61,857 bases of DNA, taken from the IMG/VR virus record IMGVR_UViG_3300047462_000177; one strand, 5' to 3'. A model generated the notes under the pieces. It was not told where the DNA came from. It searched no databases and was given only the letters and a program-made list of their open reading frames with translations. The position numbers were made by a program, and so were the translations under genes. Of this stretch, positions 1 to 61,857 are shown piece by piece (positions within the stretch are counted from its first letter, which is position 1; each line of letters opens with the position of its first letter). The stretch is from a virus.

Positions 1-624
1 TGTTGCTGTTGTTGCTGTTGTTGCTGTTGCCGTGCCCCCGCTGGACACGTTACTTAGCGGGGGTTTGGTTGCAGGAGAATTGTTTTCCGACATTGTGGTC
101 CCACCCGAAGTTACCTCGGTAACAGTGGAACTTGTTGCAGCCCCACCAACCATAGGCGTTGGAGCTGGTACAGGTGCCACAGGAGTAGGTGCTGGCGCGA
201 AGGCAGGAGCCACGGACTGGTTGGCGCTTAGAGAGGCCTGGTTCTGCTTGACCGCAGTATCAATTGCTGTCAGCTCTGCTAGGAGATTCGGATCGATGCC
301 CTGATTGGCGAGATTGGCGAGAGCCTGTGAGAGCTGGGTCTGGAGACTATTTATGTAGTTCACCAGAGAGTTGACCTGCCCTGCACTCACGATGAGATCA
401 GTCTTGAGGTCATTCATCTCTGCTTGGAGCAGTTGTGCTGTTGATTGATTTGACTGTGACATCTCTTCTAGCCTTTCCATGATGATCTTCAACATTTGCC
501 ACGTCATCACAGTTTCGTCTTCACCGCGATTACGTCGCATATCTATTGCCCGCTGATAGATCTGATTAAACCTATTCATGCTTGACATATATGGCATATG
601 ACTTGTGAAGGTAAATGCTGCCAT
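1..624 (-). CDS. hypothetical coiled-coil protein, N-terminal 208 codons of a junction-spanning ORF
   Basis: ATG at 624-622 with GGAAGG about 10 nt upstream. The frame stays open to base 1. It is absent from the supplied track because its stop lies past the window edge. It continues in frame at 61828 once the 29-bp terminal overlap is collapsed. Confidence 0.6.
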   Translation of the reverse strand, partial: MAAFTFTSHMPYMSSMNRFNQIYQRAIDMRRNRGEDETVMTWQMLKIIMERLEEMSQSNQSTAQLLQAEMNDLKTDLIVSAGQVNSLVNYINSLQTQLSQALANLANQGIDPNLLAELTAIDTAVKQNQASLSANQSVAPAFAPAPTPVAPVPAPTPMVGGAATSSTVTEVTSGGTTMSENNSPATKPPLSNVSSGGTATATTATTAT

Positions 625-653
625 CGTTATGTCTCGCCTTCCTAACTTATTGA

Positions 654-788
654 TAGGCCCTGTGGGATTCGAACCCACCTCTATCCTCTTGCAGGATTCC
701 CTTAGTCTTCTCGTTGCCGCTAAACAACTACCTAACTAAAGTCCTATAGCCGCGTACTATAGAAAGCTCACCATCAAGCTTAGGGCCC
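654..788 (-). tRNA. tRNA-like element, 135 nt, non-canonical (interrupted or extended)
   Basis: On the minus strand: 7-bp acceptor stem GGGCCCT/AGGGCCT, D-arm GCTT-GATGGT-GAGC with GG in the loop, and a perfect T-arm GTGGG-TTCGAAT-CCCAC (662-678). About 84 nt lie between the D and T arms instead of about 22. No canonical U33 anticodon loop and no encoded CCA. Confidence 0.45.
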
Positions 789-789
789 T

Positions 790-971
790 CTACGTTAGAT
801 ACATGAAGAGGAGCAGCCTGGGGTCAACAGACTACTCCTCTCACGGATCCCGGAAGGGCTAGGACAGCTGCCGAACAGATCAGCTCTCAGCCACCTCCAG
901 GTTCTAGCCTCCAGTAGGCGTCCAAAGAGGAGCTACCCCTACTGGAGACATCTCAAAACCAAGTGTTAGTG
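790..971 (-). ncRNA. structured non-coding segment between gene 972..1505 and the tRNA-like element
   Basis: The minus strand contains a perfect 10-bp stem CTCCAGTAGG/CCTACTGGAG, a 6-bp GGCTAG/CTAGCC stem and an 8-bp GAGAGGAG/CTCCTCTT stem. No ORF is present. Confidence 0.35.
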
Positions 972-1505
972 TTACGCAGTTTCGGCAATGGCTTCGAGCG
1001 CCACCGGAGGAACTTCAGCCGCAGCCGGCGCCGCATCTTCAGCAGGAGCAGGCTTCGGCTTGGGTTTGGTCGCCCCGAAGATGATCTGGTAGGGGATCGG
1101 TGCGCTGCCGGGAGTACGGAGTTCGTTGACCTCCTTAGTGATCGCAGAGCGCGTGGCACCCTCAGCGTACCGCTTCTTGATGTAGTCGACACGTGCCACA
1201 CCGTTCGTCAGCATGACTTTCGCACCTTCCTTCGCAGCCGGAAGATACTCAGGCTTGGGAACTTCTAGCGCCGCAGCTTCGGCTGCAGCCGTGGTCTCGC
1301 TCGCGGTCTCGCTCGCGGTGACAGGAGCAGTTGCGGGAGTGGCTTCAGCGATGGGAGCTTCGACATGGATATGAGTCGGCGCTGCCGGGGTGATGTGCTC
1401 GACATGAGCAGTGACTGGAGCGACATGAGCCGGAGCCTGAGCCGCCGGTGGAGTTTCCTGAGCTACAGTCTCCACGTGAGAGGTATCCTTGGTGTGAGCC
1501 TTCAT
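972..1505 (-). CDS. hypothetical DNA-binding protein, Ala/Pro/Thr-rich, with a C-terminal HTH-like 'YQ' domain
   Basis: The domain RVDYIKKRYAEGATRSAITKEV..IPYQIIF is paralogous to 15473..15667 and to the C-terminus of 10317..10853. Promoter at 1557-1586. Confidence 0.6.
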   Translation of the reverse strand: MKAHTKDTSHVETVAQETPPAAQAPAHVAPVTAHVEHITPAAPTHIHVEAPIAEATPATAPVTASETASETTAAAEAAALEVPKPEYLPAAKEGAKVMLTNGVARVDYIKKRYAEGATRSAITKEVNELRTPGSAPIPYQIIFGATKPKPKPAPAEDAAPAAAEVPPVALEAIAETA

Positions 1506-1556
1506 CTGGTGTATCCTTCAAAAAGAGCGCTAAGCTGTATGCTTGCTAACTCCTAG

Positions 1557-1586
1557 ATTATAGCTTAGACAATATAGGACAATCAA
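1557..1586 (-). promoter_or_regulatory. sigma70-type promoter (TTGATT-N18-TATAAT)
   Basis: -10 complement attata at 1557-1562; -35 complement aatcaa at 1581-1586; GGTGACC box upstream. Confidence 0.6.
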
Positions 1587-1645
1587 GTGAAATCTGATGG
1601 TCACCAAAAATCTCTTTTTCGAGACGCCCGCTCGAACTGTGGCCA

Positions 1646-1672
1646 GGCAGACGCCTGCGATGCACCGCGAGA
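1646..1672. repeat. GC-rich dispersed repeat family 1, copy A
   Basis: ggcagacgcctgcgatgcaccgcgaga is identical over 27 nt to 58492-58518. Confidence 0.85.
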
Positions 1673-1676
1673 ACCA

Positions 1677-1769
1677 TTAGAACGGGTTCTTGTGGGTGAC
1701 GATGATGTAGATGTACAGAGCAGCGGCACCTAAGATTCCTCCGGTACTTATTAGCAGTAAGGCATACAT
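1677..1769 (-). CDS. possible 30-aa hydrophobic peptide
   Basis: Hand translation gives MYALLLISTGGILGAAALYIYIIVTHKNPF. It is below the track threshold and has no clear SD. Confidence 0.25.
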   Translation of the reverse strand: MYALLLISTGGILGAAALYIYIIVTHKNPF

Positions 1770-1812
1770 GGTGTGTAAGCTTTCAGGTGATTAGGTATTA
1801 TGTTAGGTTGAG

Positions 1813-4533
1813 CTATGTCGTATCTGCTTGATCGGGTTTGGGTGTGGGGAGCTCTGTGACGCGGTATGTTTGTTGGCCACTCTGTTCCCCAGCCATTCGG
1901 ACTCCGGCTGTGGACGCTATCAGACTGTAATGTGCCTTGAAATACCTGTCTAGGCGGCGAGCATTAGATAGGATAGGATTACTACGGAACTCACCCATCT
2001 CAACCCAAGCAACTATGTCTAGCATAGTGAAAAGATCCTGAGGACTGCCTTCTCGCCAATTAGTCGTGAACTCGATGATACCCTGAAGCACCCAATCGCT
2101 ATCCGTCGAGGCATTAAGCTGGATCTCCTTCACAGTCTTACGCACGAAGGATTTATCCATACCCACTACTCGAGCTGCAATACCTAAGGCTTGCTCTAGA
2201 TTGGCTAGGCGATGGATAGTATGGAAATTCTCATCCCAGCCACCTTCTTCGACAGGTTTGGCTGCCAACTTGAAGAACCTATGGAGGAATACCAATTGAT
2301 GGGCCATCCACATTTCTCGGCCACCAAACAATTCCATCTTCTTCCGCACCCAATCACTATCGGGGGCCTTGCCTAAGTTGCAAGTCTCGAATATGGTGGA
2401 TCTGGAGAAGAGGTCGGCATTCTGGAAGGGTTGTGTGACAGCTGTGAAACCGAACGTCACATCAACCGGGAATCGAATTAGATCGGCAGTAGTGTAGAGT
2501 TGTCGTACCTCAATCGTGGGATGCGGCTCTGTAGTGAGTCGACAGATCTCGTCTGACATCCTTTGCTTCAGGTCATTCTTGGTGAAGTGGACGTTATCAA
2601 TCACGTGTAGGCCGCCACTATTGGCAAGGGAAGCCTGCCAGTCCTTAATGTCATTAGGCAGATTACGCAGATGAGGACGACCTGTTAGGATATTTAGGCG
2701 CATCTCGTAGAGGCTAGACTTACCACTTCCAGGACCACCTATCATGATCTCCACAGGTAGTTGGATACCTTTCCAACGTTGGAGCCAAGGTGAGATGTAG
2801 TAAAGCAAGGTAGCTAACTCGCGCATACGATGCCCCTGAGGGCTTATCGGGATATCTAGTGAATCTACCTCATCAGGATTCTTATCAGGAAAGGCTGTCT
2901 GGAGGTCCTTCAAATTCCTGCCAATGTTAGTATCCTGGAGGATTTCCCACCACCAGGGTGCTAAAGGCCCTGGCTCCGCATTGATCTGCTCGAAAGCCTC
3001 TAAGACCGTATCTACGTCAAGGGGCTCGACATGATTCTGTTCGAAGAGCAAGCCTAGATCACCATTAGTGCAAAGCTTAATAGGCTCTTCTGTACTTGAT
3101 GAGACAGTGATGAAATTGCTGTCCCCTACTTGGATAGCTATACCATTTGGGTTAGTTGGATCTTCCTTCTCCGTTACTAATGCTCGTACGCGGCGAGGTG
3201 TCACATCCACGATGGGTTCTTCACCTGTAAACTGTGATGCCAACCATGTCAAGACTTTGATGTCACCAGCTCCTAGCCCAAATCTCTGGTACAGTAGGAC
3301 ACCAAAAGGAGTCTCATGCATGAACTGCCCACGACCATTGAGGATAGTAGCAGGCATTAACTTGTATGTCTCCCTGTTGTAGTAGTATGGCTGCCCTGAA
3401 TAAGTATCTCGGAATCGCATCCCATCAGAATCAAGCTCTGCCATGATAACATGGCCAATCTGCTGTGCTAGTTTTCGGTCTTGGAAGTTATTCAGTTGTG
3501 TCCCCAAGAACCCCTTTGAGTTAGGATGTCTAGGGAATTTAGTAGGATCATGGAAGATCTCATGCATCTCCCTGATTATCTGTGACGGCCCATGGATCAT
3601 CAAGTAGTCATCGAGGCCTGTCTTAGTATCCTCATCAGGATGCACTACAGCATCTGCAGGCCTATTGTGGATGTCTGGTAGGATCAACTGTCGGATGCGA
3701 GTTGCGGGCAAACCTAGGTATCGCAATTCATAGCCTAGCATAGTCAATGATCGTTGGATGTCTGCTTTCATTGTCCCGCCAATATCACTATCAAAGATTA
3801 GTACAGGCGTGATATTGAACTGGTTAATGACATCCATCATGTCTTGGAAGCCTTCAGCAAGTGTCATCATTTCAGGCAGTCTGGTATTGCTTCCAGGTAG
3901 CTTGGCTTTGATATCTTGCTTGTTGGAGGTAAGCTCTACTTCCTTTGGCAAGCTTATAGTCCGTGATTTCCAAGAGTCGACACCGCCAAGACCAACAGTA
4001 GGGATTCCCATCTTGGTAGCACAGGCAGCCTTCTTCTCTCCCTCGGTGATCACAAGCATGGCTTGTTGTGGCCACTTTTTCACCCAAGCAATCAGGGTGG
4101 CGTAGAACGCTGGAGGGAAATAGATATGGTTATTGGACTTAGTTGGCTGTCTGTACTTAGAGCCTGACACATTGCTGTTGAAGACCTTAACACGGTAGAA
4201 ATCAATTACAGCTCCTCTTATCGTGTAGTAGGGAATCTTATACCCATCAGCATTTAACGCACCAATAGACCTGCGCATATCAGCATTAAGGAACTGTACA
4301 TCTAGTTCCTCAGGTGTGAGACCACTCTTCGCTAAGTCCGCTATGACTCTTGGATCATATACCTGTTTTGGGTCCTTACCTGATTTTAGGTCAGTAAACA
4401 AGACAACGTTTCCTCCTAGGTCCTCCCCCGAGGGCCCAGAATTAACCGTATTAGGGTCCATTTTAGTTAGCCTCAGACTATAGACTCTTAGTTGCCTAGT
4501 TCCCCACAAAGCTAAGAGTCTGTCAACCCCCAA
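1813..4533 (-). CDS. bifunctional DNA primase / P-loop helicase (Toprim/DUF3854-like N-terminal half plus SF3/D5-like ATPase)
   Basis: ITEGEKKA..GLGGVDSW..IFDSD Toprim-like acidic motifs and a GGPGSGKS Walker A. The likely true start is the ATG at 4461 (MDPNTV) with GAGG upstream. Confidence 0.75.
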   Translation of the reverse strand: MGVDRLLALWGTRQLRVYSLRLTKMDPNTVNSGPSGEDLGGNVVLFTDLKSGKDPKQVYDPRVIADLAKSGLTPEELDVQFLNADMRRSIGALNADGYKIPYYTIRGAVIDFYRVKVFNSNVSGSKYRQPTKSNNHIYFPPAFYATLIAWVKKWPQQAMLVITEGEKKAACATKMGIPTVGLGGVDSWKSRTISLPKEVELTSNKQDIKAKLPGSNTRLPEMMTLAEGFQDMMDVINQFNITPVLIFDSDIGGTMKADIQRSLTMLGYELRYLGLPATRIRQLILPDIHNRPADAVVHPDEDTKTGLDDYLMIHGPSQIIREMHEIFHDPTKFPRHPNSKGFLGTQLNNFQDRKLAQQIGHVIMAELDSDGMRFRDTYSGQPYYYNRETYKLMPATILNGRGQFMHETPFGVLLYQRFGLGAGDIKVLTWLASQFTGEEPIVDVTPRRVRALVTEKEDPTNPNGIAIQVGDSNFITVSSSTEEPIKLCTNGDLGLLFEQNHVEPLDVDTVLEAFEQINAEPGPLAPWWWEILQDTNIGRNLKDLQTAFPDKNPDEVDSLDIPISPQGHRMRELATLLYYISPWLQRWKGIQLPVEIMIGGPGSGKSSLYEMRLNILTGRPHLRNLPNDIKDWQASLANSGGLHVIDNVHFTKNDLKQRMSDEICRLTTEPHPTIEVRQLYTTADLIRFPVDVTFGFTAVTQPFQNADLFSRSTIFETCNLGKAPDSDWVRKKMELFGGREMWMAHQLVFLHRFFKLAAKPVEEGGWDENFHTIHRLANLEQALGIAARVVGMDKSFVRKTVKEIQLNASTDSDWVLQGIIEFTTNWREGSPQDLFTMLDIVAWVEMGEFRSNPILSNARRLDRYFKAHYSLIASTAGVRMAGEQSGQQTYRVTELPTPKPDQADTT

Positions 4534-4573
4534 AGCCTGTCAGAGTAGAGTAATGCAGCTGCGGTTACGGGGC

Positions 4574-4909
4574 TTACCCGTACTGAGGACGCTGCTGGAT
4601 CTTGACCAGCTCATCAGCATTCGGCAGTCGAATGACTGTGTACGCTCTATTCTGACCAATAGGTGATACAGTTGTCCTCACCTCTCGGATGATCTTGCCT
4701 TCGCGGACGAGCTTCTCCAATACAGGACGCCACTCAACAGGCTTCACATGTGGTCCAATACCAGTGTGAAGCATGGTAGGCATCAGGATTGGGTACAGAG
4801 TCAGGACATGGATGATCCTCTTCTCCATTTCATCCATATCTTCGCCTGCCAGACGCTCGAACATCTGGTTTTTCTCGGCAGCCACTTTAACCGGATCCTG
4901 GTAGTTCAT
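4574..4909 (-). CDS. hypothetical protein, possible winged-helix
   Basis: 111-aa ORF. The C-terminal segment LEKLVREGKIIREVRTTVSPIGQNRAYTVIRL looks like a wHTH wing. Confidence 0.45.
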   Translation of the reverse strand: MNYQDPVKVAAEKNQMFERLAGEDMDEMEKRIIHVLTLYPILMPTMLHTGIGPHVKPVEWRPVLEKLVREGKIIREVRTTVSPIGQNRAYTVIRLPNADELVKIQQRPQYG

Positions 4910-4965
4910 TTGAGTATCCTCGTAAGGTAGGGTGTCAGAGTGTCAGAGTATGATGGTATCTGGTA

Positions 4966-4998
4966 GCTATTTGCGGCTATTTGCGGCTATTTACGGCT
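4966..4998. repeat. tandem repeat, 10-mer x3.3 (gctatttgcg)
   Basis: Sits between the stop of 4987..5367 and the start of 4574..4909. A second repeat, tgtcagag x2, lies at 4933-4948. Confidence 0.9.
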
Positions 4999-5367
4999 GA
5001 ACCGCATTTGCTCCATCTCGAGTTCGTATTCGACCTGAGACAGGAGCTCAGCACTGAGAACTTCTCGGCACTTCTCTGGGGAGATCCTCACCTGAGTGAC
5101 TTTCTCCCTTGTCATCTTGTAGACCTCGCCCGTAGCCTCCTTCTTGTCATCTAGACGTGCCTTCAAGGCTGTGCCTAGAAACTTGTCAGCCATTTCGAAG
5201 TGGGCTTTCCACTTTCGTATCCTCGCCACTTCATCGACCAAGGTCTCTGGCGTAGCATTTCCCAGTGAAGGGGGCACATACTTAGCTGGAGCCTCTGGTA
5301 GATCGATATTGGCAATCATGTAGGTAGCCACCTTCGCAGCTGTGGTCGTGCTCATTATGTTCTCCAC
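4987..5367 (-). CDS. hypothetical protein
   Basis: ORF with promoter 5378-5407. The likely start is the ATG at 5355 (MSTTTAAK) after GGAGAA. Confidence 0.6.
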   Translation of the reverse strand: MENIMSTTTAAKVATYMIANIDLPEAPAKYVPPSLGNATPETLVDEVARIRKWKAHFEMADKFLGTALKARLDDKKEATGEVYKMTREKVTQVRISPEKCREVLSAELLSQVEYELEMEQMRFSRK

Positions 5368-5377
5368 ACATTCTATG

Positions 5378-5407
5378 ATTATACTATAGGCATTCTAGGC
5401 TAATCAA
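5378..5407 (-). promoter_or_regulatory. sigma70-type promoter (TTGATT-N18-TATAAT)
   Basis: attata at 5378-5383 and aatcaa at 5402-5407. The upstream box ATAAAATTCCTC is shared with promoter 54955-54984. Confidence 0.6.
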
Positions 5408-5431
5408 GAGGAATTTTATAGTGCCTCTCGA

Positions 5432-5827
<396 letters not shown>

Positions 5828-6242
5828 ATGCGTTGTCCTCTGCTATGAACTTGATTGGGGGTTCTTCGTCCACATCCGCGTTAGGGTAATTGTGATTGTG
5901 ATCGTACTCTTCGCGGTATTTGTCTGCTAGTTCCTGAAGTAGATCTTTTCTCCTGTCTCCCTTCTCTCCTTTCGATGGGCGTAGCATCTCCACCAGCTGT
6001 TGGAGCTCAGTGAAGACATGAGCATATTGCAAGATCCTTTCCTGAATTAGGCTCATAGCTTGTACTAATTCATGATTGACCTCATGCGTGGACCAGCGCT
6101 TGCCGCAACTTGGGCACTCTTTACGCCTTCTTCGTCCGTATTCATCTGGTCTGGTATCCTTTACTATGGCTCCCATCTCCAGACAATATGGGCACATGTC
6201 TCCCTGAGACATTTTCTTGTGCTGCTCCTGTTGTTACTTCTC

Positions 6243-6521
6243 CTAGCGCTTCTTTAGGGCTAACGAGCCACGGGTGGCTTCATCTTGGTTGAAGTTCTGA
6301 TGTCGTTCGAAGTATTCCATTTTTCGCCTGGCAATGGTGAGTTCGTGTTCAGCACGTCGACGCATAGTGAAGTCCGTCTCATTCTTGGCGAAGAACTCCA
6401 GCATGAGCATGAGCATGTTATCATAATGCTTGAGCCAGAGCTGTGTCGCCCTAATCGAATGGTAAGACACTACTCTATTTGACCTTAATGGATTATCCTC
6501 GTACAAGATTAACGTTGCCAT
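6243..6521 (-). CDS. hypothetical protein
   Basis: 92-aa ORF downstream of promoter 6553-6582. Confidence 0.55.
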   Translation of the reverse strand: MATLILYEDNPLRSNRVVSYHSIRATQLWLKHYDNMLMLMLEFFAKNETDFTMRRRAEHELTIARRKMEYFERHQNFNQDEATRGSLALKKR

Positions 6522-6552
6522 AGAGTTGATCCCTTCATTTATCTACAACTAT

Positions 6553-6582
6553 ATTATAGAGATAGACTACAGTTGGTCTCAA
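6553..6582 (-). promoter_or_regulatory. sigma70-type promoter (TTGAGA-N18-TATAAT)
   Basis: attata at 6553-6558 and tctcaa at 6577-6582. The upstream CATTTTGACCA box is shared with 60144-60172. Confidence 0.55.
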
Positions 6583-6636
6583 TGGTCAAAATGAAGACCA
6601 GTCTTAGATTTCTTGTGGTCCAACACGCTGAGGTGA

Positions 6637-6661
6637 GGCAGACGCCTGCGCCGCGACGCGA
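6637..6661. repeat. GC-rich dispersed repeat family 1, copy B
   Basis: ggcagacgcctgcgccgcgacgcga is identical over 25 nt to 6890-6914. Confidence 0.85.
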
Positions 6662-6671
6662 ACATGGGTGG

Positions 6672-7427
6672 TTAGTTATTGTCCTCCTCTTCTGCTTTCA
6701 TGTCTTCTGGTGACATGTATTTGATGTAGGTCTCGCCAAAGGTTCCTTGACCAATGTCCAAGCAACCACCTGCAGCTAAGTCTGCGATCTCATGTGGATG
6801 GATTATGAGCACCTTTGTGGGTGTAGTCTTTTGTTCAGCCTGTCTTTTGGCAAGGATAGTTAAAAAACGGAGCTCTGGGGTGAATGTAGGGCAGACGCCT
6901 GCGCCGCGACGCGACAGGTCGACGCTACGGAGTTGAGTGCGAAGCAATTTAGCTGCATCACTGCCAATACCATCTTTTAGACCTATAGCATAGGCTTGAT
7001 TAACTAGATGCTGCAGCATTAACTGGATATCAAGTTCTGGTAAGGAGCAATTGGCTCCCCTCAGTTGCTGAGCGTAGACAGCTGCATGATCACGGACGTC
7101 GTCGACTTGAGGCGCCTCAGTGATTTTATAGTCCTCACGTTCAGCTACCTCTATGTAGAAGACTGAGTCGTCGTAGACTTGCTCACCATCATCGATCGCC
7201 TCCCAGATGTACTTGGGTTTGGACCCAAAGCCAAATGGCCACATAACCCTTGTTGGGTTCTGGATCTCGTACAGCTTGCAGATGTTATCAATACAATCCG
7301 CGATCTTTTGATGTGACTTGGCAGGCATTATCACAGGTACAGGGAAAGAGACCTCGATCTTGCTGATCTTCCTACGCTCCATTTTCCGTTCGCTGTCGTT
7401 GCTGTTGTCGTTCGAATTCGTGTTCAT
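6672..7427 (-). CDS. hypothetical protein (251 aa from the ATG at 7427)
   Basis: The track ORF extends to 7574, but the upstream gene stops at 7430-7432 and an ATG (MNTNSNDNS) follows 2 nt later. Repeat copy C lies in frame inside this gene. Confidence 0.6.
   Translation of the reverse strand: MNTNSNDNSNDSERKMERRKISKIEVSFPVPVIMPAKSHQKIADCIDNICKLYEIQNPTRVMWPFGFGSKPKYIWEAIDDGEQVYDDSVFYIEVAEREDYKITEAPQVDDVRDHAAVYAQQLRGANCSLPELDIQLMLQHLVNQAYAIGLKDGIGSDAAKLLRTQLRSVDLSRRGAGVCPTFTPELRFLTILAKRQAEQKTTPTKVLIIHPHEIADLAAGGCLDIGQGTFGETYIKYMSPEDMKAEEEDNN
6877..6914. repeat. GC-rich dispersed repeat family 1, copy C (inside coding sequence)
   Basis: 6877-6903 is identical to 58479-58505, and 6890-6914 is identical to 6637-6661. 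Confidence 0.85.
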
Positions 7428-7429
7428 GG

Positions 7430-7660
7430 TTACTTTGCCTTGTCGGTTATGGTGATAGTCACATCCCAGCCTAGACTTGTGCCTATACTGCGTATTCGCT
7501 CGTACCAGCCTGAAGCATTCCCTGTCGAGAGGATCTCTCCAGGGAACTGCTCCTGAGACAGGCACATAGCACACAGCAGATCAAATGCCTGAGCATCTGT
7601 GATCTGCTGCCCCGCCTTTGGCTGTGTTATTTTCTGCCTCTTTGGTTGCCAGAAGGCCAT
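7430..7660 (-). CDS. hypothetical protein
   Basis: 76-aa ORF tightly packed with its neighbours. Confidence 0.5.
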   Translation of the reverse strand: MAFWQPKRQKITQPKAGQQITDAQAFDLLCAMCLSQEQFPGEILSTGNASGWYERIRSIGTSLGWDVTITITDKAK

Positions 7661-7715
7661 GATTGTTATTACCTCTCCTGTTCCCTCTTCTTATCGTAGA
7701 CTTGCTCAATACCCA

Positions 7716-8282
7716 TTACACGTCTCCTTTCTGGTTAGGATGTATGAGGCTCTTGTCCATTTGATTGGTGGTGTTGTCTCCTTTTGAACGTACATGGAAG
7801 ACTTCACTTAGGAGCTTGTCAACAGTCTCATGCAACTCACTCCTAAGTTTGTCTTTTAGTGAACTGCCTATGTTGATGACGTGTTGCTTCATCTCCCCTT
7901 CGAAGTCTGCAGCAACAAGTTTAGTCATGATATATTCAGCTCGAGTTATGCTGCTGGAGTAAGAAGTGCATGGCTTACCTTGCTTATCTACCTTAGTATT
8001 CCAGTAGTCACCAATGAGGATTTCCAATTCCTTTCGGATGGTCGTAGTCTTACCGACTTGCTGACCAAAACTATCGACGCGGCAAAATTCGCGCTCGAAG
8101 CTCTGTTTGATTGCCTCCTCCACTGCTCTCGTGATCTGTGCGTTAGCGACAGTCTGGAATAGTTTGTCGATTCGTTCATCTACGGCATGCTGTATTCTCT
8201 TCCTCATATCAGCACTATGTATCATCTCGTCGGCGACTTTGCAGATGATGCCTTCTTCGATCGCCTCTTGGCTGAGTTCCAT
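7716..8282 (-). CDS. hypothetical protein
   Basis: 188-aa ORF predicted to be helical. Confidence 0.6.
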   Translation of the reverse strand: MELSQEAIEEGIICKVADEMIHSADMRKRIQHAVDERIDKLFQTVANAQITRAVEEAIKQSFEREFCRVDSFGQQVGKTTTIRKELEILIGDYWNTKVDKQGKPCTSYSSSITRAEYIMTKLVAADFEGEMKQHVINIGSSLKDKLRSELHETVDKLLSEVFHVRSKGDNTTNQMDKSLIHPNQKGDV

Positions 8283-8303
8283 GATAGACTCTTTCTGCTG
8301 TTG

Positions 8304-8648
8304 TTACTGTAGGTGTTGGAGGAGAAACTTACCTGGGAGCAGGTTCGCGTCCCAGATATTGAGAGCCTGGTAGATGCTGAATCCTGTGGAGAGGAACATT
8401 ACCAGCAATAGTGCCGATCGAAACGTGATTGGCGGGCGCCGAAAGCAGCGCGAAGCGCTTGGAACCCTTGGAATTGGAACCCTTGCTTTTGGACTTGGAA
8501 TTGCAACTTGCGCGCGTGTTATGCCTGCAAATACCGTAGTAGTGAGACAGGCTGCCTGGATCACTACTTGGCGACCAAGCATGTAGACCGCATGGAGATC
8601 ACCTGAGGACTTTGCCAGCAACGTTAGAGTAAGTTCATCAGGGCTCAT
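8304..8648 (-). CDS. hypothetical membrane protein
   Basis: ATGA start/stop overlap with 8645..9079 at 8645-8648. C-terminal hydrophobic segment ALLLVMFLSTGFSIY. Contains repeat family 2 copy E. Confidence 0.45.
   Translation of the reverse strand: MSPDELTLTLLAKSSGDLHAVYMLGRQVVIQAACLTTTVFAGITRAQVAIPSPKARVPIPRVPSASRCFRRPPITFRSALLLVMFLSTGFSIYQALNIWDANLLPGKFLLQHLQ
8447..8467. repeat. GC-rich dispersed repeat family 2, copy E (partial)
   Basis: agcgcgaagcgcttggaaccc matches the reverse complement of 42837-42857. Confidence 0.8.
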
Positions 8649-9079
8649 TTGAAGAGCCCTCCGTGAAAACTTGCCTGATGGTGTGATGACATCATCAGAG
8701 CCAAGAAGCCCAGAGTCAAGAAAGTACATGCCATGAACACGTAATAGCCTGCACCTTTCTTCCCTGCGCTTTTCTCCGCCTGTTTGATCACCATCCACGT
8801 TACGTCAGCTGCTGGCGTTTTCCACCCGTACTCGTTGGTTGAAAATAACGCCGCCAAGCGTTGTTTCTCCAGCTCTAGTAGTTCTTCCTTGGTATGCTGA
8901 ACATGCGTTCGTCGTACACCGCTAGACTTTGTATGTATCCGGCGTGCATATGTGTTGACGTTCTGTTGGACACTCTGAGCATCGAGCTGTGCCGCGATAG
9001 CCTGCTGCACATGTAAAGGCATCTTAGCTAAGTCAGCTGCTGTTAATGCATTCTTGCCCATGATCAGCTTAGACCCCAT
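8645..9079 (-). CDS. hypothetical protein with a C-terminal TM segment
   Basis: 144-aa ORF with a YYVFMACTFLTLGFLALMM hydrophobic tail. Confidence 0.55.
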   Translation of the reverse strand: MGSKLIMGKNALTAADLAKMPLHVQQAIAAQLDAQSVQQNVNTYARRIHTKSSGVRRTHVQHTKEELLELEKQRLAALFSTNEYGWKTPAADVTWMVIKQAEKSAGKKGAGYYVFMACTFLTLGFLALMMSSHHQASFHGGLFK

Positions 9080-9335
9080 CCTCTTCGATCGTCACTGTGA
9101 TCCTTATTGGCCATGTGCTATCACGCCGAGATAAGGGCATGTGACTCTTCTTGATAGCAAGTATACCTATGACTGCTTCCAGACCGCCTGCCAGCCCACC
9201 TGTCAGCATCATACCATCCCGAACCTCTTCGTACACTACTGAGTCTCTTCGTTCCTGACACAAGATGAACTCAACCTTCAATACATTTGACATCCTGCTA
9301 CTCTTTCTGTAGTTGCTGTGTGAGTTCATGCCCAA
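9069..9335 (-). CDS. hypothetical protein
   Basis: 88-aa ORF; the start is uncertain. Confidence 0.45.
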   Translation of the reverse strand: MGMNSHSNYRKSSRMSNVLKVEFILCQERRDSVVYEEVRDGMMLTGGLAGGLEAVIGILAIKKSHMPLSRRDSTWPIRITVTIEEDGV

Positions 9336-9402
9336 TGCATGTGTAAAGGCTACAAGCTACCATATGCAGCTTGAGCCCTTACAGATGTGTTGGTGGTTAG
9401 TG

Positions 9403-9603
9403 TTAGTCTTTCTTGAACCCTGGTAATCTGTAATACCCACGCAGACCTCGTCTTCGCCTGATACTTGTGCGTATGTAGTGCATGATGACGCTCGTTATGA
9501 ACGCGCTGATGATTATCGCAATCAGCATTGCGCATGCACCCCATAAGAACCAGCTTACTGGTGGATACATAGTGCAGTATGACAAAGATGCTTGTGATTG
9601 CAT
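9403..9603 (-). CDS. small membrane protein
   Basis: A single TM segment (WFLWGACAMLIAIIISAFITSVI) followed by a basic tail. Confidence 0.45.
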   Translation of the reverse strand: MQSQASLSYCTMYPPVSWFLWGACAMLIAIIISAFITSVIMHYIRTSIRRRRGLRGYYRLPGFKKD

Positions 9604-9615
9604 TGCTTTCTCCTT

Positions 9616-9990
9616 CTACCCCTCTAGCATCATCTTGACGAAATTCTGTGCCGTCTCCAGACTCCCAACGTAAATGCAGCCAAGTTGGAATCCGACGTAT
9701 GATGTCTGAATTGGAAATACTTCAGCTGGCCAGAGTATTTTGCCCAGTTTTCTGTGTCCGTAAGGTGCAAGCACTTCTTCACACTGTCTGAAATCCTCTT
9801 TGCCCGAAGGGCCGCGATCATATGAATGCCAGATCGCACCGTCGTTGTAGACTGTAAAGCACTCATCTTCGCATCTATACTGGTCTGACTTGTGATAGAC
9901 CTTCATAGCTGTATCCATAATGACTTTGTGCATTGTTGCCTTCAGATCAAAATCCGCACCGCGAGTGCGAAGGGTTGCTGAGTTCAGCAT
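9616..9990 (-). CDS. hypothetical protein
   Basis: 124-aa ORF. Confidence 0.55.
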   Translation of the reverse strand: MLNSATLRTRGADFDLKATMHKVIMDTAMKVYHKSDQYRCEDECFTVYNDGAIWHSYDRGPSGKEDFRQCEEVLAPYGHRKLGKILWPAEVFPIQTSYVGFQLGCIYVGSLETAQNFVKMMLEG

Positions 9991-9991
9991 G

Positions 9992-10189
9992 TTAGATATC
10001 CTCTTCCCTGTCCTCGTTGTGATCTATCCTGAGCATCTCGATGTGCTTGACGATTTGCTTCAACTTATCGTCTGGTAGCAGCTCCATGAGCTGTGCTGCC
10101 AAATCGTAGGGATCGTTGCCATCGACCAGATATTCTATGATCTTGTCATGTTGCTCATCTGTCAGTGTGTTGAAGTATTTATTCATCAC
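9992..10189 (-). CDS. small highly acidic protein
   Basis: 65 aa and rich in D/E. Promoter at 10222-10251. Confidence 0.5.
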   Translation of the reverse strand: MMNKYFNTLTDEQHDKIIEYLVDGNDPYDLAAQLMELLPDDKLKQIVKHIEMLRIDHNEDREEDI

Positions 10190-10221
10190 GAGCTCCTCTC
10201 CTCTCTGTTTCGTATGGTGTT

Positions 10222-10251
10222 ATTATAGCTGATGACAATCTATAGTCTCAA
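10222..10251 (-). promoter_or_regulatory. sigma70-type promoter (TTGAGA-N18-TATAAT)
   Basis: attata at 10222-10227 and tctcaa at 10246-10251. Confidence 0.55.
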
Positions 10252-10316
10252 TAGGCAAAATAAGGTAAAAAGATGAGCACTTAACTATAGGGGTTAGGTG
10301 CTCATCCCTTAGTTTG

Positions 10317-10853
10317 TTAGCCGTAGATACGCATCTGCGGCTCACACGAGCCTTCGTTGATCGCTATCTCCTCTGGCACCACATTCTGGCTTGTCGCCAT
10401 CTGCTGTACTGGCTGCATCTGCTTCTCTACAGAGTTGCGTGGACGCTTGACCTCCTGCGTGAGCACGTTGCGCACGTGCTGGTAGATGATGCCCAGATGA
10501 TTGGCGATCTGAGCGCGCCGAAAGCCGAGAGAGTTCATGTGACGAATCTTGGCGCTCTTCGTTGGCAGCGTATCGAGATAGGCCTGCAGCTCAGCACTGA
10601 CTGCCGACGCCTTTGGTGCGCTCGTTGTCTTGATTCCCTCGAGATTCGTGACTGCTGCCGCCTGCTGATCGCTTGTCGTGTCGATCTCGCCCCACCCTTC
10701 AGGTATCTTTGCGACGATGTCGCTGACGACGATGCCGTGCTCTTCTGCGTCCGCCATCATCTCGTCGACCAGCGCCTCCTGCTCGACCTCTTTCATGTCG
10801 ACTTTACGCAGATCAACGGTGAGGCCGTTGTCTTTGTGATTGTACTTACCCAC
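10317..10853 (-). CDS. hypothetical protein with a C-terminal HTH-like 'YQHVRNV' domain
   Basis: GTG start with AAGGAGA 7 nt upstream. The C-terminal SAKIRHMNSLGFRRAQIANHLGIIYQHVRNVL is paralogous to 15473..15667. Confidence 0.6.
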   Translation of the reverse strand: MGKYNHKDNGLTVDLRKVDMKEVEQEALVDEMMADAEEHGIVVSDIVAKIPEGWGEIDTTSDQQAAAVTNLEGIKTTSAPKASAVSAELQAYLDTLPTKSAKIRHMNSLGFRRAQIANHLGIIYQHVRNVLTQEVKRPRNSVEKQMQPVQQMATSQNVVPEEIAINEGSCEPQMRIYG

Positions 10854-10931
10854 GGTCTGTCTCCTTGGTTACTGTTAAGCCTATGAGTTATGTGCTCGAG
10901 AGACATCTGTGTTCTTCTCTCTTACATGAGT

Positions 10932-10961
10932 ATAATAGCGGATGACTCTAGAGGGTAGCAA
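10932..10961 (-). promoter_or_regulatory. sigma70-type promoter (TTGCTA-N18-TATTAT)
   Basis: ataata at 10932-10937 and tagcaa at 10956-10961, with a CATCATTTTACC box upstream. Confidence 0.5.
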
Positions 10962-10985
10962 GTGGTAAAATGATGGGCCGCGAAA

Positions 10986-11354
10986 TTAAATTTTGTCGAT
11001 ATTGTGATCTGGTGCGCTCGGGGGATCTTCAAATAGGCCTTTGTGTAATTTGGCTTTGAGCATCCGGAACTGAGTCTCCTTCAAGGACATGATCATATGG
11101 TCGATGTCATTGGTTAGGAGATTCATGATGCAGCCTATGGCATCTAATGCCTTCAGTTGCATATCGGGCGACATATCCTTCAGTTGTTGCTGGGGGTCTG
11201 AGGGAGCTGGTGCGAAGATCACTCTGATCGGCATTCCCAGTGTTCGGGAGTGCTGCTCAATAGCACTCCCGATCTTTTCCAGGAACTGATGTGACTCCTC
11301 ACCTACTCTCATGGCCTGTTGGAGCTCCTCGAACGCGTCACTGTTTGTGGGCAT
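10986..11354 (-). CDS. hypothetical protein
   Basis: The track start at 11381 is a TTG only 5 nt from the -10. The ATG at 11354 (MPTNSDAF) follows AAGGAA. Confidence 0.55.
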   Translation of the reverse strand: MPTNSDAFEELQQAMRVGEESHQFLEKIGSAIEQHSRTLGMPIRVIFAPAPSDPQQQLKDMSPDMQLKALDAIGCIMNLLTNDIDHMIMSLKETQFRMLKAKLHKGLFEDPPSAPDHNIDKI

Positions 11355-11385
11355 CTGTGTTCCTTTGTTTGAGTGCAACAAGATG

Positions 11386-11415
11386 ATTATATAATAGACA
11401 CTAGAAGGTAATCAA
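11386..11415 (-). promoter_or_regulatory. sigma70-type promoter (TTGATT-N18-TATAAT)
   Basis: attata at 11386-11391 and aatcaa at 11410-11415. Confidence 0.55.
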
Positions 11416-11464
11416 GTGTCCAAATGATGTGCGCTCAAGATTCTCTTTTTTGAGATTCGCCCCG

Positions 11465-11498
11465 TTGACGGGGGCACGAGTAAGCGCGAAGCGCTTGG
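11465..11498. repeat. GC-rich dispersed repeat family 2, copy F
   Basis: ttgacgggggcacgagtaagcgcgaagcgcttgg is close to the reverse complement of 42842-42876. Confidence 0.8.
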
Positions 11499-11540
11499 TC
11501 GGTTAAGACCTACCTGTTGTCACTTTGTCTTGGCCCTGCC

Positions 11541-12293
11541 TCAGTCAGCGCGCCCGGGCTTATCCTCTTTTGTTGGGCTTTGTGTGCCCTTTGGGCTTTG
11601 TGTGCCCTTTGGTTTATTTTCTATGCCTAGGATCTGTTCGTCGGTGAGGTCTGGCAAAGGGGCGAATGTGTCTGCGCTTTGCCTTTGCTGCTGGCGATAT
11701 GTGTTGATAAGGAGCAAATGGCTTGGAGACCATTTGCTCTCGTGACCAATGACCGTGCTAGGCTGATATATGGCGTTGTTCACTGTAGTGACTGGGATGT
11801 CTAAATCGTCGGCTATTTGGGAGGCTGGTGTTTTTTGTTTGCGACGACGTAGGATATCGTCAACCGCCTCTTTTTGGCGCTTGATTGGGATGTCCCAGTA
11901 AAGGTTGTCGATATGGCCGTTAGAGGGGTCATTGTCACGGTGCTTACAATACAGTTGGTTGGTTATGGCGTATTGGGTTTCGTCTTTGGGGCCGAACAGC
12001 ATGAGGATTGTACGGTCCCGCTGCATATTGTTTTGTCTGATGCCGTCTTTGTCTATGATGGGTATGACATAGTTCAATTTGCCTAATGGCGTTGTGCCTA
12101 AGAGCTCGTAGCCGCTTGGTAATGGGCGCATGTCCACGAACCAACCACCATCGCAAACAAGGTAGCAGCCCAACAGAGATGGGTCTGGGAGGTCTCTGTA
12201 GTTAAAGCCAAGACGCTTAAATGGCCAAGTGAGATGGGTCATAATCTCGCCGTTGTTGCTGCGGCGCTGTGAGTAGTCCCGTTTCTTTGTCAT
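11541..12293 (-). CDS. HNH-family homing-endonuclease-like protein with a C-terminal HTH
   Basis: CKHRDNDPSNGHIDNLYW is an HNH_3-type block, followed by TPASQIADDLDIPVTTVNNAIY. The C-terminal PKGTQSPKGTQSP is encoded by an 18-mer x2 repeat at 11575-11612. Confidence 0.6.
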   Translation of the reverse strand: MTKKRDYSQRRSNNGEIMTHLTWPFKRLGFNYRDLPDPSLLGCYLVCDGGWFVDMRPLPSGYELLGTTPLGKLNYVIPIIDKDGIRQNNMQRDRTILMLFGPKDETQYAITNQLYCKHRDNDPSNGHIDNLYWDIPIKRQKEAVDDILRRRKQKTPASQIADDLDIPVTTVNNAIYQPSTVIGHESKWSPSHLLLINTYRQQQRQSADTFAPLPDLTDEQILGIENKPKGTQSPKGTQSPTKEDKPGRAD

Positions 12294-12322
12294 GGTGTGT
12301 GGTGTGTGTGTGGTGTGTGTGC
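12291..12322. repeat. GT-rich microsatellite filling the whole 32-nt intergenic gap
   Basis: ggtgtgtggtgtgtgtgtggtgtgtgtgctgg. Confidence 0.85.
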
Positions 12323-12325
12323 TGG

Positions 12326-13504
12326 TCAGAGCATCTGCAGGTTGAAGTAATTGAAGGGTTTGTTAGGGATGTCGTTCCCGTTTTCGTCCCAAGGGATGGA
12401 GATACGTTCGTAGTAGTTGTCGCGAGGGCTTGGGTTGTCAATGTCTTGGAGCCTCTGTTTTTGGAGGAATTCATGGAAGGGCATTGTGCTTGTGTAGGCT
12501 TTGTACGCATTCTGGTAGAGCACTGTATCTGACTCGATCGTGATGTACAGCTCTAAGCGACGTCGGTGTGCTCTTTTCTGGTTTGGGTCTTGTTGTGCTT
12601 GATTGTCGTGCTGAGTTATTGGGAGAGCGCGATACGTGCTCATAAGCTGTTGGATCTTTGGATAGTTTTGCTGTAGATGGTCAAAAATGCGGTAGTAACC
12701 TAAGTGAGGTCTTGGCGAGATGCGGATGATGTCCATCATGATGCCAATGTTTACTTCGGAGTATGACATATTCGGGAATTCGTCGGAGCTTTCCAATTGG
12801 TTTGCACGTTGGTTGGTGTAGGGTTCGATCAATGAGCTCACTTTTGAGGGATCGTCGTAATTACCTTCTTGCCATGCCTCTGCAATGGATTTGTAGGGAG
12901 TCCTGTACTCTTCGCTGCTGTGAGGCTCGGTGTATAGACCACCTGGGATGATGTAGGTTTGGTTAAAGTAGTTGGTTAGATTGCCTGTTGTGGCGATGTA
13001 TATGATTTCCTTGCATATCTTACCAGGAATACCGAAGTGACGTGCGATTTGAGCTAACGGGACGCCATGTGTGGTGTGTGCCGTAGCAATCTCGAAGGCT
13101 GTATCGTGTTGGATACCCTGTAAAGGGTCGTTCCAGCTCAAATTTTCCAGGTTACAGAGTTTGAACCTGTCGCTTACCTTGTAGCTCACATGGCATTTTA
13201 CCATAGGTGGACCACGAAATGTGGTTAGGATGACACGCGCTAAGGGGACTTGTTTTGAGTCTATGGAAACTATCCGGTACCCACCGTGGTTTATTGTAGG
13301 TTTGACGCGTCGTGTCTGGTCGTCTCTGAATAGTTGGCTGTCTCGCAGGACCTCACCATCAGTTGAAGCCCAGTATGGCAAAGTGGTGTCAGGTATCTTG
13401 GCATACAGTAAGGGGTGTTTGGGATCTCGCTGCTTCTCCAGTTCTGCTCTGGTAGGGTAACCCGGTCCAACGGTGGGATCCGTATTGCTGTACATATAGG
13501 GCAT
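12326..13504 (-). CDS. NUMOD4/HNH-like homing-endonuclease-like protein
   Basis: YWASTDGEVLR..HGGYRIVSI (NUMOD4-like), CHVSYKVSDRFKLCNLENLSW (HNH_3-like) and VPLAQIARHFGIPGKICKEIIY (HTH). Confidence 0.55.
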   Translation of the reverse strand: MPYMYSNTDPTVGPGYPTRAELEKQRDPKHPLLYAKIPDTTLPYWASTDGEVLRDSQLFRDDQTRRVKPTINHGGYRIVSIDSKQVPLARVILTTFRGPPMVKCHVSYKVSDRFKLCNLENLSWNDPLQGIQHDTAFEIATAHTTHGVPLAQIARHFGIPGKICKEIIYIATTGNLTNYFNQTYIIPGGLYTEPHSSEEYRTPYKSIAEAWQEGNYDDPSKVSSLIEPYTNQRANQLESSDEFPNMSYSEVNIGIMMDIIRISPRPHLGYYRIFDHLQQNYPKIQQLMSTYRALPITQHDNQAQQDPNQKRAHRRRLELYITIESDTVLYQNAYKAYTSTMPFHEFLQKQRLQDIDNPSPRDNYYERISIPWDENGNDIPNKPFNYFNLQML

Positions 13505-13517
13505 TTGATTTAGGGCT

Positions 13518-13543
13518 CTGTTGCTGTTGCTGTTGCTGTTGCT
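13518..13543. repeat. tandem hexamer (ctgttg)x4 in the 5' leader of 12326..13504
   Basis: Read directly from the sequence. Confidence 0.9.
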
Positions 13544-13551
13544 ACAAGATG

Positions 13552-13580
13552 ATTATATAGGAGACTTTTGGGGCAATCAA
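13552..13580 (-). promoter_or_regulatory. sigma70-type promoter (TTGATT-N17-TATAAT)
   Basis: attata at 13552-13557 and aatcaa at 13575-13580, with a CATTTTGAC box upstream. Confidence 0.55.
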
Positions 13581-13798
13581 TAGTCAAAATGATAGTCGGG
13601 CCTAAAATTTTGTACATGATGAAGAAAAGAAATGTTTGTTTAGAACGGTTTGTGTGTTACTCTGCTTTGCGCTGCTATGCGCTGCTCTGCTCTGCTTTGC
13701 TATGCTTTGCTTTTAGTTTATACAAGTTTATGGATTGTTCTACTTTGTTCTACTTTGTTTGAGTAGAAAAAGGGTTACAAATTATGGTAAAACTGAGA

Positions 13799-14004
13799 CA
13801 ACAAGATGTTAAAATGAATAGCCTTTGCCTAAATTTGGCAATAATCAAAACTGTGATATCGCCCTCATTTTGGATGTAGTTCTTACCTCAATTTGGATGT
13901 AGGTTTTAAGTCCACATCCTCAATTTGGATTTAGTTCCTACCCTCAATTTTTTCGGCCAACAGTGCAGGGTAGGTAGTAGGATATAAATTTTAACATCTT
14001 GTTG
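13799..14004. repeat. perfect 17-bp inverted repeat (13799-13815 / 13988-14004) bracketing 3.5 iterons
   Basis: caacaagatgttaaaat pairs with attttaacatcttgttg. Iterons cctcaWtttggatKtag lie at 13863-13879, 13886-13902 and 13918-13934, with a partial copy at 13942-13950. The context is AT-rich. Confidence 0.85.
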
Positions 14005-14095
14005 AGCATGTTTGCTCAAAATCGATAACCCTTTTTTTTGACTACACATGTAATACAATGTAAAACAATGTGCTCACGGGCCTACACTTTGTATA

Positions 14096-14135
14096 CAAAC
14101 CGTTCCAAACCGTTCCAAACCGTTCCAAACAGTTC
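14096..14135. repeat. tandem 10-mer (caaaccgttc)x4
   Basis: Read directly. The last unit has one mismatch and abuts the first GGACTAGTCC. Confidence 0.9.
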
Positions 14136-14325
14136 GGACTAGTCCCCGACCGGCCCCTGTTCGGACTAGTCCAGACAGGTCCGAGCTGCGTTGGACCGAT
14201 TTAGTTTCACCGCAACCGGCCGCCCGCCAATAACAGTGTGGCAGGGCAGAGACCAGCCGGTTGGACCAGACGGACCAGACGGACCAGTCCAGACAGGGCC
14301 TTGGCCTTGGCCTTGGGACTAGTCC
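14136..14325. promoter_or_regulatory. GGACTAGTCC palindrome cluster I (3 perfect copies)
   Basis: Copies at 14136-14145, 14163-14172 and 14316-14325. Tandem arrays (ggaccagac)x3 at 14263-14289 and (ggcctt)x3 at 14297-14316 lie between them. Confidence 0.7.
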
Positions 14326-14411
14326 TAACATGGCACAGCCTATCAGACTCCTCTCATTGGACCAGTCGATCAGACTCTTTGGCATAATGGACCGGCCTAC
14401 CTCTTGCTCCA

Positions 14412-14474
14412 CAACAAAGGCGACAAAGTCAACAAAGTCAACAAAGGCGACAAAGTCAACAAAGTCAACAAAGT
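14412..14474. repeat. tandem 9-mer array x7 (caacaaagK / cgacaaagt) with 27-nt higher-order periodicity
   Basis: Read directly. An inverted partial copy cgcctttgttg lies at 14491-14501. Confidence 0.9.
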
Positions 14475-14728
14475 CAATTGCTGACCAAGTCGCCTTTGTT
14501 GTGCTCTGCCAGATGCATTGCAGTCTTACTCAACGAATCAGCTGCCCGACAGAGGAAGTATGGTAAATTGACCTCCGATGACACGAAGGTAGCCATTGCA
14601 CTGTAGTACCGTGACAGAACCGGATAGGCCCACACATCTGGCTCATTCGAAGTAACCTGATGTCTGTTCATAACTCCTGACCCCTGACCCCTGACCCCTG
14701 TTAAATGGTGCAGATCTCTCTTCTGCAT
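14474..14728 (-). CDS. questionable 84-aa ORF, possibly leaderless
   Basis: Its ATG at 14728 lies 6 nt after the -10 of promoter 14735-14764. The N-terminus is encoded by (ctgaccc)x3 at 14677-14700. No similarity was recognised. Confidence 0.3.
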   Translation of the reverse strand: MQKRDLHHLTGVRGQGSGVMNRHQVTSNEPDVWAYPVLSRYYSAMATFVSSEVNLPYFLCRAADSLSKTAMHLAEHNKGDLVSN

Positions 14729-14734
14729 ATCTAT

Positions 14735-14764
14735 ATTATATCATAGGACTATAGAGAAAATCAA
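14735..14764 (-). promoter_or_regulatory. sigma70-type promoter (TTGATT-N18-TATAAT) inside the coding-poor island
   Basis: attata at 14735-14740 and aatcaa at 14759-14764. Confidence 0.55.
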
Positions 14765-14807
14765 GATTCTTCTTGAGGTCAAATCATTAATAATTGTTAA
14801 TGTGAAC

Positions 14808-15026
14808 GGACTAGCCCAACGGACCGCTCCTCTCTCGGCTTCGCTCACCTACGACCGACCTCCCGCCAAAGGTGTTCAGGACCGACGGACTAGTCCTGCC
14901 TAGGCCAGACCTACTAGGCCAGACTGACTAGTCCGGACCTAATAGTTAGTACGGTCCGCCCGCAGGGACTAGTCCTGACAGGTCCGCGGCAATTGTCCTG
15001 CCTGGTCCCCGGTCCTGCCTGGTCCC
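14808..15026. promoter_or_regulatory. GGACTAGTCC palindrome cluster II (2 perfect and 2 one-mismatch copies) plus direct repeats
   Basis: Copies at 14808-14817 (1 mismatch), 14887-14896, 14925-14934 (1 mismatch) and 14966-14975. taggccagac x2 at 14901-14910 and 14915-14924. gtcctgcctggtccc x2 at 14995-15009 and 15012-15026. Confidence 0.7.
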
Positions 15027-15040
15027 TTAGGCGCATAAGA

Positions 15041-15062
15041 AAGGGCCCAGAAATGGACCCTT
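15041..15062 (-). terminator. intrinsic terminator candidate ending the HTH / small-TM transcript
   Basis: The minus strand reads AAGGGTCC-ATTTCT-GGGCCCTT (8 bp including one G.U), followed by TCTTAT. Confidence 0.5.
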
Positions 15063-15246
15063 CCTAGATGGACTAATCAATATACCCCGTGGTATAACCT
15101 ATTCTGACCTATTTTGTACCTGTGAGGTATTACCTCCCGACCTTCTACTTTAATGTGAACGTGAATGACCCGCGATAACGCACTGTTGATCATCCGTACG
15201 ACACATTCGTTGTCCTCATAGATGACCGCACCGTAAATAAGCTCAA

Positions 15247-15393
15247 TCACGACATCACCACAACCGCTATTGTTGCAACCAGAGCGATGACAACTGCGAG
15301 CACGACCGCCTGAGGCATCAGACCGACGTAATTGTCAATCGCGCTGACAAACGTATTGACCGGCGTTTCGAGTTGACCGTGTAAGCCATTCAT
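15247..15393 (-). CDS. 48-aa small membrane protein
   Basis: Hand translation gives MNGLHGQLETPVNTFVSAIDNYVGLMPQAVVLAVVIALVATIAVVVMS. GAGAG lies 7 nt upstream. It is below the track threshold. Confidence 0.4.
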   Translation of the reverse strand: MNGLHGQLETPVNTFVSAIDNYVGLMPQAVVLAVVIALVATIAVVVMS

Positions 15394-15420
15394 TGCTTTG
15401 CTCTCTGTCAGAGTTGATCT

Positions 15421-15470
15421 TTAGCTTAGCTTAGCTCAGCTTAGCTTAGCTGAGCTTAGCTTAGCTTAGC
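15421..15470. repeat. pentanucleotide array (ttagc)x10
   Basis: Lies directly after the stop of 15473..15667. Units 4 and 7 are tcagc and tgagc. Confidence 0.9.
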
Positions 15471-15472
15471 TG

Positions 15473-15667
15473 CTACGCCTTTTTCGTCGGCGTAATCTGC
15501 ACATTTCTCACGTGTTGATATCTGATATTCAGCTTCGCTGCGATTTGTGAGCGCGAGAGACCCTTCGATGTAAGCAGACGAATCTTTTCCGAAGTCGACT
15601 TACACGCATCGATCTCAGAATCGATCGTTGAAGCTACCGGCACATCATAGTTGAATTCGTTGATCAT
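15473..15667 (-). CDS. small HTH DNA-binding protein (first gene of the leftward arm)
   Basis: 64 aa. KIRLLTSKGLSRSQIAAKLNIRYQHVRNV is an HTH, with paralogous domains in 10317..10853 and 972..1505. Confidence 0.65.
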   Translation of the reverse strand: MINEFNYDVPVASTIDSEIDACKSTSEKIRLLTSKGLSRSQIAAKLNIRYQHVRNVQITPTKKA

Positions 15668-15689
15668 CTGTCTGACCCTTTTCGTTTCT

Positions 15690-15747
15690 CAAGAGCACTA
15701 TTGCTCTTGTATGAAGATATTATAGTTTGATCTTAAGATCTAAGCTA
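15690..15747 (-). promoter_or_regulatory. leftward promoter with a palindromic operator and a leader hairpin
   Basis: -10 TATAAT (complement at 15719-15724) and a weak -35 TAGCTT (15742-15747). The perfect 12-bp palindrome GATCTTAAGATC at 15729-15740 sits in the spacer. Leader hairpin caagagca-ctat-tgctcttg at 15690-15709. Confidence 0.5.
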
Positions 15748-16037
15748 CTAATCTTTTCGCTTAGCTCTTATTCGCTTTTCGCTTAGCTCTTCTTTTCTCC
15801 TTCTGTTCTCTTCAATAAAAATAATATAATGCGAATCAGAAAATTTCGCAACAGCGAAAAGTGAATAGCTGCTCCGCTATTATCGCTGATGTACGAATGT
15901 GTTAATTTCAACGTCAAATGGGTCCGAAAATGCAGCTCCCGGAAAGGACACCAAAAATTACCTATTCCCTAAAAAAAGCATTAGGCACATCAGCGGCAGC
16001 TTAGGTACACATTAACAAAGATTAATAATTGGACGTC

Positions 16038-16067
16038 TTGATTTTCCAAATATACATAGACTATAAT
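16038..16067 (+). promoter_or_regulatory. rightward sigma70-type promoter (TTGATT-N18-TATAAT)
   Basis: ttgatt at 16038-16043 and tataat at 16062-16067. It is the only family member on the plus strand. Confidence 0.6.
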
Positions 16068-16068
16068 T

Positions 16069-18105
16069 GTGGACAAAGGGACCCTAACAATTACCAATGT
16101 AGCTCCCATCTCTCAGCCCGTAATGCCTACAAGAGCCCAGGTGTTACGCGAAGCTGCCGAGCGCATTCCTAAGAACTCCTTGGGGCTGCCGGAGGGCTAC
16201 TATCGCTCAGATCTCCTTGACCCGCCAATGGTGGTAAAAGGGATCCTAGTCCCAACCGAGCTGTCAGCCCCCATCAACTACACCAGCCAGTCGAGCCAGT
16301 CGAGCCAGTCGAGCCAGTCGAGCCCACAAACAGCAAGCGCTGTCGCCGGCCCTGCTAGCAACAACTCAGGCTCACAAAAAGAGTGCGCGACGCTCGATCT
16401 ACCTGCCACCGAGCCCCCGTCAAATGCAGTGTGCTCAGGCACCACTGGCACCACTGGCACCACCACCACCACCAGCGAGGCATCCTATGTCGAGAGGCAG
16501 TCGGGGAGCCCGAACGCCGAAGGATCTCCGGTCCAGTCCGAGCTCGACGGCATCGGGCGAGGGAACCCAATCCAGATCAGGACGGGGCAGCCGAGCTCTG
16601 AAGGTAGTCAGGGGCAGCAGCAACCATCACACGGGCGGTCTGAAGCATCAGACAACCAGCACTCATGGCCATCACAAGTCGACAGCCGAGCTGGTCAAAC
16701 CGAGAGCCGGACAGGTTCACAAGCCCAAGGCCCCAACCCAGACGTAGGGGACCCTACATCTGCTCAGACACTGATCAGCGAGGATTACAGGCTTCCGGCA
16801 ATCGTATTCAATGAGCGTGTGCTACGCAATGCATATGTACCGTTGAACTACGATGAGGGATACCCTGTCCTACCTGATGGCAAGCCCTACTGGCAACAGT
16901 TGGACTTTGAGCCTCTGGATGCCTTCGTGGCATTCCAGGCTTATGTCGAGATGGGGTCCTACGGCTCCCGACAGCTCTTTCTCCTGCAGGACAAACAGTC
17001 CATGCAGCAGCGCATCCTTGTTGCGCGCAGCAGGATGAACCAGGAAGCCTCAAAGCTAGAGTCCAGAGGCGGCTACTACTACCCGGAGCCCAACGGCCCA
17101 GCAAGTGGCTATCCTAGCTCACACCAGAATAACACCCGTAACCGGCCGCCTGCTCTCTCCCAGGAAGAGCAGGACCGCCGAGATGAGGAAGATCTCCGTG
17201 AAGCAGAACGGGCGAAACAGTCTGCCTTGGATGGCAGTGGCTTCGTCCCTAACGTTACAGGTGGTGATGCACTAGAGCTCTCCGACCAGAAGAGGTCTAA
17301 GCTGTACGGGATGCTCCAAGCGGGAGCTGACCATGACACCTTGATTGAGTGGTACTACCTGTATCACTGGTCAACGCGTGCCTTAGCTCACGATCTCTTC
17401 TACGTGGATAGTATCCGCCGTGGGCGCGAGGCAATGGCCTTGCAGCTGGAGAACGGCCATCTGCAAGACAGCACGCAGATGTATCGCAGGCTCCAGGAAA
17501 TCTTCGACCCTGACAACCCGAAGTACCATGACACCAACGGTGAGAGCCGTTTCTGGCAGAAACTAGCAGGTAGCCCGAAGACAGCTACCGAGTTCTTCAA
17601 GACACTGATCCAGATGCAGCGCCTGAGCGTAGGCCTGTCCCAAGACAGTCCAAGTGTTGCTCTAGGCCGCTTTGCAGACCAGTCCGACGCCGAGCCATCC
17701 AGGGGTAGAGGCCGCCCGAAATCCAACGGCTCGGGCACCCACAGTAACAGTAACAGTAACAGTCTGCCCTCTAGCGCGCGGGGTCAGGCACATGACAACT
17801 TCAGCAGAGGAGCTATCAACCACGGTAACCAGTTGCGCCCTGACGAGCATGGCCGGATCAACCCGGAAGCCCATGCCCAGATAGGCGCCCAGACCAACAC
17901 GGCTAATGCGAATGTGAGTAGGCCACCTATGCGGGGGCTAGGTGGCTTCCAACCTGAGACGGCTACTACTAACACAGCATCGGGGGGTGCTGGGTCTCAG
18001 GTTGGACCGACTGGCGATGAGCGTGCAAGACGAATTGCTCAACTCCTAGATCTTGCACGTGCTCGACAAGCGGGCAGCACCCCACAGAGTCGGGGCTCTA
18101 CATAG
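16069..18105 (+). CDS. large low-complexity protein in the small-terminase position; function unknown
   Basis: It ends 1 nt before TerL. The GTG at 16069 lies 2 nt after the -10, so the ATG at 16123 is the more likely start. In-frame repeats (SQS)x4, (TTG)x3 and (SN)x3. GC-rich. Confidence 0.6.
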   Translation: MDKGTLTITNVAPISQPVMPTRAQVLREAAERIPKNSLGLPEGYYRSDLLDPPMVVKGILVPTELSAPINYTSQSSQSSQSSQSSPQTASAVAGPASNNSGSQKECATLDLPATEPPSNAVCSGTTGTTGTTTTTSEASYVERQSGSPNAEGSPVQSELDGIGRGNPIQIRTGQPSSEGSQGQQQPSHGRSEASDNQHSWPSQVDSRAGQTESRTGSQAQGPNPDVGDPTSAQTLISEDYRLPAIVFNERVLRNAYVPLNYDEGYPVLPDGKPYWQQLDFEPLDAFVAFQAYVEMGSYGSRQLFLLQDKQSMQQRILVARSRMNQEASKLESRGGYYYPEPNGPASGYPSSHQNNTRNRPPALSQEEQDRRDEEDLREAERAKQSALDGSGFVPNVTGGDALELSDQKRSKLYGMLQAGADHDTLIEWYYLYHWSTRALAHDLFYVDSIRRGREAMALQLENGHLQDSTQMYRRLQEIFDPDNPKYHDTNGESRFWQKLAGSPKTATEFFKTLIQMQRLSVGLSQDSPSVALGRFADQSDAEPSRGRGRPKSNGSGTHSNSNSNSLPSSARGQAHDNFSRGAINHGNQLRPDEHGRINPEAHAQIGAQTNTANANVSRPPMRGLGGFQPETATTNTASGGAGSQVGPTGDERARRIAQLLDLARARQAGSTPQSRGST

Positions 18106-20112
18106 TTGCAACTCTTCGGAGGGCCATACGGAACACACACAGACGGCACTAACAGTGAGGTAAGCGTAGAAGAGCTTATCCCGTTCATGACAGAGTCTGA
18201 ACTGGATGAGCTTGAGTATCTCCTGAGTGACATCTTCATCCCACCGTGGATGCCTCTGCCTGGCCCACAGACGATGGCTATTGAGAGCCAGGCCGACGAG
18301 ACCTTCTATGGCGGTGCTGCAGGTGGCGGGAAAACCGATCTCCTGATCGGTACCGCGATGATGAACCACCATGACAGCATTATCTTCCGCCGTGAGTTCG
18401 CCCAGCTCAAAGGGATCCGCAAACGTTGTGCGGAGATCTACAACGGCTTTGCCAAGTACAACGGCAGTGACTATGTCTGGCGCTTTCATCAGCCGCCTTA
18501 CCTAGGCAAATCTGTCGAGCTCGGTGCTTGCCAATTTGATGGGGATGAACAAAAGTACCAAGGTCGCCCACATGACCTTAAAGCCTTTGATGAGGTCACC
18601 CATTTCACCGAAGCACAATTTAGGTTCCTCAAGGGCTGGAACCGCACCACTCGCCGTGATCCCAACACAGGCCTCCCTCAGCGGACTAGGGTAATTGCTG
18701 CTGGCAACCCCCCTGTCAATGCAGAGGGTCAGTGGGTCATCAGGTATTGGGCCCCCTGGCTAGACAGTGAGCACCAGAATCCTGCCGAACCAGGTGAGCT
18801 CCGCTGGTTTGTAACTGATGAAGTAGGCAACGACCGAGAGGTCCCAGACAATACACCTGTCTGGTTGACCCTTGACGGCGTCCCTCAGTGGGTCCAACCT
18901 ACATCCCGTACATTTATCCGTGCTAAGGTTCAGGACAACACGTTCCTGATCCAGAGTGGTTACTTGTCGGTCTTGCAGGCATTGCCGGAACCGCTCCGCT
19001 CAAGGATGCTCGGAGGCAATTTTGGAGTCCTCCAGGAGGATGATGAGTGGCAAGTGATCCCAAGTGGTTGGATCACCGAAGCACAGGCTCGTTGGGCTCC
19101 TAGCTACGAGGAGTACCTGCACAAGCTCCATGCGCGTCATCGTGCTGCTGGTACGCAGATTGCTGACCATGAGAAAGCACTTGACGACACTACAATTGAT
19201 GCCGTCAATCTGTTCAGCATTGAACAATCGCGCGCGAGCCAGGCTTCGCCTGGGCTACGTCGAACCCCCGTTATCGGGAATGCACGTGGTGATAGCGACG
19301 AGCTGCGCTCAGCTAATGAGCGTGATGCATTGCTCAATAATATACCCCAAAAGGTAGGTGTTGACCTGAGTGAGTTCCTGACACAGAGGCAGCAAAAAGT
19401 CAACAGCAATGCTGCCGAAATGGTGGAGGGACGGTCAATTGATCTACCTGGTGCTCGGGATGTGGGTGTCGATGTTGCTCGGGGCGGTCGTGATAAGACT
19501 GTCGTCAGCGAAAGGATCGGATCATGGTTCGCACCCCTCAAAGCCGTCCCCGGAATCCGCACACCTACCGGACAAGCAGTCATCAACATCCTCAAAGAAC
19601 TGGGGTATGAGGAATGGCGTTGTAAGATTGATGTTGTTGGGGCGGGGTCGTCACCGGTAGATGCTGGCCGTCTTGAGGGCATGAACGTCGTTGCCATGAA
19701 CGGTAGCGAGTCCTCACATGCGACTGACCGCTCAGGTACCATAGGTTTTGCCAACAAACGTGCAGAATGGTGGTGGTTATTCCGCGAAGCACTCGATCCT
19801 GACCTCGGTTTGAACATCGCTTTGCCTCCAGATGCTGAGTTGGCGGCTGATTTAGCTGCACCAAGGTGGTCTTTGACTGTTCGAGGCATCATTCTTGAGG
19901 ATAAAAAGCTCATCAAGAAGCGCATTATGCGCTCACCTGACCGTGCTGAGGCCTTGATCAATGCGTTTGCACAGCCAAATATCATCGGTCATGGCTTCAT
20001 TTCGTACTACCGCGAGCAGGTTAAGCTGGCAGCAGAGCAAGGAACACTAAAATTCAGCCAAAATGCCAAGGCAAAATCACAGGTTAGCGCCTTCATGCAG
20101 GCAAATCAGTGA
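18106..20112 (+). CDS. terL: terminase large subunit
   Basis: Walker A GGAAGGGKT, Walker B-like KAFDEVTHF and the nuclease-domain block VGVDVARGGRDKTVV. Start is the TTG at 18106 or the ATG at 18187. Confidence 0.85.
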   Translation: MQLFGGPYGTHTDGTNSEVSVEELIPFMTESELDELEYLLSDIFIPPWMPLPGPQTMAIESQADETFYGGAAGGGKTDLLIGTAMMNHHDSIIFRREFAQLKGIRKRCAEIYNGFAKYNGSDYVWRFHQPPYLGKSVELGACQFDGDEQKYQGRPHDLKAFDEVTHFTEAQFRFLKGWNRTTRRDPNTGLPQRTRVIAAGNPPVNAEGQWVIRYWAPWLDSEHQNPAEPGELRWFVTDEVGNDREVPDNTPVWLTLDGVPQWVQPTSRTFIRAKVQDNTFLIQSGYLSVLQALPEPLRSRMLGGNFGVLQEDDEWQVIPSGWITEAQARWAPSYEEYLHKLHARHRAAGTQIADHEKALDDTTIDAVNLFSIEQSRASQASPGLRRTPVIGNARGDSDELRSANERDALLNNIPQKVGVDLSEFLTQRQQKVNSNAAEMVEGRSIDLPGARDVGVDVARGGRDKTVVSERIGSWFAPLKAVPGIRTPTGQAVINILKELGYEEWRCKIDVVGAGSSPVDAGRLEGMNVVAMNGSESSHATDRSGTIGFANKRAEWWWLFREALDPDLGLNIALPPDAELAADLAAPRWSLTVRGIILEDKKLIKKRIMRSPDRAEALINAFAQPNIIGHGFISYYREQVKLAAEQGTLKFSQNAKAKSQVSAFMQANQ

Positions 20113-20345
20113 TGAGTATCATGCCGGAACACCTCGTGAGCGCTGTTGACCGGGCCATAAAAGGCAATCCACATGCTATCAAGGCATGGAATGTTGTCCG
20201 AAAGGCCGTGATGTATGATAGGGAAGTCACACTTTCTGAGGCTCAGGACTTCTATGAGGCATTGGAATGTGCAGAAGCGCTCCCAAATAGGGCTATGACA
20301 GAGCTAGATGATGACCTTGTCATCGATTTAGCTCAGGTGGATTGA
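20109..20345 (+). CDS. hypothetical acidic protein
   Basis: 78-aa ORF with an ATGA-type overlap with TerL. Confidence 0.5.
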   Translation: MMSIMPEHLVSAVDRAIKGNPHAIKAWNVVRKAVMYDREVTLSEAQDFYEALECAEALPNRAMTELDDDLVIDLAQVD

Positions 20346-22069
20346 TAGAATACATGCCAACACTCCCTACAGGCTTCGGAGGTAAGGTAACTCCCGTGAT
20401 ACCCAACTGGGTAACGCGGACTAGCCAAGCTGTACGTTATGCTATCACAGGCGTAACCAACGCAACTTGGTTCGGGCCTATGCAGCCTTTGGCGCCTTTT
20501 GCGCCTCAGGATATAGAATCAGGAGTAAAAGGGCGCAGATACGACTACCAAGTTGGCAGAAACCTCAACTATACTCCGCGCGGAGACGCAGCTGTCCAGT
20601 TTGCAGATCTCCGAGCGCTAAGCTACAACTGTGAAGTACTTCGCGGTGTAATTGAGGCGCGGTGTGATCAGATAGCTGCCATGGATTGGGTTATCCGTCC
20701 AAGGCTGGCAACGACACAGGACGACGCTGATGCTGATATCGGAGACTCACAGGGAAGCAGTATAGGAGAAGGATTCGATGACCCGCAAGACAGTAGCGGC
20801 CTTAGCAAGGCAAACACAGGAGCTGCAGGCTCGGCGACGGGTAACGGTAAAGGAGGCCCGCATATTGGTGGCAGTAGCCGCGGTAAGCTGGTTACTGGTT
20901 CTTCTGTCAATTCGGGGAATCCATCACCTTCTGTAACACGGAAACAGCTCAACTCCCTTCGCATGACGAAGGATCAAGCAGCTGTTGTATCCAGGCTCAC
21001 GGATTTCTTCACGTATCCGGATAAGGTGCATACCTGGGATCAGTGGACACGGGCAATCAACGAGGATATGTTTGTCTGTGATGCAGCGACTATCTGGAAG
21101 CGGCCTACGCGTGGCGGACAACTCTACTCATTGGAGTTCATCGATGGCGCAACCATCTTCCCACTCATCGACGCTAACGGACGTCGTCCAACGCTTCCAG
21201 GCGATCCGGCATTCCAGCAAATCCTTCATGGAATTCCTGCTGCAGACTATACTGCTTCAGAGCTACTATACCTTCCGCGTAACGTCAAAACCAACAGGCT
21301 ATATGGCGTCAGCCCTGTGGAGCAGGTGGTACTTACGGCCAACACGGCCATTCGCCGCGCGGTGTTTCAGTTAGAATACTACCTGAGTGGTTCCAACCCA
21401 GATGCCTTCGTAGGTCTCCCTGCGAGTTGGAACCTCAGCAACATCAAGGATTTCCAGCAGTGGTTTGATGGTCTGATGGAGGGCAACCTAGCAAACCGTC
21501 GTAAGACACGGTTCATGCCCGGAGAATTCAAATACGTCGAGACCAAAGAACCACCGCTGAAAGATGAATACGACGAATGGCTTGCACGTGTAATATGCTT
21601 TGTATTCGACGTTGACCCAGAACCCTTTATTAGCAAAGGGTCGAAAGCAGCGGGCGGATCAGGACGTGCACGTGCACTGGAAGAGGGTAAGCTCCCACTA
21701 CAGCGTTGGTGGAAATCCACCATCGACCAGATCATCCGATTTGACTTGAAGGAACCTGGCTACGAGTTCGTCTTTCTCGAGGATAGAGAACAAGATCCAA
21801 AAGCCCAGATGGAGATCGATACTGGCTACGTGAAAGCAGGCATCTACGCGATTGATGAGGTACGTGGCGATCGTGGACGTAAACCTCTAGGAGGCGTCGC
21901 AGAGACACCAATGCTTGCTACGACTGCTGGCTATGTACCTCTGGGGGCTTTGACTGGTGCTAATGCTGTAGCTGCTATGGCTTCTGGAGGAAGCCCTGCT
22001 GCTAATGCTATCCACGGTACACCTACCGGAGACTCCGGTGGGGTGAACGTAGCTAACCTCGACAACTAA
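20342..22069 (+). CDS. portal protein
   Basis: Size and position directly after TerL. Contains a D/G/S-rich low-complexity insertion. The likely start is the ATG at 20354. Confidence 0.75.
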   Translation: MIEYMPTLPTGFGGKVTPVIPNWVTRTSQAVRYAITGVTNATWFGPMQPLAPFAPQDIESGVKGRRYDYQVGRNLNYTPRGDAAVQFADLRALSYNCEVLRGVIEARCDQIAAMDWVIRPRLATTQDDADADIGDSQGSSIGEGFDDPQDSSGLSKANTGAAGSATGNGKGGPHIGGSSRGKLVTGSSVNSGNPSPSVTRKQLNSLRMTKDQAAVVSRLTDFFTYPDKVHTWDQWTRAINEDMFVCDAATIWKRPTRGGQLYSLEFIDGATIFPLIDANGRRPTLPGDPAFQQILHGIPAADYTASELLYLPRNVKTNRLYGVSPVEQVVLTANTAIRRAVFQLEYYLSGSNPDAFVGLPASWNLSNIKDFQQWFDGLMEGNLANRRKTRFMPGEFKYVETKEPPLKDEYDEWLARVICFVFDVDPEPFISKGSKAAGGSGRARALEEGKLPLQRWWKSTIDQIIRFDLKEPGYEFVFLEDREQDPKAQMEIDTGYVKAGIYAIDEVRGDRGRKPLGGVAETPMLATTAGYVPLGALTGANAVAAMASGGSPAANAIHGTPTGDSGGVNVANLDN

Positions 22070-22114
22070 CCCACTAACCCACTCACGCTCACTTCCCACC
22101 CATAGGAGAATACC

Positions 22115-22768
22115 ATGGCTATCCAGATGTTGGCTCCCGGACCTTACGTCTCGATCACTACACGTCAGGGCACTACCTACACCGCTGACGGCAACTCCAT
22201 GATCTACGCTACTATCCAGCAGTGGGACATCGCAGATCTCCTGAACGCCGGGTGTGACTTCGCTATGCAGGTCCCTGACTTCCAGTTTGACAGTGAGACT
22301 GCTCACCCTGCTTCGACAGCTTCTGACGTCGTCATGGCTGTCGGTACCTTGCCAGCAAATTTCTTCACCCGAGATGGCGTCGGCGTCGACCTGACGATGA
22401 TCGGTACCTTCGCGAACAACACCAATACCAAGACCGCGAAGATCATCGTCGGTCCTGCAACTGCCGTCATCGGCTCTACTGTGGGTACGGGTGGCACGAC
22501 TCTCGCAACCACCGGCGCCTACAGCACTACAGGCCAAGTCGGCTTCCAGTTGAACGCCCAGATCACCAAGATCGGTATCCTCGGCGCCAACACGCAGGTC
22601 GGCTTCGAGACAGCAGTCATCATCGGTGCCACGCACGGCGGTATGGGCGTCCCTCAGGCTCTAACACTAACGGAGACGTCGCCTATCCTCGTCGCGTTCA
22701 CGTTGAATTCGGCTACCACGGCGAGCGACACCACTCTCGACTACGCCAGCATCCAGCCTCTCGACTAA
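22115..22768 (+). CDS. hypothetical head-module protein
   Basis: 217-aa ORF between the portal and the protease. AGGAGA precedes the ATG. Confidence 0.55.
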   Translation: MAIQMLAPGPYVSITTRQGTTYTADGNSMIYATIQQWDIADLLNAGCDFAMQVPDFQFDSETAHPASTASDVVMAVGTLPANFFTRDGVGVDLTMIGTFANNTNTKTAKIIVGPATAVIGSTVGTGGTTLATTGAYSTTGQVGFQLNAQITKIGILGANTQVGFETAVIIGATHGGMGVPQALTLTETSPILVAFTLNSATTASDTTLDYASIQPLD

Positions 22769-22810
22769 CAGAGCCACGAGATGGTACGGTAACACGGGAG
22801 GAGCGCATCT

Positions 22811-24640
22811 ATGTCTGCTAGGATTTACATCCCCATAACGAAGGTAGATGCTGCTCAGCGCATCGTGTATGGGACCTTCACTGAGGAAGCCGTTGATCGC
22901 AGCAATGAGATCATGGACTACCAGACCTCGAAGCCCAACTTCGAGCACTGGTCCAATGAGGTCTACAAGTCCTCAGGCGGTAAGAGCTACGGCAATGTGC
23001 GCGCGATGCACAAGCCTATCGGAGCTGGAGTGATCACCCAGCCCATCGAGTTCGATGACAACGCCCGAGTCATGAAAGCCATGACCCGTATCATCGACAA
23101 TGATGAGTGGGAGAAGGTGGAGGCAGGCGTCTACACAGGCTTCTCTGTTGGTGGGATCTACTCCAAGCGCTGGCAAGACCCATCTGATCCTACCAAGGTG
23201 CGGTACACAGCTACGCCGACGGAGATCTCTCTGGTCGATCTCCCTTGTGCCAAAGGAGCTACCTTTGAGTATGTCAAGGACAACACCTCAGCAGCACCTC
23301 CGGAGCAGCGGCTCTTCAAGTCCGTCGTCGCCGACGGTATCGCGATCGACTACTCAGTCCTACCTGAACTCACTCCTCCTGTCACGCCTCCAAGTCTCCT
23401 CGATAAGGCGGCATCAACAAGTACCCCAGCTGATACGGGCGCTGGCTCTCAGACGCCTCCAAAGACGGATGCAGAGCTCGTTGATGAGCTCAAGAAGCGG
23501 ATCGCAGCACTAGAGGCAGCCGCTACCACCGGCGCAATTAGCACCCCGAAGCCCGTTACGGAGCCTCTGGTGGTGTACAAGGCAACAGACGGCACTTACT
23601 TCGAGAAGCGGGAGCTGTGTGAAGCACACAATGCTACTCTGGAGATGAATGCAGCTGTCGCGGGCATCACGTCAGGCGCCGATGAAGCTCTGCAGAAGCT
23701 CAACTCTCTGCTCAACAAGGATCTCAATGCCTCTTCTGGAACGGAGCCCGGAGTCCAACAGACCTCGTCGACGGCGGTGCCTTCTAGTCCGACTACTCAG
23801 GTACCTGAGAAGCCTAAGGCACCTGTCTACGGCAAGGCTCACCTAGCAGGTCTGTCTAAGGATGCCTCGAAGGAACAGAAGCAGGATGCCCTCAACAAGG
23901 GCATGTACGACATCAGTCGTATTGCGAGTCTGCTCTGCGAACTGAAGTGGTGCTACGAGTGCATGGCTACGGAGGCTGCCGTCGAGAACGACAACTCAGC
24001 CAATCCAGGAAAAGCGGCAGCCATCATCTCGGCGATGGTCGATCTGCTGAGCAGCGTAGTAGCCGAGGAGACATCAGAGCTTCTGGCAACTGTGCAGGGC
24101 GATGGTGGTGAAGCACAGGGACCCTCTGATACGATCATCATCATGGCAGCTGCCATGCCAGAGACCCTCTTGAAGGGTACACTCAACTGCGGTGTGCCTG
24201 TCGACGAGAAGCTCACGAAAGCCTACAAGGATGCCTTGCAGAACCTCGAGAAGAGCCAGCAGCTGAACAAGACCTTCGGCCTGACTTTCACCGAAGCAGA
24301 CTTGCGTCCGGATAACAGCGACCTGCCTCAGGCTGTACGCCTAGTGCTGGTCAAGAATGCAGGCTTGGAAAACAAAGTCACCCAGTACGGTGATCAGCTT
24401 GCCAAGCTTGCCAAACGTGTCGAGGAGCTTGCAGCTGAGCCTGTACCCTTCAAAGGGGTTCAGTATCAGGCTGTATCCAAAGCTCAGGACACAGCCCAAG
24501 CTACCGGTGGTCAGACGCAGAGAGCGTCTGACAACCCCCAGGAGAACCTTGAGAAGGCTCTTGCAGCCATCCCACCTGAGCACAGGGCAATGGCAATGAT
24601 GAAATATGCCTTAGCTAACCCAACGCTGAACGTCCCGTAA
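22811..24640 (+). CDS. prohead serine protease (HK97/S78-like) fused to a scaffold-like C-terminal region
   Basis: The N-terminus has VRAMHKPIGAGV..DD..GVYTGFSVGG, the His and Ser blocks of the HK97-type protease. About 430 aa of Ala/Glu/Lys-rich helical sequence follow. Confidence 0.65.
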   Translation: MSARIYIPITKVDAAQRIVYGTFTEEAVDRSNEIMDYQTSKPNFEHWSNEVYKSSGGKSYGNVRAMHKPIGAGVITQPIEFDDNARVMKAMTRIIDNDEWEKVEAGVYTGFSVGGIYSKRWQDPSDPTKVRYTATPTEISLVDLPCAKGATFEYVKDNTSAAPPEQRLFKSVVADGIAIDYSVLPELTPPVTPPSLLDKAASTSTPADTGAGSQTPPKTDAELVDELKKRIAALEAAATTGAISTPKPVTEPLVVYKATDGTYFEKRELCEAHNATLEMNAAVAGITSGADEALQKLNSLLNKDLNASSGTEPGVQQTSSTAVPSSPTTQVPEKPKAPVYGKAHLAGLSKDASKEQKQDALNKGMYDISRIASLLCELKWCYECMATEAAVENDNSANPGKAAAIISAMVDLLSSVVAEETSELLATVQGDGGEAQGPSDTIIIMAAAMPETLLKGTLNCGVPVDEKLTKAYKDALQNLEKSQQLNKTFGLTFTEADLRPDNSDLPQAVRLVLVKNAGLENKVTQYGDQLAKLAKRVEELAAEPVPFKGVQYQAVSKAQDTAQATGGQTQRASDNPQENLEKALAAIPPEHRAMAMMKYALANPTLNVP

Positions 24641-24704
24641 GGGCAAACAAGGCCGCGGATCAGTCTACCCTTTCTTCACGACTATCACAACGAGGAATAA
24701 TGTA

Positions 24705-26261
24705 ATGCCTGGATACGACCCGGTCGCTGGCTTGTCTCTTACCCAGCAGACCATGGACATGATGAAGGGATCCCTAGGGGCTCCTACTGACCGCTTCGGG
24801 AATCAGCTCCAGAAGGGGGTGACTCTCTCCACGGGACTTACGTGGTACGACCTTGCTGCTCCGGCGAAGATGCTCTACCCGATCATCACGCCGCTGCGCA
24901 ATGCCATTCCCAGGAACCTGAAGAAGACTCCTGGTAATGCTGCTCACTGGAAGCAGATCATGACCCTCGTGGGGTCGGGCTACGATGCCATGGGCTGGGT
25001 GCCAGAAGGTCAGCGCTCTGGGACGATGAGCTACCAGTCGAATGACATGGCTGCGACCTATATCACACTGGGTGAGGAAGACTACCTGACATTCGAAGCC
25101 GAGGCCGCTGCGACGGGCCTCGAGGATGAGAATGCTATGGTGACATTCCGACTCCTACAGAAGATGATGCGCAAAGAGGAGCTCGGTATCCTCGGCGGCA
25201 ATGCATCCATGTCGCTCTCTCCTCCAAGTGCTCCAACGCTGAGCGTTGCGGGTAGCACGGGGACTCTGCCTTCCGCAACCTACAGCGTCTACTGTGTCGC
25301 ACTGACTCTCGAGGGGTGGAAGAACTCGTCGCTCACCTACGGTGTGGCTACGACCAAGGTCATCACAGGCGCCGACGGCAAGAACTTCACGCTCTACGGT
25401 GGCAGCAGCAATAAGAGTTCCAATACCACCCAAGCTGTCACCCTCGGGCAGATCCTCACGGCTACTGTCCCGCCGATCCAGGGCGCCATGGCATATGCCT
25501 GGTTCGTAGGCACCGTCGGCAATGAGACGCTGCAAGCGATCACCAACATCTCTGCAGCCAACTTCTCACTGCCTCTGACTGCCGGCACACAAGCTGCAAC
25601 TGCTATCACTGGCAACTGCAGCCGCAATCCCGGACTGGCTTTCGACGGGCTACTGACCTGCGCTCTGAACCCAAATGCTCCGTTCTTCGTCAATGCGACA
25701 GCGGCTCAGGCCTATGTCAGCATCTTGCCGAATAATGGCTCGACGGGTACTGGCCTCACTGCAAGCGGCCGCGGCTCGGTCAACGAGATCGACCAGATGC
25801 TGCAGACCATGTGGAACACGTACAACATCGGCCCCGATGTCATCTACGTGAACTCCCAAGAGCAGAAGAACATCACCAACAAGGTGCTCAGCAACACCGC
25901 TGGTCCCTTGCTCCGGTATGACACTCCTGCCTCGGGCGGCCAGGCCTACGGCATCGTCGCTGGCGGTGTGGTGGAGTACTACTACAACCCGTTCACGATG
26001 GGTGGCGGTGTGAAGATCCCCATCTTGCTGCACCCAGATGTCCCACCTGGCACGATCATCGCCTGGTGCTCCAAACTTCCGGCCTGGTACCAATCCAACG
26101 AAGTCCCTAACGTCGCCGAGATGCTTCTCCGCCGCGACTACTATCGGGTGGATTGGCCTCTGCGTACTCGCCAGAAGGAGTATGGTGTGTACTGCGAAGA
26201 GGTACTAGCCGTGTACGCCACTTTTGCCATGGGGGTGATTACGAACATCGCGAATATCTAA
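24705..26261 (+). CDS. major capsid protein (large, 518 aa)
   Basis: Position after the protease-scaffold, strong GAGGAA SD, and a strong hairpin downstream. The fold was not verifiable by eye. Confidence 0.65.
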   Translation: MPGYDPVAGLSLTQQTMDMMKGSLGAPTDRFGNQLQKGVTLSTGLTWYDLAAPAKMLYPIITPLRNAIPRNLKKTPGNAAHWKQIMTLVGSGYDAMGWVPEGQRSGTMSYQSNDMAATYITLGEEDYLTFEAEAAATGLEDENAMVTFRLLQKMMRKEELGILGGNASMSLSPPSAPTLSVAGSTGTLPSATYSVYCVALTLEGWKNSSLTYGVATTKVITGADGKNFTLYGGSSNKSSNTTQAVTLGQILTATVPPIQGAMAYAWFVGTVGNETLQAITNISAANFSLPLTAGTQAATAITGNCSRNPGLAFDGLLTCALNPNAPFFVNATAAQAYVSILPNNGSTGTGLTASGRGSVNEIDQMLQTMWNTYNIGPDVIYVNSQEQKNITNKVLSNTAGPLLRYDTPASGGQAYGIVAGGVVEYYYNPFTMGGGVKIPILLHPDVPPGTIIAWCSKLPAWYQSNEVPNVAEMLLRRDYYRVDWPLRTRQKEYGVYCEEVLAVYATFAMGVITNIANI

Positions 26262-26336
26262 CCTGTAGGTCGGGGGACCTAAATACTGCAGGTTAGAGTA
26301 CTGACCGGAGAGCGGCTCACCGGTCGGGGATGGGGT

Positions 26337-26372
26337 GGCAGTACGGTATTATTGGTGTGGTATCGTACTGCC
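26337..26372 (+). terminator. 9-bp perfect hairpin after the capsid gene (attenuator or stabiliser candidate)
   Basis: ggcagtacg-N18-cgtactgcc with no U tract. Two smaller hairpins lie at 26265-26280 and about 26303-26327. Confidence 0.35.
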
Positions 26373-26418
26373 ATCTCAGACCAGACCATAGACCACAGAG
26401 AGATAGGCTAGTGTAGTC

Positions 26419-27264
26419 ATGACTGTCAGCTACAAGCCTGAGTTGCTTAGCAATCTGACCAATGTCAAGACCTGGTTGTCGCAAACCGGCTCGACAGCAG
26501 GCGATGCTGTGCTCTCCTCTTTGCTGATGCGTATTTCCTCTCAAGTGCTAAGCTACCTGGAACGCTCATCCTTGCTTATGCGTACCTACACTGATACTGT
26601 GGATGGGCAGAACAATCAGAACCAATTCCTTGAGAATTGGCCCGTATTAAGCGTGTCTAGTGTCTCGGTGAACGGCAACAGTATCTCTGCTGCAGCTTAC
26701 TCTACGACTAACAACAACCCTACCTCAGGCTACTTCTACGAAGACTGGACAGGTATCCCTCCCGGCTCTCCTCAACAGGTAGAGCTTGTTGGCTATCAGT
26801 TCTACCGTGGCAAGCAGAATGTCAGCATCACCTATACTGCTGGCTACGGCATCCTGAATGAATCACAGACCGTCTCAAATGCAAGTGCCTTGACCAATCA
26901 ACAGTATGGTATCTGGAATTACGACAACGGGGTAACCTACACCTCTTCAGGCATCCCTCTGACCCAAGTCTCTAGCAACCCAGCTCAAGGTCAGTATGCA
27001 ATAGACCCAACTACCTGCGGCAACTACTTGTTCAATGTGGCTGATGATAACGCTGCAGTCAGTATTTCTTATTCCTATGTGCCTGCTGCACTAGAACAAG
27101 CAATACTAGACATGATCAATGAGACCATGCAGCGCCGTAATCGCCCTGGTCTGAAATCCCACAATCTTGCAACGATGGAGTCCGGCAGCTTCGAGACAGC
27201 CTATGGGATCCCTCCTTGGGCTATGACTATCTTGCAGCCCTACAAGTCGGTGCTCCCACTATGA
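26419..27264 (+). CDS. head-tail connector (gp6-like N-terminus) with a long C-terminal extension
   Basis: LTNVKTWLSQTGSTAGDAVLSSLLMRISSQVLSYLERS resembles the phage gp6-like adaptor motif. Confidence 0.55.
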   Translation: MTVSYKPELLSNLTNVKTWLSQTGSTAGDAVLSSLLMRISSQVLSYLERSSLLMRTYTDTVDGQNNQNQFLENWPVLSVSSVSVNGNSISAAAYSTTNNNPTSGYFYEDWTGIPPGSPQQVELVGYQFYRGKQNVSITYTAGYGILNESQTVSNASALTNQQYGIWNYDNGVTYTSSGIPLTQVSSNPAQGQYAIDPTTCGNYLFNVADDNAAVSISYSYVPAALEQAILDMINETMQRRNRPGLKSHNLATMESGSFETAYGIPPWAMTILQPYKSVLPL

Positions 27265-27776
27265 GCGGTAGCAGCAACAAGGGTATCGAGGTCAAGATTG
27301 TCCTGACAGGGCAAGAGGCTCTGATTGCTCGGTTCAAGAGGGCGCCTGAAGCACTTCTGAGCAACCTGAAGCAGGAACTGCTGAACTTAGCCTTTGACAT
27401 GAGGGATGAAGCTGCTGCAGCCACTAACCCAAAGAGTGGGAAGCTAGGCGACAGTATCTCTGCGAGGATCACTCAGGGAGGTAGTAGTGTTGGTATCTCC
27501 CTGGAGTCGGATAACGTCGACTATGCTAGGATCCAAGAGCAAGGAGGAGAGCTTCCAGGCCGTGTAATCTTGCCTAACAGTGCTAAGACTCTGGCATTCA
27601 TGTGGGCTGGCGGAGGTAATGGCGGCCTAGCGGGAGACATGAGTTTCTTTGCTGCTGTGGCTTGGCCCGGTGCTAGCATCCCAGCTAAGCATTTCATCCT
27701 CAACACTTTGAAGCGGAATCGCTATAACTTCACTGCTGCTGTTCAGCATGCGGTAGACAAGGCTATCAAACCATGA
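27261..27776 (+). CDS. HK97 gp10-like head-tail joining protein
   Basis: ATGA overlap with the upstream stop. SGKLGDSISARI..YARIQEQGG fits the gp10-family pattern. Confidence 0.6.
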   Translation: MSGSSNKGIEVKIVLTGQEALIARFKRAPEALLSNLKQELLNLAFDMRDEAAAATNPKSGKLGDSISARITQGGSSVGISLESDNVDYARIQEQGGELPGRVILPNSAKTLAFMWAGGGNGGLAGDMSFFAAVAWPGASIPAKHFILNTLKRNRYNFTAAVQHAVDKAIKP

Positions 27777-28246
27777 CCTTGTACACACAACCCACTAGGG
27801 AGAATATTTCGACAGCCTTCTTGGCCTTACTGCAGCCTTTACTAAGCACTAACACACCTACGCCGGGTCCCTTCGTGACTATCTCTCGCCGCATGCAACT
27901 GTGGTACAATGTCCCTTCTGAGCTGAAGCCCATACTCTACATGCAAGAGCCAGAAGAGATTGGTCTACCTACGCCACGATTTACTCCCCGTAAAGCAGAG
28001 TGGGTGATCCATCTCATCATGTATGCAGAAGTTCCCTTAGACCAAACGGCAATAGGCTCTGTAGTGATCAACAACCTCCTGGACGCTATAGAAGTCGTTC
28101 TAGGTTTGAATGCTGGTAACGGTACCCCCCTGACCTTCAATAATCAGGTCTACCGTGTGTGGCAGGAAGGTACGATCAGGAAAGACCCAGGTGATATCGG
28201 CGGTCATGCGGTTGCTGTTTACCCTCTACGTATCCGTCCTCCTTAA
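27773..28246 (+). CDS. tail completion / terminator-like protein (assigned by position)
   Basis: 157-aa ORF with a 4-nt overlap with the upstream gene. Confidence 0.4.
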   Translation: MTLYTQPTRENISTAFLALLQPLLSTNTPTPGPFVTISRRMQLWYNVPSELKPILYMQEPEEIGLPTPRFTPRKAEWVIHLIMYAEVPLDQTAIGSVVINNLLDAIEVVLGLNAGNGTPLTFNNQVYRVWQEGTIRKDPGDIGGHAVAVYPLRIRPP

Positions 28247-28289
28247 CACTGCCAATGATAGTATCAATCCAAAAGCAGGAGCCGCAGCT

Positions 28290-28544
28290 ATGTCTGACGT
28301 GACCAACAGCACAACTACAGACACGGTGACCGAGGTAGTCCAAGTGGCTACGGAGGTAGCTGAGGCTGCACCTCTAGTTGCGGAGGTCGTTGCCTCGCCA
28401 CAGACTACGATTGAGTCAATCCTCGGGGACTGGCTCAACAATCACGTGCGTAACTCGCCCATTGCTCAGAACACTGCCGCCTGGAATCATCTGACTTCAA
28501 CCGCCCTCCCTGCTCTGGTGGGCATGCTAGTGAAAGGACTGTAA
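28290..28544 (+). CDS. small hypothetical structural-module protein
   Basis: The ATG at 28290 follows AGGAG. The longer track ORF overlaps the previous gene. Confidence 0.35.
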   Translation: MSDVTNSTTTDTVTEVVQVATEVAEAAPLVAEVVASPQTTIESILGDWLNNHVRNSPIAQNTAAWNHLTSTALPALVGMLVKGL

Positions 28545-28548
28545 GGCT

Positions 28549-29286
28549 ATGGAATTTGCATTTGGTTCGGGTGTTCTCTGGGCCAGCCGCTCGGATATCG
28601 CCAACGCTACGCCTGTCCGCTTCGGAGCGCTGCAGGACGTCACTATTGACTTCGATGGTGAGATGAAGGAGCTCTTCGGGCAGTACAAGTACCCGATCGA
28701 CGTCGCTGCTGGCAAAGCCAAGATCACGGGCAAGGCCAAGGCTGCCCGTATCTCCACGGTACAGTTCAACAGCATCTTCTTCGGCCAGACGACCACTGCA
28801 GGGCAGAAGCTCGTCAGCTACGATGAGACGGGGACTGTAGCTTCCGGCGGTACTATCGCAGTTGCCAACGCAGGTACCAATTTCTTCGCAGACCTCGGCG
28901 CCAGAAACGGCCTGACGGGCGAACCTCTGGTTCTGTCTGGAGGAACCGTAGGGACCACAGGCACCTATGTCGTGAACAACACTGGTACCTACAACTTCGG
29001 TACTGGTGCTGCCGGCAACACGATGATCCTCGACTACATCTACTCTACCGTTGCCACAGGCACCACCATGTTGATGACCAACCAGCCTATGGGCTACGCC
29101 CCGAGGTTCGGTTGCACCTTCACCAACCAGTATGAAGGGAATACCGTCACGCTTCGGTTGTTTGCCTGCCTATGCTCCAAGCTCAACATGGCTGGGAAGA
29201 TCGACGACTACATCATCCCAGAGTTCGACTTCAGTGCCTACGCCAACGCTGCCAACCAAGTCTTTGAGTTCAGCTCGACTACCTAA
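28549..29286 (+). CDS. major tail tube protein
   Basis: 245 aa, immediately upstream of the chaperone/TMP genes, and followed by GC-rich hairpins. Confidence 0.65.
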   Translation: MEFAFGSGVLWASRSDIANATPVRFGALQDVTIDFDGEMKELFGQYKYPIDVAAGKAKITGKAKAARISTVQFNSIFFGQTTTAGQKLVSYDETGTVASGGTIAVANAGTNFFADLGARNGLTGEPLVLSGGTVGTTGTYVVNNTGTYNFGTGAAGNTMILDYIYSTVATGTTMLMTNQPMGYAPRFGCTFTNQYEGNTVTLRLFACLCSKLNMAGKIDDYIIPEFDFSAYANAANQVFEFSSTT

Positions 29287-29364
29287 TGTTGCCGCATAAA
29301 GAGGCACACCTCGCGCGTCAGAACCCACTGAGCTGCGGGAAACGCGCGCGAGCAATCCAACTGC

Positions 29365-29395
29365 GGCGCTTCGCGCTCTTTCGTACCCCCGTCAA
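29365..29395. repeat. GC-rich dispersed repeat family 2, copy H
   Basis: ggcgcttcgcgct..acccccgtcaa, preceded by an 8-bp stem ctcgcgcg (29310-29317) / cgcgcgag (29345-29352). Confidence 0.75.
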
Positions 29396-29452
29396 AGGCG
29401 CGTCTCCAGGCACGGTAGGATGGGGTAGGATAACAGATAAGGTACACACCAA

Positions 29453-29950
29453 ATGTCAACGTCAATGCTACGCGATGAGATGGCCTTCACTGCAGGAGGT
29501 CAGGAATTCAAGATACAGCGTATGAGGTTCAAGCAGCTTAAGGTTGCTTGGCCTGCGATCACTCGGATTGCAGAACTGGGCAAGCTTCAGTTTCCACAGA
29601 GAGCTGACGGCACCTTTGTCGACGTCTCGTCAGATCCTAACTTCATGGTCTGGCATGCTGAGAAGCTGGAACTCATGTTGAAGGTCATTACCTCGGCAAT
29701 GCAGCGTACGCAACCGCAGATGACCCAAGACAAGCTGGAGGATATGCTGGACTTGTACGAAACCAAGATGATCCCCGACAAGTTCAACGAGTTACTTGGA
29801 ATCTCTGGATTTGAGCTGGGAAACGGTCAGGGGGAGATGATGGCGGAGATGAGCCCCCAGAGTTCCACGGAGACTGGGACCTTATCATCGCCGAGCTCGT
29901 CACAAATGGTGTCTGTGGCGGCGACTGGGAACGAATCGAAAGCAGCTTAG
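29453..29950 (+). CDS. tail assembly chaperone (G-like)
   Basis: Position before the TMP; contains the slippery heptamer. Confidence 0.7.
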   Translation: MSTSMLRDEMAFTAGGQEFKIQRMRFKQLKVAWPAITRIAELGKLQFPQRADGTFVDVSSDPNFMVWHAEKLELMLKVITSAMQRTQPQMTQDKLEDMLDLYETKMIPDKFNELLGISGFELGNGQGEMMAEMSPQSSTETGTLSSPSSSQMVSVAATGNESKAA

Positions 29951-30147
29951 GCTTAGCTGAGCTCAACAAACTCAGGAAGGTCTGGGAGACGCATCCACCT
30001 TGGCCTGCTCTGGCTTGCATGGTCTATCTGAAGCCTAAAAAGAAGCACCGAGATAGCAAAGGTGCTGGATTGATGGGCGACGGTAGGATGGAAGCTAAAG
30101 ATATGGTACAGTGGGTTAAGGCTATGGGCGGCAAAGTGAAAGGCTAG
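29453..30147 (+). CDS. tail assembly chaperone GT-like fusion made by a -1 frameshift
   Basis: The -1 frame is open from 29815 to the TAG at 30145-30147. It encodes DWDLIIAELVTNGV..LNKLRKVWETHPPWPALACMVYL. Confidence 0.6.
29818..29824 (+). other. -1 programmed frameshift slippery heptamer G_GGA_AAC
   Basis: It is in the X_XXY_YYZ register relative to the zero frame (codons GGA at 29819 and AAC at 29822). Confidence 0.6.
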
Positions 30148-30154
30148 AGATTCG

Positions 30155-33100
30155 ATGTCTGGCTCGAATATCAATGCCAATATCAATGTTGATGCCGCCC
30201 AATTTCAGGCTGCGATGGCTGCTGCTGCTGCTTCTACACAGCAGTTCGCCCAGCAAGCTCAGGCTGCATTTCAACAAGCCTCTGCTTCTATGGCACAGTC
30301 AAGTGCTGCTATGGCTGCAGCCGCTGCCCAGGCTGCTGCAGCTGCAGCTACCTTGCAGAATCGCATTACGCAGGTAGGTACCTCTGCTGGGTATACTGCT
30401 CGCAAGCTATCTGCTATGCTTGATGAAGCGATTGCAGGCCGCTGGCGTCAGTTTGATGGTACATTAGCCAGCGTCGTGACAACATTTGGCAGACTGAACA
30501 TTGCTATGACAGCAGCTGCAGCTGGTGTAGCAGGTTTGGCAATAGGTGTTGGCTACCTAGCGGTGCAATGGATCAAAGCAGAGAATGCTGCCAAAGAGGC
30601 AGCAGGTGCGATGACCATTGCTGGTCAGAATACCGGTGCTAGTATTGACGGGCTCTCAAAGGAGATCGCCAGCAATGCTGCTCACTGGCATGAGTGGCAA
30701 TCGACATCAGGTGATGTCACCAAGACAATGGCGGGCTTGTCAGGAGATGCAGCTCAGTTTAGACAGCAACTCACGCAGTTAGCTTATAGCCAGGCAGCTC
30801 TGACCCAAGGTGATGTTGCTAAGTATGCTCAGGATCTGTTTGAGGCCTTCAACAAAGGCGGCTCAGGAGCTGTAGGCTTTGCTGATAAGATCCATCTGCT
30901 TGACCCTGCATTGCGTTCGCAGGTTGAAGCTATGGTGGGGGCGAAACAAGAATCCCAGGCTATGGGAGTTATCATTGATCAGCTGAATAAGCGATACGGT
31001 GCTTCAGGCGAAGCTGTCAATAAGCTCAATATCGGCATAGCTGAGAAGATGCGTCTCAGCGTGATGGCTGCTGACGGTGATATGGATGCAGCTGCCAAAC
31101 TCAATGAATGGGATGAGGCTCACAAGAAAGCCTATGAAGAGGCTACCACTAATCAGATTCCTCCTATTGCTCCTCAAGCCAGAGATGACGCTGCAGCGGT
31201 AGCACAGCTAGATATGGCTACGCAGAAGAGGACGCAAGCAACCTTGGAGCTTGCTGCCGCTCAGAGAGCACAGAAGGCAGCACAAGATTCAGGTGATGTG
31301 GCTGCGCAGCAATCAGCTATCAACGCTATCATTGAAGCCCAGAAGAAGATCAGCGAGACACATACGGCGTCTGAAGAGCAGCAGCACCAAGCTACTCTGC
31401 GGTCGCTTGATGAGCAAATTGCAGCAGAGCATGATCATGCTAACCGTGTAGCAGCACTCAAACAACAGGTAGCAGCCGAAGATGCCAAGTATTACGGAGA
31501 TTCTAGCAACCAAGCTAGGACATCTGCTACTCAGGCTACTGCTGCTCAACGCGAAGCAGCTGATGCGCAGCTTAGGTTGAATCTGGCTAAGCTTGATGGG
31601 CAGATCAACCAAGAGAAGAATAGCCTCGGTGCTACGTTGGCTATCTATGACCAGAAGCTTGCCTTGTTGCGGGCTGCCGACAAAGCAGATACCCTGGAAT
31701 ATCAGGAAGTCCTAAATCAGAAAGCCAATGCAGCCAGAGGTGCAGGCAATCAGGATGTCCGTTCTGAGGAAGAGGCTCTTCGTGCCAAGCAGGAATTATA
31801 CGGTAAAGACTATGCAGCCAAGTTGGCCATTGAGGACCAGATCCTCTCGATAGTCAAAGCACATTACGGAGCTCAGAGCACCCAATACCAGACTGAGATG
31901 ATCCGCCGCTCAAGGCTGATGGAAGAAGAAAAGGAGCAGGCAGCCTCTGTTGAGCAACAGAAGATTGCTTCTGCCTCTCGCACCAACCAGATCATGTACA
32001 ATGATCTGAAGAAGAACCTTGACCAGGAAGTAGCGCAATACCAGATTACGAAGAAGGAAGAGCTGGCTCAGCTTGATGCTTTCCAGCAATCGCACGACCA
32101 GAAATTGGTCGCGATGCTAGATGCCGAAATAAAGAGCCTGACACAGGGTACGGTAGCTTGGCAAGAAGCAACTAACAAACGTGAAGAGCTTCTGCAGAGG
32201 ATGAAGGAGCAGCATGATGCTATAGCTGATGAGATTGCTCAAGCTGATCGTAAGGCTGCTGAGAAATCAACACAGGAGTGGGAGCAGGCTTTCGATAAGA
32301 TTAGTGAAGCCTCAGAATCTGCTATCTCTGGTATGATCTCTGGTCAGGATTCATTTCAGAAAGCTGCTCTGAAAGTAGGACAGGCAGTAGTCCAGGATGC
32401 GGTAAAGACAGGTCTACAGATGTTAGGCTCTTGGGTAGCTACTGAGCTAGCTAAGACTGCTTCTACCACCACTCAGAATGCTGTTCGTGAGGCTCAAGAT
32501 AAAAGCGGCCAAACAGGTCTTGTGACATTGTTGTTACGTTCATTAGGAATTCATACAGCTACGGAGACAGAGAAGACTGCGGCAACTACAACGGGTACAG
32601 GTGCTAGAGAAGGAATCCAGACAGCAGCAGATTCTAAAGACAATCTATCATTTATAGCTCGGGCAGCCAAGTGGGTTGCATCTGAGCTAGGTATGACAAG
32701 CGCAACAGCAACCGGAACTACTACGCGTGTAGGAGTTCAAACAGGTGCGGATACAGAAGCTGCTGGCACAGCTGTGACATCCAATGTCACACAAGCACTT
32801 TCTTATGCTGCTGTTGGTGGAGCTGCTGCAGGTGCTAGTACTGCAGCAATCCCTGTTGTAGGTCCTGAAATGGCTCCAGAAGCAGCTGCTACTGTCTACG
32901 GTGATCTAGCTAGCTATGCTGGTATGGCTAGCATGGCTACCGGTACGATGAATGTCCCTAAAGATATGTTGGCTAATATCCATGCTGGTGAGATGGTGGT
33001 TCCAAGAACATTTGCTGACGGTATCCGTAGTCAAATGAGTGGAGGAGGCAGAGGAGGTGATACTACACATATGAACTCTTCCATTAACTACTCACCTAGC

Positions 33101-33214
33101 TTCCACGGAGGCAGTAGCGATATCAAAGCTGTGGCACGCAATAACTTCAAGGAATTCAAGTCCTACATGAATAATGTTACCCGCAACGGTAATCTCATGG
33201 TTCCGGGGAGGTAA
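30155..33214 (+). CDS. tape measure protein
   Basis: 1019 aa, Ala/Gln-rich helical sequence with TM-like segments, directly downstream of the chaperone. Confidence 0.85.
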   Translation: MSGSNINANINVDAAQFQAAMAAAAASTQQFAQQAQAAFQQASASMAQSSAAMAAAAAQAAAAAATLQNRITQVGTSAGYTARKLSAMLDEAIAGRWRQFDGTLASVVTTFGRLNIAMTAAAAGVAGLAIGVGYLAVQWIKAENAAKEAAGAMTIAGQNTGASIDGLSKEIASNAAHWHEWQSTSGDVTKTMAGLSGDAAQFRQQLTQLAYSQAALTQGDVAKYAQDLFEAFNKGGSGAVGFADKIHLLDPALRSQVEAMVGAKQESQAMGVIIDQLNKRYGASGEAVNKLNIGIAEKMRLSVMAADGDMDAAAKLNEWDEAHKKAYEEATTNQIPPIAPQARDDAAAVAQLDMATQKRTQATLELAAAQRAQKAAQDSGDVAAQQSAINAIIEAQKKISETHTASEEQQHQATLRSLDEQIAAEHDHANRVAALKQQVAAEDAKYYGDSSNQARTSATQATAAQREAADAQLRLNLAKLDGQINQEKNSLGATLAIYDQKLALLRAADKADTLEYQEVLNQKANAARGAGNQDVRSEEEALRAKQELYGKDYAAKLAIEDQILSIVKAHYGAQSTQYQTEMIRRSRLMEEEKEQAASVEQQKIASASRTNQIMYNDLKKNLDQEVAQYQITKKEELAQLDAFQQSHDQKLVAMLDAEIKSLTQGTVAWQEATNKREELLQRMKEQHDAIADEIAQADRKAAEKSTQEWEQAFDKISEASESAISGMISGQDSFQKAALKVGQAVVQDAVKTGLQMLGSWVATELAKTASTTTQNAVREAQDKSGQTGLVTLLLRSLGIHTATETEKTAATTTGTGAREGIQTAADSKDNLSFIARAAKWVASELGMTSATATGTTTRVGVQTGADTEAAGTAVTSNVTQALSYAAVGGAAAGASTAAIPVVGPEMAPEAAATVYGDLASYAGMASMATGTMNVPKDMLANIHAGEMVVPRTFADGIRSQMSGGGRGGDTTHMNSSINYSPSFHGGSSDIKAVARNNFKEFKSYMNNVTRNGNLMVPGR

Positions 33215-33222
33215 CAGATACT

Positions 33223-34239
33223 ATGGCTTGGCTTTGGGCAGAGGGCTTCGACAATTTATACCAGCCAGCAGACTTAACTAATAATACTGGCTTTGCGCAG
33301 TGGTCTACTGTCAATTTCTGCACTCTGCCTACTGGTAGAGGTGGAATAGGCAAAGCATTGTCTTTTGGCAACGCTATAGTTTCATTTGGAGTTAATCAGA
33401 CAGAGTGCTATCTGGGATTTGCCATCAAAGCAGCAGCTAATCCTACGTTCAACTTTATAGATGCCACTACTAACACCTATCAGGCTACCCTAACATTGGA
33501 CACTATCTACGGCATTACAAAGCTATATGGAGGTAATAGCTCAGCGTTACTTTATGCTACAGGCAATAATTCAACCAACCTAGGTACTTATGGCTTTCTT
33601 GAGATCCACTTAAAAACCCATGCAACTGCAGGCATCTTTGAGGTACAGTACAACGGGAATACAATAGCATCTATTTCGGGTGTCAAGACCGCATATTCAG
33701 CTAACAATTATTTCAATGCTGTGTTCTTTGGAGCAGGTAATGGAAGTGCTGTTGTTGATGATATGCGTCTTTTTGATACCACTACGGGAGCAGGAACATA
33801 TCCATGCAACTCTTGGGGCGGAGATCTTCGCGTTGCATCGATATATCCCTCTAGCAACAGTTCTGTTACTTGGACACCTAGCGGCAGTAATAACTGGTCG
33901 GATATCAACAATCAGGGTACACAGTCTCTAGGGACAACCTACAACACCACGTCTACTGTAGGCAATGAAGATCTGTTCAATCTCCAGACCTTAAGTAGTG
34001 TCATCTCGGAGATCATAGGAGTACAGATCAAAGGAGCTTATCAGGAGACAGATGCGGCAGCCCATACGTTAGAACAATTGTTGCATATCTCTGGAACTGA
34101 CTATCCAGGTGCAGCTAAGACACTATCTCAAGGCTGGCAATACTTCACAGACATCTACCCAATCAATCCTGCTACAGGTGTGAGCTGGGTCCTAACTGAC
34201 GTAAACTCCTTGATAGCCGGCTATAAGGCTCTGTCGTGA
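33223..34239 (+). CDS. tail-tip associated protein (assigned by position)
   Basis: 338-aa ORF between the TMP and the DUF2460-like gene. Confidence 0.45.
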   Translation: MAWLWAEGFDNLYQPADLTNNTGFAQWSTVNFCTLPTGRGGIGKALSFGNAIVSFGVNQTECYLGFAIKAAANPTFNFIDATTNTYQATLTLDTIYGITKLYGGNSSALLYATGNNSTNLGTYGFLEIHLKTHATAGIFEVQYNGNTIASISGVKTAYSANNYFNAVFFGAGNGSAVVDDMRLFDTTTGAGTYPCNSWGGDLRVASIYPSSNSSVTWTPSGSNNWSDINNQGTQSLGTTYNTTSTVGNEDLFNLQTLSSVISEIIGVQIKGAYQETDAAAHTLEQLLHISGTDYPGAAKTLSQGWQYFTDIYPINPATGVSWVLTDVNSLIAGYKALS

Positions 34240-34242
34240 TAC

Positions 34243-35085
34243 ATGACAGCTCAAGTTAGCCAGTTATCAGTACAATGCTTAGTAAAGATTTCAGGTACAA
34301 CTGCTCAAGCCTCACAGCTGATTGTTCAGGCTCTTGCTAAGAATGGTGGTACTACTGCTCAGGTAACACAGCTAATACTTCAGGCTTTGGTTAAGAATGG
34401 CGGGACTACAGCTCAAGTTGCACAGCTTCTACTCAACATCCTTGTCTGGAATGGTAGTCCGGTGACATATCCTGTTTTTCCTGTTACCTTAGGTTTAGGA
34501 TACAGTGTCATTAAGAGACCTGTATTCTACAATTCTCAGGCCAAGAGTGGTAGCGGTTGGACTACTCGTGTTGCATACAGTGCAACTCCTACATGGGAAT
34601 GGGATCTTACATATGAACGGCAAGAGGACTACAGTTCCTCTAGCGAGCTCAAGACTGTTCTTGGTTTTTACCTTGCTATGCAGGGTAGCTTCAAACCTTT
34701 CCTGTATCAAGATCAAGATGACAATGCCGTAGTAGGCCAAGCCCTAGGCACATCGGACGGCACGACAACCTCTTGGACCTTTGTAAGGACCTATGGCTAC
34801 AGCCAGACTGAGACAGAGAATGTAGGCTACGTTAATACTGGCAGTACTTTGAATGTGTATGTAGGTGGTACTCTACAGAGTCCATCAACCTACAGTGTTG
34901 TCACCACTACACCTATGTCTCAACTATTGACCTTCAACACAGCTCCAGCCACGGGATATGCTATCACAGCAGACTTTTCCTATTACTTTTATGTCCATTT
35001 CAAGGAAGACACCGAAGAGTGGGAGAAGTTCCTATACCAGCTTTGGTCCCTGAAGAAGATCACCATTGAAAGCCTAAAGGGCTAA
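34243..35085 (+). CDS. DUF2460 / GTA g12-like distal tail protein with a repeated N-terminal extension
   Basis: FPVTLGLGYSVIKRPVFYNSQAKSGSG..WEWDLTYE is the core. The N-terminus has four repeats of about 17-18 aa (GGTTAQVxQLxxQALxKN), encoded at 34246-34458. Confidence 0.6.
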   Translation: MTAQVSQLSVQCLVKISGTTAQASQLIVQALAKNGGTTAQVTQLILQALVKNGGTTAQVAQLLLNILVWNGSPVTYPVFPVTLGLGYSVIKRPVFYNSQAKSGSGWTTRVAYSATPTWEWDLTYERQEDYSSSSELKTVLGFYLAMQGSFKPFLYQDQDDNAVVGQALGTSDGTTTSWTFVRTYGYSQTETENVGYVNTGSTLNVYVGGTLQSPSTYSVVTTTPMSQLLTFNTAPATGYAITADFSYYFYVHFKEDTEEWEKFLYQLWSLKKITIESLKG

Positions 35086-35090
35086 ATATC

Positions 35091-35981
35091 ATGCGCCCAG
35101 CGTCAACTGCTCTTGTTTCATTCCTGCTTAGTAAGCAGCCCTGGTGGTCAGCTGACCTATTCACCTTCAGCCTGCCTAATGGTACAACTCTCCGCTACAC
35201 CAGCGCTGATGCGAACATCACCTACAGCGGCCATACTTGGTACTGTGCATCATCTAGCATCGTAGCACTGACTCGTAAGAGCTGGTCTGTCAAGAATACG
35301 ATGGACGTCCCTGAGATGGAGATCGAGCTTAACTCCTCAGGAACGGATTACACAGGAGGGGTCAATATCAAGCTCCTGTTACACAATGGCTTCTTTGATG
35401 GTGCCTGGCTTGAGATGGATAGGGCATTCATGCCCGCTTCTGGTACTTACGGGACTACCTCGCTGGGGACAGTCCCGATCTTTGCTGGGCCTGTAGGTCA
35501 GATCCAGATCACCTCCATAGGGGCTAAGATTACTGTTCGCGGTGCTAATGTCAAGCACCAGCAGTATATGCCTCGCAATCGATTCCTGACTTCCTGCATT
35601 CATGCTCTGTATGATACCGGATGTACTGTCTCAAAGTCAAGCTACACCTTTACAGGTACTGTTAGTACTGCCAATAAGATCCAGCTGAATTGGGTTTCTG
35701 ACCCTACAAGCGGCAACTACAATTACCTGGCTTATGGTGCTGTGACCATGACCTCAGGTGCTGCAACTGGTATCACACGCACCATAAGCCAAGTAGGTGC
35801 CTCTGGAATTGCTTATCCCTACCCTATGTATGAGGTTCCTGCAGCGGGCGACACCTTCAGCGTAGTGTATGGCTGCAACAAGACACTATCTAATGGTCCC
35901 AATGCTAACTGCGGGACCTTCAGCAACTCACAGCACTTCAGAGCCTTTCCTTATGTACCCCCTGCAGAGACGGGGGTATGA
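35091..35981 (+). CDS. DUF2163 + BR0599-like tail protein (GTA g13-like)
   Basis: The N-terminus has ADLFTFSLPNGTTLRYTSAD and the C-terminus has CNKTLSNGPNANCGTFSNSQHFRAFPYVP. Confidence 0.6.
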   Translation: MRPASTALVSFLLSKQPWWSADLFTFSLPNGTTLRYTSADANITYSGHTWYCASSSIVALTRKSWSVKNTMDVPEMEIELNSSGTDYTGGVNIKLLLHNGFFDGAWLEMDRAFMPASGTYGTTSLGTVPIFAGPVGQIQITSIGAKITVRGANVKHQQYMPRNRFLTSCIHALYDTGCTVSKSSYTFTGTVSTANKIQLNWVSDPTSGNYNYLAYGAVTMTSGAATGITRTISQVGASGIAYPYPMYEVPAAGDTFSVVYGCNKTLSNGPNANCGTFSNSQHFRAFPYVPPAETGV

Positions 35982-36586
35982 TGTCCCAAACAGAGACAGA
36001 TGAATCGCCGATCCCAATCACCTTGGTACCTACCCAAAAAGCCTTGGCTCTGATGCAGGGTGAAGCTGAAGCTGAAGCTGAAGCACGTGCGTTGGTCGTA
36101 GCTGAAGCCTTGACTTGGGATCAAACGCCTTATAGGCAGCAGGGATATGAGAAAGGGCCCAACGGTGCTGTTGATTGCTCTATGCTTCTTGTGGCTGCTT
36201 ACGTTGGCAGTGGTCTGGTGGAGGAATTCGATCCGAGACCGTACCCGCCTACTTGGTACCTACATCATTCAGAAGAGCGGTACCTTGCCTGGATGCAAAC
36301 CTTGGCAATCGAGGTTCAAACGGCTCAACCAGGAGACATCGCCCTCTTCAAGTTTGGGCGCTGCTTCTCCCATAGCGGGATCTTCACGCATAAACCAAAT
36401 CAGATTGTCCATGCGGCAGCTATAACAGGAAAGTGTACCTTAGGCGATCTCTCTGATCCTGAACTAAGGTATTTCGATAGGCGAGGCACTCAGTTAAGAC
36501 CTATGAAGATCTTCGACGTGTGGGCACACATCAAACAGATTGCCAACGGCAATAGCAATAGCATCAGCAACCAAGGTAATGTGTAA
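35978..36586 (+). CDS. NlpC/P60 cell-wall peptidase (GTA g14-like)
   Basis: Nucleophile block AVDCSMLLVAAY and His block FSHSGIF. The in-frame (gaagct)x4 repeat gives EAEAEAEA. Confidence 0.65.
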   Translation: MMSQTETDESPIPITLVPTQKALALMQGEAEAEAEARALVVAEALTWDQTPYRQQGYEKGPNGAVDCSMLLVAAYVGSGLVEEFDPRPYPPTWYLHHSEERYLAWMQTLAIEVQTAQPGDIALFKFGRCFSHSGIFTHKPNQIVHAAAITGKCTLGDLSDPELRYFDRRGTQLRPMKIFDVWAHIKQIANGNSNSISNQGNV

Positions 36587-39500
36587 TGGGTCTGTTTGGC
36601 AATGGTGGATCTGCTGCCCAAAAGATCACGCGATACACATCACTGGACATCCAGACATCTGCCTTAGGTGTATGCATCCCCTTGCTATGGGGCCGCAACC
36701 GAATTGGCTGCAACCTGATTTGGACTGGCAACTTCATATCGAAGCCCGTCTCTGGTAAAGGTGGCGGTAAGGGTGGCGGAGGTAAAGGTGGCGGCACATA
36801 TGACTACTGGTGTGCCTTAATTGCTGCCCTATGTGAGGGTACGATCCAGGATGTCCTACAATGCTGGCAAGACCAGCAATCGGAAAGCCTTAGCTACTGG
36901 AATCTAGGTCTAGTAACGGGCACTCAGAGCCAGGCCATACCTAGCTGGTTCACGTCAAACTTCCCCAGCCAGAGCCTGAGCTACGCAGGCACAGCGTATG
37001 TCTGGTCGCAGAAGTACTCACTAGGTGAGAGTGCTACGTTACCCAACCTTACTTTTGAGGTAGATGGCTATCTCTCTGGTACCTGCAGCATAGCAGGCAT
37101 CCCAGATGCTAACCCAGCAGACATTATCAATGACTACCTGACTAATTCTCTCTATGGCCTTGATCCAGGCGCTACTTACATTGACAGCACCTCTCTGAGC
37201 ACTTACAGGACCTACTGCCTAGCTCAAGCTCTCTTGCTGTCACCGTACCTCCGCACACAGGAACAGGCTACCCAAACGTTACAGAGATGGGCGCAGCTCA
37301 CCAATTCTTGGATCTTCTGGAATGGTGTGGAGATGAAATTTGTCCCTTTGGGGGACGCGACAATCACCAGCAACGGGGTGACCTATACTCCTAACCTAAC
37401 GCCCATCTACGCTCTGGATGAGAGTGACTTCATCCCCGATTCCAAAGATGGTCCCCTTGTAACAGTCACGCGTATTGACCCTGCTGATGGCTACAATCGC
37501 GTAGAGATCGACAACCGCAACCGGAACGATCTTTACAATACCGACCCCACATACTGGGAAGACTCTACCTCTGTCTCAACCTTTGGCCAGCTGCAGTCGC
37601 AGACTGTCACAGCAGACGAGGTGTGTGATCCTAATGTAGCTGCTATCATGGCCTCCTTGATAGGGCAGCGAAGCGTCTACATCAGGAACACCTATGAGTT
37701 CACGCTTGACTATTCCTACATCCTTCTTGAGCCAGGTGACATTGTTACCTTAACAGATTCCAATATCGGCATCATTACAACTCCTGTCAGGATTACTGAT
37801 GTTAGCGAGGATGACAAAGGCTATCTGAAATTCGGAGCTGAAGAATGCCCTGGAAGTGTCGGCATATCTAGTGCCCATCCAAAGCAATCAGTTACGAATA
37901 ATATCGTCAATACCCAAGTAGATCCTGGAGTAGTGAACCCTCCACTGATTATTGAGCCTCCTGTAAGCTTAACAGGTGGTGTACCTGAACTGTGGATTGG
38001 TGCTTCAGGAGGAGCTAATTGGGGCGGAGCACAGATCTGGGTATCGGCTGATGGTACCAACTATGCTTCTGTAGGACAGGTCACAAGCCCAATTATTCAA
38101 GGCACGCTATCAGCTTCTCTTGCTTTGCATGTCGACCCTGACAACTCCAACACGATATCCGTCAACCTAACGGAGAGTGATACTACCCTCCCAACCAGCT
38201 TCACCAGCGCTGACGCCAATGCCTATCGCACAGCATCTTTGATCGACAACGAGATCATATCCTTTGGCACCTCTACATCTACAGGTGCATTCACATACAA
38301 CCTTACAGGTTTACGTCGAGGGGTCTACAATACTACGCCTGCATCACATTCTACAGGAGCACAGTTCTACTGGATTAGCTCTGCTGATACGTTTACCTAT
38401 TCTCTGCCTCAGGCTTACGTAGGCACAACTCTCTACTTCAAGTTCCTGAGCTTCAACCAATTCGGCAATGCCCTTGAACAGCTGTCCGGCGTTAGCGCTT
38501 ACACTTATACGCCTACAGGTGTAGGTTATACCATAGCTCCTCCTACGTCGGCCTCTACTGCTGTCACTCGGACGACTCAGGCTGACGGTACTACTCTGCT
38601 GAACATGACTGTATCATGGACAGCCTCAACAGGTCCGAATCTGGCAGGCTACAATGTTAGCTGGTCAACAAATGGAGGCTCTACATATAGCACTCCTATC
38701 CAAGTAGGTTCAGCAGCTACATCTTACACATTGACACCAGCTGTAGCTTCAACCAATTACATCTTCCGTGTACAGGCTTATAGTCAGAACGGCCTTGCAC
38801 TATCTACCTACGCCACCGCCGCATCTGTATCCAGCGGGACTCTAGTTGCAAGTGTACCATCAGCACCAAGTGGCGTTACAGCTACAGCTGTGGGCACCCA
38901 AGCGCAGATTGCCTGGACATCAGGACCTCAGACCAATCTCTTCTACACTATCAGCCGAGCATCAGGTACTGGTGCTTCCTTCTCAAGTGCCTCCATCGTA
39001 GGCTATGGTGCTCAAGGATCCACCACGTTCCTCGACACTTCTACAAGTGCTTCTACTGCTTACACCTACTTTGTTCAAGCTTCCAATGCTGCGGGTACCT
39101 CAAGTGCCTCATCAGGGGTAAACTGCACTACAGGGACTGTAGCCACCTCGATAGTTGTTGAGGTTAACAACACCGTCGATGCTGTAGGCACCATCTCTTT
39201 CAACGCTGGGCTCCTTGGTACAGTGAGCTCGGGGACCTTGGAGCTGTCTGTCCCTACACAGCTAACACTGGAATCTCAAGGGACTACAGAGACCGCAAGC
39301 TTCCTCAACTTCGGGTCAAATCTCACTGCCACCTTGGCTAGTGGTACCCTGACTATTCAAGGTGCTCCACAGACCTACTTCGAGTCATCTGGCACCGTTG
39401 TCTCTGCTAACACACTCAACGTCTCATCGGGGCTCACAGCCTCAGTAGCCTCTGGTACTCTCACTCTGACCTCGGGCGGTGGAGGAGGTGGTGCGGGGAC

Positions 39501-40749
39501 ACTCGAACTATACCAGGGAGGCAGCTACACCCCATTCGGCACGCTCGTGGCGACCAACGGTGTGACGGCTGCCGTGTCGTCGGGGACCGCCACTCTCCAG
39601 GGACTATCCTACGCCAACCAGGGAACTTTGATCGGAGGCAGCACGGTCGCGGGCTCGACGTGGAACCCTTCCTACGTCGGGGGGTCGTCTACGCTCAGCG
39701 GAGGCAACCTGACGTTCAACGGCTCCAACACGGGCTCCTACAACTGGACAATGTGCATCGCCCAGTCCACGAACACTACAGGGGTCACAAAGTTCTATTG
39801 GGAAATCACCACAGGCTCCCAAACCGGCTCCAATACCATGATCGGCCTCGCCACCTACGGCGCGGCGCTGGGCGCCTGGATGGGCAGCAGCGACAGCAGC
39901 GGTATAGGATTCGAGGGCCAGGGGAGTGTGTGGTATGCCGGCAATGGGTCCTACGAGACTGGCATCACCTATGGCGCCAGCACCACCATCGGCATCGCCT
40001 GGGACGTCAATGCAGGCAAACTGTGGTTCAACATCGGGGGCTCCTGGGTCAGCGGCAACCCCGCGACAGGGACTGGGGGCAGTACGATGCCTGTGGTGGG
40101 AACCCCCCACCCTGCTGTGGCTGTCCTCGGGTCTGGGTCGAGTGCGACGGCCAACTTCGGCAGCTCGACCTTCGCCTACAGCGTCCCGACAGGCTTCACG
40201 GCCTACGGAGCAGCCAGCATCGCAGCAGTGAACCTATCGGAGATCAACTTCTCCACCAACCTGAGCGCTGTGCTCAGTGGCAGTACGCTCACCGTCACGG
40301 CTCCCCAGCAGCTGACGCTGGAGTCGGCTGGAACAGTCGTATCGGCTAGCACACTCAATGCGGGCACCGGAATCGCGATGAACTCGGGCGGCACGATCAC
40401 GACCGTTGGTCAACAACCCTTCGACCTTCTCGTGTTCAATCCGGGAACCCTCGCGTCCTCTCAGAAACTCGTGCGCGCCGTCATGGCTCGCCAAGTGGTG
40501 TTCCCCACGAACTTCTCAGGCTCCTACGTCGGCGCGGGCACGGCGGCAACCGCCTCCAACACGTTGACGATCTCGAACGGTGTCACTCAGGTCGGAAGCA
40601 TCGTCATCCCCGCATCTTCCTCGACAGGAACGATCTCCGTCGCGAGCGCCACCACGATCACGGCAGGCGGCACGCTTAACATCGTCAATCAGGCCACTGC
40701 GGACGTGACGCTTGCCGATCTCAGCTTGACCCTCACCGGAGTTCGTTAA
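36586..40749 (+). CDS. host-specificity / central tail fibre protein (J-like, GTA g15-like) with FN3 repeats and a C-terminal SPRY-like domain
   Basis: The N-terminus has SALGVCIPLLWGRNRIGCNLIW. Two FN3-like units are encoded at about 38520-39120. An SPRY-like block (FYWEI..IGIAWDVNAGKLWF..ANFGSSTFAYSVPTGF) is encoded at about 39700-40210. Confidence 0.8.
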   Translation: MGLFGNGGSAAQKITRYTSLDIQTSALGVCIPLLWGRNRIGCNLIWTGNFISKPVSGKGGGKGGGGKGGGTYDYWCALIAALCEGTIQDVLQCWQDQQSESLSYWNLGLVTGTQSQAIPSWFTSNFPSQSLSYAGTAYVWSQKYSLGESATLPNLTFEVDGYLSGTCSIAGIPDANPADIINDYLTNSLYGLDPGATYIDSTSLSTYRTYCLAQALLLSPYLRTQEQATQTLQRWAQLTNSWIFWNGVEMKFVPLGDATITSNGVTYTPNLTPIYALDESDFIPDSKDGPLVTVTRIDPADGYNRVEIDNRNRNDLYNTDPTYWEDSTSVSTFGQLQSQTVTADEVCDPNVAAIMASLIGQRSVYIRNTYEFTLDYSYILLEPGDIVTLTDSNIGIITTPVRITDVSEDDKGYLKFGAEECPGSVGISSAHPKQSVTNNIVNTQVDPGVVNPPLIIEPPVSLTGGVPELWIGASGGANWGGAQIWVSADGTNYASVGQVTSPIIQGTLSASLALHVDPDNSNTISVNLTESDTTLPTSFTSADANAYRTASLIDNEIISFGTSTSTGAFTYNLTGLRRGVYNTTPASHSTGAQFYWISSADTFTYSLPQAYVGTTLYFKFLSFNQFGNALEQLSGVSAYTYTPTGVGYTIAPPTSASTAVTRTTQADGTTLLNMTVSWTASTGPNLAGYNVSWSTNGGSTYSTPIQVGSAATSYTLTPAVASTNYIFRVQAYSQNGLALSTYATAASVSSGTLVASVPSAPSGVTATAVGTQAQIAWTSGPQTNLFYTISRASGTGASFSSASIVGYGAQGSTTFLDTSTSASTAYTYFVQASNAAGTSSASSGVNCTTGTVATSIVVEVNNTVDAVGTISFNAGLLGTVSSGTLELSVPTQLTLESQGTTETASFLNFGSNLTATLASGTLTIQGAPQTYFESSGTVVSANTLNVSSGLTASVASGTLTLTSGGGGGGAGTLELYQGGSYTPFGTLVATNGVTAAVSSGTATLQGLSYANQGTLIGGSTVAGSTWNPSYVGGSSTLSGGNLTFNGSNTGSYNWTMCIAQSTNTTGVTKFYWEITTGSQTGSNTMIGLATYGAALGAWMGSSDSSGIGFEGQGSVWYAGNGSYETGITYGASTTIGIAWDVNAGKLWFNIGGSWVSGNPATGTGGSTMPVVGTPHPAVAVLGSGSSATANFGSSTFAYSVPTGFTAYGAASIAAVNLSEINFSTNLSAVLSGSTLTVTAPQQLTLESAGTVVSASTLNAGTGIAMNSGGTITTVGQQPFDLLVFNPGTLASSQKLVRAVMARQVVFPTNFSGSYVGAGTAATASNTLTISNGVTQVGSIVIPASSSTGTISVASATTITAGGTLNIVNQATADVTLADLSLTLTGVR

Positions 40750-40830
40750 ATGACCGCGACCATTCAGGCCCTTGAGGGCTTCGACAACTGGCGTGCGCCG
40801 GGATAGCGTTCGCCACGGTGGCTAACCAGC
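39470..40830 (+). other. high-GC mosaic segment (C-terminal third of the tail fibre plus downstream remnant)
   Basis: An abrupt rise in G/C at third codon positions begins at the GGGGGG linker. The supplied track shows several long overlapping ORFs in other frames only within this stretch. Confidence 0.6.
40750..40806 (+). pseudogene. 18-codon remnant ORF (MTATIQALEGFDNWRAPG)
   Basis: It starts 1 nt after the fibre stop, is GC-rich, and shares the EGFDN motif with the N-terminus of 33223..34239. Confidence 0.25.
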
Positions 40831-40917
40831 CCGCGTGCTGGCGGCAGCTACAGTTCTATACGTGACACAGTGTGTTAGGACACTGTCAACTCGTCCTGGG
40901 CTATCTAATAAGGTGAG

Positions 40918-41769
40918 ATGAAAATGGAAGATGGTTCAAAGACACAAGGCGCTACATCTGATGAGATACGTGACTGGTTTGCTTCGATGATGGATGGACA
41001 TAACCCATCTTCCTCACTTGATCGACGCCTACAAACACAGCGTGAGGAATTCATTGTCCTGAAGAAGGATCAGGAAGATATTAAGGGGCAACTGAATGAT
41101 CTAGGTGCTGCTGTTCAAGCACTCATCGTGGAGTTCAAGGAGAGTCGCAAGGTCAATTACCCTATGCTAGTGCTCCTCTTCTCTCTGATTCCCTTTGCAG
41201 GAGGCGGTAGCCTATACTTCATCTCAGGGCAGATCGATAAGGCTGTAGCTCCTATCACAAGCAACATCTCACAGCTGCAGACTAACCAGACTGCTCACGA
41301 TAAGCAGATCACAGATATAAACATCAAGGACAATACCCAAGACAGGTTGATCTCCAACCAGGAGACCCAGCTAGCCTCTCTGATCGCAGAGCAGAAGACA
41401 TCAGCTGATACACTACAGCGGCTATCCGAAGCTACGTCACATTCAAGTGCTTCAGAAGCTGCTAGCCAAGCCGACCGTGTACAGATCAACATGCGTATTC
41501 AATCCTTGGAGCAGCAGGAAGCCAAAGTCGTGGCTGATCGAGCCTCAGCGCGAGCTGAAGTATCTGCTAGACTTGTGGAGATCGAACAGCAGTTCCATGC
41601 CATGTCGAATATCTCCAACATCCAGATGGCCAACCAGAATCGTATCAACTCCATGCTCTGGGAGAAGACACATCCTGGTGAGCGCTACCCTGAACGTGAT
41701 TTCTTCCCGAGTACCATCTACCAAACAAGCCCTGCTCCCTTAGGAGCATCAGGCAGGCAAGGGAGCTAG
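40918..41769 (+). CDS. membrane-anchored coiled-coil protein preceding the endolysin
   Basis: One TM segment (YPMLVLLFSLIPFAGGGSLYFISG) followed by a long Gln-rich coiled coil. Confidence 0.55.
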   Translation: MKMEDGSKTQGATSDEIRDWFASMMDGHNPSSSLDRRLQTQREEFIVLKKDQEDIKGQLNDLGAAVQALIVEFKESRKVNYPMLVLLFSLIPFAGGGSLYFISGQIDKAVAPITSNISQLQTNQTAHDKQITDINIKDNTQDRLISNQETQLASLIAEQKTSADTLQRLSEATSHSSASEAASQADRVQINMRIQSLEQQEAKVVADRASARAEVSARLVEIEQQFHAMSNISNIQMANQNRINSMLWEKTHPGERYPERDFFPSTIYQTSPAPLGASGRQGS

Positions 41770-41771
41770 TC

Positions 41772-42524
41772 ATGGCTATTGATATCACCCCAGCTTTGGT
41801 TGCTTCATGCCCACACATGTCCTCATACAACATCAACGTGTGGTCTACTGCCTTCCGTGGCCCCTTAGAGCGGTACAAGATCACCTCTGTGCATCAACTA
41901 GCTGCCTTCATAGGGCAGGTAGTTGTTGAGTCAGGCGGTTTCACCGAGCTAGTGGAGAACATGAACTACAGCGCTCAGGGTCTCCGCAATACCTGGCCTC
42001 AGCGCTTTCCATCATTAGCTTTGGCAATGCAGTATGCTAGGCAGCCTGAGAAGATAGGCAACTTTGTTTATGCCAACAGAATGGGTAACGGTCCTCCAGA
42101 ATCAGGTGACGGCTATCTATTCAGAGGCCGTGGAGCATTACAGACTACTGGTCGAGAAGCCTACACCAAGCTAGCCAACGCCTACGGCCGCACTCCAGCT
42201 GACATGGCCAGCTGGATGGAAACGCCAAGCGGCGCAGCTGAGGCAGGGTGTTGGGATTGGATTAACCTGGATTGTGGTGCCTTAGCAGATGCTTGGGCTC
42301 TGACAAAGCTCTCTATAAGGATCAACGGAGGGACCATAGGCCTTGATGACCGTATTGCAATGTGCAACATTGCCCTAAAGGCATTAGGAGCTTCTGTTCC
42401 CTCTAATGCTGTACCTGAAAAGATTCCAGTTGCAGTTGTAGGCGACCAAACATCTACGTCATCTGATTCACTAAATCAGATGCAACTAAGTCTGCTAGAC
42501 ACCACCCAACCCAACGGAGGCTAA
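41772..42524 (+). CDS. endolysin, glycoside hydrolase family 19 (chitinase-like)
   Basis: AAFIGQVVVESGGF..YLFRGRGALQTTGREAYT is the GH19 phage lysozyme signature. Confidence 0.8.
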   Translation: MAIDITPALVASCPHMSSYNINVWSTAFRGPLERYKITSVHQLAAFIGQVVVESGGFTELVENMNYSAQGLRNTWPQRFPSLALAMQYARQPEKIGNFVYANRMGNGPPESGDGYLFRGRGALQTTGREAYTKLANAYGRTPADMASWMETPSGAAEAGCWDWINLDCGALADAWALTKLSIRINGGTIGLDDRIAMCNIALKALGASVPSNAVPEKIPVAVVGDQTSTSSDSLNQMQLSLLDTTQPNGG

Positions 42525-42525
42525 G

Positions 42526-42816
42526 ATGACTGCTGATGAACTTACTGCCTTGTTGACCACCATCGGGATGCCGGCTAGCTACATTCCGATTACCGTCTTA
42601 CTGTTCGTAGCACTGTGCGGTATATGTGCACAGCTAGCTGCCTGGCTGCCGCAATCTACCCCTACATCCAGCAAGTGGTATTTCTACTTCCGGATGATCC
42701 TCAACTGGCTAGGTGGCAACTATGCCAACGCAAAGAATGAACTCAATGCCGACAAACTCAAAGCGGCAATAACCCTCGCGGAAGCAAAGCCCGTTTCAGG
42801 ACCACAAAAATCGTGA
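42526..42816 (+). CDS. holin-like small membrane protein
   Basis: 96 aa with the TM segment IPITVLLFVALCGICAQLAAWL, adjacent to the endolysin. Confidence 0.5.
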   Translation: MTADELTALLTTIGMPASYIPITVLLFVALCGICAQLAAWLPQSTPTSSKWYFYFRMILNWLGGNYANAKNELNADKLKAAITLAEAKPVSGPQKS

Positions 42817-42836
42817 CGTAGTAGGTCCAAGACCAA

Positions 42837-42876
42837 GGGTTCCAAGCGCTTCGCGCTGTACTCGAGCCCCCGTCAA
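42837..42876. repeat. GC-rich dispersed repeat family 2, copy G
   Basis: gggttccaagcgcttcgcgctgtactcgagcccccgtcaa, plus a 7-bp inverted repeat ctcgagc/gctcgag. Confidence 0.8.
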
Positions 42877-42908
42877 TAGCGTTGCTCGAGGCACACTTGC
42901 CTAAGACT

Positions 42909-42934
42909 AGGAAAGCCCCGTGAGGGGCTTTCCT
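42909..42934. terminator. bidirectional hairpin at the convergence of the two arms
   Basis: aggaaagcccc-gtga-ggggctttcct, an 11-bp perfect stem. Confidence 0.65.
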
Positions 42935-42979
42935 TATCCAGCTTATAGTGCAGCAACAAACAGGCAAAACTAGGTGCTT

Positions 42980-43180
42980 TTAGTAGTCGAAGTCGTACCA
43001 GTAGTCGTGAGGTGCTGGATCATTGTAGTGTTTACAGTGATACCAAGCCACGTCATGCTGGTATTCGTACTCGTGGTCCTCACAGTGTTCAGGGCATATA
43101 GCACCAGAACCATCTGTGGGTGATATGTCACATTCCTTGCCACATACCTTGCACTTGAAATCTATTGGTGTTTCTGTCAT
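42980..43180 (-). CDS. small Cys/His-rich zinc-ribbon-like protein
   Basis: CKVCGKEC..CPEHCEDH. Confidence 0.45.
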   Translation of the reverse strand: MTETPIDFKCKVCGKECDISPTDGSGAICPEHCEDHEYEYQHDVAWYHCKHYNDPAPHDYWYDFDY

Positions 43181-43190
43181 CTAGTCTCCT

Positions 43191-43646
43191 CTAATATCCG
43201 GCTCGTACGGAGAGGCAGAGAATCTCTTGGTGTTCTTCTATCTTGGTGCCGTTGATGTCTTGCCACCTTGACACCCAAGCTTCGGTAAACCTCCATGGCT
43301 GGTAATCGAAGGTGAGCTTCCCAGGTATCACCTCCAACCACACGTCGTCCTTCTCTGTAGTTGCTGGCGCCTGGCTTACGGTTCCGGAATCCCACCTAGC
43401 CTTATTGTACCTTACCTCGTAGTGCTGAGTAGTAGTATTGAACCGTATCCCGTTATCGTTCAGTGGTCGTCCATCTGCGTAGCCACAGCAATGGTCACTA
43501 CTCTTATTGTAGGTATCCTGTATTGCTTGCTTGTCATCCTGTGTGATGATCCAATCAGGACTTCCTTCTGGTGGTGCTGCTGCTATCCCCCTCAATGGCA
43601 ACAGCCCCAGCATCAGTGTAGTTGCTAGCAGATTCCTTTCCATCAT
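43191..43646 (-). CDS. secreted protein of unknown function
   Basis: The N-terminus MMERNLLATTLMLGLLPLRGIAAAP looks like a signal peptide. Confidence 0.5.
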   Translation of the reverse strand: MMERNLLATTLMLGLLPLRGIAAAPPEGSPDWIITQDDKQAIQDTYNKSSDHCCGYADGRPLNDNGIRFNTTTQHYEVRYNKARWDSGTVSQAPATTEKDDVWLEVIPGKLTFDYQPWRFTEAWVSRWQDINGTKIEEHQEILCLSVRAGY

Positions 43647-43686
43647 TCGTAACTCCCCCGAGTTATGTGTGCGAGCCTGTGTTAAT

Positions 43687-43968
43687 CTAGTAGTCAGGTG
43701 GGTCTTGGGACTCCATGCTTAATTCCCACCTACTCCAAGGCATAGAGAACTGTTCCAGAGACATACCTTCACAGCCTATGATGCTGTAGATGATAGTAGG
43801 CGGGTAGTTATGTGCTCGTTCTTCCTCCTCTTCATTGTTGGGAGGAACAAAGCTTCTGATGTTTGTCCATCCCGTGACGACATAGGTGACGCCATTTCCT
43901 TTGTGGCGCCACCTGCTTCCCTTAGCAGGAACAATAGCATTCAAACCTGGTAGGCGGAAATACCTCAT
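43687..43968 (-). CDS. hypothetical protein
   Basis: The track ORF overlaps MazG. The ATG at 43968 (MRYFRLPG) directly follows the MazG stop; an alternative ATG lies at 43986. Confidence 0.4.
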   Translation of the reverse strand: MRYFRLPGLNAIVPAKGSRWRHKGNGVTYVVTGWTNIRSFVPPNNEEEEERAHNYPPTIIYSIIGCEGMSLEQFSMPWSRWELSMESQDPPDY

Positions 43969-43969
43969 C

Positions 43970-44539
43970 TCAAAACTGCTTTCCATGCTTCTGGGCTCGA
44001 GCTTCGAGGGTGTGGTCTTTACGCGATTGATTGTAGGCAAACTTAGCGGCATAAGCTTCACCAAGGCGTAGCTTGGCCGCTCTGGCAGTATCGAATAATC
44101 TGATGAGAACATCTGCGAGCTCCTCCTCCATAGCCGTGAACTCTGGAATCTTGTCGGACATCTGGTTGGTACGATGTCCTTCAAAGGCTTCGCTCAGTTC
44201 AGTGGTAATGAGCATCAGAAGTTCACCCACATTTCGTTCGACAGGCTTATGCTCTCCTGTCTCCTTGAAATGTTCGAGGTCTGACCACCAGCCCATAGCC
44301 ACGTTAGACACATGACACATCGCCATATGCTGGTCGATAGAATAGGCTGCTCCTCTGATGCTCATGTCATAGGCTAGATTGAGCTTGTAAGCCAGAGCAT
44401 CTTCACGTGTATACGCTGGACTAACTGTGTTAGGCATGGCTGATATTCCTTGGTGTACGTTAAACGGGAGGTCCGTGCAAGGGCGAAGCCTAGCGTTCCG
44501 CTGTTTTTTAGTTAGCCTGAATTGGTCGCCAGCGGCCAC
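43970..44539 (-). CDS. mazG: MazG-like nucleoside triphosphate pyrophosphohydrolase
   Basis: ELLMLITTELSEAFEGHR..EELADVLIRLFD contains the EExxE/D motifs. Confidence 0.75.
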   Translation of the reverse strand: MAAGDQFRLTKKQRNARLRPCTDLPFNVHQGISAMPNTVSPAYTREDALAYKLNLAYDMSIRGAAYSIDQHMAMCHVSNVAMGWWSDLEHFKETGEHKPVERNVGELLMLITTELSEAFEGHRTNQMSDKIPEFTAMEEELADVLIRLFDTARAAKLRLGEAYAAKFAYNQSRKDHTLEARAQKHGKQF

Positions 44540-44828
44540 AAGTGAAGCTGGAGTGAACCTTAGGCCAGCCAGAGTGCTCCATCACAGCGGGACCTTGACT
44601 AGGACGTTGAGGAGGTAGTAGGAAGAACGCTACTGTGGGTGAGCTCTCACGACACTCTCGCATGTTGATGTCGGCAGGAAAGCCAGGAAATCCTTTGACT
44701 GCATAGGCATTAGCACACAAGCCACAGGACTTCTGTGGAATGAGTTCAGGTTCATCAGCCAGGTCAGACTGCCTCTTGCTGAAGAAGTCCGGAGGGATGA
44801 TATTGCTAAGGTCATCATTCGAAGCCAT
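44508..44828 (-). CDS. hypothetical protein
   Basis: 106-aa ORF that overlaps the MazG start by 32 nt. Confidence 0.4.
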   Translation of the reverse strand: MASNDDLSNIIPPDFFSKRQSDLADEPELIPQKSCGLCANAYAVKGFPGFPADINMRECRESSPTVAFFLLPPQRPSQGPAVMEHSGWPKVHSSFTCGRWRPIQAN

Positions 44829-44876
44829 GGTGTGTTCCGATCAAGGTTGGTTTAGTTTAGGTGGTATGTTTAGGGG

Positions 44877-47546
44877 TTATTCACTATCCGCATCTGCAAG
44901 CGGTACAAAACCAAACGCAGTGAGGCCGTCGGAGGGATCCCAGTCATTGTCAAGATCCTCCGTATCTCCTTCGTTGCTTGTTCCACCGTCACTGGGGAAG
45001 ATGATGGGTGGTTGTTGCAGCGTAGGCTTAGACGCCAGTAGGCTAGTGTTGCGTCGTAAATCGTTGAGTAGGTCAACAACCCTTTGTGAGGGCCTGAACC
45101 TGGTATCAGGGTCATTAGATTCTGGCTCATAGTTGTATGGCTCCTTGCGATAGATTCCCCAACGCTTACCTACGTCACCCTCAGCCTTGAATGGGACAGC
45201 TTTGAGACCCCATTCAGGAGCTATGGATTCCATGCATTGCTCTATGACCCACTTAGCCCACGCTATTACTTCTGGGATATCCGGACACTCGAACATAGCC
45301 TCATCGTGGACTGCATTCACCGGATAGATACCCCAGAAGTCTAGTATCTCTGCCGCCTTGGCTGCTCCTAGACCGCAGATCTCAGATGCAATGGATTGAT
45401 GAGGGAAATTGGATGCCTCATTCTGCAACGCGCTGAGATTCTCCCTTGTGACGATCATATGCCTTTTCTTGCGGCCAAAAGGTGTGACTAATGTAGTCCC
45501 TGTAATAGGAGCGGCTCGGCACCTATCGATGAATGCCTTTGCCTTAGGTGATCGCTTGAACCACCTGTCAATCCACTTCTGAGCTTCCTGCACTGGGAGC
45601 TTATACTCGTCCGCAAGGCTCTCCGCCGTACGGCCATACACGACGCCGAAGTTAACGGCTTTTGCACGGATAAGCTCCTCACCACCTTGATGGCTTTTCT
45701 TGCCCCCGCGTGCTTTCCAACCGGGATAGAATTCTTCAGCTGTTTCAGAATGCAGTGAGCGGGTGTTTGAACAATATACCTCGAGGAGATAGTCATCAAG
45801 GCTGGTACAAGCGAGAGATCTCAGCTCTGCCTGATTTAAGTCTACCTTGATAAACACATACCCAGGGGAGGCACAATACATTCCACGCAGTGCAGTATCT
45901 CGTGGGATGTTTTGCATATTCGGACCACGGCTACTGAGCCTACCCGTCCTGGTTCCGTGAATGAGATAGGTACTATGAACACGTCCGTCAACGTTGACAT
46001 TCTTCTTGAGAGAGTCGACATATGTGCTCTTTGCTTTCTGTGCTCTTCTGTAATCCTGCAATGCTGTCAGTACAGGGTGTTTGGGAAGGCTAGCCAGAAC
46101 TTCTTTACCAGTGCTGCGACTCCCAGCTCTGGGAGGTACGAACTTGAGGACGTCCCACAGGAGGTGTGCAAGCTGCTTAGGCGATCCTGGGTTAATATCA
46201 GTTCCACCAACTCTTCGAACAATTTCCTGGAGGCGTTTGTTAGCGTCCTCGATTCGTGCTTGTAGGACTCTTGCTTGCCGCTCAACTCTATTGGGACAGA
46301 CTGTGATGCCCCGCTTCTCGATCTTGTACAGGTACTCTGATGCTGTGAGGAGAACACGGGTGTAAAGGGTATCCAGTCGGCTATCAGATCGCACCTGTTC
46401 TCTAAGCGGATTAAATATCTGCCTGGTGTTAGATGTATCAAGGGCGAGGTAGTGGTAAAGAATGTGTCGAGGAATGACTCGATAAGAGGTGCTCCTCCTG
46501 GGTAGATACGGCTTAAGCATGTGCTTGTAATCAGGTGCCCCAATAAGGTCTCCTGATACCTGCTCCAAGTCATGGATACCTCCTACCTCATCTAAGGTAT
46601 AGCTGAGCAGCATCGTGTCTTCATCAACCCTACTGTGAGGGGTAATATGATGGCGCATGAAGCGCATATCAAATTTGCCATTATGCCAAATGAATTGGGG
46701 ACCTTTATTGATGAAGATCTCCGCTGTCGTAGTAGGATATCTACTGGCAACCTCACCAGGTATGATGTACACCTCTTCGGGGTCTGCACATAAACCTATG
46801 GCAAGGACTTCATCTGTCAGGTGATTGAAACCTGCAGTCTCCGTATCAGCTGCAATGTATGGCTTATCTTTGAGCGTGTTGTAGATCTCCCAGAGGTCAT
46901 CTTCTGTGTCTGCAATGTACCAAGTAGGGACTATTGGCTTCTTGGGAGGTGTACCACGTAGGAGATCAAAAGCATAGGTGAGATCATTTCGGAATTGTCT
47001 GTAGTTTCCCGTACCCCTTAAGAGTGCAGCTGGATGGACGATGGGGAGTACCCCAATACTTGCATGTGGCGATTGTACGAGCATACCACGTACCTGGGTG
47101 ATCTTCAGGTTTGAGTTACCTAACACCACACGTGATGCATGGTTCCCCATAGTCACGATCACTTTCCGAGGATGTCGTGTCAACTGAGAGAATAACCTTG
47201 AGCGGCATACATCTGCTCCTGTTGACACTAAGGCTGTGTTCTTCTTGGCATCCTTAGTGGATGGTGGGCGGCACTGCAAAGTGTTTAGCACTAAGATGTC
47301 GTTCTCAGGGGAGATCCCCCAAGACCTTAACTCAGTTGGGAGTGATCGCCAGAACAGGTCACCAGATGGGCCCGTTAAAGCCCACCTACTGTTCAGCTCT
47401 TGGATACCAGGGGCCTCACCTACAAAGACAATCGGAGCCTCAGGATTCCCTCTGCTGCCGCATTTAGGTCCCCCGTACGGACAAGATGGGCATGCTCCTA
47501 GGTTGCTGGGGTGGTTCGGTTTCGGCCCTGCTAACAATCCACCCAT
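44877..47546 (-). CDS. DNA polymerase I family A with 3'-5' exonuclease and an N-terminal family-4 UDG-like domain
   Basis: UDG block: CPSCPYGGPKCGS..FVGEAPG..LNTLQCRPP. Exo I: ADTETAGF. Pol motif A: DLNQAELR. Motif B: RAKAVNFGVVYG. Motif C: VHDEAMFE. Confidence 0.85.
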   Translation of the reverse strand: MGGLLAGPKPNHPSNLGACPSCPYGGPKCGSRGNPEAPIVFVGEAPGIQELNSRWALTGPSGDLFWRSLPTELRSWGISPENDILVLNTLQCRPPSTKDAKKNTALVSTGADVCRSRLFSQLTRHPRKVIVTMGNHASRVVLGNSNLKITQVRGMLVQSPHASIGVLPIVHPAALLRGTGNYRQFRNDLTYAFDLLRGTPPKKPIVPTWYIADTEDDLWEIYNTLKDKPYIAADTETAGFNHLTDEVLAIGLCADPEEVYIIPGEVASRYPTTTAEIFINKGPQFIWHNGKFDMRFMRHHITPHSRVDEDTMLLSYTLDEVGGIHDLEQVSGDLIGAPDYKHMLKPYLPRRSTSYRVIPRHILYHYLALDTSNTRQIFNPLREQVRSDSRLDTLYTRVLLTASEYLYKIEKRGITVCPNRVERQARVLQARIEDANKRLQEIVRRVGGTDINPGSPKQLAHLLWDVLKFVPPRAGSRSTGKEVLASLPKHPVLTALQDYRRAQKAKSTYVDSLKKNVNVDGRVHSTYLIHGTRTGRLSSRGPNMQNIPRDTALRGMYCASPGYVFIKVDLNQAELRSLACTSLDDYLLEVYCSNTRSLHSETAEEFYPGWKARGGKKSHQGGEELIRAKAVNFGVVYGRTAESLADEYKLPVQEAQKWIDRWFKRSPKAKAFIDRCRAAPITGTTLVTPFGRKKRHMIVTRENLSALQNEASNFPHQSIASEICGLGAAKAAEILDFWGIYPVNAVHDEAMFECPDIPEVIAWAKWVIEQCMESIAPEWGLKAVPFKAEGDVGKRWGIYRKEPYNYEPESNDPDTRFRPSQRVVDLLNDLRRNTSLLASKPTLQQPPIIFPSDGGTSNEGDTEDLDNDWDPSDGLTAFGFVPLADADSE

Positions 47547-47571
47547 ATTTCGTCTGCCTCACTTGCCTCAC

Positions 47572-47823
47572 TTACCTATCGAACTTAGCTTGCTTCAGGC
47601 TTTGGATGCTGTTGGAGACCTCACCCATTCGGGCTTCCTGTCGATGTACCTCTTCATGGGATAGGGTTCCCATGGCAATGAACTTGTTGATCATCGCACC
47701 GAGTACCTGCTCCATGGTCTCGAGGATACCTGTCATCTGCAGTATGAGTATTTCCTGTTGAGCTAGGTCTTTCTTGACCTTATTCAGTTCATCCAACGTA
47801 GCGTAGCCGATGACTTCGATCAT
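47572..47823 (-). CDS. hypothetical coiled-coil protein
   Basis: 83-aa ORF between the DpdA-like gene and PolA. Confidence 0.5.
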   Translation of the reverse strand: MIEVIGYATLDELNKVKKDLAQQEILILQMTGILETMEQVLGAMINKFIAMGTLSHEEVHRQEARMGEVSNSIQSLKQAKFDR

Positions 47824-47824
47824 G

Positions 47825-48622
47825 TTAGATCTCCAGGATCCAATTACGGATCAGTGAAAGGTTGGCAATAGTTTCAGACGTGATGACACTTGGGACATCT
47901 TCCCACCAGGTCTTACCCCTCTTGCTGTGCGGCCCTAGAGGGTGCCTGTACATAAGTCTCCTTTCTTGTCCTTCTCTGATAGGTGCGGCACTGTCGATAC
48001 CCATCACACCGAGCTTCTTGGCACAGGTGATATCATCCTGGAAGTTGTCTGAGAACCCCAAGAGGTGAATGAATCTTTCATGTGCCCCGAACTCTTTACG
48101 CATGGTAACGTAAAGCCAGTTCAGGAAATCTTTTCGAGTTCCCAGCATGTCGGTGACGAAGCGACCGACGCCCCAGTACTCCACACCGGGCATGTGTGAG
48201 AGCTCCCAGGCACACTCCCTTAACTCTGCCAAGGTGTTGCCTTGAGGTACAGCCATGAACTTTTGACCCCGAGCTAGATAGGGTTCATAGGTGTTGGCAT
48301 ACTCGCAAGCCAGTTCGATTGTCTTGTCCTTGTTACGTATGACGTCAGGTAGGACAATAATCTGAGCCTCTACAATGTTGAGAGCCTTATGCATGACGTC
48401 AGGCTCGACAGGATACCCAAGTTCAATGATCGAGTTATCCATGATGACCAGAGAGTTAGGTGGAAGCAAACCCCTGTAGCTTGTTGGATTCGCTGCCACA
48501 TCATGTGCCAGAAGCAGATGATATGATCCCGCGATACCTACACCCCAAGACTTGAGGGCGCCTAGAACATGGGGAGGGCATACAGGAGCATACCTCGGAA
48601 AGTTAGGAATCTGTATGGACAT
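47825..48622 (-). CDS. dpdA: DpdA-like DNA-guanine transglycosylase (TGT superfamily)
   Basis: Blocks VIMDNSIIELG, AVPQG, IHLLGF and GIDSAAPI, plus synteny with folE-queE-queD-queC. Confidence 0.65.
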   Translation of the reverse strand: MSIQIPNFPRYAPVCPPHVLGALKSWGVGIAGSYHLLLAHDVAANPTSYRGLLPPNSLVIMDNSIIELGYPVEPDVMHKALNIVEAQIIVLPDVIRNKDKTIELACEYANTYEPYLARGQKFMAVPQGNTLAELRECAWELSHMPGVEYWGVGRFVTDMLGTRKDFLNWLYVTMRKEFGAHERFIHLLGFSDNFQDDITCAKKLGVMGIDSAAPIREGQERRLMYRHPLGPHSKRGKTWWEDVPSVITSETIANLSLIRNWILEI

Positions 48623-48896
48623 GCCCTTGTGCCGCCTTCTCTTCTTTACGCATTTCAGGTTTGGTCATGGTCTGGGTCTGGGTCTCATGCTTGTCGGCTA
48701 TGTCGAGCATCTCCAGATGCTTCTTGTCGACGATGGAGAACCTGGCATTGATGGCGAGGTCGGAATTATCCATTGCAATCTGGTGGTGATGCAATGTGAC
48801 AACGCCTGCCTCTAGAAGGTCGGCTACATGCCTAAGCCAACCTTGGACATTGAAGACAGGCAGTGCTCTGAGAGCACTCCTCTGGTTTGGAGTCAT
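48603..48896 (-). CDS. hypothetical protein embedded in the deazaguanine cluster
   Basis: 97-aa ORF that overlaps the dpdA-like start by 20 nt. Confidence 0.45.
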   Translation of the reverse strand: MTPNQRSALRALPVFNVQGWLRHVADLLEAGVVTLHHHQIAMDNSDLAINARFSIVDKKHLEMLDIADKHETQTQTMTKPEMRKEEKAAQGHVHTDS

Positions 48897-48920
48897 AGAG
48901 TCTTGCCTTTATTGTGTCTT

Positions 48921-49658
48921 CTACTTGATGCCGGCTACGGCAAAGAATTCCGATCGTGCTGATGGCACATCTCGGAAGAGTCCTCGCACGCAAGATGTGG
49001 AGGTCAGGGTGTCAGGAGTATACACACCTCGACAGGCCATACAGGTATGTAGGCTCTTGATCACTGTTATAGTTCCGTTGGCATCTGTGTAGTCATGTAG
49101 TACGTCTGTTATCTCTTCGCAGAAGATTTCCTGCATGCCTGGACGTGATGTACCAACTGCTTGTACAAGGCGGGCAATCTTGGAGAGGCCGACAACTTTG
49201 CCCCTAGGTATATAACCAACGCAAGCGTGACCCACAGCAGGAAGAAGGTGATGTTCACAGATCATCCTAAAAGGTATGTTGCTTTGTACGATGACGCCTC
49301 CGATGTTCTCAGCCTTAGTTCCCTCGAAGAGGTCTCCTAAGACATCCTTCGGAGTGTAAGGCTTGTTGAACTCAGCTAGGTACTTGAGGAACCTCAGAGG
49401 TGTCTTAGCTTGCGCATCATCAGATTCCCAACCATACATGATGTTCAGCACATGAGCCATGGCATCTACAGCTATCTGCTTCACGCCAGGTACAGGCTCG
49501 TAGTCCGGATTGAGCCCGTCGGCTTCGGCTTCGGCTTCGGCTTCGGCTTCGAGTTCAGTTGGAATGGGAGCTACAGGTGTTGGCTTTCCTTTTTTCCTGT
49601 ATCTGTGGTGACTATTGAAAGCCTGTGCAGGTGTTATCTTACTTGAGGATTTACGCAT
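48921..49658 (-). CDS. folE: GTP cyclohydrolase I
   Basis: ICEHHLLPAVGHACVGYIP..VVGLSKIARLV. The N-terminal extension contains (EA)x5, encoded by (cggctt)x5 at 49520-49549. Confidence 0.85.
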   Translation of the reverse strand: MRKSSSKITPAQAFNSHHRYRKKGKPTPVAPIPTELEAEAEAEAEADGLNPDYEPVPGVKQIAVDAMAHVLNIMYGWESDDAQAKTPLRFLKYLAEFNKPYTPKDVLGDLFEGTKAENIGGVIVQSNIPFRMICEHHLLPAVGHACVGYIPRGKVVGLSKIARLVQAVGTSRPGMQEIFCEEITDVLHDYTDANGTITVIKSLHTCMACRGVYTPDTLTSTSCVRGLFRDVPSARSEFFAVAGIK

Positions 49659-49663
49659 ATCTG

Positions 49664-50431
49664 TTAGACTCCCAACTTGTGACCATACAGCATGGCGTGC
49701 ATTTGCGGAAGGATGGAGACATTAGCAAGGCCATACTTCTGAGCCTCTTCGATCAGCCAGCGATACCTGGTAAGGATCTTGCTAGCTAACACATCACTGT
49801 CAGTCTCGCCGTTATTCTGTGTACCTACTGACAGGAAGAAGTTGACCCTAGGATAGTCAGCATGTAGTTGAGTTGCCCACTCAAGATCTTCAAGATCCAT
49901 TATCACCACCTTGAGGCTAATGCGAGGGGGTGCAATGAGAGATGAGTAGGCTGAGAGCATGTCGCGGTCAAGTTTCTCAGCCATGCCACTGCTTGGTGGC
50001 TTGGGAGAGACTGTGACACTATCGCAGTTGATAAGCCACTGCTTGAAGAACTGCCCCTGTGTCTCGATGGCTACCCGAAAGCCCTCATAGTGAAGTCTAT
50101 CGATCAGCGGTGAGAGCTCATACATCACAGGATCACCACCAGAGATAGTTACCCACTTGGCTCCAGTGTGGGGGCTTCCAAGTTGCAAGAGGGCATCCGT
50201 GATCTGAGTAACTGCTAGGCGCTTGGCGTTCTTCTTCACCTCTTCAGGGAGGACTGCGTGGAGGCTGTCACACCAGTCACACCTGTACCCGCATCCTCCC
50301 AGACGTAGGAAATGGGTAACACGGCCTATCATTGCTCCCTCACCCTGAATAACAGGACCAAATATCTCAATGACAGGCAGCCGTTTGTCTTCGGCTATGT
50401 ACTCGTAAGATACTTTAGCATCGGTAGTCAT
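49664..50431 (-). CDS. queE: 7-carboxy-7-deazaguanine synthase (radical SAM)
   Basis: VIQGEGAMIGRVTHFLRLGGCGYRCDWCDS. Confidence 0.85.
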   Translation of the reverse strand: MTTDAKVSYEYIAEDKRLPVIEIFGPVIQGEGAMIGRVTHFLRLGGCGYRCDWCDSLHAVLPEEVKKNAKRLAVTQITDALLQLGSPHTGAKWVTISGGDPVMYELSPLIDRLHYEGFRVAIETQGQFFKQWLINCDSVTVSPKPPSSGMAEKLDRDMLSAYSSLIAPPRISLKVVIMDLEDLEWATQLHADYPRVNFFLSVGTQNNGETDSDVLASKILTRYRWLIEEAQKYGLANVSILPQMHAMLYGHKLGV

Positions 50432-50952
50432 TGTGGGTACCTCGCAGAGCAGTTAGGTGTCTCGAAGACCTCGACCTCACTCAGCTCTGCAAGGCCTTGA
50501 CTCAGCTCATGGACTCTATCTACCATCAGCTTAAACCAGAACTCTGCAAGGCGTTCAGCTGTAGGAATGAAAGGCACAACGAGAACCTTTGTCTGATTTC
50601 TGTCGCGGTTTTCGTTTACTAGGCAGTAGATCATGGGTTCCCGCTTCACTGTGTGGATAACCATGTCACGGTACTGTTTAGCTGGTATCATGACATGCAG
50701 TAGTGGATCATCAACCCATACCACAGTTCCATGATCACATAGGTCATCACAGTACTCCATCATGACATGCTTGAGGAAGCCGAAGTCTAGAACCATATCA
50801 GTCTGGAATCCTTCTCTGTGTAGTTCTGATGACTTGCACGTGGCATTGATCGTGTATCGATGTCCATGCCAGTTCCAGCACTTCGAGCCATGTGTAGGCA
50901 CACGATGACCAACATCGATGCCTATTTGTCTCGTAATCGAAAAGCCTCCCAT
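50428..50952 (-). CDS. queD: 6-carboxy-5,6,7,8-tetrahydropterin synthase
   Basis: GHRVPTHGSKCWNWHGHRY (H..C..HGH). Confidence 0.8.
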   Translation of the reverse strand: MGGFSITRQIGIDVGHRVPTHGSKCWNWHGHRYTINATCKSSELHREGFQTDMVLDFGFLKHVMMEYCDDLCDHGTVVWVDDPLLHVMIPAKQYRDMVIHTVKREPMIYCLVNENRDRNQTKVLVVPFIPTAERLAEFWFKLMVDRVHELSQGLAELSEVEVFETPNCSARYPQ

Positions 50953-50979
50953 CGTATCAACCTTTCTCCTCGAATTTGA

Positions 50980-51837
50980 TTAGAATGGTATGGTATCATT
51001 TCCCATGTCTGTGCCGTGATCTGGTTTGAGCCCTCGCTGGACAAAGGCTTTTGGCTCATCAACCATGTAATCTGGGGCTGGTGTTGTATAAGTACCGTGA
51101 AGTGATCCGTGAGACACTAGGAGACCATCTTCATATGTGGTAGGATCCGGTAGTTGCGCTAGCTGGAAGGCTTCTTTGCGAGCACGGCATGTAGGGCAAG
51201 TGCCGCAGTGTTTCTCTTTCCCGTCATAGCAGCTCCACGTTAGATCGTAAGGCAGTCCCAACTTGGAGCCAATCTCGACGATAGACTTCTTCTCCATATG
51301 GGTGAATGGGGTGATGAGCCTCACGCGACGATAGGTGCCGAGGTGGATAGCAGACGCCATGACACCTATGAACTCGGGGGTACAGTCTGGATAGGCATCT
51401 CGAGCTGCATCATCAGCATGGGCGCCGAACCAGATAGAGGCTTTTGCGTTGATCCCCAGCTTATCTTGTTCCATGATCCAGCCCTGTGCAATGCCTGCGA
51501 TTCGTGACAGAAGCTGTCCATTCCTGAAGGGAACGTACGTAGGCGAGATGCCTTCTGGCAACTCAGCATAAGTCGAACTTGGAAGCTTGATACTTGGATC
51601 TGTGAGCATGCTCTTCGGTGGATATGCCATCGAGACTGTCTCATGGCTGACACCGAAGAAGTCACAGAGTTTCTGTGCGAACTCCGTTTCTTTCTTGTGT
51701 CTTTGTCCGTAGTCGACAGAGATGCTCACGACATCATGCCAGATACCCTCTGAATAAGCTTCAGCTCTCGCCATAGCAAGGGCTGTCGAACTATCAACAC
51801 CCCCACTATGTAAAACGAATGACCGGTGCAAATCCAT
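50980..51837 (-). CDS. queC: 7-cyano-7-deazaguanine synthase with a C-terminal extension of about 55 aa
   Basis: VLHSGGVDSSTAL PP-loop and the zinc site CYDGKEKHCGTCPTCRARKEAF. Confidence 0.85.
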   Translation of the reverse strand: MDLHRSFVLHSGGVDSSTALAMARAEAYSEGIWHDVVSISVDYGQRHKKETEFAQKLCDFFGVSHETVSMAYPPKSMLTDPSIKLPSSTYAELPEGISPTYVPFRNGQLLSRIAGIAQGWIMEQDKLGINAKASIWFGAHADDAARDAYPDCTPEFIGVMASAIHLGTYRRVRLITPFTHMEKKSIVEIGSKLGLPYDLTWSCYDGKEKHCGTCPTCRARKEAFQLAQLPDPTTYEDGLLVSHGSLHGTYTTPAPDYMVDEPKAFVQRGLKPDHGTDMGNDTIPF

Positions 51838-51881
51838 TACCTTCTCCTTTTCCTTCTCTGGGTGTGAAGCCTGAAGTCGAA

Positions 51882-51931
51882 CCTAACCTAACCTAACCTA
51901 ACCTAACCTAACCTAAGCTAACCTAACCTAG
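51882..51931. repeat. pentanucleotide array (cctaa)x10, which reads (TTAGG)n on the coding strand
   Basis: Lies in the 222-nt gap between the DUF669 SSB stop and the queC start. Unit 8 is gctaa and unit 10 is cctag. Confidence 0.9.
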
Positions 51932-52059
51932 ATGTGCAGGGCATTGTGCTATAGCCCACAGTTGGCTTGCTGTCCTTGGTTCCTGCCGCGGGAATTGTGT
52001 CTTTCCTCAGAATGCCTCACTGAGCCGCGATAAACACCTAAGTTCTACTGCTGGGTTGG

Positions 52060-52593
52060 TTAGACGCCTGCGAAGGCGCCACCGCCACCAGCTGCAGCTC
52101 CTGCAGGACCAGGAGGCAGGACATCTTTGACATCGTTGCCTTTCTTGCCCTGGTAGACACGGATATCCAGTCGCACCTTGGCTCGTGCCCCGAGTAGGCG
52201 CCCTTCGTCGGCGACTGTCTGGGGATTGAACTTCTGGTTCAGCAACGCCTGTGGGTAGCCGTCGTCAGTCTGAATCCGAGCAAGAGTACGCTTGACACGA
52301 GGCAGACCGCCTTCATTGAAGACGGTATGGTAGAACAGCTTGCGGCCGTTGAACTCACCTCCATCAACTTCGAATACCCATGTCCACATGGGGTTGTTCG
52401 ACCTCTGACTCTTGCCGAAGTCCAGTTGGACCACGGTGACGTCATACAGGCCACGAGGCATGGCAACAAAGTTACCCTCCTCGTTGACGCCACCGAGGTC
52501 TACGACAATGCCATTGCCGTCTTCAGTCTCGACGTTGGCATCATCAGCTTCGGCAGTACCCGCAGCTTCAGCAAATGCGTTAGACATAGTCAT
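52060..52593 (-). CDS. DUF669-type single-stranded DNA-binding protein
   Basis: MPRGLYDVTVVQLDFGKSQRSNNPMWTWVFEV..GRKLFYH, plus synteny with the AAA_24 and Cas4-like genes. Confidence 0.6.
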   Translation of the reverse strand: MTMSNAFAEAAGTAEADDANVETEDGNGIVVDLGGVNEEGNFVAMPRGLYDVTVVQLDFGKSQRSNNPMWTWVFEVDGGEFNGRKLFYHTVFNEGGLPRVKRTLARIQTDDGYPQALLNQKFNPQTVADEGRLLGARAKVRLDIRVYQGKKGNDVKDVLPPGPAGAAAGGGGAFAGV

Positions 52594-52670
52594 CCTCCTT
52601 ATTGCAGTACCAGTACAGTGTCGTACTTGTTAACGGTCTGCATTAGGTTGCACAACCTTAGAAGGCTACA

Positions 52671-53759
52671 TCAGGTGGCCGGTGCTAATGTAGACTTTGC
52701 CACAGTCACTGGTGTGGCTCCTGACTTAGGCACTTCGCCCAACAACCCGACTTGCTTCAGGATTGACCCCATTGTCGGATTGTCGAAATAGTGGGGCTTG
52801 TACACGCTGAACCTCGACTTGGCTGCGTAGCGTGGCCCTTGTTGGATGTACATCCTCCTGGGAGGCGTTGTCTGATCATCAGCTGCCTGACCAATGATGA
52901 GATAGCCTACCATATCCATGAAGCCTTGAACTTGACTTCCAAGTTTGCCGGTCATCATAGGAGAATAGATCTGCCTCTTCAGCTCGTCCTGAACATACGC
53001 TCTCGCGGCGGTGAAGAGCACATGCATCGGGAGATCTCTAAAGTTGCGGATGAGGCGCTGCACCATCATGTGCTGCTGCCTGTATTGAGCCCACTCGGCG
53101 GCAGAACTCTCCTCGTCAATCTTCGTGGCGTCATTGACGCCGAGAAGCTGATTCATGCAATAGACTTCTACTTCGGTGAGAGAGTCTATGATGACCGTCT
53201 TGTATCTCCGCAGACGCTCTTCAGGTGCGTTAGGCATGATCACGTTCTGTAGGTTGCGAAGCTTCTGTTCTGCCTCTGGCGATGGGTCATCTCTGAACTG
53301 GCAATGGAGTTTCAGGTAGTCATAGACTCGGGCAACTGTAGCATAGTTACTTACGCGCACAGGATCGATGAGATGGAACTGATGATCAGGATCATAGAGT
53401 GTCAGTTCGCCACCTTCCGCGCTGATCATAATGACATCCCGCATCTCAGCGACATCTGCTGATGTACCGAAGAGCCAGGTCTTGCCTGCACCATACTCGC
53501 CATAGACCAAAGCCTTCAAGTAAGGCAGCCTAGGTCGATTGACGGGTACAATGAAGGGTGCCTTCCCTGCAACAGGTGACATAGGCGTAGCAGTGGACCC
53601 AGATGGGCTCCCTGGCTGGATCCCTCCAGCACCAGCACTAGCTGTGTGTGTGGTGCCTGTAGTTACCGACGGCGTCTTAGGTGGCGTGTCGGGGGTAGGA
53701 AGAGTTGTGTTGCTGGTTGTATATAGTCTTGTAGCGGTACTTGTAGGTGTCGTCGCCAT
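52671..53759 (-). CDS. AAA_24 / Sak4-like RecA-fold ATPase with a Thr/Pro-rich N-terminal extension
   Basis: Walker A YGEYGAGKT. The alternative ATG at 53582 would remove the 97-nt overlap with the upstream gene. Confidence 0.7.
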   Translation of the reverse strand: MATTPTSTATRLYTTSNTTLPTPDTPPKTPSVTTGTTHTASAGAGGIQPGSPSGSTATPMSPVAGKAPFIVPVNRPRLPYLKALVYGEYGAGKTWLFGTSADVAEMRDVIMISAEGGELTLYDPDHQFHLIDPVRVSNYATVARVYDYLKLHCQFRDDPSPEAEQKLRNLQNVIMPNAPEERLRRYKTVIIDSLTEVEVYCMNQLLGVNDATKIDEESSAAEWAQYRQQHMMVQRLIRNFRDLPMHVLFTAARAYVQDELKRQIYSPMMTGKLGSQVQGFMDMVGYLIIGQAADDQTTPPRRMYIQQGPRYAAKSRFSVYKPHYFDNPTMGSILKQVGLLGEVPKSGATPVTVAKSTLAPAT

Positions 53760-54931
53760 GATAGATCTTCCTCTCCACGGTCTATGGTACTATTCTCAAG
53801 CTCAAATTCCCAATCCGCACCATCATCCAAGTTGATACATGCGGCTTTCATATCACAGTCCCAGCTGCAATCTCTGGTGGGATTGGGAAACAATGCAAGA
53901 TTGGGGTTCAGCATCTCAGCTGACTCAGCCAAGATCTTCCAGCTCTCGTTGACTATCTGGTATTCATTCCGCTCAATGAAGTCCCTGCGAATGACTTTGT
54001 CAGCACACTTGGTCTCTTCAGAGGCTAAGTTGTTTAGGTATTGAACATTGATCCTAGGTGCTTTCTCAGCTGACCCATACATATTCACCAGAGCTTTCTT
54101 GTACAGAGCATGGGTGGTGTTCAGTGTCTTGGCGACACTAAACATCCCTGTGCTCTTGACAAATTCAGGTTCTCTGGGAACAGATTTCTTATGCTGCTGG
54201 TAGACGAAGCCAGCTACAGGCTGCTCGTAGATCTGTGTAGCTGCCCAGCAATAGGCTGTGATCTGGGGATCGGTATCCAAATGTGCTGTAATGATGTTCT
54301 TAGCTGTCTTATAGTCACAGAGCCATATACGGCCATATTCATCGAGGATGACACGATCAATGGTTCCGGTATAATAGCATTTGTCATAGCCATAGCTACG
54401 TAGTAGATCAGGATCAAGAGGGACTTCGATCTGGAAACGTACCTCAACTTGGGGTACTCCGTTGACAACGAGTGTTGTACCTGGATCTCTTGAGGAGAGC
54501 CACTCCTCGTAATAGTCGCACATCCCTTGACCAAGCTGTGTAAGCTCAGCTAAGTTAGGCGGCAACTCTAGTCCTTGGACTCGCTTAGAGGCATCTACAT
54601 ACCCCTCGAAGGCCATCCGAGCTGTAGGGAATCTCTTGTACCCGTGGTAGTCTTCAAAGGCATAATGAATGCCCGTACCAAACCACAAAGGGGCTTTGGC
54701 AAATCTACTAGTTCGATTTCCACGGTGGATGTATGACCAGCCAAACTTCCTTCGGCAACGCCGAAAGGTTGACCTATCACTCGTGCGAATATAAGCTACA
54801 CGAAGAGGCAGAGTCGATGTGCCCTGATCCTCCTCAATAGGAAGAGATATGAAATCGCCTATAGGTTCGCTATCGAAGCTTGACTCATGACTCTGACTCT
54901 CGGACACTGGCGATCCTATACATACACCCAA
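53663..54931 (-). CDS. PD-(D/E)XK nuclease, Cas4/AddB-like, with an Fe-S cysteine cluster
   Basis: IDRVILDEYGRIWLCDYKT (D..D/ExK), an N-terminal Cys in FRRCRRKFGW and the C-terminal CSWDCDMKAAC. Confidence 0.75.
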   Translation of the reverse strand: MGVCIGSPVSESQSHESSFDSEPIGDFISLPIEEDQGTSTLPLRVAYIRTSDRSTFRRCRRKFGWSYIHRGNRTSRFAKAPLWFGTGIHYAFEDYHGYKRFPTARMAFEGYVDASKRVQGLELPPNLAELTQLGQGMCDYYEEWLSSRDPGTTLVVNGVPQVEVRFQIEVPLDPDLLRSYGYDKCYYTGTIDRVILDEYGRIWLCDYKTAKNIITAHLDTDPQITAYCWAATQIYEQPVAGFVYQQHKKSVPREPEFVKSTGMFSVAKTLNTTHALYKKALVNMYGSAEKAPRINVQYLNNLASEETKCADKVIRRDFIERNEYQIVNESWKILAESAEMLNPNLALFPNPTRDCSWDCDMKAACINLDDGADWEFELENSTIDRGEEDLSWRRHLQVPLQDYIQPATQLFLPPTRHLRRRR

Positions 54932-54954
54932 AGGGTGGCTCTCACTATCTATAG

Positions 54955-54984
54955 ATTATACTATAGGTATTAGAGGTCAATCAA
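54955..54984 (-). promoter_or_regulatory. sigma70-type promoter (TTGATT-N18-TATAAT)
   Basis: attata at 54955-54960 and aatcaa at 54979-54984. A 20-bp AT-rich palindrome acctaaaaatatttttaggt lies at 55001-55020, flanked by GGTCACC direct repeats. Confidence 0.6.
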
Positions 54985-55036
54985 GAGGAATTTTATGGTC
55001 ACCTAAAAATATTTTTAGGTCACCATTACTTCACCG

Positions 55037-56482
55037 TCACCGTTCAGGTTTGACTGTCTTCAGCATCTGCCGTACTTGATCAATATCTCGTAGGATAGCC
55101 ATCACGTTGTTCACCTTAGTGTCCAAGGCATTCAACACCAGCTCGCTGTCAATCCCATCCTTGTAGCGGATGTAGTAGATATTGACTGGGTTGGAGATCT
55201 CACCTCTGTGTAGCCGATCTTCGGCTTGGAGATTGTCCCAAGCGTCCCACTCAAAGCCTAGGAAGACGCCCCACGTTGCAGGTTGCAAGTCGAAGCTCTC
55301 TGCATAGCGGATGGAACATAGAGCTATTCCTCTGACTCGTTTGAAGTAGGCAATTCGCTCTGAGAGCTCTTCGACTGTGAGCCCACCCCGAAGTATAGTG
55401 ATCTTTTCTGAATCAATTCCCGAAGCCAGTAGACGCTCACGAATAAAGGGCAGAGCACTAGCAAAAGGAGTAAATACTGCCATATGCTGGTCATCTGCAT
55501 CCTCCAAGAGTTCACTAAGCCTATCGAGCCCTGCACCCCAACTCGCTTCGGAGCTGAGTAGTTTAGGTGTCACCAATACTTGCCGCAATCTCTGAATCTT
55601 TGCCAGAATACTAGGTATAGTTATGACGCCTCCTGATGGCAGTTCTACAAGTTGCTCCTCAATGATACTATTATACATCTTGCGTTGGTCATCAGACATC
55701 TCCATGACATTGCTATCGAGGTCACGGACTTTAGGTGGCATCTGAGGTCTAACTTCAGCATTGGTACGTCGGATCATTACCTTGCTCAAGGACCTCTTCA
55801 GCTCCTCTTCATTCTGCGTTCCGTGAATCTCCACGCCATACTCGCCACGAGTCACAATGCAATAGCGTTCAAGGAAACGCCAATAGGACGTGTAGAGCTT
55901 TGGCCTGACGATGTTCAACGGGGCCCACATACTTTGTGGACCTCTACGAGCAATGCTACCCGAGGTGAGAGCTATGAAGCTTGCGTGCCGTGTCACAGCC
56001 TTCAGTGACTCGAAATTGCCGGACTTTCGGTTGGAGTCTTTGTGGCACTCATCCACAATCACAGCTTTGAACATATTCGGGTTCACGAAGCCAGATCGAA
56101 TATCCAGCTTCAATGACTCACGTGTTATGGCAACAAAGCCCAACCCATGTTTAGCCCACATCTCCTTGCGGATCTCTCGTGTCTTCCCTCGTATGATGAC
56201 AGGAGCAGGAGAACCCCAATCATCAGCTTGGTTCAACCAAGCTATCTGGGCATTGCGACCAGCAATCAGCAAGCAAGGCAAAGGGTAACCAGCAGCTCTC
56301 CAAGCCAGGTAGACTTCACCAGTCTTGCCTAGACCCATACCATCTGCGATGATCCCTTTGCAATTGGCCTCATTGATGAACCAGTTAACAGCCTCCAACT
56401 GGTAAGGCCTAGGTGTGACCTTAATGGGGAAACGGGTATTGTAGTTTGTGTTCCCGTACAAGAGCTCATGTATGTTTGCCAT
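55037..56482 (-). CDS. SNF2-family helicase
   Basis: Motif I DGMGLGKT and motif II VIVDECH, with C-terminal helicase motifs. Confidence 0.85.
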   Translation of the reverse strand: MANIHELLYGNTNYNTRFPIKVTPRPYQLEAVNWFINEANCKGIIADGMGLGKTGEVYLAWRAAGYPLPCLLIAGRNAQIAWLNQADDWGSPAPVIIRGKTREIRKEMWAKHGLGFVAITRESLKLDIRSGFVNPNMFKAVIVDECHKDSNRKSGNFESLKAVTRHASFIALTSGSIARRGPQSMWAPLNIVRPKLYTSYWRFLERYCIVTRGEYGVEIHGTQNEEELKRSLSKVMIRRTNAEVRPQMPPKVRDLDSNVMEMSDDQRKMYNSIIEEQLVELPSGGVITIPSILAKIQRLRQVLVTPKLLSSEASWGAGLDRLSELLEDADDQHMAVFTPFASALPFIRERLLASGIDSEKITILRGGLTVEELSERIAYFKRVRGIALCSIRYAESFDLQPATWGVFLGFEWDAWDNLQAEDRLHRGEISNPVNIYYIRYKDGIDSELVLNALDTKVNNVMAILRDIDQVRQMLKTVKPER

Positions 56483-56577
56483 TAGAACCTCCAGCCTAAG
56501 CCAATGTGCAAGTAGTGTGGGTGGAAAAGAAATACAGCCAGAAGCAGCAAGATGAGCACGACAAATAGCTTGTCCAT
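56482..56577 (-). CDS. 31-aa hydrophobic peptide
   Basis: Hand translation gives MDKLFVVLILLLLAVFLFHPHYLHIGLGWRF. AAGGAGG lies 9 nt upstream. Its TAATG overlaps the SNF2 start. It is below the track threshold. Confidence 0.45.
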   Translation of the reverse strand: MDKLFVVLILLLLAVFLFHPHYLHIGLGWRF

Positions 56578-56578
56578 A

Positions 56579-57520
56579 TCACATGTCCTCCTTGTGACGC
56601 CAGCCTACGAAGACTGGATGTCTTGCAACCTTATCTGTGCCATGTGGTAGGAACTTATACTTGAGGATCCTCCCCATGTAGTTCTGGGGGTTCATCCAGA
56701 TCTCTCGGCGCTCATCATGATTAAAGCCGCTGCCTACTCTGACTTCCCACCCATACTTAAGATCATTGATGATGACCCTACCCATCATGGCTAAGCCACT
56801 CTTGTTCTCCTTATGCGACGAACGCACCTGATAGCCTCTAGCATCAACCGTCGCTGGGTTGTCGTTATGTAGCATCTCCTCGAAGCCAGTGACAACACCT
56901 TCAGCGTCCTCCCAACGCTTGAGTTTACCCATCCCCCCTTCTTTTTCCGTTGAGCGGCCAAACTTGTAGTTGCTAGTGGGGGATCTAACAATAAGACCCT
57001 CATAGCCTTTCTCAACAGCAGCCTGCTCTAAGCTGATGAGGTCAGGCAGGCATTCGATCCTGAACTGTTCAACAGGCACTAATCTAAAACTTGTATGGTA
57101 CAGTACCTTTGCATCTCGGGCTTTGTCATAGAGGAACTTCTGACGCTCCTCGAATGTCATCTCATTCCTGACGATGTCGAAGGCATGGAACCAAGGGATA
57201 ACCGAGGCATCCGTTGTCATGATGCCTGACACAGTTCTCTTGAAGACATCATTGCCTGTTGGTAGGCCAATGATGAGTTCGCCATCAACCCCCTCTAATT
57301 GTGGGATGGCAAACAGTTCTTGTGCTCGTTGGCTCCTGATGAGCTTGCCCGACCGAGAGATCAGCTGCCCATTCATAACCGTAGCCCGGATACCATCTAG
57401 CTTGTAGCTAGCATAGATCCTCTTATGGAACTGTAGGAGTCTCTCAAAGATCCTGAGATCCCCATCATACGCCAACATAGGCCGAAAAGGTTTAATGTTC
57501 ACGTTCACGTTCTCATGCAT
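56579..57520 (-). CDS. ATP-dependent DNA ligase
   Basis: Adenylation motif SYKLDGIR (KxDG), EGLIVR, and an OB-fold region of appropriate size. Confidence 0.85.
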   Translation of the reverse strand: MHENVNVNIKPFRPMLAYDGDLRIFERLLQFHKRIYASYKLDGIRATVMNGQLISRSGKLIRSQRAQELFAIPQLEGVDGELIIGLPTGNDVFKRTVSGIMTTDASVIPWFHAFDIVRNEMTFEERQKFLYDKARDAKVLYHTSFRLVPVEQFRIECLPDLISLEQAAVEKGYEGLIVRSPTSNYKFGRSTEKEGGMGKLKRWEDAEGVVTGFEEMLHNDNPATVDARGYQVRSSHKENKSGLAMMGRVIINDLKYGWEVRVGSGFNHDERREIWMNPQNYMGRILKYKFLPHGTDKVARHPVFVGWRHKEDM

Positions 57521-58121
57521 CTTTTAGGTCTTTCACCTTTGTGCCGTCATTGTCTTTGTCGTTTTTGTTGAGCATCAGGCTATACCAAGTACCTGCTTTC
57601 ATTAGCCTGGCACGAAGGCTTTGGTACGACATACCTAACTCACGTGCTAGAGTAGCAGCCGGGATCCTCTTGCCTGTCTTGGGGTGCAGTACGTAGTGTG
57701 TGCATCGCTTGTTGCTACCCTGCTCTTCATAGGTTGCCCATCTGACATTACCAGGGACATAATGGCCATTAGGATCAATTCTGTCAAGAGTATGATTCCT
57801 ACTAGGACGTAAGCCGACATCTTTCAGGAACCACTCAAAAGCCTGTAGCTTCGTAGGACCTAGATCACTATGAGGATCATCTGCGTGGGTAGGCTGCCAG
57901 CGATCAAACACATGTATGCCTCGCCCACCATACTCGGCATAGCCCACGTGTTTAGGATTGTTGCACCGCTCAAGCATCATGGAGAAGGAATTGTAAGATA
58001 GCCTACGCAAGAAGCATCCACGATCGGCTTCCTTTTTCTTCCGGTTAGGTCTTTTGTGTATCTTCCTCTTGCGAGGCTTGCCCTTCACCAGATGCTCGTT
58101 GGTGGTCTTGTCGTCATCCAT
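57513..58121 (-). CDS. HNH homing-endonuclease-like protein
   Basis: SFSMMLERCNNPKHVGYAEYGGRGIHVFDRW, then LDRIDPNGHYVPGNVRWATYEEQGSNKR, then a C-terminal HTH IPAATLARELGMSYQSL. Confidence 0.7.
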   Translation of the reverse strand: MDDDKTTNEHLVKGKPRKRKIHKRPNRKKKEADRGCFLRRLSYNSFSMMLERCNNPKHVGYAEYGGRGIHVFDRWQPTHADDPHSDLGPTKLQAFEWFLKDVGLRPSRNHTLDRIDPNGHYVPGNVRWATYEEQGSNKRCTHYVLHPKTGKRIPAATLARELGMSYQSLRARLMKAGTWYSLMLNKNDKDNDGTKVKDLKDA

Positions 58122-58133
58122 GGTCGTGCTACC

Positions 58134-58469
58134 TTAGAGTGGTAGATAGCCCTGAGGGTGGGTGATCAGGGTCTGGGTTTGGGTCTGTTGTTGTTGTCGG
58201 CGCTGTTGCTTGTTCAGACGGTGGTCTTTGCAGCGTGAGATGTCTTTGTGGCCATACATCTCCACCAGGAGCTTCCGTACATACACACCCGGGCGTAAGC
58301 CCTTGTTGTGGGCTTCTTTCCTGAGAATGGCTTCCAGCCAAACAGGGACTCTCAAGGAGATAATGGTCCCTACGACCTGATCTGGCGGAAGCCTCCGCTC
58401 AGGGCGGGGATCTGTTCTAAGTCCACGGGTTCGATTTTTGTTAGTCACAGCCGTAATCTTCATGCTCAT
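58134..58469 (-). CDS. ribbon-helix-helix (CopG/Arc-like) DNA-binding protein
   Basis: IISLRVPVWLEAILRKEAHNKGLRPGVYVRKLLVEMYG. The start is set at the ATG at 58469 because the longer ORF begins inside repeat copy D. Confidence 0.55.
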   Translation of the reverse strand: MSMKITAVTNKNRTRGLRTDPRPERRLPPDQVVGTIISLRVPVWLEAILRKEAHNKGLRPGVYVRKLLVEMYGHKDISRCKDHRLNKQQRRQQQQTQTQTLITHPQGYLPL

Positions 58470-58629
58470 TCCCGCATCGGGGTGAATGTAGGGCAGACGC
58501 CTGCGATGCACCGCGAGACTTGTGGTAGCCATAGTAGGTACCTACTCCAAAGCCCCAGGCAAAGAATATGAGGAAGAGAGTTGTCTGTGCCCAGAACTTA
58601 GGCGTGTTGATGTCAGCGAAGATGCTCAT
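58441..58629 (-). CDS. small membrane protein whose C-terminal tail is encoded by repeat copy D
   Basis: TM segment TTLFLIFFAWGFGVGTYYGY. Confidence 0.4.
   Translation of the reverse strand: MSIFADINTPKFWAQTTLFLIFFAWGFGVGTYYGYHKSRGASQASALHSPRCGNEHEDYGCD
58479..58518. repeat. GC-rich dispersed repeat family 1, copy D
   Basis: 58492-58518 is identical to 1646-1672, and 58479-58505 is identical to 6877-6903. Confidence 0.85.
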
Positions 58630-58635
58630 GTTGTG

Positions 58636-59109
58636 TCATACCTCTTTCAGGAATTGACGGACTTCAAGGTCTCGTTCTTCACGTGGAATATCCGCGTAAA
58701 GGATGTTGGCTACCTGCCGATACGTTCGATAGGCAGCATACTCTAAAGGCTGTGTAGGCCAATTGAGATGTTGTGGAAACTGCCAAGCACAGTGGAAGAT
58801 ACTGCCTGCATGATAGTTCCCGATCCAGCATAGCAAGAAGAGCTGATCGCCATCCACCTTGTGGAGGTGTTCGAAGAACACAGCCCTCTCCAAGGATGGT
58901 TTCTTGTCGTAGTTCAGCCGTGTGTTGTAATTCCCCTCAAGGAATATCACACCGAAGGCAATCTTACGCAGCTCAAGGATGGACTTGTCTATCAGGTAGG
59001 CACCTCGTAGAGTAGGCCATTTGACAGCCTCGCCGCGTATAGCAAAGACAGGAGAGTTTAACAGAGGGATGCGATTCCTCTTTGGACCGGCCTTTCTGTC
59101 ACTCGGCAT
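58636..59109 (-). CDS. hypothetical protein
   Basis: 157-aa ORF. Confidence 0.55.
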   Translation of the reverse strand: MPSDRKAGPKRNRIPLLNSPVFAIRGEAVKWPTLRGAYLIDKSILELRKIAFGVIFLEGNYNTRLNYDKKPSLERAVFFEHLHKVDGDQLFLLCWIGNYHAGSIFHCAWQFPQHLNWPTQPLEYAAYRTYRQVANILYADIPREERDLEVRQFLKEV

Positions 59110-59133
59110 AGGATAGTCTCCACTCCTGGATGC

Positions 59134-59394
59134 TCATGAATTCTGACCCTCTCTTGGAGTCGCTACGCAAAGGAACTTCAAGTCAGCAGCATTTGTCACC
59201 AACACATAGCCTGACTTATGCATTGGTGCACTAGTGAATTCCTTCTTCCCGTCGCCACAATCGACACAAGATCTGTAGCCTAGAGCCCAACGCTTTGGAT
59301 TGACTTCTCCATCACACTTAGGCGATGTCTGCCTCTCACAGGCTGGCCATTTTTCACTTCCACTCCCACTTTCGCCTACATTCATACTCACCAA
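59134..59394 (-). CDS. C4 zinc-finger protein (TraR/DksA-like)
   Basis: CERQTSPKCDG..x17..CVDCGD. Confidence 0.45.
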   Translation of the reverse strand: MVSMNVGESGSGSEKWPACERQTSPKCDGEVNPKRWALGYRSCVDCGDGKKEFTSAPMHKSGYVLVTNAADLKFLCVATPREGQNS

Positions 59395-59738
59395 TCCCTA
59401 TCTAACACACGTGAGCCAACCAGCAGCTTGTACTTGTTAGGCCCTGCTGGATCTTTCACGTAGGTGATGGTGAGAAACATCTTCATGCTGCCTCTGAAGA
59501 GCTTCAGCATGTCTGCTTCTGCCTTGATCTCAGACATGACGCTCTTCTTCTTATTGTAGAGCAAGACAGTCTGGTATGGTAAGCCATTGCTGATCGACAG
59601 CTGAGCCTTGAAAATATCTCTCTTGCCAGCCATCGGCCAATCAGGATCAACACTTGCACCTGCTTTGGCTGTGACTGTGACTGTGATCTTAGGTAACCTT
59701 GCTCTGCATTTGAAATGCTTCTCACGAACCTGACTCAT
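59388..59738 (-). CDS. hypothetical protein
   Basis: 116-aa ORF in tight operon packing. Confidence 0.55.
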   Translation of the reverse strand: MSQVREKHFKCRARLPKITVTVTAKAGASVDPDWPMAGKRDIFKAQLSISNGLPYQTVLLYNKKKSVMSEIKAEADMLKLFRGSMKMFLTITYVKDPAGPNKYKLLVGSRVLDRDW

Positions 59739-60124
59739 TACCTCCTCACTTCCAAATTGTCGCCGAGCTGTCCGCCACGCTTTAATGCGTACAAGTAGTT
59801 TGTCACTTGACAGCGAACACGCTCTTGCTGCTCAGCCGTCGAAGCAACCTGCATCTTATTACGCCACCACCACTCCAGCCGCATCAGTTTCACCTGCGTC
59901 GAGACACCTTTCAGCGAAAGCCGAAATGTCTGCCAGACAGCATCTCGCACGCACCATACTCTGACTTGATCATGATTATATGACCCTAGCTGATACTTCT
60001 GTGCATCCCACTTCATTGGCATTCCACCATTGCGAGATTGCACCCGATCCTCAGCCTTGATCCAACCCTCTCCATTCAAAGCACTGATTGCCTGAGACAT
60101 CTTCTGTACCCCTTTCAGATACAT
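59738..60124 (-). CDS. hypothetical protein
   Basis: 128-aa ORF downstream of promoter 60144-60172. Confidence 0.55.
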   Translation of the reverse strand: MYLKGVQKMSQAISALNGEGWIKAEDRVQSRNGGMPMKWDAQKYQLGSYNHDQVRVWCVRDAVWQTFRLSLKGVSTQVKLMRLEWWWRNKMQVASTAEQQERVRCQVTNYLYALKRGGQLGDNLEVRR

Positions 60125-60143
60125 TATTTCCTCTTAACAACCT

Positions 60144-60172
60144 TATTATATATCAATTCTAAAAGGGTCTCA
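60144..60172 (-). promoter_or_regulatory. sigma70-type promoter (TTGAGA-N17-TATAAT)
   Basis: attata at 60144-60149 and tctcaa at 60167-60172, with a CATTTTGACCA box upstream. Confidence 0.55.
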
Positions 60173-60222
60173 ATGGTCAAAATGATTGTCTGTCCAAATT
60201 ATTTTTAGGTTTAGGCTCAGGC

Positions 60223-60939
60223 TCAGCCATTGTAGCCCCCCACTTGAGGGCTAATTAAGTTGAACATCTCCTGATCAAGTTTACATGGGTCAATGAAGCC
60301 GCGTTGAGCCATTACCTTGAGGATAAGAGCACAACGTGAGGTAGTATCAGTAGCAGGTACAACATAATAGCTGCGGCCGAGGTCTGTAAGAACACCCTGA
60401 AGTAGGAAGTCGAACATGACACGAGGACCAGGCAATGGTGTACGCATCCCGTCATCTGTATCTGGCCATGTACATAAGGGGAAATAGAAAATCATGTCAA
60501 AGCGGCTCATGGCATCGCTAGTCAGATCCAGTAGCCAATTAATCTTACTCTCATCCAGATATGTTGAGCAATACTGTAGAGCATAACAGAATTGATCCAA
60601 TTGTGTGCGGTCACAGATGAGGTTCTTGCCCCTACTCTCAAGTATCTTTCGATTATGGGCAAGTTGGATATTCTTCTGTAATGCCCATCGTTTAGTATCT
60701 GATAGACTATGTTGATCAGCTTCTGAAGAGATACCCATAGCAGCGAACACACTCCTACTGCTGCTGGGTAGGAACCCATAGCCATAGGGCTTCAAGTAAG
60801 TCGTGAGCATCAAAGCTGTAGTAGTCTTGCCTACACCTCCAGCCCCGCAGAAGCCAATGACTTTTGGATTGCTTTTTCCGGGTTCATCCGGGTAATCATA
60901 GTTATGGTTGTGGTTGTTATGGTTACGATTATCCGACAT
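60223..60939 (-). CDS. P-loop NTPase (AAA_28 / nucleotide-kinase-like)
   Basis: Walker A GFCGAGGVGKTT. The N-terminus is His/Asn-rich. Confidence 0.55.
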   Translation of the reverse strand: MSDNRNHNNHNHNYDYPDEPGKSNPKVIGFCGAGGVGKTTTALMLTTYLKPYGYGFLPSSSRSVFAAMGISSEADQHSLSDTKRWALQKNIQLAHNRKILESRGKNLICDRTQLDQFCYALQYCSTYLDESKINWLLDLTSDAMSRFDMIFYFPLCTWPDTDDGMRTPLPGPRVMFDFLLQGVLTDLGRSYYVVPATDTTSRCALILKVMAQRGFIDPCKLDQEMFNLISPQVGGYNG

Positions 60940-61489
60940 GGCGACCTCCTCCTCTCAAGGTTTTGTTTGGGACAGCTATCTTGACTATGTTCTCACTCGT
61001 CCGAGTCTTGGGTGGGAACAGAATGTAGTATGCTGCATGTCTGACAGCATCACGTGCATGACGCTGTCCTGTTGCATACATGCCCCACTCTCTGAGCTTG
61101 TCATCAGTACAGAAATACTTTGCAGTACCTGCAGGCTGTTTATGGAATGGGATCTTACGCTGCATGCATAAGGTCTCAATCATCCCTATCAGTCGGGGAG
61201 TCTGCAAGGATGATCCAGCATGCTGCTCAACTCGATTGGCGTATACACGGTAGTCTTCAAGGACTACCTCTGTAGGACGCTGCTGATCGAAGAACAGTGT
61301 GAGTTGCTCTAAGGCAACATCAGGCATGCTTGTGTTGAGTTGTGCAGCCATATGTAGGCTGAGCCTACGAAAGACAGCCACACCTGTGGTGGCTCCTGGA
61401 TCAAGACTGACTAATCTTTCCGGTGGTGGCCTAATCTTTAAGGCATTCAAGGCATTATTATAGATATGCTCAAAGCTTGGCATAACCAA
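60929..61489 (-). CDS. RuvC-like Holliday junction resolvase
   Basis: VSLDPGATTGVAVF, LEDYRVY and RHARDAVRHAAYY are RuvC-fold catalytic blocks. Confidence 0.7.
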   Translation of the reverse strand: MVMPSFEHIYNNALNALKIRPPPERLVSLDPGATTGVAVFRRLSLHMAAQLNTSMPDVALEQLTLFFDQQRPTEVVLEDYRVYANRVEQHAGSSLQTPRLIGMIETLCMQRKIPFHKQPAGTAKYFCTDDKLREWGMYATGQRHARDAVRHAAYYILFPPKTRTSENIVKIAVPNKTLRGGGRHVG

Positions 61490-61540
61490 CCTCCACCTTA
61501 GCTACAGTCTAGTGTAGTCTGCTAGCCCTATCTAGTCTAG

Positions 61541-61566
61541 TTCCTATTACCCCCGTAATAGGAACC
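61541..61566. other. perfect 11-bp hairpin (gttcctattac-cccc-gtaataggaac) in a 285-nt non-coding gap
   Basis: Read directly. A tatcaggt x2.7 tandem repeat lies at 61689-61710 in the same gap. Confidence 0.5.
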
Positions 61567-61774
61567 GTTCGCACACGTAGTCGCTATCGGAGTCAACGCT
61601 ACATGACTTAAGTCTACAAACACCACGGCCCTACAGTGCTGTCCCTTGGTACCCACGACTCCGTGCAGATATCCAAGGTAATGCAGACTATCAGGTTATC
61701 AGGTTATCACCTCGCGGAGTAACACACCTGTCAGTATGCCCTCAGCTGCGCCAGTAACCCGATTCGTGAAACTG

Positions 61775-61828
61775 CTAGGTAGCTGTTGAGGCTCCGCCCG
61801 ATGTTGTCGGAGCTGCAACTGTTGCTAC
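61775..61828 (-). CDS. C-terminal 17 codons plus TAG stop of the junction-spanning ORF
   Basis: Hand translation from 61828 downward gives VATVAAPTTSGGASTAT then TAG (complement of cta at 61775-61777), in frame with 1..624. Confidence 0.5.
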   Translation of the reverse strand, partial: VATVAAPTTSGGASTAT

Positions 61829-61857
61829 TGTTGCTGTTGTTGCTGTTGTTGCTGTTG
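61829..61857. repeat. 29-nt terminal overlap identical to bases 1-29 (circular closure or assembly redundancy)
   Basis: tgttgctgttgttgctgttgttgctgttg is present at both ends. It is itself a 9-mer x3 tandem repeat. Confidence 0.8.

Follow-up and report, generated by a model that had tools for sequence, protein, structure and literature searches.

A compositionally foreign fibre module with SPRY and jelly-roll domains in the tail-tip protein of an uncultured siphovirus

The tail-tip gene of an uncultured virus (IMG/VR record IMGVR_UViG_3300047462_000177; the window is the whole 61,857-nucleotide contig) raises the question of whether the C-terminal part of its product shares the origin of the rest of the protein. 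A first-pass annotation, made from the sequence alone, had proposed that the C-terminal third is a recent receptor-binding module swap from a relative infecting a higher-GC host, and that it carries an SPRY-like domain.

Pfam detects four domains along the 1387-residue protein: Phage-tail_3 (PF13550, residues 225-407, 76.4 bits versus a cut-off of 23), Rcc01698_C (PF23666, residues 505-594, 44.2 bits versus a cut-off of 27), fn3 (residues 673-737) and SPRY (residues 1069-1159). The protein also matches the tail protein phrog_1101 with an E-value of 5e-81, and belongs to the lambda gpJ-like class of Phage-tail_3 tail-tip/host-specificity proteins. The gene had initially been extended to position 40917; its stop codon is at 40749. 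It shares with the g15 "megatron" of RcGTA (Rcc01698) both the Phage-tail_3 and Rcc01698_C domains and the gene order, and the cassette order of DUF2460, hub, NlpC/P60 peptidase and tail-tip gene is the same in relatives L002-L004; the tape measure gene also lies upstream. In RcGTA, the tail fibre is a separate protein, held by a fibre-binding domain in the C-terminal region of the megatron (PMC7296036). The present protein instead carries a complete fibre of shaft, hinge, SPRY and tip fused at its C-terminus, and between its gene and the endolysin there is no separate fibre gene. By analogy with the RcGTA structure (PMC7296036), the protein would be trimeric, have an N-terminal iris/penetration helix and belong to the baseplate core of a siphovirus of ~62 kb whose tail-tip cassette is GTA-like. 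Residues up to ~850 would contribute to that core, and the remainder would form the fused fibre, probably also of trimeric geometry, in the order shaft repeats, Gly6 hinge, one more shaft repeat, SPRY knob, shaft repeats and jelly-roll tip. The N-terminal core has more than 1500 relatives, with a top identity of 59% and homology that stops at residues ~750-900; the nearest isolated phages are the Brevundimonas phages Strzyga and Polewnik (39%). Coordinates are collected in Table 1.

Table 1. Features of the tail-tip locus, in window coordinates.
Feature	Position	Strand	Remarks
DUF2460 (distal tail protein)	34243-35085		upstream of tail-tip gene
gp84_N+BR0599 hub	35091-35981		upstream of tail-tip gene
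NlpC/P60 peptidase	35978-36586		adjoins tail-tip gene upstream
Tail-tip/host-specificity gene, 1387 aa	36586-40749	+	RcGTA g15 "megatron"/Phage-tail_3 type
Conserved N-terminal core, aa 1-849	36586-39132	+	GC3 ~0.49
Resident shaft repeats, aa 850-963	39133-39474	+	normal GC; motifs 39259-39309 and 39376-39420
High-GC island	39420-40850		GC 0.629, GC3 0.78; two-change-point fit; read as probable imported DNA
Gly6 hinge, aa 964-969	39475-39492	+	left module junction
SPRY/B30.2 beta-sandwich, aa 1025-1204 (TWNPSY...FAYSVPTGF)	39658-40197	+	Pfam, AF2, Foldseek
Post-SPRY shaft repeats, aa 1205-1275	40198-40410	+	include QLTLESAGTVVSASTLN at 40309-40359
Jelly-roll fibre tip, aa 1276-1387 (QQPFD...LTLTGVR)	40411-40746	+	profile, Foldseek, pLDDT >90
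High-GC mini-ORF (MTATIQALEGFDNWRAPG, then stop), starts TAAATG	40750-40806	+	putative stub of donor's downstream gene
Resident-composition intergenic DNA	40851-40917	+	ribosome-binding site of next gene (40918-41769)

Base composition changes abruptly within the gene. GC content in 300-nt windows rises from ~0.50 to 0.60-0.64 between ~39350 and ~40850, and GC3 in 60-codon windows from 0.35-0.60 to 0.70-0.85 from about residue 960. A maximum likelihood fit places the GC3 change point at codon 975 (nt 39511), with values of 0.49 before and 0.78 after it and a log-likelihood ratio (LLR) of 52.4; the maximum LLR in 5000 codon permutations was 12.6 (p<0.0002), and it was at most 10.1 in all other long genes of the window and all relatives' tail genes tested. 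The GC3 profile shows a sharp step rather than a flat course, and the earlier observation that third positions turn strongly G/C near the GGGGGG linker stands. GC outside the island is 0.502, and no other 1430-nt segment of the contig exceeds 0.588 (island, 0.628). At 4-fold sites, the third base is C in.45 and G in.30 of island codons, compared with.27 and.13 in the N-terminal part. The island borders ignore gene borders, beginning within the gene and ending 100 nt after its stop codon (GC 0.663 at 40750-40850, then 0.463 at 40851-40917). The anomaly continues into non-coding DNA and thus belongs to the DNA segment itself and not to the encoded protein or how it is expressed. The homologous tip region of relatives shows no GC3 excess (L002, 0.57 versus 0.69; L003, 0.78 versus 0.84; L004, 0.66 versus 0.63), so the domain as such does not account for the shift. 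These data support the conclusion that the C-terminal ~30% of the tail-tip protein is compositionally foreign. With a probability of roughly 0.8, a segment starting near the hinge and ending ~100 nt downstream of the stop codon (39420/39511 to ~40850, the left breakpoint being resolved to 39420-39511) entered by recombination with a related phage or prophage and replaced the previous head.

The contig is itself compositionally heterogeneous, which we count against import: some structural genes reach a GC3 of 0.72.

The first-pass annotation had also pointed to long overlapping alternative-frame ORFs present only in the high-GC stretch, and all four other-frame ORFs of at least 80 aa in the gene do fall in the island: 39604-40110(-), 39660-40349(+), 39926-40231(+) and 40234-40494(-). 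Their confinement there, together with the GC3 of 0.72 in some highly expressed structural genes of the contig, could be taken to mean that local selection for a hidden overlapping gene, RNA structure or codon optimisation, not horizontal origin, raised GC3. The observed length is 293 codons, compared with 225±54 in synonymous shuffles (p=0.12) and 105±26 in shuffles with N-terminal codon usage, and searches of Pfam and PHROG with the alternative-frame ORFs returned no matches. They are a by-product of high GC3, with the length that codon usage predicts. Local selection is very unlikely, since a single gene has one expression level throughout, the GC excess extends into non-coding DNA past the stop codon, and the homologous domains of relatives lack it.

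The sequence is metagenomic and the region is flanked by repeats, and an assembler could in principle have joined two phages at shared shaft repeats. An independent assembly (L007, run ERR9963788) is 100% identical over 34986-42070 (7085 nt) and spans both junctions, so the locus is not chimeric. Records of the identical protein come from several contigs in 7 index blocks, contigs of 50-200 kb among them; the gene keeps an intact frame, and resident genes follow downstream in the usual order of the family. We consider the probability of a chimera negligible.

The predicted SPRY-like domain was borne out. Pfam PF00622 scores 31.0 bits in the full protein and 32.9 bits in the module, against a gathering score of 26.3, and phmmer gives weak matches to RyR2 SPRY2 and TRIM67 B30.2. 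The AF2 model, which like the other models is a monomer built from homolog alignments, is a predicted SPRY beta-sandwich of 13 strands (pLDDT 86.9, pTM 0.85). The top 50 Foldseek matches in the PDB are all SPRY/B30.2 domains, with E-values down to 3e-12, TM-scores of 0.65-0.84 and rmsd values of 2.2-3.5 Å (2.2-2.4 Å over ~180 columns). Solved SPRY domains (RanBP10, Ash2L, DDX1, SPRYD7, TRIM67) share the two-sheet beta-sandwich at TM-scores of 0.7-0.8 to the predicted model; the fold is of the concanavalin-like lectin kind. The accompanying statement that SPRY domains are uncommon in prokaryotic viruses was overstated; the domain is widespread in prokaryotic and phage proteins. Homologs form 4034 representative clusters at E<=1e-3 and occur in 40 bacterial genome loci from many phyla. 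SPRY domains are present in several phage proteins in BFVD, among them the AH2 tail fibre, and they were already noted in jumbo-phage tail fibres (PMC7824862); the Burkholderia phage AH2, Ralstonia phage RSL2 and jumbo-phage examples likewise reside in tail-fibre proteins. No sampled SPRY is more than 49% identical to the segment studied here, none of the 119 closest relatives carries one, and here the domain sits inside the fibre, with shaft repeats on both sides, and not at its end.

The last 112 residues, which the earlier annotation missed, form the jelly-roll tip usual in the family, found in 45 of the 119 relatives. An hmmsearch profile from the family alignment matches the C-terminus of the Milano gp124 (8fqc residues 478-581) with an E-value of 5.8e-5. 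Foldseek aligns the tip with the 7-7-1 tail fibres (9rkv; E 1.7e-5, rmsd 2.1 Å, 100 columns), and many tail-fibre C-termini in BFVD match it with an rmsd of 0.8-1.4 Å over ~97 residues. C-terminal jelly-roll domains of trimeric fibres and spikes have been described (PMC12796354, PMC10811340). In the long tail fibre gp015 of Agrobacterium phage 7-7-1 (PDB 9RKV) and the Milano tail spike gp124 (8FQC), the domain likewise forms the very C-terminal end of a protein with a putative receptor-binding role. Those proteins, ~20-25% identical to the present tip, are myovirus side fibres or spikes with a beta-helical shaft, whereas the tip here ends a siphovirus tail-tip protein after short shaft repeats and SPRY. 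The best tip-domain matches are P0139, P0160 and P0235, which are not the closest N-terminal relatives. Since the extreme C-terminus is the family-typical tip, the SPRY domain is an internal knob of the imported fibre and not necessarily its receptor-binding end.

A rival reading is that the SPRY domain is not an adhesin and instead serves as a platform on which another protein docks, be it a second fibre, a chaperone or a virion component. The leading structural matches are peptide-binding SPRY domains (RanBP9/10, Ash2L, SPSB2, DDX1), eukaryotic SPRY domains bind peptides, and the RcGTA megatron C-terminus binds a separate fibre (PMC7296036). No separate fibre gene follows here, however; the next genes encode a membrane/coiled-coil protein and the endolysin. 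Along the fibre, the SPRY domain comes after a flexible hinge, has shaft repeats on either side and is followed by a typical fibre tip; homologous SPRY proteins occupy tail-fibre positions (the P0001 locus and the AH2 tail fibre), and relatives carry lectin-fold domains (discoidin, LamG, C1q) at the same place. We regard a docking role as improbable. In the adhesin reading, the SPRY knob and jelly-roll tip would bind cell-surface receptors, most likely polysaccharide.

Motifs of the QLTLESxGTxxSAxxLN type had been proposed as homologous crossover points on both sides of the junction. They are indeed found in normal-GC DNA at residues 892-908 (QLTLESQGTTETASFLN) and 931-945 (YFESSGTVVSANTLN) and in high-GC DNA at residues 1242-1258 (QLTLESAGTVVSASTLN). 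The boundary does lie at the shaft repeats and poly-G hinge, which are junctions in relatives as well, and the left crossover would fall within this conserved stretch. Relatives P0030, P0087, P0032 and P0004 have comparable shaft repeats, and P0004 also has a poly-G run. Runs of at least five G after residue 800 are present in 10 of the 119 relatives, followed by different heads or the tip domain. Judged by these sequences, the Gly6 run is a recurrent module boundary.

The post-SPRY shaft aligns with the pre-hinge shaft at 44-48% identity, and a 38-nt DNA repeat, 79% identical, occurs at 39382-39419 and 40321-40358, a spacing of 939 nt (313 codons, in frame). It is conceivable, though quite unlikely, that the hinge and SPRY block is a gain/loss cassette bracketed by these in-frame direct repeats. 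If this were true, shaft-repeat recombination would precisely excise or insert the SPRY knob, and the excised fibre would consist of core, shaft repeats and tip, a layout that resembles the tip-bearing relatives except that shaft repeats remain. An accessory adhesin, whose receptor might be a protein and not a glycan, could thereby be switched on and off within populations, changing host range while the fibre is kept. A diversity-generating retroelement target was considered and rejected, as no repeat of the island exists anywhere in the 61.9-kb contig.

The 119 relatives vary in their heads: 51 are bare, 41 end in a tip, 4 have an internal tip and 23 other heads, including discoidin, LamG, C1q and HINT, and the poly-G hinge recurs before variable heads. 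P0004 and L015 carry both tip and SPRY, in the opposite order. Exchange of C-terminal receptor-binding modules is classical in the tail fibres of P2, Mu, lambda and T-even phages, and the present protein shares with those mosaics a conserved N-terminal anchor, a variable C-terminal head, a junction at a linker or repeat and a compositional anomaly. It does not differ from them in principle; the signal here is unusually clean, and the segment carries a putative stub of the donor's next gene. The module is a real mosaic receptor-binding module, and represents a clean but ordinary host-recognition swap without a new mechanism. It offers a textbook-clean exchange in an uncultured siphovirus lineage, with both junctions mapped to ~100 nt, and adds SPRY to the lectin-fold heads carried by megatron-type tail-tip proteins. 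Its recognisable linker is poly-Gly after shaft repeats, and the exchange also marks natural splice points that could guide chimeric-fibre engineering.

The import would have replaced an earlier head, including its own tip domain, and host recognition was therefore probably re-targeted. The donor genome would have a GC of roughly 0.60-0.63, as interpolated from GC3 among relatives; L003 (genome GC 0.64, GC3 0.83) is a related phage of suitable composition. A donor search in about 15 billion proteins found nothing more than 51% identical, and none of the collections used yielded a donor or any close relative of the module. The 51% match covers only the tip domain and lies on a contig of GC 0.43, which we count against import. 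The proposed recent swap stands as far as the foreign high-GC module is concerned; with no donor found, the absence of amelioration is all that points to a recent event, and the source may have infected a higher-GC host.

Since recombination needs both DNAs in one cell, the donor could have been a resident prophage, GTA or tailocin in the phage's own higher-GC host, not a co-infecting phage of another host. Relatives of the N-terminal core lie on 0.2-2.2 Mb chromosomal contigs of Alphaproteobacteria (Nitrospirillum, Azospirillaceae, Stellaceae), i.e., as prophages, SPRY homologs are found in many bacterial chromosomes of GC 0.57-0.70, and other parts of the contig (16-26 kb) are GC-enriched as well, as would be expected if exchange with a pool of higher GC had happened repeatedly. 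A search of 185,579 reference genomes revealed no matching prophage, however, and we hold a resident donor to be possible but doubtful.

At the right end of the probable import, crossover inside the donor's next gene would have left behind the 18-codon stub represented by the mini-ORF. This reading of the mini-ORF is putative, and a homology search with it gave no support for a stub. The TAAATG stop/start arrangement with which it begins is also present in L008.

The tail-tip gene matches phrog_1101 'tail protein' and carries Phage-tail_3, Rcc01698_C and fn3 domains. Together with its upstream neighbors it forms the tail-tip cassette common to RcGTA, in which g15/Rcc01698, the 'megatron', and the hub make the threefold baseplate core (PMC7296036). 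Among isolated phages, ~62-kb Brevundimonas siphoviruses come closest (39% identity, product annotated 'tip attachment protein'); Acinetobacter and Rhodobacter capsulatus phages rank next. The N-terminal part is common to more than 1500 database proteins, the best of them 59% identical, and homology to these relatives stops between residues ~750 and ~900. The closest IMG/VR relative, contig L001 (68% DNA identity), ends at amino acid 832 and is therefore silent on the C-terminus. The end previously assigned to the gene, 40917, is that of the following intergenic spacer; the real stop lies at 40749. The 283-aa protein encoded directly before the endolysin combines a single predicted membrane segment (YPMLVLLFSLIPFAGGGSLYFISG) with an extended Q/S/A-rich, coiled-coil-like region; neither Pfam nor PHROG gave a match, and the protein may be lysis-associated.

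Features of the tail-tip protein, its gene neighborhood and repeats of the contig
Feature	Nucleotides	Residues	Remarks
Genes upstream of the tail-tip gene			tape measure protein, DUF2460 (distal tail protein), gp84_N/BR0599 hub, NlpC/P60 peptidase
Tail-tip ORF	36586-40749 (+)	1387 codons	high-GC feature in 3' part
Shaft repeats, resident GC		850-963	type xQLTLESxGTxxSAxxLNxxSxLTAxxASGTLT
Gly6 hinge	39475-39492	964-969
One further shaft repeat, high GC		970-1024
SPRY domain		1025-1204
Post-SPRY shaft repeats		1205-1275	44-48% identity to pre-hinge repeats
Terminal jelly-roll domain		1276-1387
Mini-ORF (MTATIQALEGFDNWRAPG)	40750-40806	18 codons	high GC
Genes downstream			membrane/coiled-coil protein (40918-41769, 283 aa), then endolysin (41772-42524, phrog_181)
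63-nt direct repeats (GATTATACTATAGG...AATCAAGAGGAATTTTAT...)	1556-1618, 5377-5439, 54954-55016		63-78% identical
38-nt GC-rich repeat (GGGGTGAATGTAGGGCAGACGCCTGCGCCGCGACGCGA)	6624-6661, 6877-6914, 58479-58516		76-89% identical; two copies 253 nt apart
37-nt inverted pair	11458-11494 / 29366-29402		84% complementary; arms 17.9 kb apart

Base composition changes in a single step within this gene. In 300-nt windows, GC stands at 0.60-0.64 from ~39350 to ~40850, up from ~0.50, and from about residue 960 GC3 shifts from 0.35-0.60 to 0.70-0.85, with GC1 and GC2 nearly flat. The maximum likelihood change point in GC3 is codon 975 (nt 39511, plateau 39420-39550), with GC3 of 0.49 upstream and 0.78 downstream. 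Its LLR is 52.4; the largest value among 5000 codon permutations was 12.6, and the LLR did not exceed 10.1 in any other long gene of the contig or in the tail genes of relatives. The GC3 profile is thus stepped, as the first-pass annotation had proposed. A two-boundary nucleotide fit places the island at 39420-40850, with a GC of 0.629 against 0.502 outside, and this is the GC-richest 1.43-kb stretch of the contig (0.628, with at most 0.588 elsewhere in the 61.9 kb). GC3 is uniform over SPRY domain, shaft and tip. At fourfold sites, third-base usage in the island (C.45, G.30) falls between that of the related contigs L002 and L003, far from that of the resident N-terminal part (C.27, G.13). 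High GC continues for ~100 nt past the stop codon (40750-40850, GC 0.663) and then falls to 0.463, so the excess is a property of the DNA segment, not of the protein or its expression level. Nor is the GC3 shift intrinsic to the tip domain, because the homologous region shows no GC3 excess over the rest of the gene in relatives (tip/rest 0.57/0.69, 0.78/0.84, 0.66/0.63).

The contig is mosaic elsewhere too: a block at 16-26 kb has a GC of 0.55-0.59, and some genes reach a GC3 of 0.72. The head/early structural block (16000-30000) has a GC of 0.55-0.59, with GC3 up to 0.72 at 22115-22768, 24705-26261 and 28549-29286, in contrast to 30000-36500, where the tail-tip genes at 30155-35085 have a GC3 of 0.41-0.43. 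Within the tail-tip gene, long alternative-frame ORFs are confined to the island, an observation that stood. They have no family match, and the longest stop-free run (293 codons) is as codon usage predicts: synonymous shuffles gave 225±54 codons (p=0.12), and the same protein recoded with N-terminal codon usage only 105±26. An overlapping gene was therefore rejected.

On the left, the boundary (39420-39511) falls at the last resident shaft repeat and the hinge. Between the resident and the imported repeats, a 38-nt stretch is still 79% identical in DNA (39382-39419 and 40321-40358), and the two copies are in frame, spaced by 939 nt or 313 codons. To judge from the sequence, such identity would plausibly suffice for homologous crossover in the donor's equivalent repeat. 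Directly after the stop comes TAAATG, then the mini-ORF. On L008, the contig that carries the closest relative of the tip domain, the gene for this relative overlaps the following, discoidin-like gene in the same stop/start manner, so the mini-ORF is plausibly a putative stub of the donor's downstream gene, in which case the right crossover would lie near 40806-40850. L008 itself was rejected as donor-like (contig GC 0.43, downstream gene unlike the stub), and a terminator and promoter scan of the 3' flank found none. A chimeric assembly is excluded by the independent assembly L007 (run ERR9963788), which is 100% identical over 34986-42070. A DGR was rejected, since the island is not repeated elsewhere in the 61.9-kb contig.

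Interpolated from the GC3 of relatives, the donor genome would have had a GC of ~0.60-0.63, and a related phage of suitable composition exists (L003, GC 0.644, GC3 0.83). Megablast of the gene against 50,697 phage records gave no match, and tblastn of the module gave only six records, all below 40% identity. Scans of IMG/VR, JGI metagenomes and GTDB genomes with the module turned up no close relative. A word-indexed protein search, insensitive on this low-complexity query, returned five weak matches and missed the self-match. Exhaustive phmmer against 1.84 billion representatives found many distant matches, at most 51% identical for the tip and 49% for SPRY. The earlier proposal of a recent import from a relative with a higher-GC host thus largely holds as to import; with no donor found, 'recent' can mean only 'not yet ameliorated', and the donor's host is unproven. 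Both genomes must be in the same cell to recombine, so a prophage resident in the phage's own host, one of higher GC, could just as well have been the donor; N-terminal relatives do occur as prophages in alphaproteobacterial chromosomes.

The Pfam SPRY match scores 31-33 bits (gathering score 26.3), and there are weak direct matches to RyR2 SPRY2 and TRIM67 B30.2. AF2 modeling of the full 427-aa module gave low confidence in the linkers and last SPRY strands. Re-modeled alone with a deeper alignment (53 sequences), the SPRY region reached a pLDDT of 86.9 and a pTM of 0.85. The best 50 PDB matches of this AlphaFold2 model are all SPRY/B30.2 (RanBP9/10, Ash2L, DDX1, SPRYD7, TRIM67, TRIM9, SPSB2), with E to 3e-12, TM 0.65-0.84 over ~180 columns, and rmsd 2.2-3.5 Å (2.2-2.4 Å for the best). 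The segment models as a SPRY beta-sandwich, and the assignment passes every test applied to sequence and predicted structure.

The suggestion that SPRY is uncommon in prokaryotic viruses, making this an unusual adhesin, was overstated. The SPRY clade holds 4034 representative clusters at E≤1e-3 (686 at E≤1e-10), its members often multi-SPRY giant proteins. A degenerate DNA pattern for TANFG..F.Y..P.GF was used to find genome loci; 40 were confirmed in reference genomes (GC 0.27-0.70) of Alphaproteobacteria, Paenibacillus, Clostridia, CPR, Polyangiaceae and others. BFVD and GenBank add phage examples, among them the Burkholderia phage AH2 tail fiber, Ralstonia phage RSL2 and uncultured Caudovirales 'B30.2/SPRY' proteins, and the related protein P0001 occupies a tail-fiber position in a SU10-like phage contig. 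SPRY and laminin-G lectin-fold domains are on record in jumbo-phage tail fibers (PMC7824862). The domain is unique only within the tail-tip family (0/119 listed relatives). The best-scoring module relatives, P0126 (2233 aa, 11 matched stretches) and P0127 (1377 aa, five, with laminin-G also), are giant tandem multi-SPRY proteins.

The first-pass annotation, largely right on the SPRY fold, had overlooked the terminal jelly-roll domain. This domain models with pLDDT >90 and aligns with the C-termini of many relatives, to the final ...S.TLTGTR. Its profile matches Milano gp124 residues 478-581 (E 5.8e-5), and it superimposes on the 7-7-1 tail fiber (9rkv; E 1.7e-5, rmsd 2.1 Å) and, at ~1 Å rmsd, on annotated tail-fiber C-termini of Burkholderia, Ralstonia, Loktanella, Sphingomonas, Achromobacter and Caulobacter phages. 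In two Agrobacterium phages the matching region is the C-terminal jelly-roll beta-sandwich of putative receptor-binding proteins, described as a 'triple jelly roll' in the trimer (PMC10811340, PMC12796354).

Among the 119 listed relatives of the tail-tip protein, 51 have nothing beyond the FN3 domains (≤900 aa). The jelly-roll tip is terminal in 41, 36 of which consist of core and tip (~970 aa), and internal in 4; other heads (discoidin, laminin-G, C1q, HINT and others) occur in 23. Ten relatives have a run of at least five Gly after residue 800, with a different head after it or the tip directly behind it, such as P0053 (Gly6, then discoidin) and P0030 (two hinges). P0004 and the genome locus L015 combine a tip-like domain and then SPRY, the same two domains in reversed order, so tip and SPRY travel together in fiber proteins of unrelated contigs. 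In L015 the combination lies at 3075-3990, and P0004 also has a Gly5 hinge. These combinations, and the varied heads that follow poly-Gly, mark the poly-Gly run as a recurrent module boundary. The protein studied here is a core and shaft onto which a hinge-SPRY-shaft-tip head has been joined, a clean new example of the well-known mosaic exchange of tail-fiber receptor-binding modules.

We propose that the tail tip is a trimer of this protein in which every subunit bears a flexible fiber, and that the Gly6 hinge would let the distal head swing. SPRY is a concanavalin-like lectin fold, which puts it in one structural class with the discoidin and LamG heads found in relatives. The SPRY knob and jelly-roll tip would contact the cell surface, probably polysaccharide. 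It is less likely that SPRY docks another protein instead, as peptide-binding eukaryotic SPRYs and the fiber-binding C-terminus of the RcGTA megatron do; no other fiber gene lies between the tail-tip gene and the lysis genes. Head replacement would alter host range and leave the baseplate core untouched. More speculatively, recombination between the two 38-nt shaft-repeat copies would excise hinge and SPRY precisely, giving a shorter core-shaft-tip protein.

Repeats also occur elsewhere in the window. The 63-nt direct repeats occupy apparently intergenic sites in minus-strand gene blocks and could serve the phage as promoters or regulatory sites. A GC-rich 38-nt repeat is present in three copies, and the 37-nt inverted pair roughly brackets the structural module.

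Follow-up and report, generated by a model that had tools for sequence, protein, structure and literature searches.

A complete preQ0 gene set and a candidate DpdA3-type transglycosylase beside DNA polymerase A in a viral genome

A seven-gene cluster ahead of DNA polymerase A

The window, a 61,857-nucleotide stretch of viral DNA (IMG/VR record IMGVR_UViG_3300047462_000177), carries at 51837..47572 seven minus-strand ORFs encoding QueC, QueD, QueE, FolE, a 97-aa ORF, a 265-aa protein and an 83-aa ORF, all of them where an earlier model-made interpretation of the letters (the sequence-only reading) had put them. Neighbouring genes within the cluster are spaced by -20 to +27 nt, and a DNA polymerase A gene follows directly. 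The features are:

52060..53759, minus strand: DUF669 and AAA_24 proteins, conserved upstream neighbours (Pfam)
50980..51837, minus strand: QueC (7-cyano-7-deazaguanine synthase), 285 aa; PP-loop SGGVDS, zinc site of four Cys (Pfam, PHROG)
50980..51129, minus strand: C-terminal tail of QueC, about residues 236-285, not conserved (comparison with four related QueCs)
50428..50952, minus strand: QueD (6-carboxytetrahydropterin synthase), 174 aa (Pfam PTPS, PHROG)
49664..50431, minus strand: QueE (radical-SAM 7-carboxy-7-deazaguanine synthase), 255 aa (NCBIfam TIGR03365, PHROG)
48921..49658, minus strand: FolE (GTP cyclohydrolase I), 245 aa, extended at the N-terminus by about 60 aa (Pfam GTP_cyclohydroI)
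48603..48896, minus strand: ORF97, a small lineage-restricted protein overlapping the next gene by 20 nt (homologs in the same slot)
47825..48622, minus strand: candidate DpdA3-type 7-deazaguanine transglycosylase, 265 aa, predicted single (beta/alpha)8 barrel (AF2, Foldseek, hhalign)
47572..47823, minus strand: ORF83, a small near-orphan protein (one homolog found)
44877..47546, minus strand: family A DNA polymerase carrying UDG-superfamily and 3'-5' exonuclease domains at its N-terminus, conserved downstream neighbour (Pfam)
43970..44539, minus strand: MazG-like nucleotide pyrophosphatase, a possible nucleotide-pool partner (phrog_5658)

The preQ0 set is complete, as all four enzymes carry their signature motifs in translation and their identities, already proposed from the letters, are borne out by Pfam, PHROG and NCBIfam scores far beyond chance. 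QueD (motif CWNWHGH) matches Pfam PTPS (2.2e-24) and phrog_2389 (QueD-like, 7.9e-31), QueE (radical-SAM triad CGYRCDWCDS) matches NCBIfam TIGR03365 (2.5e-72, 243 bits against a curated cutoff of 206) and phrog_2076 (1.3e-34), and FolE (CEHHLLP) matches Pfam GTP_cyclohydroI (5.5e-40). QueC matches Pfam QueC (8.6e-49) and phrog_1550 (1.1e-51) and scores 134.5 bits against NCBIfam TIGR00364, under the equivalog cutoff of 150.3. Its SGGVDS motif had been read correctly, whereas its zinc site has the form C-x7-C-x2-C-x2-C (WSCYDGKEKHCGTCPTC) and is not strictly the CxxC..CxxC described; the core is well conserved, with both sites intact. The extra C-terminal tail, put by the sequence-only reading at about 55 aa, is present at about 50 aa (residues 236-285) and is missing from four related QueCs, one of them 72% identical, which end at a conserved DPT.Y motif. 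Outside the cluster, the polymerase matches Pfam DNA_pol_A (1.4e-64) and UDG (2e-20), the upstream neighbours match DUF669 (4e-06) and AAA_24 (8.9e-22), and the MazG-like protein matches phrog_5658 (4.9e-40). A thymidylate-kinase-like protein is also encoded in the window; this gene and the MazG-like pyrophosphatase are also compatible with a route through the nucleotide pool.

The order QueC-QueD-QueE-FolE-DpdA3-like-PolA is nearly universal among 77 related IMG/VR viral contig loci (PolA in 76, FolE and QueE in 70 each, QueC in 61, QueD in 60; QueF and DpdL, by seed searches, in none). PolA follows the DpdA-like gene in the same orientation in 76 of the 77, with a gap below 200 nt in most and, in most, with nothing in between. 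Upstream, the order AAA_24 > DUF669 > QueC is repeated in about 50 loci; the MazG-like gene is found in 14 and is conserved after PolA in L004-L006, and a dNMP kinase and an XPRT-like gene occur in some relatives. At an E-value of at most 1e-3, the family profile of the 265-aa protein recovers 4,744 clusters built at 50% identity. A search of 185,579 species genomes gave a single match, located on a MAG contig of 59 kb; essentially, the family is confined to viruses. Neither Pfam nor PHROG has a model for it, and its members are labelled hypothetical even in cultured phages.

The 265-residue protein and the DpdA3 subfamily

The sequence-only reading had taken the 265-aa protein for a short TGT/DpdA-family enzyme from four blocks, DNSIIE, VPQG, HLLG and IDSAAP, all of which were found. 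Across 53 homologs no variation is seen at D62, N63, E67, D93, Q127, G128, H186, G189, D210, S211 and P214, and judged by this alignment the blocks are real family signatures. The link to TGT/DpdA is absent from sequence-only searches against TGT/DpdA models: neither Pfam nor PHROG gives the protein a significant match, Pfam TGT (PF01702) does not match it at E 0.01 and matches only 2 of the 53 family members, at E 0.16 or worse, the NCBIfam DpdA model NF041059 scores it at 12.5 bits (cutoff 200), and a PDB profile search returned no TGT. The AF2 model (pLDDT 94.3, pTM 0.91) predicts a barrel of eight alternating strands and helices, for which the best 50 Foldseek matches in the PDB are all tRNA-guanine transglycosylases (E ~2e-7, probability 1.00), so that the product of 47825..48622 does model as a TGT-like barrel, as had been proposed. 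The invariant residues line up with FDEC, IQG, YLMG and FDCVMPTR of E. coli TGT, D93 and D210 falling on FDEC and FDCV, in an alignment with an hhalign probability of only 0.9%. The invariant columns contain no Cys/His cluster; at 265 aa, without a conserved Cys cluster and lacking the C-terminal portion of TGT, the protein has nothing that matches the TGT zinc site.

Among viral structures (Foldseek, BFVD), the best matches include annotated phage TGTs and the DpdA3 of Cellulophaga phage phiST (E 2e-11, TM 0.70/0.71), the founding member of a subfamily named in 2023 (PMC10516641). Aligned with phiST DpdA3 (CGPG_00065), the 53-sequence family reaches an hhalign probability of 97.4% (E 1.5e-11, 218 columns), and the family HMM scores phiST at 48.7 bits and Chryseobacterium MA9V-3 at 51.9 bits. 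By BLASTP the 265-aa protein matches Brevundimonas phage MaInes at 32%, while Weizmannia phage Youna2 connects to phiST (24.5% over 220 aa, E 3e-12), as does Bacillus phage BSP7 (E 3e-11). Together, the profile comparison and the BLASTP chain through the Weizmannia and Bacillus phages tie the protein to DpdA3 and not to DpdA4; from these comparisons and the modelled fold it can be placed in the DpdA3 subfamily, a finer assignment than TGT/DpdA. The window protein and phiST DpdA3 are both short and single-domain (265 aa and 259 aa). Membership of DpdA4/DUF6610 (PF20314) is rejected, as the protein scores 12.8 bits where the cutoff is 27 (E 0.094) and hhalign to Halovirus HVTV-1 gp69 gives 0.4%; 21 of the 53 family members give weak DUF6610 matches, with a best E of 2.3e-4. 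Complete replacement of G has been reported for CP220, phiST and vB_FspM_immuto_2-6A, and the exchange of the base has been assigned to DpdA3, although heterologous tests of DpdA3 failed and no DpdA3 enzyme is known to be active (PMC10516641).

If the locus acted on RNA, the pathway would boost the supply of queuosine precursor in the host and translation would be tuned through tRNA modification by the TGT-like protein, a role that has been proposed for phages with preQ0 genes but without a recognised DpdA (PMC6884629) and that agrees with the fold, which is that of a tRNA-modifying enzyme. We consider this extremely improbable, as the protein has no conserved Cys cluster and is truncated at its C-terminal end relative to E. 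coli TGT (375 aa), its gene lies within a replication module beside PolA in 76 of 77 loci, and its nearest characterised relatives come from phages with fully modified DNA (PMC10516641).

Proposed guanine replacement and its alternatives

From what is observed here, namely the identities of the genes, the modelled fold, the assignment to a family and a gene order that is conserved, we infer that the locus is probably a tailed-phage DNA-hypermodification module replacing guanine by preQ0 (possibly ADG) after replication, perhaps extensively, and that a DpdA3-type enzyme most likely makes this exchange in the phage's own DNA. Transcribed within the phage replication operon, FolE, QueD, QueE and QueC would convert GTP through H2NTP, CPH4, CDG and ADG to the free base preQ0. 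The short, zinc-less, TGT-fold transglycosylase would then take guanine out of the double-stranded phage DNA and put the 7-deazaguanine base in, with D93 and D210, by analogy with TGT, possibly providing base recognition and the nucleophile. The product would be dPreQ0, or dADG where QueC halts halfway, and the modification would protect the genome against restriction enzymes.

The sequence-only reading had recognised no QueF, ArcS or Gat-QueC, and by Pfam none of these, nor any transferase family, nor a DpdM, DpdN or DpdL family match, is found in the seven cluster ORFs and 30 other ORFs of the window, which leaves the preQ1, G+, mdPreQ1, fdPreQ1 and dDG branches without a recognised enzyme there; QueC ORFs among the related loci do not exceed 313 aa, so there are no Gat fusions. 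Because QueF, DpdL, ArcS, Gat-QueC and a transferase are missing, dPreQ0 (or dADG) is expected, and because the other analysed DpdA3 phages replace all G, the exchange may be extensive in this phage too. PreQ0 was judged an unlikely substrate by the authors who defined DpdA3, since neither phiST nor the Campylobacter phages have the full pathway (PMC10516641). Gene content does not settle the inserted base; compare Pantoea phage MED16, which carries dADG (PMC8306585).

The same module might deposit another base, either dADG, if QueC releases the amide or an unrecognised enzyme hydrates the nitrile, or one tailored by ORF97, ORF83 or another ORF. The score of QueC under its equivalog cutoff and the dADG of MED16 are in line with this, as are the dADG of the Campylobacter DpdA3 phages, for which a QueC homologue has been proposed as ADG synthase (PMC10516641), and the position of ORF97, which is kept in about four related contigs (L011, 65%; L006/L014, 42%; L013; L023), its only homologs, all in the slot between FolE and the DpdA gene. 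We nevertheless regard a base other than dPreQ0 as rather unlikely, as the QueC core is conserved with PP-loop and zinc site intact, and as ORF97 and ORF83 are confined to the closest relatives, missing from most of the 77 loci, and show no enzyme fold or family (Pfam, PHROG, NCBIfam; ORF97 model). ORF97 has no family match, an AF2 pLDDT of 64 and a best Foldseek E of 0.6; the sole homolog found for ORF83 is in L013 (E 3.4e-6), and it forms a one-member cluster in a 15-billion-protein collection. The earlier suggestion that the tail of QueC and the small ORFs point to further tailoring of the base finds no support: among the QueCs compared the tail is peculiar to this contig and missing even from the 72%-identical one, ORF97 and ORF83 have so few homologs, and in most loci the DpdA-like gene directly adjoins PolA.

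To our knowledge, all characterised members of the TGT/DpdA superfamily act on polynucleotides, and phage replication modules commonly hold MazG and kinase genes. Both points weigh against a pre- or co-replicative route, in which the DpdA3-like enzyme would swap the base on a deoxyguanosine nucleotide, the MazG-like protein and the kinase would remodel the nucleotide supply, and the modified triphosphate would enter DNA through the adjacent PolA. Such a route would account for complete replacement, and it would fit the co-oriented gene directly upstream of PolA in 76 of 77 loci, the thymidylate-kinase-like protein of the window, the dNMP kinase and XPRT-like gene of some relatives, the MazG-like gene in the window, in 14 of 77 loci and beside DpdA3 in phiST, and a report of the ADG nucleoside in the cytoplasm of cells infected with CP220 (PMC10516641). 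However, adjacency to PolA may reflect only co-expression, the MazG-like gene is absent from most loci, and insertion is held to be post-replicative in the published view (PMC10516641), and we consider the route very unlikely. It is also decidedly unlikely that the DpdA3-like clade as a whole cooperates with the replisome or acts on pool nucleotides, and not as a free post-replicative transglycosylase, converting all G to dPreQ0, with small proteins of the ORF97 type as possible lineage-specific adaptors; in the literature we found genome-wide complete replacement for dADG, dDG and fdPreQ1 and none for dPreQ0.

Scope and comparison with known systems

Phage 7-deazaguanine DNA modification is already established as an anti-restriction strategy and DpdA3 has been named, so the window contributes another member and not a new principle. 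What it widens is the scope, as its protein stands for a very large family, in an environmental phage lineage that is almost unannotated, with one fixed arrangement, the full preQ0 pathway without QueF and with PolA adjoining, a combination that the DpdA3-defining authors judged unlikely. Under the post-replicative replacement that we favour, the DNA of the available cultured relatives, Brevundimonas phages MaInes and StAshley, Weizmannia phage Youna2 and Bacillus phage BSP7, is predicted to contain dPreQ0 or dADG, possibly at every G. A family profile would let annotation pipelines flag such genomes, whose DNA may be refractory to restriction enzymes and to some of those used in library preparation.

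Like the phiST-type DpdA3, the window protein is a short (~260 aa), zinc-less protein of predicted TGT fold between 7-deazaguanine genes and a polymerase, with a MazG-like gene close by. Identity to phiST DpdA3 is only 21-24%, however, and unlike known DpdA3 systems this clade has the complete FolE-QueD-QueE-QueC pathway without DpdL, QueF or DpdN, a nearly invariable PolA-linked gene order and dPreQ0 as the predicted base, thought unlikely for DpdA3 (PMC10516641). We found no DNA analysis of any member of the clade in the literature.

With the DpdA1 systems of Escherichia phage CAjan and Enterobacteria phage 9g the locus shares the four-enzyme preQ0 pathway, a phage DNA transglycosylase (here a candidate) and the anti-restriction logic, and with CAjan the predicted product, dPreQ0. 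CAjan carries dPreQ0 at ~32% of G and 9g carries dG+; DpdA1 replacement is partial, and TGT/DpdA sequence models recognise DpdA1 but not the window protein (NCBIfam DpdA, 12.5 against 200 bits). DpdA4/DUF6610, represented by Halovirus HVTV-1 gp69, is likewise a distant TGT-like protein adjoining preQ0 genes, in which VPxG, HLLG and IDS-like motifs recur, but gp69 has 386 aa and HVTV-1 also has QueF, whereas the window protein has 265 aa and no QueF beside it. Finally, bacterial TGT (PF01702) shares the barrel fold (Foldseek E 2e-7, TM ~0.6) and equivalently placed acidic and QG motifs, the latter in the alignment of 0.9% hhalign probability, while the window protein differs from it in its ~12-13% identity with no sequence-level match, in being ~110 residues shorter without the conserved Cys cluster and the C-terminal part, and in its context, which is DNA replication and not tRNA modification.

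The preQ0 gene cluster of the window

Every motif quoted for this cluster in the sequence-only reading was found in the translations. Pfam matches support QueC (8.6e-49), QueD (PTPS, 2.2e-24) and FolE (GTP_cyclohydroI, 5.5e-40), PHROGs names all four enzymes (QueC-, QueD- and QueE-like proteins and a GTP cyclohydrolase), QueE scores above the curated NCBIfam equivalog cutoff (TIGR03365, 243 bits versus 206) and QueC slightly under its own (134.5 versus 150.3). Given these matches by motif, Pfam, PHROGs and NCBIfam, the window encodes the full route from GTP to preQ0. The cluster lies in the minus-strand replication region.

Features of the window, with the cluster genes in transcription order
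18106-20112, terminase
20342-22069, portal
36586-40749, tail protein
51837-50980, minus strand, QueC, first gene of the cluster
50952-50428, minus strand, QueD
50431-49664, minus strand, QueE
49658-48921, minus strand, FolE
48896-48603, minus strand, ORF97 (97 aa)
48622-47825, minus strand, 265-aa protein, DpdA3-like
47823-47572, minus strand, ORF83 (83 aa)
47546-44877, minus strand, family A DNA polymerase (PolA)

Neighbouring cluster genes overlap by up to 20 nt or stand at most 27 nt apart, and a consensus scan of positions 43000-53000 found promoter and terminator sites no more numerous than in shuffled sequence, so the block from QueC to PolA looks like one transcription unit, a reading that these data fit and do not prove. 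The window, a whole contig of 61,857 bases from a tailed phage, has 29 nt in common at its two ends (1-29 and 61829-61857, a TGTTGC/TGTTGT repeat), pointing to a complete genome that was assembled as a circle and closed in a repetitive coding stretch.

FolE carries an N-terminal extension of ~60 aa (49480-49658, minus strand) with an (EA)5 repeat before its GTP cyclohydrolase I domain, and is long in relatives too (243-266 aa). One public gene call (JGI) gives QueC 264 aa instead of 285 aa (51772-51837, minus strand), and a start at Met22 would account for the missing 21 aa; since this would remove the SGGVDS PP-loop, such a start is probably wrong. The early and replication regions also encode an NrdR-like zinc-ribbon protein (5733-6212, minus strand; PF22811, 2.3e-10) and an HNH endonuclease (57513-58121, minus strand; phrog_3377, 2.5e-32). 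PolA (44877-47546, minus strand) has an N-terminal UDG-superfamily domain (PF03167, 2e-20), none being seen in the PolA of the close relatives L006 and L012. Palindrome avoidance is mild (observed/expected 0.90 for 4-mers and 0.95 for 6-mers) and uninformative as an indirect sign of protection.

Fold and subfamily of the 265-aa protein

Searches of Pfam and PHROGs with the 265-aa protein gave no match at E 0.01, NCBIfam DpdA scored only 12.5 bits, and PDB sequences yielded chance matches only, both by phmmer and with the family profile. A word-indexed search retrieved 294 proteins, all of them lacking any Pfam domain, and a profile built from 53 of them matched 4,744 clusters at E ≤1e-3 and 3,499 at ≤1e-10 among 1.84 billion representatives. 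Judged by these matches, the protein is a member of a large family. In the alignment of the 53 sequences 26 columns are invariant, and these lie in the blocks YHLLLAHD, DNSxIELG, LPD, PQG, HLLGFSxxxxDD and GIDSAxP.

AlphaFold2 run on this alignment returned a barrel of eight alternating strands and helices (pLDDT 94.3, pTM 0.91), and the best 50 Foldseek matches in the PDB were all tRNA-guanine transglycosylase (TGT; E ~2e-7, probability 1.00, TM ~0.6), in agreement with the earlier assignment of the protein to the TGT/DpdA family; the outcome that the sequence-only reading had named as refuting it, a product without a TGT/DpdA barrel, thus did not occur. An hhalign alignment to E. coli TGT, at a probability of just 0.9%, places the invariant D93, Q127-G128, HLLG and D210 on the TGT motifs FDEC, IQG, YLMG and FDCVMPTR, a tentative catalytic mapping. 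That the protein acts on tRNA is highly improbable, as it lacks both the zinc site and the C-terminal portion of TGT, and the gene stands in a replication module.

Among predicted viral structures the third-ranked Foldseek match was the 259-aa M4SLA5 from Cellulophaga phage phiST (E 2e-11, TM 0.70/0.71), which we take to be CGPG_00065 because of its length and its label 'uncharacterized protein'; Hutinet et al. established the DpdA3 subfamily with CGPG_00065 as its founding member (PMC10516641). Aligned by hhalign, the 53-sequence family matches the phiST protein at 97.4% (E 1.5e-11, 218 columns), and the family HMM scores it at 48.7 bits and its Chryseobacterium relative at 51.9 bits. Cultured phages bridge the window group and the phiST group by plain BLASTP: the window protein is 32% identical to that of Brevundimonas phage MaInes, and the phiST protein is matched from Weizmannia phage Youna2 (24.5% over 220 aa, E 3e-12) and Bacillus phage BSP7 (E 3e-11). 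Membership of DpdA4 was rejected, as hhalign to its founder, HVTV-1 gp69, gave 0.4% and DUF6610 fell below cutoff; weak DUF6610 matches occur in 21 of the 53 family members (best E 2.3e-4), all under that cutoff. On these structural, profile and BLASTP links to phiST and the failed DpdA4 tests, we assign the 265-aa protein to DpdA3, of which it is a divergent representative, and not to DpdA4 or a new subfamily.

Relatives and gene order

None of 50,697 phage records matched the cluster by megablast, and only three GenBank phage records have a relative of the 265-aa protein detectable by tblastn, annotated as hypothetical in all three. In the two of these examined, MaInes and Youna2, the relative lies between the preQ0 genes and PolA, and BSP7 has the same arrangement. 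A scan of IMG/VR identified 77 loci with the DpdA3-like family, in which a local phmmer census found PolA in 76, FolE and QueE in 70 each, QueC in 61 and QueD in 60, the absences falling mostly on short contigs. Essentially all 77 share the order AAA_24 > DUF669 > QueC > QueD > QueE > FolE > DpdA3-like > PolA, and the DpdA3-like gene usually abuts PolA. Across 185,579 species, with one genome scanned for each, there was a single family match (8001-8774 of L091, JALTVI010000070.1, a 59-kb contig in a Sulfurovum MAG that is probably phage rather than bacterial DNA), which marks the family as essentially viral.

The sequence-only reading had raised the idea of accessory factors encoded within the cluster, to which the relatives lend no support. 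ORF97 has homologues in the same slot only in loci L011 (65%), L006 (42%), L013 and L023, a search of 5.8 billion proteins returned itself and one homologue only, and it has no family match. Its AlphaFold2 model from a two-sequence alignment (pLDDT 64) is a helix-hairpin-helix for which Foldseek gave no significant neighbour (best E 0.6), a vague winged-helix-like resemblance not being relied on. ORF97 is a real gene of narrow distribution, and ORF83 has one homologue, in L013 (E 3.4e-6). As most family loci have neither, they are not core to the system.

Other loci vary around this gene set. In MaInes (L001, 14960-16780) and 8 of the 77 IMG/VR loci FolE lies downstream of PolA, adjoining an XPRT-like phosphoribosyltransferase, in some cases together with a dNMP kinase, which could recycle excised guanine to GTP for further preQ0. 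The clusters of the Firmicute phages BSP7 (L092, 6899-7687) and Youna2 (L002, 7932-8702) hold extra conserved small genes, without counterpart in the window, in the QueC-QueD and QueE-FolE intervals and immediately upstream of the DpdA3-like gene. MaInes and StAshley have ~50% G+C versus 59-63% in other siphoviruses of the same host, and 'ssDNA virome' contigs mapped to these dsDNA phages (PMC10070969); DNA modification affecting library preparation is one possible cause. Publications on the isolates make no mention of deazaguanine.

Predicted modification and competing readings

The analysis shows the identity of the genes, the fold, the family placement and the synteny, and we infer the activity and substrate of the enzyme, and the extent and timing of modification, as follows. 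FolE, QueD, QueE and QueC would synthesize preQ0, which the DpdA3-type transglycosylase would most likely exchange for guanine in phage DNA, yielding dPreQ0, or dADG where the nitrile fails to form or undergoes hydration, and a genome shielded from restriction. All G is replaced in each of the three DpdA3 phages examined to date (PMC10516641), so extensive replacement is plausible here. Activity of a DpdA3 enzyme has so far been shown neither in vitro nor in E. coli, and the paper defining the subfamily doubted that DpdA3 uses preQ0 (PMC10516641); this clade, in which QueC is intact and enzymes acting further down the pathway are lacking, is the natural test of that doubt.

The fixed adjacency of the DpdA3-like gene to PolA, together with a MazG-like pyrophosphatase (43970-44539; phrog_5658, 4.9e-40) and a thymidylate-kinase-like gene in the window, would also suit a route through the nucleotide pool or coupled to the replisome. 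A literature search turned up nothing relevant on a nucleotide-level or pre-replicative route. We consider a pool or replisome-coupled route quite unlikely. The MazG-like gene (minus strand) lies two genes downstream of PolA, is kept in L004-L006 and is present in 14 of the 77 loci, and in phiST a MazG/dUTPase-like gene adjoins DpdA3; such a pyrophosphatase might deplete dGTP.

If exchange in DNA is the route, the final base may still be a different one, an outcome we regard as possible and rather unlikely. The earlier statement that QueF, ArcS and an amidotransferase are lacking is borne out by Pfam, which likewise shows no methyltransferase or formyltransferase in the seven ORFs of the cluster and 30 others of the window; the census of the 77 loci likewise contained no QueF, no DpdL and no QueC ORF of Gat-QueC fusion length. 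The QueC tail (residues 236-285), once read as a hint of a further-tailored base, is missing in four related QueCs, one of them 72% identical, all of which end at a conserved DPT.Y motif. It was rejected as a functional domain and is an unconserved extension.

The sequence-only observation is confirmed and its interpretation supported. The analysis brings to light a DpdA3 clade that is very large, unannotated and uniform in its genes, and names cultured phages in which the predicted modification is measurable; the system of the window itself is an added member of an already known type.
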